NCBI GenBank assembly: GCA_022646745.1
Contig: CP060262.1
Coordinates: forward strand, 4,080,001-4,112,000
Origin: Planctomycetales bacterium
Lineage (GTDB): Bacteria; 4484-113; JAFGCY01
DNA length: 32,000 bases
Direction: 5' to 3'
Shown: in pieces, positions 1 through 32,000 of the stretch
Position numbering within the stretch: position 1 is the first letter of the stretch
Layout of the letters: every line of letters starts with the position of its first letter
Program-made: the position numbers and the translations under genes
The notes under the pieces: generated by a model
The model's database searches: none
Told to the model about the DNA's origin: nothing
The model's input: only the letters and a program-made list of their open reading frames with translations

Positions 1-1
1 C

Positions 2-661
2 AAGCTTGAGAAGAACTTCCGTCAGCTGCGTGTTGTCAGTGTCGACCCCGCATACGGCCAGGTCGGCGAACCGCTGCTGATCGGCAAGGCCAGCGAGGCG
101 AAACTCAGCCGCGACGGCCGCTACCTGTTCCATATTGACGACCAGAGCCGCATCGTGCGCCGCCATGTCCCGAGTGGCGACGTGGAGTTCCTCGCCACCG
201 GCAGCGACCGCAAGAGCGGGCTGGCCGCCAGCGGTGACGGTGACAGCATCGCATTCGCCAGCGAGATGGGCGAGCGCCGCGACATCATCCTCGGCCGCTA
301 CGACATGGGCGGAGTGTTCCAGCTCGCCAGTGTGACGGACCGCACCGGCTTCTACGCCGAGCACATGCTGCTCAATGGCGACGGCAGCTACCTGCTGGCC
401 TACGGCTCCCGTGATGAGCTGGTGGCCCTGGTGCGCAAGGCCCGCGGGGACGAAACCCTCGCCGCCGACGAGGTGGACGCTGAGAAGCTGGTTGACGACG
501 ATGCCCCGCAGTACAGCTCAGGCCCGCCCAGCCGGCGTGAGCGCTACGGCGTGATCCGGCTGGACCTCAGCGGTTCCCCGGATGGCTGGAGCATCAGCAC
601 CGTCAATCCGCGCTTCGTGGCGGAGAGCAGTGCGGGCTTCGCAATCGCCGGACCGTTCTGA
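2..661 (+). CDS. 5'-truncated CDS, C-terminal part of a PD40/TolB-like beta-propeller repeat protein
   Basis: Frame 2 is open from the window edge (KLEKNFRQLRVVSVDPAYGQ...) to TGA 659-661, so the track's GTG at 155 is internal. Blade-like motifs recur: SRDGRYLFHID, SGDGDSIAFAS, NGDGSYLLAYGS. G/C third-position bias is present. Confidence 0.6.
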   Translation, partial: KLEKNFRQLRVVSVDPAYGQVGEPLLIGKASEAKLSRDGRYLFHIDDQSRIVRRHVPSGDVEFLATGSDRKSGLAASGDGDSIAFASEMGERRDIILGRYDMGGVFQLASVTDRTGFYAEHMLLNGDGSYLLAYGSRDELVALVRKARGDETLAADEVDAEKLVDDDAPQYSSGPPSRRERYGVIRLDLSGSPDGWSISTVNPRFVAESSAGFAIAGPF

Positions 662-1360
662 TCAGTCGTACTGCCGGCAGTAGGCCATCAGAGTCAGGTT
701 GATGCGCGCCTGGCAGCTGTAGGCCAGCCACATCACCGGCAGCACCACCGGCGAGCCGATCATGATCACCGGCAGCAGCGGGAATATCACGCAGCCCAGG
801 CAGTCGTTGTTCCAGAACCGGGCCAGCATCCCGCCCAGCAGGCAGCGCACGGCAGTCGCCCGCAGCTTTCCGTGCTCGCTCCTGGCAATGCACATCAGCG
901 CTGGGTGCACGGTGGCCGCAGCCCGCAGCTGCTGCTGTGGCGTCATCGGCAAGTCAAGAATCACAGCTCGCCAGGCCCAGCTGCCGTGCATCAGCTCCTT
1001 CAGGCGCAGCCAGACTTCCTCCTCCATGGCCAGCATCTGCACGTCGCTTTCACGGAAGTCCGTTGCCAACCGGGCTTCCAGGCGTTCACGGGCCCGCTGG
1101 GTCGTCCCCATGCAGAGGCTGCTGCCGTACCAGGTGATCCCGCCAATCGTTGCCAGCATTCCGGTCGTCTGCAGGAAGCCGTCTTCCAACGGTATGCCCA
1201 GAAATTGAAGCAGGTATGTGAATGCGAGCGGCGACAGGCACATGAGCACGAAGCCGACCGTGATGCCCAGCATGCGCGCGCTCTCATCCTGGCGCTTGCC
1301 CGCCTCACTGGCGATGCCGGCAAACATGTCACCTACGCTGGATTCTGGCTCATCCGCCAT
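662..1360 (-). CDS. hypothetical integral membrane protein
   Basis: ORF 662-1390. The ATG at 1360 (MADEPESS...) overlaps the upstream gene's stop (cATGGCGGATGA), which suggests translational coupling. Hydrophobic helices include ITVGFVLMCLSPLAFTYLL and VIFPLLPVIMIGSPVVLPVMWLAY. No family recognised. Confidence 0.55.
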   Translation of the reverse strand: MADEPESSVGDMFAGIASEAGKRQDESARMLGITVGFVLMCLSPLAFTYLLQFLGIPLEDGFLQTTGMLATIGGITWYGSSLCMGTTQRARERLEARLATDFRESDVQMLAMEEEVWLRLKELMHGSWAWRAVILDLPMTPQQQLRAAATVHPALMCIARSEHGKLRATAVRCLLGGMLARFWNNDCLGCVIFPLLPVIMIGSPVVLPVMWLAYSCQARINLTLMAYCRQYD

Positions 1361-2114
1361 GCAGAGATTGTGAACCACGGGGCAGCTCATGCGGAAGCAC
1401 CCCGGCTATCCGCCTGGCAGCCTCCTCATCCAGCAGGCAGTGCACCGCCAGCAGCGGCCAGACCAGCCCGTATCCCAGCGCCCAGTAGATCTCAAACAAC
1501 GGCACACCCAGAAGCCAGCCGGTATGCACCTCCGCATTGCGCCAGGCATTCTCGAAGTGTGGCCAGATCGCGAAGCTGGATCGCACCAGCAATGCGTATA
1601 ACAGGCTGAATCCCAGTGCGCCAAGCACGGAACCCGCCACGAAGCGGCTGCGCTTGAATGCAAGGATCAGTCCGGTCACCGCCACCCCGCTCAGCGTGCT
1701 GACCATCACCGGCGTTCCGGTCACACCGAAGCGCACCCCGTAGCCGATCGCAATCCCGATAACGGAGTAGAGCAGGTAGCGTTTCCAGACCAGCCCCTTC
1801 TCCCTGGTGACGGAATAGGTGCCCGGCTGGAAGAACAGCAGCATGCGTGTTGCCAAGATCCCGGCGCAGAACGAGAACAGCAGGTCCTCCGGGCTTGAGA
1901 TGTAATGGAAGGTCACGCGGGGATCCCAGTATTGCGGGATGTATTCAAAGCTGAACAGGCCGTAGGGGATGCACAGTACGCCGGATAGCAGCAGCAGGCG
2001 CGCATTGCGCCGCGCAGTGAGCACGGCCACTGCACAGAGGAGCAGCATGATCAGGCACATCCCAAGGTAGGGATATGCGGAAAGGGTCACCAGCACACTG
2101 ACATTATATGGCAT
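1350..2114 (-). CDS. polytopic membrane protein, possibly lycopene-cyclase-domain (fused CrtYc/Yd-like) family
   Basis: 254-aa ORF with about 7 hydrophobic segments. Two P-x-E/D-containing helix starts (ISSPEDLLFSFCAGIL and GVPLFEIYWALGYGL) resemble the PxEE motifs of the two-domain lycopene cyclase family. This assignment comes from motif memory only. Confidence 0.45.
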   Translation of the reverse strand: MPYNVSVLVTLSAYPYLGMCLIMLLLCAVAVLTARRNARLLLLSGVLCIPYGLFSFEYIPQYWDPRVTFHYISSPEDLLFSFCAGILATRMLLFFQPGTYSVTREKGLVWKRYLLYSVIGIAIGYGVRFGVTGTPVMVSTLSGVAVTGLILAFKRSRFVAGSVLGALGFSLLYALLVRSSFAIWPHFENAWRNAEVHTGWLLGVPLFEIYWALGYGLVWPLLAVHCLLDEEAARRIAGVLPHELPRGSQSLHGG

Positions 2115-2167
2115 TCATGGCAAGTTGTGGCATCAGTCAGGGGGATTGCCCATCCACGGCAAGCTGC

Positions 2168-3112
2168 TCAGCCGGCCTGCGGTATTTCCTGAGCGGCGCT
2201 TGTCGCGAACTTGTCGTCAACCAGGTAGTCGATGATGCACACCGTCCTGGCAACGCGGTACATGTGGTAGTTCGCAGTGATCAACAGGATCGGCAGCGTG
2301 AATACTGACAGCGAATTACTCAGGCAGCAGCATACGCAGCAGGTGTACAGCGAGATCCGGCTGACCTGGAAGTTCCAGCTGCCGTTGAACAGCGAGGCGT
2401 TGTCAAGCCGGCCAGGACCGTAACTCAGCTGCAGCACGCTGTTCCAGTAGCAGGCGCTGAACTCCAGCTGGTTCTCGAGGGTCTTCGGCCGCGCCGGGCT
2501 GATCCACTTCAGCGAGGGGATCTCATTCACCGCATCGATGATGATGTGGGTGAAGTCCTCCTCGGCCACCACCCGCAGGAAGTCAGTGTGGTAGAGGTAG
2601 CTCTCGGACAGCTTGTAGCGGGTCAAGTGCATGCTTTCGACCCAGCGCCGGATGCTGCCGGCGATCGAGAAAGCGACCACGGCTCCCACTATCAGTCCAA
2701 GCGCCATACCGGCGAAGGGCAGGAATGCCATCAGGTATTCATACGGCCCGCCAGAGGAGGAATTGAAATTGCCGGTGGCAAAGCTGCTCCCGAGGATGCC
2801 GAACATCATCATGAAGTTCGCCACGTAATAGACCACATACATCACGATCATCGCCACGATGATCTGGATGATCACGACAAGCTGGCCATGCAACCTCAGC
2901 ACCTTGTCCCGCAGCGCCATCAGCCGCAGGCGGTAGTCGGGCTTGTCATACTTCGGGTCGTATCCCCTGCTGGAAGGCTGCCTTGCGGCCGGGTCCGGCT
3001 GGGAAACTTCCTCCGTGCCCTCTCCTGGCGTGCTGGGCTGGCCTGCATCACCCGGTAGCGGCTGCCCCCCGCTCAGTTCCTCGTCTTGCCTGTCATCCGG
3101 CCTGTCAGTCAT
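2168..3112 (-). CDS. hypothetical membrane protein with acidic/Pro-rich N-terminal tail
   Basis: 314-aa ORF with ATG at 3112. Disordered N-terminus (DRPDDRQDEELSGGQPLPGDAG...), two central TM helices (LVVIIQIIVAMIVMYVVYYV; FLPFAGMALGLIVGAVVAFSIAG), and a Cys-rich C-terminal helix (LYTCCVCCCLS). No family recognised. Confidence 0.55.
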   Translation of the reverse strand: MTDRPDDRQDEELSGGQPLPGDAGQPSTPGEGTEEVSQPDPAARQPSSRGYDPKYDKPDYRLRLMALRDKVLRLHGQLVVIIQIIVAMIVMYVVYYVANFMMMFGILGSSFATGNFNSSSGGPYEYLMAFLPFAGMALGLIVGAVVAFSIAGSIRRWVESMHLTRYKLSESYLYHTDFLRVVAEEDFTHIIIDAVNEIPSLKWISPARPKTLENQLEFSACYWNSVLQLSYGPGRLDNASLFNGSWNFQVSRISLYTCCVCCCLSNSLSVFTLPILLITANYHMYRVARTVCIIDYLVDDKFATSAAQEIPQAG

Positions 3113-3244
3113 GTAACAGACATTCTACTTTGCGCAGCACTGATCAGCGAGGCCAATGCCAGTCATGCCGACTACGGTACCCGGATTACAATATTGCCTG
3201 CGGATTTCCGATATGATTGACCATCAGCTCCACGGAGGAACCTG

Positions 3245-3427
3245 ATGCCACTTTTCGAATACAGATGCAGCGATTGCGGGGCCGAGTTTGAGGCCCTGGT
3301 CTCGCGCGGCGACACTGAGCCGGTGGAGTGCGAAAAATGCCACGGCAATCACACCGAGCGCATCGCATCCACCTTCTCATGCTGCAGCAGCGACTCCACC
3401 TCGGCCTCCGCGCCGATGGGCTGTTGA
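3245..3427 (+). CDS. FmdB-family zinc-ribbon putative regulatory protein
   Basis: MPLFEYRCSDCGAEFE...VECEKCHG is the canonical FmdB CxxC...CxxC N-terminus, followed by a Ser/Cys-rich tail. GGAGGA Shine-Dalgarno lies 5 nt upstream of the ATG. Confidence 0.85.
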   Translation: MPLFEYRCSDCGAEFEALVSRGDTEPVECEKCHGNHTERIASTFSCCSSDSTSASAPMGC

Positions 3428-3520
3428 CGCAGGCCCGGCTAGGCCCGTGCGGCCTGACTGAAACCCGCCTGCCCGTCCCTGCGTCATAATGGGTGCTAAT
3501 CACCGAAAGGAGCAGCGGGT

Positions 3521-4153
3521 ATGGACTTTGCCCATGTTCTCGTAATGATCCTGATGGCCGTCTCACTGAGCGCGGCCGCCGGACTGCGTGCCTTCCTGCC
3601 GCTGTTCGCAATTTCCCTGCTTTCCAGCACAGGCTACATAACCCTCGCCAGCGGCTTCAGCTGGCTGACCAGCACCGAAGCCGTGGTCGTGTTCGGCCTG
3701 GCGGTCGTGCTGGAGGTCGCAGCCGACAAGATCCCCGGGCTTGACAACGCGCTTGACGCCACCGGACTGGTGGTCAAGCCGCTGGCCGCCGCCCTGCTCA
3801 GCTCCAGCCTGATCACGGGCATGGACCCGCTGCTGGCGATGGTGCTCGGCCTGATCATCGGCGGCACCGTGGCCGGTACCGTGCACTTCGGCAAGGCCCA
3901 GCTGCGCGCCGGTTCCACCGTGCTGACCGCCGGCTTCGGCAATCCCGTGATCTCCGTGGTCGAGGACGGCATCTCCGTGCTTGGCACCACGCTTGGCATC
4001 CTGCTGCCAGCCCTCGTCGGAGTGCTCGTGATCGGTGGGCTGTTCCTGCTCGGCCGGCGCATCATGCGCCGCAGCCGCAAGGGCATCACCGCCGAGGTGA
4101 TCTCCGCTGACGGCGAGGTCGTCGGCGAGACCGACGCGCACTCACTGAGCTGA
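3521..4153 (+). CDS. DUF4126 domain membrane protein
   Basis: AAAGLRAFLPLFAISLL...VLEVAADKIPGLDNALDATGLVVKPLAAALL matches the DUF4126 signature (E..aDKiP.vD). AAAGGAG SD lies upstream. Confidence 0.75.
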   Translation: MDFAHVLVMILMAVSLSAAAGLRAFLPLFAISLLSSTGYITLASGFSWLTSTEAVVVFGLAVVLEVAADKIPGLDNALDATGLVVKPLAAALLSSSLITGMDPLLAMVLGLIIGGTVAGTVHFGKAQLRAGSTVLTAGFGNPVISVVEDGISVLGTTLGILLPALVGVLVIGGLFLLGRRIMRRSRKGITAEVISADGEVVGETDAHSLS

Positions 4154-4178
4154 TCCCCGCATGGGATACTAGCTGCGT

Positions 4179-5561
4179 TTGGCAAACCGCGGACAACAGC
4201 TGCTGGAGGAACTCAGCCTCGCATTCCCCGTTGAGCGGCGTCACATCTTCGACCGCCTGCGTGCAGCGGCCCAGCGCAGCTCGCTGCGTATCGCTCTCGT
4301 CGGCGGCCTGCCCCGTGAGATCCTGCGCTGCCAGTTCAGCCAGCGCGAGCGTGAGAACCTCTACGACGAACTGCGTGACATCGACATCGTGGTGGAGGGC
4401 GACGCGATCCGCTTCGCCCGTGAGCTCTACCGCAACCTGCCCGGTGAGCTTGTTGTCAACGAGGACTTCGGCACCGCCACGCTGACAACCGAGGGAGTGG
4501 AAATTGACCTGACCAGCAGCCGCCGCGAAAGCTACGCCGCCCCGGGCCAGCTGCCAGACGTGGACACCAGCGGCGTGCGCATCGAGGAGGACCTCGGCCG
4601 CCGTGACTTCACCGTCAACGCCGTGGCCCTCGAACTCAACCCGGATTACGGTGCAATGCTCGACCCGCTCGGCGGTGAGGCCGACCTGCGCAACCGCCAG
4701 CTGCGCATCCTGCATTCCGCCTCCTTCCACGACGACCCGACCCGCCTGTTCCGCGCCCTGCGCTACAGCATCCGCCTGAACGCCGAACTCGAGCCGGTCA
4801 GCATGGCCGCCTTCGGCCGCGCGATCGAGGAGGACATGCTCGCCACGCTCACGCCGGAGCGCGTGCGCTATGAGCTTTATTGCATCAGCCGCGAGGAGCG
4901 CTGGCATGAGATCTGGGCCGTGATGGACCTCGCGATGATCCTGCCCGGCCTGCATGAGGCACTCGGCGGGATCAGCTCCTGGTGGACCCTCGAACAGGGC
5001 AGCTCGCTGGACATCGTGCTGCGCAACCAGAAGGAGGTGCTTGAGGGAACGGACATCGAACCCTGGCTGGTGCGTGTGGCCTGGACCACCCTCTCCATGC
5101 GCGACACATATTTCGAGGCGGCGATGAACCGCATCGGGATCTTTCCGCGTCATATCCGTGCAATGGTGACCGCCCGCCACCTGCTGGTGAGCGTGCCCGA
5201 ACGCCTGTCCAGCAGCATGCGTCCGAGTGAGGTGGTGGACCTGCTGGAGCATTTCCCGCGCGACAGCGTGGCGCTGGCCTTCCTCGTGCACATGCCGGTG
5301 GACGACCGCGGCGTGTCCACCCGCCGCGCGCTGCTGAACTACCTGCTGGAATACAGCCAGGTGCGGCCAATGCTCAGCGGGCATGAACTGATCAGGCTCG
5401 GGATCCCCGCCGGGCCGGCCGTCGGCGAATGCCACCGCCGCCTGCGTGCGATGCGCCTCGACGGGCACATCGATTCGGAGGAGGATGAAAGGAATGTTGT
5501 GCTCAGGATGGTAAACCTCGGGGAGCCGGGTGCCGATCAAGCATCCGGAGATGATGGCTGA
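4179..5561 (+). CDS. CCA-adding enzyme / poly(A) polymerase family tRNA nucleotidyltransferase
   Basis: TTG start. Head-domain motifs present: LVGGLPREIL, DIDIVVEG, GRRDFTVNAVAL, and LRILHSASFHDDPTRLFRALRYSIRL. Confidence 0.75.
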   Translation: MANRGQQLLEELSLAFPVERRHIFDRLRAAAQRSSLRIALVGGLPREILRCQFSQRERENLYDELRDIDIVVEGDAIRFARELYRNLPGELVVNEDFGTATLTTEGVEIDLTSSRRESYAAPGQLPDVDTSGVRIEEDLGRRDFTVNAVALELNPDYGAMLDPLGGEADLRNRQLRILHSASFHDDPTRLFRALRYSIRLNAELEPVSMAAFGRAIEEDMLATLTPERVRYELYCISREERWHEIWAVMDLAMILPGLHEALGGISSWWTLEQGSSLDIVLRNQKEVLEGTDIEPWLVRVAWTTLSMRDTYFEAAMNRIGIFPRHIRAMVTARHLLVSVPERLSSSMRPSEVVDLLEHFPRDSVALAFLVHMPVDDRGVSTRRALLNYLLEYSQVRPMLSGHELIRLGIPAGPAVGECHRRLRAMRLDGHIDSEEDERNVVLRMVNLGEPGADQASGDDG

Positions 5562-5564
5562 ACA

Positions 5565-6233
5565 ATGAGTAACTTTGACCCACTGTACTTCCTTACGGCG
5601 ATCCCGCTGATCCTGCTCTCGCTGGCCCTGCATGAGTACGGCCATGCGGCGATGGCCAATGCGCTCGGCGACCCGACGCCGCGCCTGCAGGGCCGCGTGA
5701 CGCTGAACCCGATCAAGCACCTCGACCCGGCCGGCACCTTCATGATCATCATGACCTCGTTCATGGGCTTCGGCTTCGGCTGGGGCAAGCCGGTGCAGAC
5801 CAACCCGACCTACTACAAGGACCTGCGCCGCGACACGATCCTCGTGGCCATCGCCGGCCCGGCGATGAACCTCTGCCAGCTGATGCTGGCCGTCGGCATC
5901 GCAAACGTGCTCTACATCACAGGCGCGCAGCTCGGTTCCTGGGGACACCTCGCCTTCCAGATCTTCATCGTGATCAACATCGCGCTTATGTTCTTCAACC
6001 TCGTGCCGCTGCCCCCGCTGGACGGCGGGCATGTGGCCACGATGCTGCTGCCCCATCCCTACGGCCGTCGCCTGCAGGAACTCGGCATGAACGGCGTGAC
6101 CTTCCTCGTGCTGATGGGCCTGATGTTCACCGGCCTGCTCGGGCTGTACCTGCACTGGGTGGTCAACACGGTGTTCCGCCTGATCGCCGCCGGCTTCGGC
6201 GATGACTTCCTGATCTGGCTCCTGCGCGGCTGA
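5565..6233 (+). CDS. site-2 protease family (peptidase M50) membrane metalloprotease
   Basis: LHEYGHAAMANALGDPTPRLQGRVTLNPIKHLDPAGT contains the HExxH motif and the family-typical GRxTLNP.H.D segment. A later LPPLDGGH motif is also present. Confidence 0.85.
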   Translation: MSNFDPLYFLTAIPLILLSLALHEYGHAAMANALGDPTPRLQGRVTLNPIKHLDPAGTFMIIMTSFMGFGFGWGKPVQTNPTYYKDLRRDTILVAIAGPAMNLCQLMLAVGIANVLYITGAQLGSWGHLAFQIFIVINIALMFFNLVPLPPLDGGHVATMLLPHPYGRRLQELGMNGVTFLVLMGLMFTGLLGLYLHWVVNTVFRLIAAGFGDDFLIWLLRG

Positions 6234-6255
6234 GGCAGGTTATAATCCCCCTCGC

Positions 6256-6987
6256 GTGACAACCACACAGCTCAGCATTGACCAGTTCACGGGGCCGCTC
6301 GACCTGCTGCTGCACCTGATCCGTGTCAATGAGATGGACATCTTCGACCTCGACATCTCATCCATCACCGAGCAGTACCTCGCCGTGATCGAGAACGAGG
6401 GCGTCCGCGACCTCGAGGGGGCCTACCACTTCCTCGCGATGGCAGCGAGCCTCGTCGAGATGAAGAGCCGCCTGCTGTTGCCGCGCCCCGAGCCCGAGGA
6501 GGGCGAGGAAGGCGAAGCCGGCGAGGCTGCGATCGATCCGCTCACCGAGCTGTCCCAGAAGCTGGCCGCCTACCAGGGCATCCAGGAGGTCACCGGCGAC
6601 CTGCTGGCGATGTACCTGCAGACCGGCCGCCACTGGCCGCGCCAGATCGTGGAGAAGATGGAGGAGGAGATCGTCTACACGATGGACTCGCTCTCCGTCT
6701 ACGATCTGATGACGGCCTTCCGCGAAGTGCTGGACCGACCGCGCTTCCGCCAGGTGACGATCTTCCGCGACGACTTTGACAGCGAGGAGGCCCGCAGCCA
6801 GGTGCGCGAGCGCATCAGCCAGGGCCCGCAGAAACTCGTCGACCTGCTGACCATGCAGCACAATGTGTTCGCGCTGATCATCACCTTCATCGTGCTGCTG
6901 GAGCTGATCAAGGAAGGCGAGATCACCTTCGCCAGGAAGGATGACGCCATCATGCTGGAACAGGCCAAGCAGGAAGACCTGATCTGA
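6256..6987 (+). CDS. scpA: segregation and condensation protein A
   Basis: GTG start. FTGPLDLLLHLIRVNEMDIFDLDISSITEQYL is the ScpA N-terminal signature, and the length (243 aa) is typical. Confidence 0.85.
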   Translation: MTTTQLSIDQFTGPLDLLLHLIRVNEMDIFDLDISSITEQYLAVIENEGVRDLEGAYHFLAMAASLVEMKSRLLLPRPEPEEGEEGEAGEAAIDPLTELSQKLAAYQGIQEVTGDLLAMYLQTGRHWPRQIVEKMEEEIVYTMDSLSVYDLMTAFREVLDRPRFRQVTIFRDDFDSEEARSQVRERISQGPQKLVDLLTMQHNVFALIITFIVLLELIKEGEITFARKDDAIMLEQAKQEDLI

Positions 6988-7039
6988 TCACCTCCTAACT
7001 CCTGACCCCACACTCCCCACTCCCTCTATAATTTCTTCC

Positions 7040-8026
7040 ATGCGCAACATCGCAGTGCTGACCAGCGGAGGGGACTCGCCGGGCATGAATGCCGCCGTGC
7101 GCGCCGTGGTGCGCGTCGGCCGCAGCGCAGGGCTCAACGTGTTCGGCGTACGCCGCGGCTATGAGGGCCTGATCCACGCTGAGCTGGAGCAGATGCCGCT
7201 CGGCAGCGTCTCCAACTGGGTCAACAGCGGCGGCAGCAAGCTGGAATGCGCCCGCAGCCAGGAGATGTTCAAGCTCAGTGGGCAGAAGCGCGCCGTGCAG
7301 ACGCTCCGGAACTGGGACATCGACGGCCTGGTGGTGATCGGTGGCGACGGATCCTTCCGCGGTGCTTCCAAGCTGGTCAAGCTCGGCGCCCGCGTGGTCG
7401 GCGCACCGGGCACGATTGACAACGACATCCCCGGGATTGACAACACGATCGGCTTCGACACCGCCGTCAACACCCTGACCTACTGCATCAACCAGCTGCG
7501 TGACACCGCAGAGAGCCACCAGCGCACCTTCGTGGTAGAGGCGATGGGCCGCCACAGCGGGCACATCGCACTGCATGCCGGCATCTCCGGCGGTGCGGAC
7601 ATCATCCTCGTGCCGGAAATCACATGGAACGAGAAGAGCGTCGTGCGCATGGTGCAGCGCCGTATTGACCAGGGCAAGAAGTTCCACCTGATCGTGATGG
7701 CGGAGGGCGCCGGCCGCGCGATCAAGAAGCCGGACTATGGCGCATTCGAGCTGGTGAACTACATCGACGAGAACACCCCGGCCAGCGTGACCGTGCGCGG
7801 CTGCATGCCCGGCCATATCCAGCGTGGCGGTGCCCCGACAGCCGCCGACCGGATCTACGCCACACGTTGTGGCAAGGCCGCCGTGGAAGCGCTGCTCAAC
7901 GGCACCAACGGCGTGATGGTCGGTGAGCTGAATGGCCAGATGGTCGAGGTGCCGCTGAAGAACGCCGTGCGCGGCAGCCGGCGCATTGACCGCGAGCTGT
8001 ACAACCTGGCAACCCAGGTCAGCTGA
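7040..8026 (+). CDS. pfkA: ATP-dependent 6-phosphofructokinase
   Basis: IAVLTSGGDSPGMNAAVRAVV, VVIGGDGSFRGA and PGTIDNDI are present. The GGDGS and PGT (rather than GGDD and PKT) signatures indicate the ATP-dependent type, not the PPi-dependent type. Confidence 0.9.
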   Translation: MRNIAVLTSGGDSPGMNAAVRAVVRVGRSAGLNVFGVRRGYEGLIHAELEQMPLGSVSNWVNSGGSKLECARSQEMFKLSGQKRAVQTLRNWDIDGLVVIGGDGSFRGASKLVKLGARVVGAPGTIDNDIPGIDNTIGFDTAVNTLTYCINQLRDTAESHQRTFVVEAMGRHSGHIALHAGISGGADIILVPEITWNEKSVVRMVQRRIDQGKKFHLIVMAEGAGRAIKKPDYGAFELVNYIDENTPASVTVRGCMPGHIQRGGAPTAADRIYATRCGKAAVEALLNGTNGVMVGELNGQMVEVPLKNAVRGSRRIDRELYNLATQVS

Positions 8027-8160
8027 CAACCGGCCGCCGTCCCCTGCGTTAAATCCCCGTCTCATCCCGGCAATTCCCGGTTAACCCGCTGTGCAGTGGC
8101 ACTGACAACAGGTATAAACTGCCCGTAGTACAAGTGCCCAGGGGCACGCGGGATAAGTGG

Positions 8161-8391
8161 ATGATAGAGCTTACGAAACTCAACGGCGAGAGCTTCATAC
8201 TCAATGCCGGCCTTGTCGAATCCATCGAGGCCACGCCTGACACCATCGTACGCCTGACCAACGGCAAGCGCTTCATCGTGCGCGAGAAGGTCAGTGAGGT
8301 CGTCGAGCGGGCGATCGAGTTCGAGCGCCGCATCCACTACATCTCCATCCCGCAGCCGGGCGAAGTTGCCGCCGGTTCTGCCGATAACTGA
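8161..8391 (+). CDS. flbD: flagellar protein FlbD
   Basis: MIELTKLNGESFILNAGLVESIEATPDTIVRLTNGKRFIVREKVSEVVERAIEF matches the FlbD consensus, so I prefer the ATG at 8161 over the track's GTG at 8134. Confidence 0.8.
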   Translation: MIELTKLNGESFILNAGLVESIEATPDTIVRLTNGKRFIVREKVSEVVERAIEFERRIHYISIPQPGEVAAGSADN

Positions 8392-8420
8392 CAGTAGAAG
8401 CCGGTGTTTATGGAGGATTC

Positions 8421-9443
8421 GTGGCTGACATTCTGAGCCAGGAAGAGATCGATGCCTTGTTGGGAGCCCTGTCATCGGGCGAACTGAAGGCGGAGGATGC
8501 GCGCGAGGAGGCTTCGGAGAAGAACTCGAAGGTCAAGGCCTACGACTTCTTCCGCCCGAGCAAGTTCTCCAAGGAGCAGATCCGCACGATCTACATGATG
8601 CATGAGACCTACGGGCGCCTCTGGTCGAGCAAGCTCGCCGGCCAGCTGCGCAACTACGTCTCGATCAGCGTCAGCGCCGTGGACCAGGTGACCTACCAGG
8701 AGTTCATGCAGTCGATCCCCAACCCGACGATCACCTGCACTTTCAGCCTCTCACCGCTCGAGGGCCAGGCCCTGTTCGAGTTCTCGCCGACCATCGGCTT
8801 CCCGATCATCGACCGCCTGCTGGGCGGCCAGGGCCAGAGCAACGTGCAGTCCCGCGAGATCACCGAGATCGAGGCGCACGTGTTGTCAAACCTGATAGAC
8901 GAGGGCATGATCTACCTCAAGGAGGCCTGGTCCTCCATGATCGACCTCAAGCCAGAGCTGATCGACCTCGAGAGCAACCCGCTGTTCGTGCAGATCGTGC
9001 CGCCCGCGGACATGATCCTCTTGATCACGCTGGAGTGCCGCATCGGTGAGATGAGCGGCATCATGAACATCGTCTACCCCTACGTGGTGCTCGAGCCGAT
9101 CCTCTCGCTGCTCTCGGACCGCGTGCTCTACGCCGTCGGCACCCGTGGTGCCAGCAAGGAAAGCCGCAACAAGACCACCCAGCTGCTGCAGAACGTGGGG
9201 CTGAAGGTCTCGGTCGAGCTCGGCACTGTCAAGCTCAGCCTGCGCGACCTGCTGGCACTGGAGCCTGACGACCTGGTCGTGCTGGAGACGACCACTGAGC
9301 AGGACCTCGTTGTCAAGGTCGGCAACATCCATAAGTTCAACTGCATCCCGGGACTGGACGGCAAGCACTATGCGGCCCAGGTCACGGAGAGCGTCAGCGA
9401 TGCCGACCTGCTGGCATCGAATCCCTTTGACGGAGGAATCTAG
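8421..9443 (+). CDS. fliM: flagellar motor switch protein FliM
   Basis: The N-terminal LSQEEIDALLG is the CheY-P binding peptide. The 340-aa length fits, and a SpoA-like C-terminus is present (VELGTVKLSLRDLLALEPDDLVVLE). GGAGGA SD precedes the GTG. Confidence 0.9.
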   Translation: MADILSQEEIDALLGALSSGELKAEDAREEASEKNSKVKAYDFFRPSKFSKEQIRTIYMMHETYGRLWSSKLAGQLRNYVSISVSAVDQVTYQEFMQSIPNPTITCTFSLSPLEGQALFEFSPTIGFPIIDRLLGGQGQSNVQSREITEIEAHVLSNLIDEGMIYLKEAWSSMIDLKPELIDLESNPLFVQIVPPADMILLITLECRIGEMSGIMNIVYPYVVLEPILSLLSDRVLYAVGTRGASKESRNKTTQLLQNVGLKVSVELGTVKLSLRDLLALEPDDLVVLETTTEQDLVVKVGNIHKFNCIPGLDGKHYAAQVTESVSDADLLASNPFDGGI

Positions 9444-10517
9444 GTGGCAGACATCGGACTGACACAGGCTGAGATTGATGCCATGCTCAATGGCGGCGGG
9501 GACGAGGATATGGGCACAATGCCGGCTGCCGCGCCCGCGATGGACACCCGCGCGCTGGCGGAGCTGGAGCGTGAGCTGCTGGGAAGCATTGCCGACGTGA
9601 TGAACGCGATGACCGGTTTTGACTACCAGGTCAGCAATGTCGAGTACAGCACCCTTTCCAGCGGAGAAATCCGCGACCTGCTCGGAGATGACATTATCTT
9701 CAAATCCGCCGTTTCGGTGGATAAGCAGCCGCTGACACATTACTATGTCTATGATGCGGCGTTCGCCCGCAGCATCGCGGCTGCGCTCACGGGCGGTGAC
9801 GACGATCCCGCCGCCGAGCTCAACGAGATGCAGGAGAGCGCACTGATCGAGGTCGTGTCGCAGGCCAACGGCAGCTACATGACGATGATCAACGCCCAGC
9901 TCAAGCTGGCAACGGATGCGCAGGCGATCGAGCGCGGCAGCATCGATGCACTGTCCGGGGATGTAGTGGATGGACACCTCATCTCCACGATCACGCTGGA
10001 GAACAGCGAGGGTAACTCCGTCGTTGTGCGCCATGTGGTCAGTGGGGAACTGGCAGGCATGTTCATGAAGAAACTGAATGGAGAGGACGAGGCCCAGCAG
10101 CCGATGGCTGCGCAACCCGCCCCCCAGGCTCCGGCGGCACCGCCGGCTCAGGCGCCGCTGGCGCCACCACCTGCGTCGTCAATGCCCAACACCGGCACAA
10201 CTGAATATTCACCGGCGCAGTTCAGCCAGATCTCAGAGCAGCGCACCACGGCTGACATCAGCAACCTGGACATCCTGCTGGATGTGCCGTTGCAGGTCAC
10301 GGTCGAACTGGGCAAGACCCAGCTGCCGATCCGCACGATCCTCGAGTACAGCCAGGGCAGCCTGATCACGCTCGACAAGCTGGCAGGTGAACCGATTGAT
10401 CTGTTAGTTAACGGTAAATATTTCGCAAAAGGCGAAGTTGTCGTGATAGACGAGAATTTCGGCGTTAGAATTACTTCAATACTATCGCCGGCGGACAGGT
10501 TGGCACAGCTCAGCTGA
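9444..10517 (+). CDS. fliY: flagellar motor switch protein FliY (CheC-like domain plus FliN C-terminal domain)
   Basis: N-terminal [13 protein letters not shown]-terminal FliN/SpoA domain: [67 protein letters not shown]. The 357-aa length is FliY-like rather than the short FliN. Confidence 0.85.
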
Positions 10518-10557
10518 GTCTGGCAATGATATCGAGTAAGCCCGGAGGCAATAAAAA

Positions 10558-10920
10558 ATGCCAAGTGTACTGATTGTTGATGACGCGGCCTTCATGAGGA
10601 TGATGATCAAGGACATCCTCAGCAAGAATGGCCTTGAGGTTGCCGGTGAGGCCGAGAACGGCCAGGTTGCCGTCAACAAGTACAAGGAGCTCAAGCCCGA
10701 CCTGGTCACGATGGACATCACGATGCCCGAGATGGACGGCATTGCGGCACTCAAGCAGATCCTGTCCGAGGATGGCAAGGCCAAGGTCGTGATGTGCTCG
10801 GCGATGGGCCAGCAGCAGATGGTGATCGAGGCGATCCAGGCCGGAGCGAAGGACTTCATCGTCAAGCCCTTCAAGCCCGAGCGCGTGATCGAGGCCATCA
10901 CCAAGGTCATCAACAGCTAA
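10558..10920 (+). CDS. cheY: chemotaxis response regulator CheY
   Basis: Single receiver domain of 120 aa: LIVDDAAFMR, DLVTMDITMPEMDG (phospho-Asp), VMCSAMG, and DFIVKPF. GGAGG SD upstream. Confidence 0.9.
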   Translation: MPSVLIVDDAAFMRMMIKDILSKNGLEVAGEAENGQVAVNKYKELKPDLVTMDITMPEMDGIAALKQILSEDGKAKVVMCSAMGQQQMVIEAIQAGAKDFIVKPFKPERVIEAITKVINS

Positions 10921-10980
10921 TTACTTCTGGCAGCAAGAGGCTGCATATATCCGGTTGAGGAACCGGGAAGGCGGAAAGCA

Positions 10981-12375
10981 ATGGGGAGATTGCGTTTCAG
11001 CCCGCGGATGCGGGCAATCCTTGCGGCATGCGTTGCCGCACTGGCACTGGCAACCCTGCCGGGGGCACCTGCACGCGCGGAGGAAAAACCGCAGGCAAGG
11101 GAACCACAACCTGCCAATCTGCAGGATTCCATCCTTGCCGACATCCCTGAGGAACCTGTCAATCCGATGCAGGCGATCAGCGTGATGCTCGGCGGCGGCC
11201 AGCGGCCGGCGATGTCCGGCCTTCTCCCGCTGAGCCTGTTGTCAATGGATACTGATGCCGTGATCGGCACCTCACACTCGCAGTCAAGCGAGCTCGAGCT
11301 GCGCATGGAGCAGCTGCAGCTGGCCCAGCAGCGGGAACGGATCAACGCGCTCAGCACAGCCCTGGCACTCGATGACAACTTCTCAGCCGCTCGTTTCGGC
11401 AACTTCCCTGAGCCGCTGCCGCAGGTCACCGTCGCGCCAGCCATCTGCCAGGCTACCCCCGCAAAGGCCAGCTCCGGCAAGCCTGCTGCCACGAAACCGG
11501 CACAGCCTGGTAACACAAAGCAGCATCCGGTTGCCAATGGCAGTGCCGGTCCCCCTTCGTTCCGCGTTGCAGCAACAAGCGGCGACCCGCACGACCCTGA
11601 GTTCCGCCGCCAGACCATTGAGGAGCTGAACACCCTGCTGGCCAGCCTGCCGGACCCGGCTGAAGCCGGGCTGGAGGGATTGCCCGGCCAGGATGGCAAT
11701 GTCGAAATGACTGACCCGGCAGAAGCGAGCAATGAGGTGGAACCCTACGGCGCGATTGGAATGAGTGACAGTGGCTCGGGCTTCCATGGCATGCTGGACC
11801 TCAGCCATGATGAGCTGGACCAGGCGGAAACTGATGGCTACAGGGAGCCGGGTTCTGCCGTCAGCAGCTTCGGCGTGAAGATGGCGATCTTCACCGTCGG
11901 GATCCTGCTGCTGGCCAGCTTCCTGAAGGGCAAGGGCAACCCGCTGGCGCGGCTCAGCCGCCGCAGCATGAAGGTACTGGAAACAGTCAACCTCGGGCCG
12001 GGCCGCCAGATCATGGTGGTCGAGACCAGTGGCGCGAAGCTGGTGCTTGGTGTGACAGGCGGAGGGATCAACCTGCTTGATCGCATCCCCGATCAGGCCA
12101 GCGGCGAGGCTTATCGTGACAACATGGAGGACATCATCAGCCGTGAATCTCGGGCTGACGAGGACTCCTGGAAACAGCGGCCCGCACTGGACCTGCTGGA
12201 TACCGCCACCCTGCGTGGCAACTCCGGAAGCACCGGAGAAGGACGCAGCATCAGCGTGGCGCAGCTGCGCCAGGCGCGCGCGAGCGCAGTTCCACAGCCA
12301 GCCAGCCGAGTGCCGGACCGCCATGCCGAGCTGCTCAGCCGCGTGCGCACCCAGCTTGAAAGGGTCAGGGGGTAG
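10981..12375 (+). CDS. fliO: FliO/FliZ-domain flagellar export protein, unusually long
   Basis: Signal-like N-terminus (AILAACVAALALATLPGAPARA) followed by a long Pro/Ala/Gln-rich region. A TM helix (MAIFTVGILLLASFL) is followed by the FliO core: MKVLETVNLGPGRQIMVVETSGAKLVLGVTGGGINLL. The position between cheY and fliP also fits. Confidence 0.7.
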   Translation: MGRLRFSPRMRAILAACVAALALATLPGAPARAEEKPQAREPQPANLQDSILADIPEEPVNPMQAISVMLGGGQRPAMSGLLPLSLLSMDTDAVIGTSHSQSSELELRMEQLQLAQQRERINALSTALALDDNFSAARFGNFPEPLPQVTVAPAICQATPAKASSGKPAATKPAQPGNTKQHPVANGSAGPPSFRVAATSGDPHDPEFRRQTIEELNTLLASLPDPAEAGLEGLPGQDGNVEMTDPAEASNEVEPYGAIGMSDSGSGFHGMLDLSHDELDQAETDGYREPGSAVSSFGVKMAIFTVGILLLASFLKGKGNPLARLSRRSMKVLETVNLGPGRQIMVVETSGAKLVLGVTGGGINLLDRIPDQASGEAYRDNMEDIISRESRADEDSWKQRPALDLLDTATLRGNSGSTGEGRSISVAQLRQARASAVPQPASRVPDRHAELLSRVRTQLERVRG

Positions 12376-12378
12376 GCG

Positions 12379-13230
12379 ATGCTGGCAACACTGAAGCTAA
12401 AGCTTGCGATCCTGATCCGCCGCACAGGCACTCCCCTGCTCTGCCTGGCCTGCCTGCTGGCATTGGCGGCCCCTGCCTTCGCGCAGGAGCCGGAGAGCGC
12501 GCCAGCACCTGAGAACGGCCTGAGCGTAAGCGCCGGCGACCTGAATGTGACCGTCAACAGCGGTGATGGCGATGCGGCCAGCATCTTCAAGATCATCGCG
12601 CTGTTCACCCTGATGACGGTGGCCCCGACCCTGATCCTGATGGTGACACCGTTCACGCGTGTGATCATTGTGCTCAGCCTGCTGCGCAATGCGCTTGGCA
12701 CCCAGCAGAGCCCGCCCAACCAGGTGCTGATCGGCCTTGCTGTCGTGATTTCCGCATTCATCATGATGCCGCGCCTGGCGGTGATGAATGACGAGGTGAT
12801 CAAGCCCTACAACGCGGACGAGATTTCACTCGATGAAGCGCTGGCACTGGGCACCTCGCACCTGCAGGAATTCATGTACCCCAATACGCGCACTCCGCAC
12901 AAGCGCCTGTTCGCCCGACTGGCACGTATCGACTCCGATGAAATCCGGCTGGACTCACCGGACAACGTGCATGCCCTGCCGCTGCATGTGCTGCTGCCGG
13001 CCTTCATCATCAGTGAGCTGACAACTGCATTCCAGCTCGGCTTCGTGATCTACCTGCCCTTCCTGGTGGTGGACATGGTGGTGGCCTCGATCCTGATGAG
13101 CATGGGCATGATGATGCTGCCACCGGTGCTGATCTCGCTGCCCTTCAAGCTCTTGATGTTCATCATGGCCAACGGCTGGGCTGCGATCATCGAGGGCCTC
13201 GTCTCCAGCTACTGGGTCAGCCCAGGCTGA
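12379..13230 (+). CDS. fliP: flagellar type III export apparatus protein FliP
   Basis: LFTLMTVAPTLILMVTPFTRVIIVLSLLRNALGTQQSPPNQVLIGLA is the FliP signature. C-terminal PFKLLMFIMANGW is also present. Confidence 0.9.
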   Translation: MLATLKLKLAILIRRTGTPLLCLACLLALAAPAFAQEPESAPAPENGLSVSAGDLNVTVNSGDGDAASIFKIIALFTLMTVAPTLILMVTPFTRVIIVLSLLRNALGTQQSPPNQVLIGLAVVISAFIMMPRLAVMNDEVIKPYNADEISLDEALALGTSHLQEFMYPNTRTPHKRLFARLARIDSDEIRLDSPDNVHALPLHVLLPAFIISELTTAFQLGFVIYLPFLVVDMVVASILMSMGMMMLPPVLISLPFKLLMFIMANGWAAIIEGLVSSYWVSPG

Positions 13231-13235
13231 AGGTG

Positions 13236-13281
13236 GCCGGATGTGAGTCCGGCAAGGGAAGCCAAGCTGTAAGCTTGGCAA
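13236..13281. repeat. REP-like hairpin pair immediately 3' of fliP
   Basis: First hairpin: GCCGGA-tgtgag-TCCGGC. Second hairpin: CCAAGCT-gta-AGCTTGG followed by CAA. The second is identical to hairpin 1 of the element at 29029-29078. Confidence 0.7.
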
Positions 13282-13510
13282 CGGAGGTCAGTCGCAAGTC
13301 TGGCAACAGGCCCTGCGCCATGCTCTGGCAGCTCGGCCTGCAAGCAATGAGCAATGAAGATTGAGCAATGAGCCTGTCAGGTGAATCGGAAGCCTGGCTC
13401 ACTCCTCATTGCTCAGCACTCACTGCTATCGGGGTGCTGCATCCCGCGATGCAGGATGCTGCCGGGACATCATCACGTCATTCACAGTACTTGCTTCCCT
13501 TTCGCAACAT

Positions 13511-13547
13511 GAAAAACCCGGACCACCATCGCTGGCAATCCGGGTTT
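13511..13547 (-). terminator. rho-independent terminator of the Rieske/cyt b/octahaem operon
   Basis: On the minus strand, a 9-bp stem (AAACCCGGA / TCCGGGTTT, 13513-13521 and 13539-13547) is followed by a T-run (complement of aaaaa 13511-13515). It lies about 30 nt downstream of the stop at 13578. Confidence 0.7.
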
Positions 13548-13577
13548 GTTCCAATCGGGAGTGTTGCTCAATCAGTT

Positions 13578-15212
13578 TTACTTGGTGCCGTAGCGTTCCT
13601 CCATCGCCTTGCGGATCCGCTCACTGGCATCCGCCGCACCTTCCACGAACCAGCTGTGTTCGGGGCGGGCCAGCACTTCATCAATCGTCGCATCCACCGC
13701 ATCGGCCGCCGCAGTGTTGCCATCATGGCGGGCCTGTTCAGCCAGCTCGCGGGCCTGCGGAACCAGCTCCATGTAGAAGCGTTCCGCCACCTCATACATG
13801 CCGTGCCAGTGGGTGTAGTCCGGCGCCATCATGCTTGCACCATGGCGGGCGCGGCGGCCCTCATGGTGCCAGAGGTAGAACCATGTCCACTCGATTTCCT
13901 CATCGAACTGAGTCGGGGACACCAGTCCGTTGTCACTGAGGGACTTCATGATCGTCGTACCCGGCTTGGCAAACTTCTCGTTGTAGAGGATCACTAGGTT
14001 GTCATACTGGTCATAGAACTTGTTCACGTAGTCCGGGCTGTGGCAGTGGCTGCACACCAGCTTCATGCGGCTGCGCTTGGCATCCGCGGTATCCGCAATC
14101 TTCTCCTGGCGGGCCTGCGGGTCAGTCTCTGTGACGATCTTGTGGTCGGCATCAGTGTCCATGCGCACGGACACCGGCGGGCGGTTGGTCCAGGAGATGC
14201 GCTCGCCCGGGTCATGCGTGACCTCGCCGCCATTGCGGGAGTTGCCAGACATGTGGCAGGTGGCGCAGGTCGGGGCCGCGGAGTAGTCCACCCCAAGCAC
14301 CCATTTCTCCGCATCCAGGTTCATCTCATCCTTCAGGTCGCGGAAGGCCACGCCATGCTTGCTTTCGTTGTAGATCTCCTCCTGCGGGTGGTCCGGGCCG
14401 AGGTGGCACTTGCCGCAGTTCTCCGGCTGCCGCGCGCGGCGCGGGCTGAAGTCATGGCGGCTGTGGCAGGCGGAGCAGGAACCGCGGGAACCGTCGAGGT
14501 TCAGGCGGCCGATGCCGGTGTTGGGCCAGGTCTGCGGGTCAAGCTCAGGCTTGCCCTTCGGGTCGCGCTTGACCATTGCCAGCACCGTCTGGTCCGTCGG
14601 CATGCCCTTCTCGTCAGGCTTCAGCTGCTCGAAGGTGATGATGCTGCCGTCGGTGCCGACCAGGCCGACCTTGCCGCCGTGGCACTGCTGGCAGCCCGAG
14701 TTGGCACTGGCCATGCCGCGCACGCTGGCAACGTCCATGCCGGGTGTTGGGCTGTGGGGGTTGAACTCCATCCGCGCACCTTCCACCGTCTCAGCGAGGA
14801 AGTTGTCAAGCGAGGCGAGGATGTTCCCGGCGGAGCTGTGGTGGCTCTTCTGGAACTGCTGGCTCTCCTTCGGATGGCACTTCGAGCAGTCCATCGGTGT
14901 GACGACCGTGGCAATCAGCTGGCCATAGTGGTCAAAGGCGTCCGCCTCACCCTGCTTGGCCTCATGGCACTCGTAGCAGGCCACACCCTTCTCGGCATGC
15001 GTGCTGCCCGTCCAGTGCGACACGATGCCGGGGGTCTCCTTGGTGTGGCATTCGACGCACTTGCTGGACGAAGCCGGAGAGGAGATGTGCTTCGGCGCCT
15101 GGCCGGTCTCGACCCGGCGCCGGCTGACCTCCATCGCCTGCACCAGCAGCAGCGACACCAGGAAGATGAATCCCAGCACCGCGATCACGATCTGTTTCAT
15201 GTTCAAAGACAT
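13578..15212 (-). CDS. octahaem c-type cytochrome, hydroxylamine oxidoreductase (HAO) family
   Basis: Eight CxxCH motifs: CVECH, CYECH, CSKCH, CQQCH, CSACH, CGKCH, CATCH, CSHCH. HAO-like C-terminal region: WFYLWHHEGRRARHGASMMAPDYTHWHGMYE. N-terminal signal/anchor: MKQIVIAVLGFIFLVSLLLV. AAGGAG SD favours the ATG at 15212, with 15218 as the alternative. Confidence 0.8.
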   Translation of the reverse strand: MSLNMKQIVIAVLGFIFLVSLLLVQAMEVSRRRVETGQAPKHISSPASSSKCVECHTKETPGIVSHWTGSTHAEKGVACYECHEAKQGEADAFDHYGQLIATVVTPMDCSKCHPKESQQFQKSHHSSAGNILASLDNFLAETVEGARMEFNPHSPTPGMDVASVRGMASANSGCQQCHGGKVGLVGTDGSIITFEQLKPDEKGMPTDQTVLAMVKRDPKGKPELDPQTWPNTGIGRLNLDGSRGSCSACHSRHDFSPRRARQPENCGKCHLGPDHPQEEIYNESKHGVAFRDLKDEMNLDAEKWVLGVDYSAAPTCATCHMSGNSRNGGEVTHDPGERISWTNRPPVSVRMDTDADHKIVTETDPQARQEKIADTADAKRSRMKLVCSHCHSPDYVNKFYDQYDNLVILYNEKFAKPGTTIMKSLSDNGLVSPTQFDEEIEWTWFYLWHHEGRRARHGASMMAPDYTHWHGMYEVAERFYMELVPQARELAEQARHDGNTAAADAVDATIDEVLARPEHSWFVEGAADASERIRKAMEERYGTK

Positions 15213-15231
15213 TGCCATCTCCTTGGCCCGC

Positions 15232-16281
15232 CTAGTGGGCGACGAGCGCTTCCCAGACAGTCAGCCCGACGATTGCCAGTACTGCGAGGATCCCGATGAA
15301 TACGCTGGCTTCACTGCCAGGCCGGCGGCGGCGGATCGCGCCGTCAATCCATGGCCAGGCGAACATCAGGAACACGATTGCCCCGGTCGACATGATCGCC
15401 ACGCGCTCCGGGAACAGCTTCAGCCAGCGGAACACCACGTAGAAGTACCACTCCGGCTTGATCACTTCCGGCGTTGTCAGCGGGTCGGCGCGGTGGCCCA
15501 TCTCCGCCGGCAGCACCGTTGCCAGCACGGTCAGCAGGATCACCAGCGTGGTGCCGATGATGATTTCGGTGTAGAGGTGGTCCGGCAGGAAGTTGAAGGT
15601 CTTCCGCTCCTGCCGCTTTTCCTCCTCGCCCTCCAGCTCGGTCACACCCTGGATGCGGATCAGCACTATGTGCAGCGCGAACACCGCGAGGATCGCCATC
15701 GGCAGCGCCGCGCCGTGCAGGATGAAGAAGCGGCTGAGCGTATGGGAGTTGTAGCTGTCCCCGGCCAGCAGCATCTTCTTCATCACGCCGCCGACCAGCG
15801 GTACGTTGTCAGCGATGTTGGCACCGACGGTTGCCCCCCAGTAGCTGAGCTGCTCATACACCAGGCTGTAGCCTGTGAAGCCGCAGATCACCGTCAGGAA
15901 CAGCAAGAGCATGCCCACCACCCAGCTCATCTCACGCGGCTTGCGGTAGGCCCCGGTGAAGTACACGCGCATCTGGTGCAGCACTACGGCGGCGATCATC
16001 AGGATCGCGCCCCACTTGTGCACACTGCGGATGTACCAGCCGTAGGCCACCTCGTCAGTGATGTAGGCCACGCTGTCCCAGGCATCCGCCGGGCTGGCCT
16101 GGTAGTAAAAGGCCAGCAGGATGCCGGTGAACAGCTGCACGAAGAACAGGTAGGCCGCGGTGCCGCCGAGGCAGAACCACCAGCGTTTCAGGTGGTTCGG
16201 CACGGGTTCGTTCGTCAATTCGCGGATCTGATCCCCGGTGACGGGGATGCGGTCGGTCCACCAGCGCTGCAGTGCATTCAC
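15232..16281 (-). CDS. cytochrome b (fused b6 plus subunit-IV-like) of a Rieske/cyt b complex
   Basis: The GTG at 16281 lies 1 nt after the Rieske stop. The track's longer N-terminal extension overlaps the Rieske gene. Helix B His pair has 13-residue spacing (HKWGAILMIAAVVLH), and helix D pair has 14-residue spacing (HGAALPMAILAVFALH, b6-type). PEWYFY motif in the C-terminal part. Confidence 0.85.
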   Translation of the reverse strand: MNALQRWWTDRIPVTGDQIRELTNEPVPNHLKRWWFCLGGTAAYLFFVQLFTGILLAFYYQASPADAWDSVAYITDEVAYGWYIRSVHKWGAILMIAAVVLHQMRVYFTGAYRKPREMSWVVGMLLLFLTVICGFTGYSLVYEQLSYWGATVGANIADNVPLVGGVMKKMLLAGDSYNSHTLSRFFILHGAALPMAILAVFALHIVLIRIQGVTELEGEEEKRQERKTFNFLPDHLYTEIIIGTTLVILLTVLATVLPAEMGHRADPLTTPEVIKPEWYFYVVFRWLKLFPERVAIMSTGAIVFLMFAWPWIDGAIRRRRPGSEASVFIGILAVLAIVGLTVWEALVAH

Positions 16282-16282
16282 C

Positions 16283-16822
16283 TCAGGCCTCCTGTGAGCC
16301 GCCGCCTGGCAGCTTCTCCATCGGCACGAGGATGTACAGCAGGCCGTCCTCAACCTTGAGCGGGAAGCGCGGCAGGCTCTGTCCGGCCTCCCCGGGAGGG
16401 CCACCGATGCCCTTGCCGCTCGGGTCGAATACGCCGTTGTGGCAGGGGCAGAAGTAGCGGTCGTTGTGTGCTTCCCAGTGCACCTGGCAGCCGAGGTGCG
16501 GGCAGGTGCTGGATAGCGCGATGAAGTCCGTCGCTTCCCCGCTCTCAGCCTGGCGTGTGATGGTCACCTTGTCACCGCGCGGGGCCCGGTAGGCCAGTGA
16601 ATCGCCCTTCAGGAAGCTGGCCACTGCAGCCACGAACTGCCATTCCTGCTCAGCGGGGTTTGCCGGGTAGAGGAATTCGACGGCCATCGAAGCAAAGCGG
16701 CCATAGCCTGCCAGCAATGCCGCCAGCATGGCCAGGCCACTGGCCTGGCGAAGGAATCCCCGCCGTGATCCTTCCTCAGGAACACCTGACGGAACTGATT
16801 GCTCGTCCTCATGGGCTGCCAT
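16283..16822 (-). CDS. Rieske 2Fe-2S subunit with twin-arginine signal
   Basis: Tat motif SRRGFLRQ. Rieske boxes CPHLGC and CPCHNGVF. Confidence 0.9.
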   Translation of the reverse strand: MAAHEDEQSVPSGVPEEGSRRGFLRQASGLAMLAALLAGYGRFASMAVEFLYPANPAEQEWQFVAAVASFLKGDSLAYRAPRGDKVTITRQAESGEATDFIALSSTCPHLGCQVHWEAHNDRYFCPCHNGVFDPSGKGIGGPPGEAGQSLPRFPLKVEDGLLYILVPMEKLPGGGSQEA

Positions 16823-17106
16823 AATGTGGATAGTTTACGTCCATTATCTTTATTTGTAAAGAGATTCACGATATAAAATATCTGCGATTTCTAAAATCTG
16901 ATTCACACAGTATCCCTTGTATTAACGGGGAGTAATGCTGATTGTTCCAATTGAATTGTTCTGATAGGTCTTATCGCAGTTACTGGCTATCCCAAAAACC
17001 GACTTTCATCTGGTGGAAGTTCTGTGGATTCCTGTGGATAGGTTTCCACGCGTGAAATCTGTTGTGATAGAATGTGCTATCTCAGGGTTGAGATAAGGGT
17101 TGAGAT
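16823..17106. promoter_or_regulatory. AT-rich divergent intergenic control region
   Basis: 284 bp, visibly far more AT-rich than the flanks. Contains direct repeats GATTCAC (16863, 16900), TGTGGAT (17023, 17033) and GGGTTGAGATA (17085, 17097). Also contains the inverted repeat TATCTCA/TGAGATA (17079-17095) and a TAGAAT -10-like hexamer at 17068-17073. Confidence 0.5.
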
Positions 17107-17823
17107 ATGAGCTATCAAAGGGGTATTGCGCTCGCAGTCCTGCTGGCGCTGTCCGTCCTGTTATGCAGCGCGGGCGAGAAGCCGCCGGCTGAGTTCATCA
17201 GCAGCGGCACTTTCAACGGTGGCACATCCAGGGGCGGCATGCTGCTCGAGGGCGTGCGCTTCGGACGCCAGGGCAACGCCACAAGAATGGTGCTGGATCT
17301 GGCGAAGTCCGACGGCTCCGCTGCCGATAAACATCCCGTATACAGCGTGGAGTACCGGGAATTCCCCTACCGGCTGGTCATCCGGCTGGAAGGTGTGAGT
17401 TTCAGCGACAAGACTAAGGTACAGAGCTCACCGGCCCTGCCCTTCAGTGTGGTCACCCCGCCGGATGGATCCATCAAGGAGCTGCAGGTCTTCCTGAGCG
17501 GCCCGTCCGAGTTCAAGGTGATCGAGATCGATGACCCCGCCAAGCTGTCCATTGATGTACGTCCGCTCAAGTCGGACATACCCAATATCTACTCGGTGCA
17601 GCTCACCGGACCGGCCAACGCCGCCGAGGCCTATGCCCTGATCGAACAGGGCAGCTTCCCCGACGGCTTCCTGCCGGATGCCGTGGTGATGGGCAACGTG
17701 GTGGTGGTGGAGCAGACCTTCACCTCCGCCAGCGAGGCCGCCCGGATGGACCGGATGCTGCAGGAAATGGGGTATACATGTATCATCAATGAACGCAGGG
17801 GCAACGAACTCCCGCAAGTCTGA
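17107..17823 (+). CDS. secreted/envelope protein with AMIN-like domain and C-terminal SPOR-like domain
   Basis: Signal peptide (IALAVLLALSVLLCSAG). AMIN-like ATRMVLDLAKS...YRLVIRLEGVSF. C-terminal YSVQLTGPANAAEAYALIEQ...VVVVEQTFTSASEAARMDRMLQEMGY resembles the SPOR fold pattern. Domain calls come from motif memory. Confidence 0.5.
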   Translation: MSYQRGIALAVLLALSVLLCSAGEKPPAEFISSGTFNGGTSRGGMLLEGVRFGRQGNATRMVLDLAKSDGSAADKHPVYSVEYREFPYRLVIRLEGVSFSDKTKVQSSPALPFSVVTPPDGSIKELQVFLSGPSEFKVIEIDDPAKLSIDVRPLKSDIPNIYSVQLTGPANAAEAYALIEQGSFPDGFLPDAVVMGNVVVVEQTFTSASEAARMDRMLQEMGYTCIINERRGNELPQV

Positions 17824-17838
17824 TACCGGGAGGCGGAC

Positions 17839-18150
17839 ATGGAGCCGCAGGCAGGAAACTTGAATCAGTTCCTCATACTGGGGCTGCATATCATTGCGGT
17901 CATCGGCCTGCTGTTTTTCCTGCGCAGGCTGCATAATGGACTGCGCCGCCAGAGCTACAGGAGCATGACCAGGCTGGCGGACAATGCTGAAATGGCGCGC
18001 CGCAACATCCAGCGCATTGAAGATGAGCAGTGGCATGAGCGTCTGAACAGCAACCTGAGGATATCGCGCCGCCAGCTGGGCCTGAGCCGGGAACAGCTGG
18101 CACAGCTGGCACGGATCGATGAGTTCCAGCAGTCCCGGCTCATGCGTTGA
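17839..18150 (+). CDS. small single-pass membrane protein, possible HTH-like C-terminus
   Basis: 103 aa. TM helix FLILGLHIIAVIGLLFFL. The C-terminal RRQLGLSREQLAQLARIDEFQQSRL resembles an XRE-type helix-turn-helix. Sits between two co-oriented genes with tight spacing. Confidence 0.45.
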   Translation: MEPQAGNLNQFLILGLHIIAVIGLLFFLRRLHNGLRRQSYRSMTRLADNAEMARRNIQRIEDEQWHERLNSNLRISRRQLGLSREQLAQLARIDEFQQSRLMR

Positions 18151-18992
18151 TGAGCAGAACAGCAGACAGAGCAGGTAGCAGCACAGGCCGCAGTGCCCCG
18201 GCTGCACGCAGCACAACCCGGGGTGGAGGACAGCCGCCGGAGCAAGCCACAAGCAGCCTCTGGATGGAAGCCCTGCGCATCCTTGGCAGCATCCTCGGCA
18301 TCCTCGTCGGCCTGGTGCTCACCGGCTTCTGCCTCGGCGTCTGGTACGCATCCAAGGAAGGCGCGGAGATCATGCGTGAGATCGCGCAGCGCGACGTGAG
18401 CGGCCCGCGTGAACAGGTGGACCGCTATGGTGAATTCTTCACCGGGCTGGACACATCACAGTTCATCGTGCGCCGGGACGAGCCGCGCAACCTGCAGAAC
18501 GTGATCACCTATCTCTGGACCGTTGAGCACCGCCAGAGCGGCGAAGTCACCCAGTTCCGCTGGGAGTGGGACATGTCCACGCTGGACGTCGTGCCACGCT
18601 CCAATGGCGCCCTGCTGCTTGACCTGCGCCTGAAGAACCTCGCCGACAGTGAAACCGGGGAGTTCAATTTCTACGACCCGGATGACACATTCGCGCTAGC
18701 GATCGTCAACCAGGACATCTCACTGATAGGCATGGAGGACATCAGCGACAGCTGGGGCGGCAGTGAATACACCGACGGCGTCGCCCCTCCGCTGATCTCA
18801 CCGGACGATGCCAAGGGCCGCGCCTCAGATTACGCCGCCGAGCAGGAGGAAAAGCTTGCAGAGGAGCAGGCTGCAGGCGGGGATGAATCCACTCCGGAGC
18901 GCGAGGCCGGGGACAGCAGTGAGGTCAAACCGGACATCAACCTGCCACCCTCCAACCATCCTGCGAACCCGCCCGTGCGTGAGGATATGTAG
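18150..18992 (+). CDS. hypothetical membrane-anchored protein with acidic C-terminal tail
   Basis: The ATG at 18150 overlaps the upstream stop (TGATG). An alternative start is M at 18264 (MEALRILG...). One TM helix (ILGSILGILVGLVLTGFCLGVWY), a globular region, then a Glu/Pro-rich tail. Confidence 0.55.
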   Translation: MSRTADRAGSSTGRSAPAARSTTRGGGQPPEQATSSLWMEALRILGSILGILVGLVLTGFCLGVWYASKEGAEIMREIAQRDVSGPREQVDRYGEFFTGLDTSQFIVRRDEPRNLQNVITYLWTVEHRQSGEVTQFRWEWDMSTLDVVPRSNGALLLDLRLKNLADSETGEFNFYDPDDTFALAIVNQDISLIGMEDISDSWGGSEYTDGVAPPLISPDDAKGRASDYAAEQEEKLAEEQAAGGDESTPEREAGDSSEVKPDINLPPSNHPANPPVREDM

Positions 18993-19053
18993 CGCTTTAT
19001 CGCTACTTAACCGGCTAATCCGCAGCCTTGCCGCCAGCCCCGACAGACTGTCC

Positions 19054-19085
19054 TATAATTCAGCGTAACTTCCGCGCGCCGGAAG
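19054..19085 (+). promoter_or_regulatory. candidate gdhA promoter -10 box and 5'-UTR hairpin
   Basis: Perfect TATAAT at 19054-19059. The nearest -35-like TTGCCG lies 20 nt upstream, which is poor spacing. Hairpin CTTCCG-cgcgc-CGGAAG at 19069-19085, then GGAGGA SD at 19095-19100. Confidence 0.35.
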
Positions 19086-19107
19086 CCCGAAATTGGAGGA
19101 AACATCA

Positions 19108-20460
19108 ATGTCTCACGCAGTCAGTGAATTCATGGAGCAGGTCAAGGCAAAGAACCCGGCCGAGCCGACCTTCCACCAGGCAGTGCAGGAGGTCGCCGAG
19201 TCGGTCCTGCCGATCTACGACCAGCACCCTGAATTCGTTGAGGCCCGCATCCTCGAGCGCATCGTCGAGCCTGAGCGTGTGCTCATGTTCCGCGTGCCCT
19301 GGGTTGACGACAGCGGCAAGGTGCAGGTCAACCGCGGCTTCCGCATCGAGATGAACAGCGCGATCGGCCCCTACAAGGGCGGCCTGCGCTTCCACCCGAG
19401 TGTCAACCTCGGCATCCTGAAGTTCCTCGCCTTCGAGCAGGTGTTCAAGAACAGCCTGACTACGCTGCCGATGGGCGGCGGCAAGGGCGGCTCCGACTTT
19501 GACCCGAAGGGCAAGAGTGACAACGAGGTGATGGCGTTCTGCCAGGCCTTCATGTCCGAGCTGTTCCGCCACATCGGCCCGCGCACCGACGTGCCCGCCG
19601 GTGACATCGGCGTCGGCGGCCGTGAGATCGGCTACCTGTTCGGCATGTACAAGAAGCTGCGCAACGAGTTCTCCGGCGTGCTGACCGGCAAGAGCCCCGA
19701 CTGGGGCGGCAGCCTGATCCGCCCGGAGGCCACCGGCTACGGCAACGTGTACTTCGCGCAGGAGATGCTGGCAACGAAGGGCCATGAGGTCAAGGGCCGC
19801 AACGCCCTGATCAGCGGCAGTGGCAACGTGGCCCAGTACTGCGCCGAGAAGGTGATCCAGCTCGGCGGCAAGGTGATCACGATGTCCGACTCCGACGGCT
19901 TCATCGTCGACCGCGACGGCATCGACGCCGAGAAGCTGGCCTGGATCATGGACCTCAAGAACAACCGCCGCGGCCGCATCAGCGAGTACACCGAGAAGTT
20001 CGGCGGCGAGTACGGCGACCGCAGCAACGGCAAGAGTGAATGGTATGTGGACGGCTGCACGCTGGCCTTCCCCTGCGCCACCCAGAACGAGGTCGATGTC
20101 AACGAGGCCAAGGCGATCGTCGACAACGGCATCATCTGCGTGAGCGAGGGTGCCAACATGCCCTGCACTCCCGAAGCCTTCGCACACATCCAGGCGAACG
20201 GCCTGCTCTACGCACCGGGCAAGGCGTCCAATGCCGGCGGCGTGGCCACCAGCGGCCTGGAGATGGCGCAGAATGCCGCCTTCAGCTACTGGACCCGCGA
20301 GGAGGTCGACGGCAAGCTGCACAACATCATGAAGAACATCCACCAGCAGTGCACCAGCACCTGCGAGAAGTACGGCAAGCCGGGCGACTACGTGTTCGGT
20401 GCCAACGTGGCTGGCTTCATCAAGGTTGCCAATTCGATGCTGGCCCAGGGCGTCGTCTAG
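19108..20460 (+). CDS. gdhA: NADP-specific glutamate dehydrogenase
   Basis: KGGLRFHPSVNLGILKFLAFEQVFKNSLTTLPMGGGKGGSDFDPKGKSD and the overall 450-aa architecture match hexameric GdhA. The ATG at 19108 with GGAGGA 7 nt upstream is preferred over the track's TTG at 19093. Confidence 0.9.
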   Translation: MSHAVSEFMEQVKAKNPAEPTFHQAVQEVAESVLPIYDQHPEFVEARILERIVEPERVLMFRVPWVDDSGKVQVNRGFRIEMNSAIGPYKGGLRFHPSVNLGILKFLAFEQVFKNSLTTLPMGGGKGGSDFDPKGKSDNEVMAFCQAFMSELFRHIGPRTDVPAGDIGVGGREIGYLFGMYKKLRNEFSGVLTGKSPDWGGSLIRPEATGYGNVYFAQEMLATKGHEVKGRNALISGSGNVAQYCAEKVIQLGGKVITMSDSDGFIVDRDGIDAEKLAWIMDLKNNRRGRISEYTEKFGGEYGDRSNGKSEWYVDGCTLAFPCATQNEVDVNEAKAIVDNGIICVSEGANMPCTPEAFAHIQANGLLYAPGKASNAGGVATSGLEMAQNAAFSYWTREEVDGKLHNIMKNIHQQCTSTCEKYGKPGDYVFGANVAGFIKVANSMLAQGVV

Positions 20461-20574
20461 GAGCGACGTTGCGAAGGCGAAGCCAAAGCTGCGTCAGCTC
20501 TTCCGGAATCAACAGAGCCCGCGCAGCTTCGCAACGCGGCTCCGGTAAAAGGAGCGACCTTGCGAAGGCGAAGG
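20460..20574. repeat. direct plus inverted repeat structure 3' of gdhA
   Basis: GGAGCGACgTTGCGAAGGCGAAG (20460-20482) recurs at 20551-20573 with one mismatch. Copy 1 pairs (15/17) with CTTCGCAACGCGGCTCC at 20527-20543, giving a stem-loop of about 84 nt. Confidence 0.65.
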
Positions 20575-20622
20575 AGGCCAGGCTGCCAGCCTGGCAAGTG
20601 CCAAGTCAACGACTTGGCCTCC
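20573..20622. repeat. 50-nt REP-like double-hairpin element (copy B)
   Basis: GGAGG-CCAGGCT-gcc-AGCCTGG-CAAGT-GCCAAGTC-aac-GACTTGGC-CTCC. Same architecture as 29029-29078, with compensatory stem substitutions. Confidence 0.75.
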
Positions 20623-20635
20623 ATCAATGAACCAC

Positions 20636-20665
20636 AAATGGGACCCCGCGGGGTCCCATTTTTTT
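20636..20665. terminator. bidirectional rho-independent terminator between gdhA and the TPR-TIR gene
   Basis: Perfect 20-nt palindrome TGGGACCCCGCGGGGTCCCA (20639-20658) followed by TTTTTTT on the plus strand and preceded by AAA. It sits between convergent genes, and the minus-strand gene's stop codon lies in the T-run. Confidence 0.8.
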
Positions 20666-22253
20666 ATCCCTCGATCCAGCTCACCAGCTTGTCAATGAAG
20701 GCGTTGAAGAACTCCGTCGTGAATGACATGCCATTCACCTGGCACAGCCCGCGGATGTCCTCAGGCAGGTCCTCAGGCTTCGGCCAGCTGAAGCCGTCCA
20801 TCATCACCGGGATGATATGCACGCCGTGGTGCAGCGCGGTGGCCAGTTCCTGCCTGACAACGTCATCCGGGTCGGAACTGCAGCGCTCGAGGAAATCAGG
20901 GGTCAGCAGCACCAGCATGTGCCGGCTGTAGCGGATCGCCTCCTTCAGGTCCTCGGCGAAATGGCCCTTGTGCAGGCCGTCCTGGTCACGGAATACCGTC
21001 TTGCCGCGGATCTCCATATGGGCCTGCAGCAGCATCGCGTTGGCAAGCGCCGGTTCCCGCCGGTAGCAGATGAACACGTCATATTTCTTCTCGTTGTCAG
21101 GAATCACGCTGACTGCCTCGGGCTGGCTGGCGATCTGATCAGCCACCAGCCTGTCCGGACTGGGTGACATCCAGTCCCTGAGGGTCTCCATTATGAACGG
21201 GGGCTGCTGAATGCCCTGCTTCGTGCAGGTCTCAATGGCCCGGTAGACTTCCTTCAGTGCCTCATCCAGCCTGCCCGCCCCCTGCAGGCAGATCGCCCGG
21301 CCGAAGTACAGCATCCATTCCTCTTCATCACCGCCTTCCCTGATGGTTTCCTCGGCCAGTTCGTAATAGTGCAGGGATTCCTCGATCCTGCCCAGCCTGC
21401 CCAGTGCATCTGCCATACCGATCATAGCCGAGGAAGCCAGTTGACCACTCTGTTCACGGTGCAGGCGCATAGCCTCCTGGAAAAGCTCAAGGGACTGCTG
21501 GGGCCTGCCCATCTTCAGGAGAATCGCGCCCCGGTTTCCGACTAGTGCGGCTGGAAGCGGCCGCTGCATCTCATCAAATATCTCTTCTACCCGGTCCAGC
21601 ACTGCCAATGCATCCTCGTACCGCCCGATCTGCACAAGCAGGTAGGCCCGCAGGTTCATCAGCGCCATCAGCGGCTGCTCATCCTGCTCAATTGCCAGCT
21701 TCTCAGCGCGGTCGAGCCAGTGCAGGGCCTTGTCAACCTGTAACCTGTCGGAATAGAGCTGTGCCCTGAAGCCAGATACCCCCTGTGAAAGGGGCTTTCC
21801 CTGCGCCATGCACAGCTCATCTGCCCTGTCCAGGCTGGCCAGGGCGTCGTCATACGAGATCAGGTGCCTCTGGATGGTTGCCAGCATCAACTCCAGCTTG
21901 GGATCCACAGGCATGCCCTGGTCCAGGAAGGCCCGGCGCGCCAGTTCAACTTGCTGCTGGCCCTCGGCGTAATGGTGCAAGCTGATCAGGCAGCCGCCAA
22001 TTCGCATCAGGATCCGCGGATCCTCCGGTTTTCCCTGCTGCTTGAGGATCTCAATGGCCTGCTGGGCGGCGCTCAGCGCTTCTTCGTAGCGCATCAACAT
22101 GAACAGCAGGTCAGACTTGCGGTCCAGCAGTTCCGGATCAGCTGGCTGCCCAGCCGCCTCCAGTCTCTGTTCCTCGCTGAGAAGCTGCTCCAGTTGCTGG
22201 ACAGGAGTGAGTGAGTTCTCCACCCAGCAATTATTGCATTGGCATTGCAGCAC
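20664..22253 (-). CDS. TPR-repeat (about eight 41-42-aa repeats) protein with C-terminal TIR domain
   Basis: The C-terminal ~141 aa (nt ~20667-21089) is TIR-like: KKYDVFICYRRE...TVFRDQD...HMLVLLTPDFLERCSSDPDDVVRQELATAL. The N-terminal ~370 aa has a ~41-aa periodicity: RYEEAL / HYAEGQ / SYDDAL / QVDKAL / RYEDAL / RPQQSL / RIEESL / RLDEAL. GTG start at 22253, with alternative GTG at 22223. No NTPase, TM or signal sequence. Confidence 0.8.
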   Translation of the reverse strand: MLQCQCNNCWVENSLTPVQQLEQLLSEEQRLEAAGQPADPELLDRKSDLLFMLMRYEEALSAAQQAIEILKQQGKPEDPRILMRIGGCLISLHHYAEGQQQVELARRAFLDQGMPVDPKLELMLATIQRHLISYDDALASLDRADELCMAQGKPLSQGVSGFRAQLYSDRLQVDKALHWLDRAEKLAIEQDEQPLMALMNLRAYLLVQIGRYEDALAVLDRVEEIFDEMQRPLPAALVGNRGAILLKMGRPQQSLELFQEAMRLHREQSGQLASSAMIGMADALGRLGRIEESLHYYELAEETIREGGDEEEWMLYFGRAICLQGAGRLDEALKEVYRAIETCTKQGIQQPPFIMETLRDWMSPSPDRLVADQIASQPEAVSVIPDNEKKYDVFICYRREPALANAMLLQAHMEIRGKTVFRDQDGLHKGHFAEDLKEAIRYSRHMLVLLTPDFLERCSSDPDDVVRQELATALHHGVHIIPVMMDGFSWPKPEDLPEDIRGLCQVNGMSFTTEFFNAFIDKLVSWIEG

Positions 22254-22274
22254 GGCAGGTCGTATGCTGAATGG

Positions 22275-23411
22275 ATGGGATGGATCAGGGACAGCATCCG
22301 GGATTACGTCGAGCTATACCGGCCATTGCGCCGCAGCTTCATCGGCTGGCGCAGCCCGCTTGTGTTGTGGCCTGGCATTTTCGTTTTCGCGCTGGCAATC
22401 ACGAGTGCAATCCTGCAGCAGCAGGTTGATCCAAACCAACTCAGTTGGAACCAGGGCTTCCTGCAATTCCTGATTATTGAACTGACCCCGCCGCTGATCA
22501 TGCTTTGCATGATCACTGCCTGGTTCAATATCGCCCTTGCAAACAGCCACAATGCCCAGACCCTGCTGGAACCCGCGCTGATGGGTGGCAACAGGGTAAG
22601 TGGATGGTTCCGTTTCCTGCTGGGCCTGCACAGTGGTCTGGTTCCGCTGCTTGTTGCCGTATGTGGACTGGCAATCGTGCACCTGTCTGAAAAGCCTCCA
22701 TACTGGGGTTTTCGCATTGTCGATGTCGTCGACAACTTCGGATACCTCCTTTGCTGCGTTGCCTGGACCGCGATCTGCCTCGCCGTTTACTGTGTGACAG
22801 CCAGCCGGCGATTCACATTCTTCCTGTTCGCTCTGTTTGCCATAGAGCTTGTCTTCCGTGTATTCCTTGCCAGCAGCAATTTCCCGCGCTACTGGGACTC
22901 GTTTGGCCTGTCCGGCCAGCGGCTGGATGGCTATTACTACGTCCTGCTGGTTCTGGCCCTGCTCCTGCCCCTGTCAGTGATGCTCGGCCACTTGTTCAAA
23001 CGGGACACCATGCTGATGCTCAGCACCGCCTTCCTGTCCCTGGTTCGTTTGGTGCATATCGCACTGCTCAGCATCGGGTTTGCCGACCCAGCCGTGTACG
23101 GCGGTGGGATCTATACGGCGCTGTATGAGTTTGCCAACGATGACACAACCGGCGACCTGATCGAAGGCGTCTGGATCCTGAACGGCAGCATCTCTGACTC
23201 ACTCTTCAGCCTGGAATTTACTGACAATTACATGATGCGTTCACTGATTGGCGATCCATATCTCGTATTCATGCACCAGCTTCGCCTGTTTTCCGGCAGC
23301 CCGCTTGCCATGGCGGCCCTGGCCCTGCTCGGAAACCTGGCCTGGCTGTTCCTCGTCTGCGTCGTCTGCCTGTATTGTGTACGCAGGCATGAAAGGGAGA
23401 TGGTGAGCTGA
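22275..23411 (+). CDS. paralog 1 of a six-member polytopic membrane protein family (unknown family)
   Basis: The ATG at 22275 gives MGWIRDSIRDYVELYRPLRRSFIGWR, aligned with the paralog 2 N-terminus. The track's TTG at 22239 would overlap the divergent TIR gene. About 8 hydrophobic segments. C-terminal helix LGNLAWLFLVCVVCLYCVRRHERE. Confidence 0.7.
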   Translation: MGWIRDSIRDYVELYRPLRRSFIGWRSPLVLWPGIFVFALAITSAILQQQVDPNQLSWNQGFLQFLIIELTPPLIMLCMITAWFNIALANSHNAQTLLEPALMGGNRVSGWFRFLLGLHSGLVPLLVAVCGLAIVHLSEKPPYWGFRIVDVVDNFGYLLCCVAWTAICLAVYCVTASRRFTFFLFALFAIELVFRVFLASSNFPRYWDSFGLSGQRLDGYYYVLLVLALLLPLSVMLGHLFKRDTMLMLSTAFLSLVRLVHIALLSIGFADPAVYGGGIYTALYEFANDDTTGDLIEGVWILNGSISDSLFSLEFTDNYMMRSLIGDPYLVFMHQLRLFSGSPLAMAALALLGNLAWLFLVCVVCLYCVRRHEREMVS

Positions 23412-23412
23412 G

Positions 23413-24597
23413 ATGGCTGCTTCAACCTCGATCATTTCCGAGTACCAGGAGTTCTACTCCCCGATCCAGCGCAACTTCGCCGGCTGGCGGCGCGGCGCGC
23501 TGCCCGTCATCATCGCCCTGCTCTGCCTGCTGGCACTGTGTGCGCTGCTGTTCATGGCCGGCTGGTGGCTGCCCGGGCCCACCCAGAACCTTGCGGAGCT
23601 GTTCCGTGACATCGGCGAATTCTGCCGTGCACTGCTCCTGCCCGCCGCCTTGACCGGCTGGGTGGTGCTGGCGCTTGCCAACCTGCGCATCGCTGACAGC
23701 CTGCTGGATGAGGCCCTGCTCGGCCGGCGCGGCAGCAGCGCATCCTTCCGCTTCATCCTGACCTTGCACTCCGGTCTCTGGCCCGTGCTCGTCGGCGCAA
23801 CGCTGCTGGCAACGGTGCTCGCCGCCCAGTCGTTCCAGGCCGCGAATGCCACCGAGCCCAGCTGGCTCGGGCCGTCCTACAACTGGGACTCGATGATGGA
23901 GCATGTGCGCGGCGAACTGCTGGTCAGGCTTGGCAACTTGCCGGGGGAGCTGGCGATGTACTGCGGCTTCACTGCGATCGCACTCGCGCTGGCCTGCATG
24001 GCGCGGCGCAGCTCGACGGTCTGGTTGGTGTTCTGCCTGCTCAACCTGCAGCTGCTGCTGGACATCCTCGCGGCCTTCCTCAATGTCAACGTCTATGCGC
24101 TGTATTGGCAGGACACGATGTACAGCACCCGCCCGCTGCTGTTCCTGCTGATGCTGGCCGGGGCTGCATTGGTCTACGGCCTGCCGCTGATCGCCCTGAA
24201 GGCTTCCGACCGGCCTCTGCTGTACGCATTCGCCTGGCTGTCCATCATGCGCACCGCTGACCTGTTCCTCGCGCTCAGTCGCAACGGCTTCGTGGCTTCC
24301 GTGCAGTATGACGACTCACGCATGCCGCTTTTGAACTTCAGCTGGCATGCCAACCTCGCGATGAAGTACCCGCTTTTCAGCTGCCTGCCGGAGAACTTCA
24401 ACCGGATCTACGGCTTCGGGCGCGGGATCTTCGAGGACCGCTACATGCTGATGTTCATGGACCAGGTGCGCGAGGGCCTGCCCTGCGGCAGCTGGGGGAT
24501 CGCAGTGGCCTGGCTTGGCAACCTGGCCTGGCTGGCAGCAGTGCTCGCGGTCTGCCTGTACAGCGTGCGCCGCTTCGAGAAGGAACAGATCACCTGA
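23413..24597 (+). CDS. paralog 2 of the membrane protein family
   Basis: The ATG lies 1 nt after the paralog 1 stop. Motifs: SEYQEFYSPIQRNFAGWRR; ALANLRIADSLLDEALLGRRGSSASFRFILTLHSGLWP (compare paralog 1 ALANSHNAQTLLEPALMGGNRVSGWFRFLLGLHSGLVP); C-terminal LGNLAWLAAVLAVCLYSVRRFEKE. Confidence 0.75.
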   Translation: MAASTSIISEYQEFYSPIQRNFAGWRRGALPVIIALLCLLALCALLFMAGWWLPGPTQNLAELFRDIGEFCRALLLPAALTGWVVLALANLRIADSLLDEALLGRRGSSASFRFILTLHSGLWPVLVGATLLATVLAAQSFQAANATEPSWLGPSYNWDSMMEHVRGELLVRLGNLPGELAMYCGFTAIALALACMARRSSTVWLVFCLLNLQLLLDILAAFLNVNVYALYWQDTMYSTRPLLFLLMLAGAALVYGLPLIALKASDRPLLYAFAWLSIMRTADLFLALSRNGFVASVQYDDSRMPLLNFSWHANLAMKYPLFSCLPENFNRIYGFGRGIFEDRYMLMFMDQVREGLPCGSWGIAVAWLGNLAWLAAVLAVCLYSVRRFEKEQIT

Positions 24598-25718
24598 TGG
24601 CGACGCTGGCTGACAAGCTGCACGGACCAAGGCAATCTGCCATCCCGCTGGACAGTGTGATGAAGCGCTGGTGGCGTAGGCGCGGACTGCTGTGGCTATT
24701 GGCGATGCTCTTGCCGGCGATGGTCTATGCCATTGCGATTACCGACCAGGTATTCAGTGCTGCGCCATCGCGGATCTCCCAGTGGATCATTTTCTGGGCT
24801 TATAACCGGCTGGTCACCACGGGTATTGTGGTGCTTTTGCTGGCATTCCTGGCGGCGATCTGGCATGAGTTCGGCATCATGCGCCGGATGGCGCGGGAAG
24901 CGGCAGCCCCGGATCCCGGCTTGGGCAGCAGGGAGTTCTTCGTGCGCAGCATGAGGCACCTGCCCTGGCTAGCAGCGGGCTTTGTACTCACCCGCCTGGT
25001 TATCATGCTGCCATTCCTGTTTGAGTCTAACTATCATGCGTGGTTTTCCGGCATAGGCAAATTCAGTTACATCCCGGACCTGGTTGAGCACAGTGTCCGA
25101 GACCTGTACCTTGCCTTGTTCCTCAGCGTGGCAGCAGCAGCCCTGTACTGTTACCGTGGCATGGCCAGGCACCTGCTTGTGCTGGCATATCCGGCTTGCA
25201 AGATGCTCGTGTGGCCATTCAAGATTTCGCCAAACACCTGGTACTGCGGCAGTGAAGGTATTCCAGTTTCTGAATTGATCATGGCCTGGCTGACAGCCGC
25301 CATCACTCTCGCCGGCATCTATCACCTGCTAGTCTCATACTCAGCAACTGTCAGCAGCCCGGCACCGACACGGATCAGGAATCGCTACAGAGCCATTCCG
25401 GTAATGGCAACCCTGTTCATCCTGTCCTTCCAGGCCGTGAATGAACTGCTGCCCGACACAGTTAATACGCAGGACATTGGCTTCTGGATGAGCGAATCAC
25501 TATTTTCTTGCCCAACATATCTGTTAATCGCAACTGGCAACCACGGTGATGTGATGGAAGCGGCATTGACCCTCAGTTTCGGCTGGGGTCCTGTCGTTCA
25601 TGCGGGCTGGTACTGTGTCCCGTTGGCAATCCTGATCAATTTGTCAGTAGTGGCCATGCTGTGGTTCGCAGCATTTCTGGCCCTGCCGGCACCTGAAGGA
25701 GACCAGGCACGGGCATGA
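24597..25718 (+). CDS. paralog 3 (most divergent) of the membrane protein family
   Basis: TGATG overlap with paralog 2. Motifs: MKRWWRRRGLLWLLA and the loop RRMAREAAAPDPGLGSREFF. The C-terminal helix is diverged (ILINLSVVAMLWFAAFLALP). The second half is visibly less GC-rich. Confidence 0.65.
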   Translation: MATLADKLHGPRQSAIPLDSVMKRWWRRRGLLWLLAMLLPAMVYAIAITDQVFSAAPSRISQWIIFWAYNRLVTTGIVVLLLAFLAAIWHEFGIMRRMAREAAAPDPGLGSREFFVRSMRHLPWLAAGFVLTRLVIMLPFLFESNYHAWFSGIGKFSYIPDLVEHSVRDLYLALFLSVAAAALYCYRGMARHLLVLAYPACKMLVWPFKISPNTWYCGSEGIPVSELIMAWLTAAITLAGIYHLLVSYSATVSSPAPTRIRNRYRAIPVMATLFILSFQAVNELLPDTVNTQDIGFWMSESLFSCPTYLLIATGNHGDVMEAALTLSFGWGPVVHAGWYCVPLAILINLSVVAMLWFAAFLALPAPEGDQARA

Positions 25719-26821
25719 GCACGATCAAATCACAGCTCGCCGACTACCGCGAACTGGACGCCCCGCTTAAGCGCAGCATGCGCCGCTGGTGGAAGGGTAC
25801 GGGACGGCTGTGGCTGGTCGCTATCGGCGCGTGTGGTTTCCTGTCAATCGCCAGCATTTTCCTCGTCCGTCAGTTGATCACCGGCAATTCCAGCCTGACA
25901 ATGTTCTTCCTGTCAGTCGGGGCCTTTGCCAGTTATTGCCTGCCCGCATTGACCCTTGTCGCCTGCTTCCATACCATGGCCAGCCGCTGCCGCCAGCTGC
26001 GCCAGCTCAGCGATGAAGCAGCCCTGCCTGAGAGTGCAGCAATCTGGCAGAGCTGGCTCGTCGGCTCGCTCGCTTCCTGCTGGCCACTGCTGGCAGCCCA
26101 GACTTTGACAATCCTGCTGCGTGACAGCTTCCTCCAGATGTTCATCAATACCCAGCTGTCCCGCAAGGCGGACCTGCTGCGCATAATCACCGGCGGCCTG
26201 GACGAGGGATTGCTGCTGGTCTTCATGGCCCTGCTGGCAGGCACATGGCTGCACACCGGACGGCGCTCACGGCTGGATTACCTGTTCCTGGCCTGCCTCT
26301 GTGCCGCCTCAATCGCATCCGCGATCGGAGTGCTGTTCTGGCGGATAGGACAACTCGGTGGCGGCGGTTACTTTGAGGACCTCGACCCCGTGAACCTGGC
26401 AACCGGCAGCATCCTGGCAATCGCAGTGCCAGCCTGGGTGCTGCTTTCAAGGAAGTCCGGCCCCCGTCCGCAGTTCACAATGTCGGTGTTTGCAACGATC
26501 CGGCTACTGGAACTGTTTGCGATGTTCACCGCTGGTTCGGCCAGCATCATCTGGGCCAGGCTGCTGATGCTGGAGGAGATCCTGACTGGCTGGCAGGCGG
26601 TGTTCACGCGGATGCCGTTCGGCTACGGTGAACACACATTCCACTACTTCGACCATTCCGAGGGCGGCACAGCGCTCTTCCTGTTCTGGCAATCAGGACT
26701 GGCTGTCAGGACCGGTCCGATCGGCTACATGCTGGCCCTGCTGCTCAACCTCGCCTGGCTGGCGATCGTGTTCCTGTTCTGCCGCTGGGCGGTGGGCCGG
26801 AGTGCGGTGCGGGAGGAGTGA
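25715..26821 (+). CDS. paralog 4 of the membrane protein family
   Basis: ATGA overlap with paralog 3. Motifs: ADYRELDAPLKRSMRRWWKGTGRLWLVA, the loop LRQLSDEAALPESAAIW, and C-terminal LLNLAWLAIVFLFCRWAVGRSAVREE. Confidence 0.75.
   Translation: MSTIKSQLADYRELDAPLKRSMRRWWKGTGRLWLVAIGACGFLSIASIFLVRQLITGNSSLTMFFLSVGAFASYCLPALTLVACFHTMASRCRQLRQLSDEAALPESAAIWQSWLVGSLASCWPLLAAQTLTILLRDSFLQMFINTQLSRKADLLRIITGGLDEGLLLVFMALLAGTWLHTGRRSRLDYLFLACLCAASIASAIGVLFWRIGQLGGGGYFEDLDPVNLATGSILAIAVPAWVLLSRKSGPRPQFTMSVFATIRLLELFAMFTAGSASIIWARLLMLEEILTGWQAVFTRMPFGYGEHTFHYFDHSEGGTALFLFWQSGLAVRTGPIGYMLALLLNLAWLAIVFLFCRWAVGRSAVREE
26744..26800 (+). repeat. conserved 3'-terminal nucleotide block of paralog 4
   Basis: CTCAACCTCGCCTGGCTGGCGATCGTGTTCCTGTTCTGCCGCTGGGCgGTGGGCCGG matches 28946-29002 at 56 of 57 nt. 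Confidence 0.9.
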
Positions 26822-26823
26822 AG

Positions 26824-27915
26824 GTGTGTAGTTCTGAATCAACCAGAAAAGTGCTGAGTTCAATTAACAGAGCCACTCACGCTCATATGGCTTTGTGGTG
26901 GCAAAGATACGGAATTTACTGGATTACTGCAATTTTGGTCATCTGGTTTATCGATACCGCCTCCTACCAGCTTGCAGGACGCGGTCATGTATATCCTGAC
27001 TTGTCTTCGCTAACCTACGATATTTGGCCATTTACGAGGCTTCTGAAGGGGGTTATTCCTGTTGTTGCCTTCGTCGCTGCTTCCTCTCACAAGTTGAAAC
27101 TGCTTGAGGATCACATCCTAAACGATGGGATTCCCACCAGCTTTGATGTCAGAAGGCACTCGTTCAGTATTGTCGTGTATGCCGGCATTCCAATACTGTT
27201 GGTTGTCCTTGCGGCAGGATCCATCTCTTGGGCTTACGTCAAAGGCAGATTGACTGGCATGTCGTTTCCTGACTGGTACTACGCGATCTGCTTATCAATA
27301 GAGCAGGTTTCTGCCTCTGCCCTCATTTCGCTGATTGCAGTTGCCATTATGTGCATGACCCGTTCTAAGTCTAGTCTGGCAGCAATTCTCTTTATCATGA
27401 TGTTGCACCACCTGAATGAACCATTCGTGAGACTGTCAGATTCCAGAGGAACTTACCTCTACAGAATGGAGGACGCTGCCGGACTGTCTCCGTTCCTTTT
27501 TACAGTGGGCAGTGTTAGTGCAATCGTCCTGCTGGCAGTTTTCCTGTTGACGATATCATCCCCAAACTTTAGGCTGAGTACTACGCCACTGGTTGCCATA
27601 TGCATCATCCGCGGTCTCGAAACCTATTTTGGTTACAGATCGCTTTCGAACCTTGATATGGTTGTTCCCGACATTGCATTCATGGCAATACTGCGCGGAT
27701 TCCAGCTGGTGTTCGTAACCGGACCGATGAATGTCGATGTAACTCTCTTTCCTGTTCCGGATGAGATTCTCGCCCACCCACCATGGAATCCCTACACGTT
27801 TGAGGGAACAGAATGGAATTATCTTTATGCAGTTATTGGCAATCTGGCCTGGGTTGCCTGTGTGTTCCTCTTCTGCCGCTGGGCGGTGGGCCGCAGTGCG
27901 GGACGGGAGGCATAG
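26824..27915 (+). CDS. paralog 5 of the membrane protein family, with AT-rich body
   Basis: GTG at 26824, 7 nt after GGAGG in GGGAGGAG. An alternative GTG at 26818 overlaps the paralog 4 stop. Motifs: HMALWWQRYGIYWITA, the loop LEDHILNDGIPTSFDVRR, and C-terminal IGNLAWVACVFLFCRWAVGRSAGREA. Confidence 0.7.
   Translation: MCSSESTRKVLSSINRATHAHMALWWQRYGIYWITAILVIWFIDTASYQLAGRGHVYPDLSSLTYDIWPFTRLLKGVIPVVAFVAASSHKLKLLEDHILNDGIPTSFDVRRHSFSIVVYAGIPILLVVLAAGSISWAYVKGRLTGMSFPDWYYAICLSIEQVSASALISLIAVAIMCMTRSKSSLAAILFIMMLHHLNEPFVRLSDSRGTYLYRMEDAAGLSPFLFTVGSVSAIVLLAVFLLTISSPNFRLSTTPLVAICIIRGLETYFGYRSLSNLDMVVPDIAFMAILRGFQLVFVTGPMNVDVTLFPVPDEILAHPPWNPYTFEGTEWNYLYAVIGNLAWVACVFLFCRWAVGRSAGREA
27862..27901 (+). 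repeat. conserved 3'-terminal nucleotide block of paralog 5
   Basis: GTGTTCCTcTTCTGCCGCTGGGCGGTGGGCCGcAGTGCGG differs at 2 of 40 nt from 26768-26807, even though the rest of the gene is strongly diverged and AT-rich. Confidence 0.85.
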
Positions 27916-27919
27916 CTGG

Positions 27920-29026
27920 ATGAGAGGCATATGGCAGACGCAACTTGTTGAGTACCGCGAGTTTGCTGCACCGCTGAATCACCATTTCCGCCGCTGGTGG
28001 ACCGGTCCGGGCCGTGCCTGGCTGTATGCCCTGATCGGCGTGCAGGCGGCGGCAATTGTCAGTCTCTGGCAGGCCTGGGCATTCAATACCGCCAGCCGGT
28101 CCGCCACATTGTTCTTCGCATCCTTCATTGCCAGCTCACTGGCACAGCTGTTCACGGTCGTGCTGGCTTATCTGTCCGGCCTGGCATTCCAGTCCAGCAT
28201 GAAGGAAATGGCACGGGATGCCGTGCTGCCAGCCGGTTCCGCCGTTGCCAGGCTGATGTTCTTCGGAGCACTGGTCTGCGCTTCCCCTCCGTTTTACTGC
28301 CACCTGCTTTACCTGACCATTCTGCAGATGATCCGCGCCAGTTACACTTCAAGCTTCCTCGGGAACTCCATCTCGCCGGGCGAGATCCTGCAGTCCCTGT
28401 TGTACGAAATCCTGCCCATGCTTGTGATCATCTGCTGCAGCCTGGCTGCCAATGTTCATGCAAGGGGCCGCAGGCGCTCACTGGCAATCATGGCTGTATA
28501 TGTCGCGATCACCACCGCCAGCTGGCTGGTGCTCGTGTTCAGGCTGCCAATGCCGTTTGCCAACATGGATTCCTATTCCAGCTTTGCGCTGTTTCCCTTC
28601 ATCGGGGTCTGCTTCGCCCTTGCCCTGATTGCCACGCTTGTGCAGGAGTCCGCGGACCGGTCTCCCGCATCCAGGGCAGCCACTCCGGCCCTGCTGCTGC
28701 TCTGTTTGCTTACCCTGTTCCTGATGGTCGTGCGGCAGGAATCCGTTGTCAGCAGGCCGGCCGGGCTCATCATCAGTGAAATCAGCTATGGATTCTTTGC
28801 GAGCATTACTTCAGCGCCCTTCCACTTCAGGCCAGCAGCGGACGCCACATTCTCATTCTCCGACAGCATAAGCGGCCTTGCACTTGGCTGGATACCCAAT
28901 ACATATTTTCCCGTGACGGCATTCGGTGATGCCCTGGCCAGCATGCTCAACCTCGCCTGGCTGGCGATCGTGTTCCTGTTCTGCCGCTGGGCTGTGGGCC
29001 GGATCAGCTGGCGGGAGGAGGAATGA
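27920..29026 (+). CDS. paralog 6 of the membrane protein family
   Basis: ATG at 27920, 4 nt after the paralog 5 stop and 9 nt after GGGAGG. The track's 27761 start overlaps paralog 5. Motifs: VEYREFAAPLNHHFRRWWTGPGRAWLYA, the loop MKEMARDAVLPAGSAVARL, and C-terminal MLNLAWLAIVFLFCRWAVGRISWREEE. Confidence 0.75.
   Translation: MRGIWQTQLVEYREFAAPLNHHFRRWWTGPGRAWLYALIGVQAAAIVSLWQAWAFNTASRSATLFFASFIASSLAQLFTVVLAYLSGLAFQSSMKEMARDAVLPAGSAVARLMFFGALVCASPPFYCHLLYLTILQMIRASYTSSFLGNSISPGEILQSLLYEILPMLVIICCSLAANVHARGRRRSLAIMAVYVAITTASWLVLVFRLPMPFANMDSYSSFALFPFIGVCFALALIATLVQESADRSPASRAATPALLLLCLLTLFLMVVRQESVVSRPAGLIISEISYGFFASITSAPFHFRPAADATFSFSDSISGLALGWIPNTYFPVTAFGDALASMLNLAWLAIVFLFCRWAVGRISWREEE
28946..29002 (+). 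repeat. conserved 3'-terminal nucleotide block of paralog 6
   Basis: Matches 26744-26800 at 56 of 57 nt. Confidence 0.9.
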
Positions 29027-29028
29027 GC

Positions 29029-29078
29029 GGAGGCCAAGCTGTAAGCTTGGCAAGTGCCAGGCAAACTGCCTGGCCTCC
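29029..29078. repeat. 50-nt REP-like double-hairpin element (copy C)
   Basis: GGAGG-CCAAGCT-gta-AGCTTGG-CAAGT-GCCAGGCA-aac-TGCCTGGC-CTCC. Begins 3 nt after the paralog 6 stop. Confidence 0.75.
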
Positions 29079-29083
29079 GGTGT

Positions 29084-29125
29084 GTAGCTCTAAGAGCTAC
29101 AGGGCCATGTTGCTCCAAGAGCAAC
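29084..29125. repeat. two further triloop hairpins
   Basis: GTAGCTC-taa-GAGCTAC (29084-29100) and GTTGCTC-caa-GAGCAAC (29109-29125). Each has a 7-bp stem and a 3-nt loop. Confidence 0.7.
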
Positions 29126-29518
29126 ACTCCGACTCACTGGCCGCCGGACATCCCGGGTGGGGGGATCGCACCGCAGGTGTGATCGCCACCGGGCGGGGAT
29201 GGCGATCCGGCCGGCGGCTGGGGAGGAGATCAGATCACGGTTGCAGGTGGCAGCAGTCCAATGGCGTGGGTGTCGTCGCAGATTGTTCCACTATTCGCAT
29301 TATTCAGACTATTCTGATTACTCCCGCAAGCGGATGGCTGTCGCCATCCTGGCAAGGCACGGTGGCCTTACCCTACTACCGCTTAAGAAGGTAGCTCCCG
29401 TCCCCCATCCCACTTAGCATTCCATTGTGCGCAAGCAAGTTGCGCACCTCCAGCATTCCTGTTCACTGATCACTGTTCACTGTTAAACTGATAAACGGGC
29501 TGGGAGGCCCGCAAAGTC

Positions 29519-29893
29519 ATGGAAGAACTGCGTAACAACATGATCAACCTGATGCAGAACCCGACGCATATGGGCGAGATGGACGAGCCCACCGGGATCG
29601 GGCATGTGCAAAGCGAATGTGGCGACTGGGTGCGCATGCAGGTGCGGCTCGCCAGTGACAACACCATCGAGCAGACGAAGTTCATTGCCTACGGCTGCGG
29701 CAGCGCGATCGCTTCCGCCGAAGCCATCGCCCGCATGAGCGAGGGCCGCAGCATCGACGATGCTGAACAGATGACCCAGGAAGAGGTGATCATCGCGCTT
29801 GGCGGCCTGCCGGAGCACAAGTCCCACTGCAACGCGATGAGCCACATGTCCTTCATGGAGGCGCTCAAGTCCTGCCGGGAGCATGCCGGCTGA
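29519..29893 (+). CDS. IscU/NifU-N-terminal-domain-like Fe-S cluster scaffold protein
   Basis: All three scaffold cysteines are in the expected contexts: SECGDWVR, AYGCGSAIASAEA, HKSHCNAM. The 124-aa length fits. Confidence 0.75.
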   Translation: MEELRNNMINLMQNPTHMGEMDEPTGIGHVQSECGDWVRMQVRLASDNTIEQTKFIAYGCGSAIASAEAIARMSEGRSIDDAEQMTQEEVIIALGGLPEHKSHCNAMSHMSFMEALKSCREHAG

Positions 29894-30666
29894 TGGAGTA
29901 CTGGGAGGACTACGAGGTCATCGAGATCGAGACGCCGGAGCTGTTGAAGCTGCACCTCCCGCTGGCCGGTTTCGGCCCGCGTGCCCTCGCTTTCATCGTG
30001 GACAGCCTGATCATCGCCGTGGTCCAGCTCGTGCTGGGCGGCCTGCTTTTGATGGTCGGGATCGGCACGCTGGGCAGCGCGGGAGCCTCCGGCAACACCG
30101 GACTGGTGATCGCCTTCGTGCTGATCGCGATCCTGCTGCTCATACTGCTCTACCCGGCCTACCACATCATATTTGAGTCGATCTGGAACGGCCAGACCCC
30201 TGGCAAGCGCATGACCGGCATCCGCGTCGTGCGCCGCGGTGGCCTGCCGCTGACCCCTCAGTCGATCTGGATGCGCAACCTGATGCGCCTGGTTGACATG
30301 CTGCCCAGCAACCAGTTCACCGGGCTCGTGAGCTTCTTCGTGTCGGCCAGCCAGCAGCGCGTCGGGGACCTGGTGGCGGACACCGTCGTGGTGCGCGAGT
30401 TCCAGCAGCAGCAGCCCGTCAGCTGGGTGCGCAGCTATGGCGGCAACCCGGCGCTGGACACGCCGGAGATCGGCACGGTCACCCCTCGCATCGCACTCGC
30501 GATCAACAGCTACCTGATGCGCGCGGTGAACTTCGAGCCGGAGCTGCGGCATAACCTGAGCGGCCGGCTGGTGCGTGCGCTGGGCTACAACGCGGATACG
30601 CTCAGCCTCGGGCAGCGCGACTCCTACCTCGCATCGGTGCTGGCCCAGTACCACAGCCGCGGCTGA
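29893..30666 (+). CDS. RDD family membrane protein
   Basis: TGATG overlap with the upstream gene. Motifs: GPRALAFIVDSLIIAVVQLVL, GQTPGKRMTGIRVVRRGG, and RNLMRLVDML...GDLVADTVVV. Confidence 0.75.
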   Translation: MEYWEDYEVIEIETPELLKLHLPLAGFGPRALAFIVDSLIIAVVQLVLGGLLLMVGIGTLGSAGASGNTGLVIAFVLIAILLLILLYPAYHIIFESIWNGQTPGKRMTGIRVVRRGGLPLTPQSIWMRNLMRLVDMLPSNQFTGLVSFFVSASQQRVGDLVADTVVVREFQQQQPVSWVRSYGGNPALDTPEIGTVTPRIALAINSYLMRAVNFEPELRHNLSGRLVRALGYNADTLSLGQRDSYLASVLAQYHSRG

Positions 30667-30808
30667 TCGCCTGAAAACGGAACATTTGGGCCGTTTCCCC
30701 GTCTATAGACTGTGCGCCGCGCGCAGGCCTGCGTGCATGCGCCACTGCTATGATTGACGGGTTGGACACTATCACCGGGCCTTGGCCCGGACAGGGTTGG
30801 ATGCTTCT

Positions 30809-32000
30809 ATGAATGGACAGATTTCCCGCATGCGCAACACGGCCGTGATGCTGGGTATGTGCGCCCTCTGGGCCTGGCCGGCGATCGGCCACAGCGCCAC
30901 GGAGGAGAACAGCAAGCGCCTGGAGAACCACTTCTCCTCGCTGGGCACGGTGGAATACTTCCTGCCCACACCGCTCGGCGGCCCGGAGATGGGTGCGGCG
31001 GTGATCCGTGACGGCGGCGGCTTCGAGATGCGGGTGGTGGAGCTGCGCAATGGCCAGCCCGTCAGCCGCCTGACGGAGCGCATGCCGGAGTACACGGGCA
31101 AGCGCCCCTTCACCTTCCTGCTCACCGGGAAGCAGTTTCTCTCCTACCCGACCCGCAGCTGGACGGACGACAAGGGCCGCGCGCATGAGATCGGCGACCT
31201 GAAGATCTACGACATGACCGGCGAAAGCCCGCAGGTGCTGTTTGAGCTGGACAACGTGACCGACCTGGCCTTCCAGGCCAAGGGCGCGCTGACCGCGAGC
31301 AACCTCGTGTGGCAGCCGGCGGACCACTACCTGAACGTGGACGGGCTGTTCCCGGTGAAGTACAAGTACTTCATCATCCGCCAGGATGAGACCGGCCAGT
31401 ACGACATCATGCACCACCTCGAGCTGCTGCCGGACAACGGCCTCGTGGAGAGCGCGCGCTACAACAACCGCGCGGTTTACTACTATCAGCTCGATGACCT
31501 GACGAACGCCATCGCCGCAATCGGCAAGGCCAACATCATCACCGACCGCGACCAGAGCGTGATCCTCAGCAATACCGACCTGCTCAAGAGTGAGCTGGCG
31601 GACCTCGAGTTCCAGGCCAGCCACAACCCGAGCAACATCGTGGATGAGGCGCGCATGTACTACTGGACCGGGCAGTACCAGTCCGCACTGCGCGTGCTGG
31701 AGACCCGCCAGCGCCGGATGAGTGACACCGACTGGGCGATGAGCGGTCTGTGCATGGCGCGCCTCAAGCGCTGGCCGGAGGCTGACAACATCACCGCCGA
31801 ACTGAAGCGCCGCGGCGTGCCCTGGCTGGGGGACTACCTCTCGGACCTGATGAAGGTTGCCGAGATCCAGCAGCTGCCGCGCGTGCTGGAGATCCAGATG
31901 CGCGCGATGGAAGCGCTGGACCCGCAGCACCCGGCTCTGGCCGCCGCCAAGGCGCGCATCCTCGAGGGGGCCGGCAAGATGGATGAGGCCCAGCGCCTGC
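30809..32000 (+). CDS. 3'-truncated CDS, secreted hypothetical protein with TPR-like helical C-terminal part
   Basis: Absent from the track because it runs off the window. My hand translation from the ATG at 30809 (MNGQISRMRNTAVMLGMCALWAWPAIGHSATEEN...) has no stop through position 32000 and shows strong GC3 bias. Signal-peptide-like N-terminus. The 442-aa minus-strand ORF opposite it is a shadow ORF. Confidence 0.65.
   Translation, partial: MNGQISRMRNTAVMLGMCALWAWPAIGHSATEENSKRLENHFSSLGTVEYFLPTPLGGPEMGAAVIRDGGGFEMRVVELRNGQPVSRLTERMPEYTGKRPFTFLLTGKQFLSYPTRSWTDDKGRAHEIGDLKIYDMTGESPQVLFELDNVTDLAFQAKGALTASNLVWQPADHYLNVDGLFPVKYKYFIIRQDETGQYDIMHHLELLPDNGLVESARYNNRAVYYYQLDDLTNAIAAIGKANIITDRDQSVILSNTDLLKSELADLEFQASHNPSNIVDEARMYYWTGQYQSALRVLETRQRRMSDTDWAMSGLCMARLKRWPEADNITAELKRRGVPWLGDYLSDLMKVAEIQQLPRVLEIQMRAMEALDPQHPALAAAKARILEGAGKMDEAQRL

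Follow-up and report, generated by a model that had tools for sequence, protein, structure and literature searches.

A TPR-TIR protein with a SARM1-type TIR domain, predicted to act as a self-contained sensor-NADase, encoded beside a membrane-protein array in an uncultured planctomycete

The locus described here raises the question of whether a TPR-TIR protein encoded head-to-head with an array of membrane-protein genes works together with that array or on its own. The source organism is an uncultured planctomycete represented by a metagenome-assembled genome (MAG) that occurs in the activated-sludge sample series HKST and WANG18, and the DNA analyzed was a stretch of 32,000 nucleotides from contig CP060262.1, referred to below as the window. 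A preliminary description had recognized the TPR-TIR fusion and had proposed, from adjacency, a functional link to the neighboring membrane paralogs through a shared operator. Our analysis supports the fusion and argues against the link. We regard it as moderately probable that the protein is a self-contained sensor-NADase, gated by a ligand of its TPR part, belonging to a receptor-like family and independent of the membrane array. Its role is probably immune or similar to abortive infection.

Based on the open reading frame list and its translation, the TPR-TIR coding sequence was placed at 20664..22223 on the minus strand, giving 519 amino acids and a stop codon. Starting instead from the in-frame GTG at 22253 would lengthen the protein by 10 amino acids (529-aa form, open reading frame 20664-22253, minus strand). 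Both starts had been proposed before, and both are in frame. GTG 22223 is most likely the true start, because MENSLTPVQQLEQ lines up with the N-termini of 13 homologues (MD.PLT.QQELEQ), and a length of 519 aa is also what one public gene call reports for identical DNA. This choice leaves a 51-bp spacer to the first membrane gene. The gene is intact, and its protein is 98.3% identical to the copy in a sister MAG (L013). The 8 non-synonymous and 7 synonymous differences between the two copies correspond to a dN/dS of about 0.34.

The fusion of TPR repeats to a C-terminal TIR domain is real. Pfam assigned several TPR families (TPR_12 at 7.3e-20, TPR_1 at 5.5e-14, and also TPR_16, TPR_2 and others), together with TIR_2 (PF13676) at aa 393-501 of the 529-aa form, with E = 6.5e-11 and 43.2 bits against a curated gathering threshold of 28. 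AlphaFold2 modeled the protein with a mean pLDDT of 89.7 and a pTM of 0.81. By Pfam, AlphaFold2 and Foldseek, the N-terminal part consists of eight in-register TPR-like helix-pair repeats of 39 aa (21201..22136, minus strand, aa 30-341), whose helix pairs begin at aa 30, 69, 108, 147, 186, 225, 264 and 303 of the 519-aa form in the model. The number eight agrees with the preliminary description, while its period of 41-42 aa does not hold, as the helix pairs repeat at exactly 39 aa, longer than the canonical 34 aa. Only 29 residues stand ahead of the first repeat, with a conserved N-terminal helix at aa 7-23. Foldseek matched this part to an 8-repeat consensus TPR and to OGT TPR structures. With tandem helix-turn-helix units and matches to TPR models, it is a TPR repeat protein by definition. 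A conserved linker (21090..21200, minus strand, aa 342-378), delimited from the family alignment and the model, joins the solenoid to the TIR domain. Its consensus is F..ETLRDWM.P.P..LV..Q.ASQP.A...PDNE, and in the predicted model a pair of short helices leads into an extended stretch. As described earlier, the protein has no P-loop or NTPase domain by Pfam, and NCBIfam likewise found none.

The TIR domain (20667..21089, minus strand, aa 379-519; defined by Pfam TIR_2, phmmer and Foldseek) belongs to the SARM1 clade by sequence and predicted fold. Using phmmer against PDB sequences, the human SARM1 TIR was recovered with E = 1.9e-27, and the next match outside SARM1/TIR-1 had an E of 4.6e-4. 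The predicted TIR superposed on SARM1 TIR crystal structures with a TM of 0.93-0.94 and an rmsd of 1.1 Å at 35-36% identity by Foldseek. Pairwise alignment to the SARM1 TIR gave 38% identity over 135 aa for this copy and 43% for its paralog P0003. In closeness to human SARM1, the putative effector TIR equals any of the bacterial TIRs that the present searches found. A bacterial origin of SARM1's TIR was reportedly proposed by Zhang et al. in 2011. SARM1's TIR branches within a bacterial TIR clade (PMC13142454).

Whether this TIR is likely to be an enzyme can be judged from its active-site residues. For SARM1, residue numbers were derived from an alignment mapping 19-157 onto 562-701. The glutamate in VVRQELATAL, which had been suggested to be of the catalytic type, is E459 (E469 in the 529-aa form; codon at 20847..20849, minus strand, placed by SARM1 alignment and codon check). 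It aligns with the SARM1 catalytic E642, and the same column is invariant in 14 family members. Equivalents of SARM1 Y568, R569 and R570 are also invariant in these 14. In the BB-loop region, VFRDQDGLHKGHFAE (20952..20996, minus strand, by alignment to SARM1), D413, G420 and F422 correspond to SARM1 D594, G601 and F603 and are invariant in the family, so the Gly and Phe of the BB loop, for which an alignment had been suggested, are kept. The only segment with a pLDDT below 50 is aa 416-418 in this loop, consistent with its being flexible. This TIR keeps the catalytic Glu as well as Gly and Phe of the BB loop, which makes NAD cleavage by it plausible. SARM1 W638 and H685 are not conserved. The first is Val here and the second Thr, and most family members have Thr or Ser in place of H685. 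We take W638 and H685 to be important second-shell residues of the SARM1 active site, and a structure of the H685A mutant (6o0u) exists. With both replaced, activity or product could therefore differ from SARM1.

These two replacements would also fit a TIR that is a non-enzymatic interaction scaffold, as in most animal TIR adaptors, with the TPR repeats, which are generic scaffolds, making the protein an assembly or regulatory adaptor. We consider this quite improbable. Among paralogs that otherwise share only 35-45% identity, the equivalents of the catalytic Glu, the YRR residues, D594, G601 and F603 never vary, and of the solved relatives the enzymatic SARM1 TIR is the closest, well ahead of the scaffold TIRs, which gave E values of about 1e-4 to 0.8 in the same phmmer search.

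The likeness to SARM1 and TIR-1 extends to the overall layout, as each has an N-terminal alpha-solenoid ahead of a TIR with the residues listed above. The differences are considerable. The solenoid of SARM1 is built of ARM repeats, and that of the TPR-TIR protein of TPRs (8 x 39 aa). SARM1 carries tandem SAM domains, whereas Pfam found neither SAM nor ARM in the TPR-TIR protein, giving no evidence of a preformed octamer. The TPR-TIR protein is also bacterial and multi-copy, and its activity is a prediction. Full-length SARM1 was the top Foldseek match, but with a global TM of only 0.25 and poor superposition beyond the TIR. Membership in the SARM1 protein family (ARM-SAM-SAM-TIR) was rejected on this value and on Pfam, which finds only TPR families.

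A non-immune switch of the SARM1 kind would have the solenoid sense an endogenous metabolite or stress, much as NMN and NAD+ are sensed by the ARM domain of SARM1, with the TIR lowering NAD+ or making a cyclic ADPR-type signal that leads to dormancy or a developmental transition. This is possible but unlikely. It would agree with the order of alpha-solenoid and SARM1-type TIR, with full-length SARM1 as the top structural match, with a strongly conserved linker and TIR, and with the position of all loci amid housekeeping genes, outside defense islands. The missing SAM oligomerization domains and the poor superposition outside the TIR speak against it. Moreover, a receptor repertoire agrees better than a metabolite sensor with the divergent paralogs, of which each genome has at least 6 to 9, with the fast-evolving TPRs and with the very patchy distribution.

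Comparison with known bacterial systems places the protein near TIR-II. Single-protein TIR+TPR systems of the TIR-II type in E. coli guard against phages and require a conserved TIR active-site residue; defense proceeds by cell death or growth arrest, and an ATPase is missing from about 70% of these systems (PMC11350192). The TIR-II architecture combines TIR and TPR in one protein or two, and the TPR-TIR protein, likewise without an ATPase, has the same architecture; the likeness here is by description. In this respect it is a further example of already known single-protein TIR+TPR systems. It differs from TIR-II in that its TIR is of the SARM1 clade, and in its occurrence outside defense islands, within a planctomycete/UBP7 clade only and in tandem multi-copy arrays. 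Thoeris and some STAND/Avs-type proteins also contain TIR domains with a catalytic Glu. Avs/STAND proteins use TPR arrays as sensors but have a central P-loop NTPase (NB-ARC or AAA-like), and this assignment was rejected, as neither Pfam nor NCBIfam detected such a domain here. Thoeris was rejected as well. A Thoeris system pairs a ThsB-type TIR protein with a ThsA-type effector (SIR2/SLOG, Macro-TM and others); no such partner is nearby, where gdh and uncharacterized membrane proteins are found, and the ThsB match was weak (PADLOC, 6.8e-4). Searches with Pfam, PADLOC and NCBIfam led us to reject retron-TIR systems. No curated defense model scored above its threshold; the best PADLOC match was TIR-only at 7.9e-07, and the NCBIfam model ThcB4 gave 27 bits against a cut-off of 220.

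Similarly close TIRs occur in a different setting. Uncharacterized TIR-TM proteins of gut Clostridia and Bacteroidales (L024-L032) have TIRs 38-43% identical to that of the TPR-TIR protein, with which they share the motifs KYDVFISYRR, DRC...D.V..E and EFFxAFIDKL. At 39-45% identity they are as close to SARM1 as the TPR-TIR protein is. Their TIR sits at the N-terminus, ahead of a TM helix and a long region outside the cytoplasm; TPRs are absent, and the Trp equivalent to W638 is kept.

The full-length TPR-TIR family was found in 2 of 185,579 species genomes and was not among the best 80 metagenome matches. Searching with the TIR alone in a 5.8-billion-protein index gave 2 matches among just 201 candidates collected, and the TIR relatives used here were taken from genome and metagenome scans. 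Copies number at least 6 to 9 per genome, with at least 6 in this one. Tandem arrays of 2 to 5 TPR-TIR genes are present (L001, L003/L004, L010/L014, L015 and L021). Restricted to a small planctomycete/UBP7 clade, the multigene family is lineage-specific and counts at least 25 paralogs, and the gene analyzed here is a divergent one of them. Mean pairwise identity in the family is 36% for the TPR part, 51% for the linker and 66% for the TIR, and an alignment of 14 sequences showed that repeat units are gained or lost between members as blocks of about 39 aa. The paralogs vary chiefly in their TPR part, as expected for a receptor repertoire with differing specificities. The neighbors of the family loci are housekeeping genes (gdh, NifU, DUF488, glyoxalase, cytochrome c, aminotransferase and ThrRS), and no recognizable defense island or mobile element was seen among the loci examined. 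Phage genomes contained no homologues of the TPR-TIR protein, and plasmids had TIR-only matches on four megaplasmids and no further homologues.

Taking the protein as a self-contained sensor-NADase, we propose the following mechanism. The superhelix of eight 39-aa repeats would serve as a ligand- or protein-binding and autoinhibitory module, and the SARM1-clade TIR at the C-terminus as the effector. At rest, the solenoid and linker would hold TIR domains apart. A trigger, most likely a protein of a phage or other invader, would bind in the TPR groove and allow TIR-TIR association via the BB loop, which would complete the active site around E459. NAD+ could then be cleaved to nicotinamide and ADP-ribose or a cyclic ADPR isomer, and its depletion would arrest the infected cell. 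If this is true, the protein is a compact, NTPase-free sensor-NADase that offers a simple bacterial model for the gating of a SARM1-type TIR by helical repeats, and its relatives represent an expansion of an immune-receptor-like gene family in an uncultured planctomycete lineage. A more far-reaching view is that the family repeats the SARM1 design in bacteria, as an NTPase-free, NLR-like and germline-encoded repertoire of TIR NADases gated allosterically by solenoids of differing TPR specificity, or, less likely, that the gdh-NifU interval is a lineage-specific conflict hot spot where the inserted TPR-TIR gene and the rapidly reshuffled membrane paralogs have turned into a new two-part system; we think this view rather unlikely.

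The setting of the gene can be traced from its left edge. A terminator hairpin of gdh, AAATGGGACCCCGCGGGGTCCCATTT followed by a T-run (20636..20661, plus strand; found by terminator scan, with perfect 13-nt arms), abuts the TPR-TIR stop codon, and the inserted gene has its left edge here. On the other side, six tandem paralogs of an uncharacterized polytopic membrane protein occupy 22275..29026 on the plus strand, defined by paralog alignment and considered here as context only. The ATG of paralog 1 at 22275 agrees with the public gene call P0028 (378 aa) and with the N-termini of the other paralogs. Two related genomes, L055 (GCA_041395205.1) and L056 (JGI 3300061720), contain fliMNOP, gdh, one membrane gene, NifU, RDD and FolD, and no TPR-TIR gene. 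In both, the membrane gene is single-copy and directly follows gdh, and a homologous hairpin, GGGGACCCTG(C/T)G(G/A)GGTCCCCTTTT, is present after gdh with the membrane gene next. Because L055 and L056 keep the gdh hairpin and then the membrane gene without TPR-TIR, sequence comparison indicates that the TPR-TIR gene was inserted between the two, in this lineage only. Around the gene, insertion scars or mobile-element signatures were limited to short repeats at chance level, and no tRNA or Rfam match was found in the window.

The proposed link between the TPR-TIR protein and the membrane paralogs is not supported, as synteny is not conserved in other genomes, an outcome that the preliminary description had itself named as refuting. 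Beyond L055 and L056, membrane paralogs are missing from the available DNA around about 20 other TPR-TIR loci, which belong to the same genome, the sister MAG, MAG Ww346 and two metagenome organisms. The adjacency recurs in the sister MAG L013 only, where the TPR-TIR gene, the spacer and the first ~100 nt of paralog 1 are 98.9% identical in DNA and the flanks about 93-95%. As L013 belongs to the same species-level lineage, this is the same insertion event and not independent evidence. A two-part system of TIR and membrane effector was rejected on this lack of co-occurrence across genomes.

In its full form, the linked reading holds that the TPR-TIR protein and the six membrane paralogs are a co-regulated system, in which the TIR is sensor and signal generator, an NAD-derived signal reaches the membrane effectors and a common operator lies in the spacer. 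This we judge improbable. The head-to-head arrangement with its 51-bp spacer is real, the adjacency is kept in the highly similar block shared with L013, and the lineage that gained the TPR-TIR gene is also the one in which the membrane gene expanded from 1 to 4/6 copies, both being derived states. Precedents exist in which TIR or other nucleotide-signal enzymes work with membrane effectors, SLATT among them (PMC7159879). Against these points stand the single membrane gene without TPR-TIR in L055 and L056, the many TPR-TIR loci without membrane paralogs, the one event that L013 represents and a palindrome at chance level. Further, the membrane proteins gave no match to Pfam, PADLOC or NCBIfam models, including those for SLATT and Thoeris, and the AlphaFold model of a membrane paralog (pLDDT 74.5) had no Foldseek match with E < 0.1. 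Its best resemblance in fold, a loose one, was to the ABC-2 permeases NosY and PmtD, with a TM of 0.3-0.4. A metagenome scan with a 9-sequence alignment of the membrane family and the pattern V[FY]LFCRWA returned no confirmed relative. The TPR-TIR protein and the membrane array are most likely functionally independent, and a lineage-specific link arising from one event is conceivable. The head-to-head layout reflects a local insertion rather than a conserved system, and the membrane array is to be judged separately.

NAD-degrading toxins are common in interbacterial conflict, and the variable genes next to the TPR-TIR gene might, in principle, code for immunity proteins. The TPR-TIR protein would then be a NADase secreted or delivered by contact against other cells, with the neighboring genes conferring immunity. 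This explanation is extremely improbable. The protein is cytoplasmic and soluble, with no signal peptide, TM segment or known secretion-associated domain. The family's tandem arrays are made up of the TPR-TIR genes, with no small immunity genes paired to them, and the membrane genes are ancestral at a locus that had no TIR.

The divergent spacer covers 51 bp (22224..22274, strandless), from the TPR-TIR start to that of paralog 1. The palindrome GCAAT-t-ATTGC and the CATTG repeats, which had been taken to suggest an operator, are present, and their counts are at chance level. The palindrome, GCAATTATTGC, lies at 22227-22237, and GCATTGGCATTGC follows at 22236-22248, containing the direct repeat GCATTG twice (22236-22247). 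The window has 61 perfect 5+1+5 palindromes, of which 9 fall within 20000-23000, and 0.44 palindromes with 5-bp arms and a 0-4 nt loop are expected in 51 bp. When up to 2 mismatches were allowed, the direct-repeat pattern matched 3 times, where 2.2 matches were expected. A weak sigma-70-like match, TTGGCA-18-TATGCT (22239-22268, plus strand), is 1 site against 0.7 expected. A shared operator is unsupported, with the palindrome and repeats at chance frequency and the promoter match within expectation. Between this genome and the sister MAG, the spacer differs by one substitution.

The minus-strand reading frame at 20664-22253 was confirmed. Pfam assigned several TPR families to its product (TPR_12, 7.3e-20; TPR_1, 5.5e-14) and a TIR_2 domain to its C-terminus (43.2 bits against a cut-off of 28), and it found no NTPase domain, bearing out the preliminary description of an NTPase-free TPR-TIR protein. 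That description had left the start at GTG 22253 or GTG 22223. The latter is the most likely start, yielding 519 aa, because MENSLTPVQQLEQ lines up with the N-terminal sequences (MD.PLT.QQELEQ...) of 13 homologues; one public gene call on identical DNA also has 519 aa. AlphaFold2, run with an alignment of 14 family sequences, gave a confident model (mean pLDDT 89.7, pTM 0.81). The model comprises an N-terminal helix before the repeats, eight helix pairs at 39-residue spacing (aa 30-341), two short helices followed by an extended linker between repeats and TIR, and a flavodoxin-like TIR fold at aa 379-519. The earlier count of about eight repeats held, while the period of 41-42 aa was corrected to 39 aa. 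The window copy is intact and 98.3% identical to the copy of the sister MAG. A dN/dS of ~0.34 between these two copies, from only 15 differences, indicates moderate constraint.

When the last 157 aa were searched against every PDB chain, SARM1 and TIR-1 TIR domains came out on top (E=1.9e-27 to 3.6e-20), and the next family reached only 4.6e-4. Query residues 19-157 were mapped onto SARM1 562-701. On this alignment, the Glu of VRQELATAL, encoded at 20847-20849, is the counterpart of SARM1 E642, the position altered in 7cm7 ('Sarm1 E642A'), a structure of the catalytically dead protein. The equivalents of Y568, R569, R570, D594, G601 and F603 are kept and invariant across the TPR-TIR family; Val takes the place of W638 and Thr that of H685. 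The predicted TIR superposed on SARM1 TIR crystal structures with a TM of 0.93-0.94 and an rmsd of 1.1 A (Foldseek). Full-length human SARM1 was the best match overall, with the TIR part alone superposing (global TM 0.25). The catalytic Glu proposed in VVRQELATAL was thereby upheld, and the protein is, by type, a predicted TIR NADase. The human SARM1 TIR is 38% identical to the window copy and 43% to its paralog P0003, and the nearest non-planctomycete bacterial TIRs are 38-43% identical to the window TIR. These identities therefore place the TPR-TIR family, SARM1 and a set of gut-bacterial TIR-TM proteins as roughly equidistant members of a single clade, and the TIR of the family belongs to this SARM1 clade. 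The SARM1 TIR has already been placed within a bacterial clade (PMC13142454). The closest non-planctomycete TIR relatives (L024-L032) come from Clostridia and Bacteroidales MAGs of guts and anaerobic digesters. These proteins of ~490-650 aa have a SARM1-like TIR at the N-terminus, a single transmembrane helix and a long extracytoplasmic part; their TIRs retain DWVRxE and are 39-45% identical to that of human SARM1.

The gene had been proposed to act with the adjacent membrane genes. All six of these downstream genes are true paralogs and encode polytopic membrane proteins of an uncharacterised family, without a match in Pfam, PADLOC or NCBIfam. Among 1.84 billion cluster representatives, scanned in full with HMMER, only 27 clusters of this family were found, and genomic placement was obtained for two, both of them decisive, in GCA_041395205.1 (L055) and JGI 3300061720 (L056). 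Both neighbourhoods match the window on both sides: flagellar genes ending fliO-fliP, three small genes and gdh upstream (with a multihaem cytochrome, cytochrome b and Rieske in L055), and NifU, RDD, a TPR protein, FolD and CysRS downstream. In both, the gdh-NifU interval holds one membrane gene, and TPR-TIR is absent. A G+C-rich hairpin terminator after gdh is conserved in the window, L055 and L056, and in the window the TPR-TIR stop codon directly adjoins it. From the TPR-TIR-free loci and the abutting terminator it follows that the gene was inserted in the window's lineage, with the gdh terminator on one side of it and the membrane gene on the other. Expansion of the membrane gene took place in this lineage too, from a single copy to four (L013, the sister MAG) or six (window). 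No membrane paralog was present in the available DNA of the other ~20 TPR-TIR loci (0/~20). The metagenome of L056 also gave a TPR-TIR locus on a separate contig (L005), which shares synteny with one of the family loci in the UBP7 sister MAG. The adjacency recurs solely in L013, which we count as the same event because it is of the same species-level lineage, with flanks 93-95% identical. Lack of conserved synteny had been named beforehand as refuting the link; the adjacency is kept neither in L055 and L056 nor at the ~20 loci, and this argues against a coupled membrane module. The surroundings are chromosomal housekeeping genes (13578-16822 and 8421-13230), including fliM, fliN, fliO, fliP, the multihaem cytochrome, cytochrome b, Rieske, gdh, NifU and RDD; no tRNAs, Rfam matches or mobile-element genes lie within the window.

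Paralog 1 starts on the opposite strand at ATG 22275, so the divergent spacer measures 51 bp from GTG 22223. The GCAATTATTGC palindrome (22227-22237) and a GCATTG doublet, taken earlier as a hint of a shared operator, are present. The operator itself did not stand: nothing in the spacer sequence shows one, the 32 kb contain 61 perfect 5+1+5 palindromes, and for any 51 bp the expected number of short palindromes is 0.44. A single sigma-70-like match, TTGGCA-18-TATGCT at 22239-22268 (+), was found against a random expectation of 0.7. This match, the region's only one, ends 7 nt before the paralog 1 ATG; if it is real, transcription would start at about the ATG, giving a leaderless mRNA. So short a spacer requires the two promoters to overlap or to sit inside the opposite gene, and some transcriptional interference or coupling between the divergent units is physically plausible.

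The window is 100% identical to contig JAGRNS010000023.1 of GCA_020440665.1, a MAG labelled Planctomycetales bacterium. Only ~16 full-length TPR-TIR homologues, at 35-45% identity, were found in a collection of 5.8 billion proteins. A pattern scan with one genome per species detected the full-length architecture in 2 of 185,579 genomes: the sister MAG 'UBP7 HKST-UBA01', with three loci, and 'Planctomycetales bacterium Ww346', with eight, some of these made up of two or three copies or fragments. The best 80 matches in 241 million metagenome records were all TIR-only. A tandem array (L001/L002) of four complete copies and a fragment, which encodes P0003, belongs to the window's genome and brings its TPR-TIR copies to at least six. 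Mean pairwise identity in the family is 36% in the TPR part, 51% in the linker and 66% in the TIR. The TPR part is the main site of paralog divergence, with ~39-aa blocks gained and lost whole. The DUF488-glyoxalase-cytochrome c and DUF6754-aminotransferase loci of the family are syntenic between genomes, and both are flanked by housekeeping genes. In one subclade, the TPR-TIR gene directly follows one for a small CarboxypepD_reg-like protein that bears the motif GQCNLKGAV (L001 1935-2267; L003 11558-11956; L004 2884-3285; L005 9475-9909; L022 267-599; L021 7715-8413); the window copy has no such partner.

A self-contained sensor-effector is the best-supported reading of the TPR-TIR protein. 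The TPR superhelix would bind a trigger and, with the conserved linker, hold the TIR in check; release would allow TIR association via the BB loop and Glu-dependent NAD+ cleavage, leading to NAD+ depletion or an ADPR-type signal. We interpret the protein as a possible immune or abortive-infection factor, because of the analogy to E. coli TIR-II and the receptor-repertoire pattern of the family. TIR-II likewise combines TIR and TPR; as with other defences built on a single TIR protein, its action depends on the active-site residue and works through growth arrest (PMC11350192). The housekeeping neighbourhoods weaken the case for an immune role, as does the lack of any curated defence-family match for the protein. 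The surroundings of the family loci showed neither a defence island nor integrase or phage genes. The main rival is a SARM1-like physiological switch. The family is new and very narrowly distributed, while NTPase-free proteins joining a repeat sensor to a TIR are already known.

The membrane array is more unusual than the TPR-TIR gene and is due a separate assessment. The membrane gene is single in L055 (10001-11104) and L056 (10001-11152), fourfold in L013 (5356-9949) and sixfold in the window (22275-29026, paralog 5 being P0029). Comparison of the window with L013 gives 93-97% identity for the flanks, paralog 2 and paralog 6; at the paralog 1 position, protein identity falls to only 37% past the initial ~100 nt, and other genes take the place of the middle ones. 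The array is thus a rapidly reshuffled mosaic, differing between near-identical strains. Every member of the membrane family has the invariant C-terminus V[FY]LFCRWAVGRS, which follows the last transmembrane helix. Across their final ~90 nt, paralogs 4, 5 and 6 (26732-26822, 27840-27893 and 28934-29023) share 83-92% DNA identity, with whole proteins only ~20-26% identical; this likeness suggests gene conversion or a recombination site at the 3' ends, or a strongly constrained C-terminal signal. TPR-TIR, the spacer and the opening ~100 nt of paralog 1 form a block with 98.9% identity between window 20656-22372 and L013 9852-11568, and the DNA beside it has 93-95%, suggesting stronger constraint or recent recombinational exchange.

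The gdh/TPR-TIR spacer (20459-20573) carries a 17-24-nt element in three copies upstream of the terminator hairpin. AGGAGCGAC(G/C)TTGCGAAGGCGAAG occurs twice in direct orientation, 91 nt apart, and the third copy is inverted (20527-20543).

Follow-up and report, generated by a model that had tools for sequence, protein, structure and literature searches.

The six tandem membrane-protein genes described here constitute a recombining, strain-variable cassette locus, in which near-identical strains have acquired, dropped, and exchanged copies by way of conserved gene ends. The original prediction, made from the letters of the same DNA, had recognized the packed paralogs and missed this behavior. 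The genes lie in a 32,000-nt stretch (hereafter the window) of a closed MAG labeled "Planctomycetales bacterium", whose relatives are labeled UBP7; the organisms are uncultured and come from wastewater, and literature searches on the labels UBP7 and HKST-UBA01 turned up nothing relevant.

Organization of the array

The plus-strand ORFs M1 to M6 (Table 1), at 22275-29026, abut or overlap and are true paralogs of a single family (leave-one-out HMM, E <= 1e-21). Their tight packing and each of the junctions originally reported were found in place on direct reading: TGA-G-ATG between M1 and M2, TGATG between M2 and M3, ATGA between M3 and M4, GGGAGGAGTGAAGGTG between M4 and M5, and TAG-CTGG-ATG between M5 and M6. 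The sub-grouping of the paralogs proposed at the same time (M1 with M2, and M4 with M5 and M6) also holds. An upstream TTG at 22239 is open for M1. M5 has the only ambiguous start among the six, either GTG 26818, which overlaps the M4 stop, or GTG 26824, which lies 5 nt past GGGAGGAG and is the one picked by gene callers on other contigs, giving 363 aa. M5 is also atypical in composition (GC 50%, GC3 0.53). No extra or degraded family copies were found in any of the six frames of the window, and Rfam and tRNA scans of the window returned nothing. Promoter and terminator counts inside the array were near shuffle expectation and are uninformative on transcription units.

Table 1. Features of the array and its divergent neighbor, in window coordinates
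Feature	Position	Strand	Description
TPR + TIR_2 protein	20664..22253	-	529 aa; divergent neighbor of array; lineage-specific
M1	22275..23411	+	378 aa from ATG; M1-type 8-TM member
M2	23413..24597	+	394 aa; M2-type
M3	24597..25718	+	373 aa; M3-type, outlier, groups with P0015
M4	25715..26821	+	368 aa; M4-type, present in every related array
M5	26818..27915 (or from 26824)	+	365 aa, or 363 aa if start is GTG 26824
M6	27920..29026	+	368 aa; M6-type, final array gene ahead of nifU, as in L011
Variable segment 1 (M1 body)	22373..23348	+	no DNA similarity to sister strain; flanks 98.9% and 93.4% identical
Variable segment 2 (M3, M4, most of M5)	24617..27839	+	one 365-aa gene, P0001, in sister strain instead
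D1	26732..26801	+	70-nt direct repeat at 3' end of M4, encodes last TM helix
D1, other copies	23319-23388, 24505-24574, 27826-27895	+	direct repeats
D1, copy in M6	28934..29003	+	3' end of M6; 93% identical to M4 copy

Strain variation and recombination

A sister strain that is ~95% identical carries only four copies, M3 and M5 being missing and M1 and M4 being replaced by genes 36% and 33% identical to them, respectively. The breakpoints of these swaps are sharp identity boundaries that fall within the conserved gene ends. M2 and M6 are retained in the sister strain at 96% and 97% amino acid identity with dN/dS values of 0.10 and 0.16, and these orthologs are under purifying selection; pseudogenized duplicates are ruled out by the intact ORFs and by dN/dS values of 0.10-0.16. 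The few differences between the retained orthologs are conservative and are not enriched in periplasmic loops, so that diversifying selection can be read from cassette turnover only. Rapid divergence could in part reflect weak constraint on hydrophobic helices, a counterpoint to a cassette reading of the array.

Synonymous codons agree far more often in the gene ends than in the bodies, in line with exchange through the ends. Between M4 and M6, the identical codon is used at 23 of the 25 identical residues within D1, whereas the bodies of the two genes share it at 24 of 68 (Fisher p = 9e-7). Both variants of the array are present in one assembly, in which L004, 100% identical to the M4/M5 junction, occurs beside the four-gene contig L006, and this strain heterogeneity explains the assembly breaks at the locus.

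Across related genomes, one syntenic site (gdh - array - nifU-RDD) holds 6, 4, 2, 2, or 1 copies, and where genomes share 94% identity in GDH and 88% in cytochrome b, their array members share 25-46%. In a more distant clade, homologs occur singly among unrelated neighbors, the very finding that the original prediction had named as speaking against a conserved array, and no gene is conserved beside family members across both clades. Relatives get by with a single copy, and its placement at a fixed housekeeping site there, and in ordinary neighborhoods in the distant clade, points to the ancestral protein having had a core role in the cell.

A small family lacking annotated relatives

Only 28 relatives were detected at E <= 1e-3 among 1.84 billion (1.84e9) representative proteins; judged from these searches, it is a very small family, found in a few lineages only, all of them uncultured bacteria. 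The six proteins have no match in Pfam, NCBIfam, PADLOC, or PHROGs, sequence-profile searches of the PDB yielded nothing beyond chance GPCR fragments, and the original statement that they belong to no recognizable family is thereby upheld. Scanning the full set of 27 members against Pfam produced no usable match, and iterated homolog searches aimed at a bridge to an annotated family, started from the entire family and from the distant clade, recovered only members lacking Pfam domains. There was likewise no tblastn match in plasmid and phage collections, and a first scan of JGI metagenomes with the C-terminal motif found no relatives. The proteins appear to form a family of 8-TM inner-membrane proteins not described before; they may be distantly related to ABC-2 permeases or to some DUF-type domain.

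The count of about eight TM segments, originally made by eye, was confirmed by hydropathy, by two AlphaFold2 models, and by the positive-inside rule, K+R per residue being 0.16 in predicted cytoplasmic segments versus 0.05 in periplasmic ones (27 sequences). The models, which rest on a shallow family alignment of 27-28 sequences, are those of M4 (pLDDT 88.4, pTM 0.89) and M2 (pLDDT 79.9), and they agree in architecture. Each protein is predicted to comprise an N-terminal amphipathic helix, eight TM helices with both termini inside (N-in/C-in), and, just before the last TM helix, a small periplasmic helix with a three-stranded sheet. This insert corresponds to the loop of ~50 aa noted earlier (mean 59 aa) and is variable among members. 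The N-terminal helix is basic, cytoplasmic, and amphipathic (hydrophobic moment 0.5-0.76) and carries the motif [DE]Y.EL..P..R.MRRWW; TM2 and TM3 are joined on the cytoplasmic side by a helical hairpin with the conserved tip L.DEAA.P, TM3 is kinked at G-W-P, and the last TM helix is conserved as NLAWLA..FLFCRWAVGR. No internal repeat was found when the N-terminal and C-terminal halves were compared with hhalign.

The three shared motifs of the original prediction proved to be the most conserved parts of the 27-sequence alignment. Conservation is 0.40 in cytoplasmic parts, 0.37 in TM segments, and 0.26 in periplasmic parts, which also carry the indels, and it reaches 0.48 in the N-terminal helix and 0.49 in the last TM helix; the cytoplasmic face and the last helix are thus where it is concentrated. 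The alignment contains no invariant polar residue of the kind seen in enzymes, nor is any E or H invariant. As a counterpoint to a role in docking, the conserved face may instead be needed for membrane insertion, folding, or oligomerization.

Foldseek searches of the PDB with both models, and of BFVD with one model, gave no match at E <= 0.001. The only structural lead to recur is NosY, found with M4 (7o0y_D, probability 0.94, TM-score 0.43 per target) and again with M2 (probability 0.47); M4 also retrieved PmtD (6xjh_A, probability 0.87). All of these are non-significant, the ABC-2 matches of the two models having E > 0.1 and TM-scores of 0.28-0.44 (0.37-0.43 for NosY).

Interpretation of the repertoire

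Our best reading, held tentatively, is that the array is a tandemly amplified, recombining cassette repertoire whose products are independently working modules with a cytoplasmic face in common. Each paralog would be a permease-like or receptor-like module working alone, probably as a homo-oligomer. In all copies, the cytoplasmic face and the last helix, both conserved, would serve one purpose, either docking to a common partner encoded elsewhere or oligomerization, and the diversified periplasm-facing body may give each copy a different specificity. An external diversifying pressure, such as phage, membrane-acting toxins, or changing substrates, would then maintain the many old alleles. A working analogy, and only that, is offered by the S-components of group II ECF transporters, to which Pfam and PDB searches gave no sequence or fold match. 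S-components comprise many divergent small membrane paralogs with their own specificities, which dock via a conserved motif to one energizing module encoded elsewhere. They differ from the present family in having about 6 TM and about 190 aa, in being scattered rather than tandem, and in not being known for strain cassette swapping.

A more specific proposal appears to us rather doubtful, namely that a new membrane-protein fold has been combined with hypervariable, recombination-driven cassettes to yield interchangeable inner-membrane specificity modules that recognize phages, membrane-acting toxins, or kin, or confer immunity to them. Cassette loci are known for restriction specificity subunits and surface antigens; to our knowledge, none of this kind has been described for polytopic inner-membrane proteins. 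Should the cassette reading hold, the locus would represent a new family, possibly a new fold, of polytopic membrane proteins outside profile libraries and solved structures, and a clear natural example of cassette-style diversification of an inner-membrane protein, with gene ends kept similar by recombination and bodies swapped between strains otherwise ~95% identical. It would also open a way into the biology of conflict or specificity at the strain level in a wastewater lineage that is uncultured. On the minimal reading, that of an orphan permease-like family, the locus would still be a useful marker of strain heterogeneity.

Strain-variable content, very old replacement alleles, and variable copy number would also be expected of a repertoire of immunity or exclusion proteins, in which each paralog neutralizes a single toxin that acts on membranes, whether bacteriocin or polymorphic-toxin effector, or blocks a single phage at the inner membrane, and strains collect different sets. 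The variable bodies between conserved recombining ends, the variability, greatest in the periplasm-facing parts, and the foreign-looking composition of M5 are consistent with this, as is the lineage-specific TIR gene in the array gap, which makes the gap resemble a hot spot for accessory or conflict genes. Immunity-gene arrays, tandem or orphan, at bacteriocin and polymorphic-toxin loci (CPBP/Abi-type polytopic proteins, for example) are similar in being strain-variable sets of tandem divergent paralogs that recombine via conserved ends. In contrast to such arrays, neither the 32 kb nor the related loci contain toxin, secretion, or phage genes, there is no match to an immunity family, to PADLOC or PHROGs, or in plasmid or phage collections, and the ancestral gene is single, with one copy at a fixed housekeeping site in relatives and one in ordinary neighborhoods in the distant clade. 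Known polytopic immunity proteins are smaller or have CPBP motifs, and no family member has a Pfam match to CPBP/Abi (PF02517, EExxxR and FxxxH). Comparisons with phage-encoded membrane proteins, through PHROG families, BFVD structures (one model), and phage genomes, were all negative. We consider an immunity repertoire unlikely.

Equally unlikely, in our estimation, is that the family consists of ABC-2 (type V) exporter permeases that have diverged to an extreme degree, with the N-terminal interface helix and the TM2-TM3 loop (coupling helix) docking an NBD encoded elsewhere in the 4.1-Mb genome and the array offering one ATPase a choice of permeases. With M4, the ABC-2 permeases NosY and PmtD have the highest Foldseek probabilities, NosY recurring for M2, and the two conserved cytoplasmic elements sit at the positions of the interface and coupling helices in the type V architecture as described for TarG (PMC11971408). 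Like NosY, PmtD, Wzm, and TarG, the family is polytopic, with a cytoplasmic N-terminus, an amphipathic helix before TM1, and a conserved cytoplasmic element after TM2; it also resembles them in lacking catalytic residues and in being very poorly conserved in sequence. The resemblance was originally called weak, an assessment that stands given the Foldseek values above, with every TM-score below 0.45, and an hhalign probability of 0.5% against a 9-sequence YadH-type ABC-2 profile, equal to that of unrelated membrane-protein controls (and about 0.5% against YadH alone). None of the 27 members matches any ABC2_membrane Pfam model even at E <= 10, nor do the six proteins match an ABC2_membrane-type profile in Pfam or NCBIfam at E <= 1, and the family has 8 TM and a periplasmic helix/sheet insert versus 6 TM in ABC-2 permeases. 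ABC-2 permeases are often duplicated as paralog pairs. In accord with the original reading of the 32 kb, no ABC ATPase is encoded among the plausible ORFs of the window, and no ATPase gene adjoins family genes in L001/L006, L003, L005, L007, L008, L009, L010, L011, L014, L015, or L016. Overall, none was found beside a family member in the window or in 12 other distinct loci (13 distinct loci), versus an adjacent ATPase gene in 4 of 5 ABC-2 control loci with records annotated there.

A hetero-oligomeric assembly was originally put forward as a possibility; on this view all six paralogs would be obligate parts of a single membrane complex. The operon-like packing with overlapping stops and starts speaks for it, and old distinct paralog types are kept across genomes, L005 for example holding an M2-type and an M4-type gene. 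The copy number of 1 to 6 at the corresponding site, the loss of M3 and M5 and replacement of M1 and M4 in the sister strain, and the single-copy distant clade argue against a fixed assembly, which we judge very unlikely. Most improbable of all is that the array forms the membrane effector arm of a TIR-based defense system with the divergent TPR-TIR gene, which lies 21 nt upstream and whose TIR domain resembles those of defense proteins, since that gene is no conserved partner, being absent at the corresponding site in L003, L005, and L007, all of which have family genes, its block has a dS of 0.02, far below that of the array genes and indicative of a separate, recent history, and the six proteins have no PADLOC match. 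TIR-coupled systems, including those such as Thoeris, were rejected on the same grounds.

Wzy and O-antigen ligase-like polymerases were also discarded as candidates, the Wzy_C model matching only 1 of the 27 members, weakly (E = 0.008), and the locus neighbors being gdh, nifU, RDD, TPR, and folD. Unlike the Wzx/Wzy genes of O-antigen and capsule loci, whose alleles are too divergent to align, the array copies are mutually homologous and tandem, with no glycosyltransferase or sugar-nucleotide genes; the two kinds of locus are alike in placing hypervariable polytopic cassettes between conserved flanks.

Identity of the membrane-protein family

Six plus-strand ORFs, M1 to M6, were found where the original prediction had placed them, and their junctions, read directly from the sequence, agree with those it listed. 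Most of the starts have Shine–Dalgarno-like purine runs just upstream. M5 has two possible starts, GTG 26818, overlapping the stop of M4, and GTG 26824, 5 nt beyond GGGAGGAG and the choice of gene callers on other contigs. The exact proteins are recorded as hypothetical proteins H7A35_16570-16595 under the label ‘Planctomycetales bacterium’, and the closed genome carries proteins UNM08441-UNM08446.

Positions of the membrane-protein genes and of other features in the window
Feature	Position	Strand	Length
Three consecutive high-GC3 ORFs	662-3112	-	242, 254, 314 aa
Flagellar cluster	8421-13230	+	
Rieske, cytochrome b and multi-haem cytochrome c genes	13578-16822	-	
GC-rich hairpin	20636-20661		
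TPR + TIR_2 protein gene	20664-22253	-	529 aa
M1	22275-23411	+	378 aa
M2	23413-24597	+	394 aa
M3	24597-25718	+	373 aa
M4	25715-26821	+	368 aa
M5	26818/26824-27915	+	365/363 aa
M6	27920-29026	+	368 aa
Non-coding gap	29027-29518		490 nt
nifU-like and RDD-family genes	29519-30666	+	

All-against-all BLASTP links M1 to M2 (E 7e-26), M4 to M6 (E 1e-28) and M4 to M5 (E 2e-11), while the N-terminus alone of M3 matches M4 (E 7e-6). Leave-one-out family HMMs recognized each of the six at E <= 1e-21, and the window holds no extra or degraded family copies besides these. M1–M6 had no match in Pfam or NCBIfam at E <= 1, barring two chance fragments; PADLOC and PHROGs scans gave none, and PDB sequences searched with a profile of M1–M6, then of 27 family members, yielded nothing meaningful. 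Compared singly with Pfam at E <= 10, the 27 members hit 14 families, one member apiece and none recurrent. When 1.84 billion representative proteins were searched exhaustively with HMMER and the six-protein profile, only 28 were recovered at E <= 1e-3. Three different queries in word-indexed searches of 5.8 billion clusters returned 1, 4, and 6 proteins, every one of them unannotated or called ‘hypothetical protein’. By every membership test run the family fits no described kind, and the cassette behavior described below is unusual for an array of polytopic inner-membrane proteins.

Genomic distribution of the family

When one genome per GTDB species was scanned by motif, five loci emerged, in ‘bacterium AC1.30’, a ‘Planctomycetales’ MAG and two MAGs labelled UBP7; all family-bearing genomes belong to uncultured bacteria. 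At all five loci the family genes occupy one spot in a conserved gene block, with Rieske-cytochrome b, an AMIN protein, a 273-281-aa ORF and gdh on one side and nifU-like, RDD, TPR and folD genes on the other. The site holds six family genes in the window, four in the sister strain (L001, same sequence as L006), two each in L003 and L005, and one in L007. Proteins of the block neighbors share 70-95% identity with their window counterparts (GDH 94%, cytochrome b 88%, NifU 87-90%, RDD 72-74%). The best-matching array member in L003 and L005 is just 37-46% identical, and the body of the single L007 gene is 28% identical to M4, with conservation confined to the ends. The nifU-like (IscU-type) and RDD-family membrane protein genes, which come after the array in every related genome, abut with stop and start adjacent at 29893.

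In a neighbor-joining tree the M1-, M2-, M3-, M4-, and M6-type paralogs are old and common to several genomes. Members of a distant clade (P0018-P0032) always occur as one copy with unrelated neighbors; in the neighborhoods examined these were tRNA synthetase and glyoxalase genes in some cases and peptidase M42 and DUF1579 genes in others. The phenomenon is genuine, odd, and clearly bounded, but narrowly distributed.

Cassette turnover

The sister strain carries the equivalent locus within flanks 94-99% identical in DNA (TIR protein 98%, NifU 100%, and RDD 99% identical in amino acids), and its match to the window breaks off in two places. The body of M1 (22373-23348) is swapped for a gene 36% identical in protein, and 24617-27839, spanning M3, M4, and most of M5, for one 365-aa gene 33% identical to M4. 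The swap boundaries lie within the conserved 5' and 3' gene ends. Between M1 and its replacement, the same codon is used at 29/32 identical residues in the N-terminal 35 codons (Fisher p 8e-6) and at 24/25 in the C-terminal 35 (Fisher p 3e-6), versus 44/94 in the body; M4 and M6, within one genome, show the same pattern (C-terminal 23/25 versus body 24/68, Fisher p 9e-7). The higher codon identity of the gene ends shows recent shared DNA ancestry there, beyond protein constraint. A 70-nt direct repeat lies at the gene 3' ends, its M4 and M6 copies being 93% identical.

One MAG assembly holds both variants, as a 643-nt contig (L004, 3x) 100% identical to the M4/M5 junction of the six-gene variant and as the four-gene contig L006 (17x), so the locus marks strain heterogeneity. 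Short contigs assembled from at least eight wastewater samples repeat the order M2-M3-M4-M5-M6 and tend to break within the array; public assemblies (L004, L017-L024) break inside it. Purifying selection acts on the retained orthologues (dN/dS 0.10 for M2 and 0.16 for M6), which are therefore working genes. The deviant composition of M5 (GC 50%, GC3 0.53), set beside a GC3 of 0.88 in M2 and 0.8-0.9 in neighboring genes, suggests that some cassettes were imported, M5 possibly horizontally. We are highly confident in describing the locus as a cassette array, with one to six copies, exchange through conserved gene ends, and purifying selection on the copies kept.

Predicted structure and likeness to ABC-2 permeases

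The AlphaFold2 model of M4, built from a shallow family alignment, is confident (pLDDT 88.4, pTM 0.89), and the distant paralog M2, modeled independently (pLDDT 79.9, pTM 0.83), shows the same layout. A helix at the N-terminus (M4 residues 4-27) precedes eight transmembrane (TM) helices; the long TM2 reaches into the cytoplasm and returns via a short loop to TM3, and a helix and three-stranded sheet lie between TM7 and TM8. Across 27 sequences, Lys plus Arg number 12.9 per 80 residues in predicted cytoplasmic segments and 4.9 per 94 in periplasmic ones, and the topology is therefore N-in/C-in. With a hydrophobic moment of 0.5-0.76, the N-terminal helix is amphipathic. Conservation is concentrated on the cytoplasmic face and last helix (column conservation 0.49 in the last TM, 0.48 in the N-terminal helix, and 0.45 in the C-terminal tail), whereas the periplasmic side is variable in both sequence (0.24-0.27) and length. 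Only one Trp of the RWW motif and one TM3 Pro are nearly invariant. Among the conserved positions of the family alignment, none is an acidic, His, Ser, or Lys residue hinting at catalysis, and no internal repeat is detectable. This is a new 8-TM family lacking a catalytic signature.

Foldseek gave no match for the M4 and M2 models in PDB at E <= 0.001, and none in BFVD, which was searched with one model. The sub-threshold noise is mostly GPCRs (probability 0.1-0.4), from which ABC-2 permeases stand out for M4: NosY (7o0y_D, probability 0.94, TM-score per target 0.43) and PmtD (6xjh_A, 0.87 and 0.38), with the type VI protein LptG lower (0.47 and 0.33). NosY recurs for M2, not significantly (0.47, TM-score 0.37). 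The two conserved cytoplasmic elements occupy positions like those of two type V transporter elements, the interface and coupling helices, as described for TarG (PMC11971408). Both observations would suit true ABC-2 permeases whose ATPase is encoded remotely, but we consider this unlikely: an ABC2 profile match is absent, hhalign against a YadH-type profile gives a probability of 0.5%, not above the controls cytochrome b, RDD, FliP, and DUF4126, the proteins have eight TM helices rather than six, and an ATPase gene adjoins none of the loci examined. We take the likeness seen in the models as a lead on a possible working mode, not as membership.

Possible function

Each copy may be an autonomous module, probably homo-oligomeric and permease-like or receptor-like. 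All copies would share one cytoplasmic function, either assembly or docking of a shared partner encoded elsewhere, and would differ in outward-facing specificity, with outside pressure maintaining a pool of old alleles. This model as a whole is tentative, if plausible. An immunity or exclusion repertoire is unlikely. An obligate hetero-oligomer is improbable; the original prediction had raised a hetero-oligomeric assembly as a possibility. Neither an ABC ATPase nor another soluble protein that could serve as a partner is encoded in the 32-kb window.

A TIR-linked defense module is very improbable. The divergent TIR gene, 21 nt from M1, has weak similarity to TIR domains of defense proteins. 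It is confined to the window's lineage, being missing from the equivalent gap in L003, L005, and L007, and lies in a block 98.9% identical between strains whose dS (0.02) is below that of the array and downstream genes (0.08-0.24). The gene therefore looks like a recent, lineage-specific arrival in the gdh-nifU gap, by insertion or sweep, and not like a conserved partner.

Other features of the window

Where the gdh and TIR genes converge, a GC-rich hairpin (AAATGGGACCCCGCGGGGTCCCATTT) with an 11-bp stem and T-run lies between them and resembles a bidirectional terminator. The non-coding gap from M6 to the nifU-like gene is kept in the sister strain and has several short palindromes and no Rfam match. 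The three high-GC3 ORFs have no Pfam match. The flagellar cluster comprises fliM, a fliN-like gene, a 464-aa ORF and fliP; the 464-aa ORF has a short FliO match only and is unusually long for FliO. The Rieske protein, cytochrome b, and 546-aa multi-haem cytochrome c genes stand in a row, conserved in related MAGs, and have the appearance of a bc-type complex that is fused or unusual.
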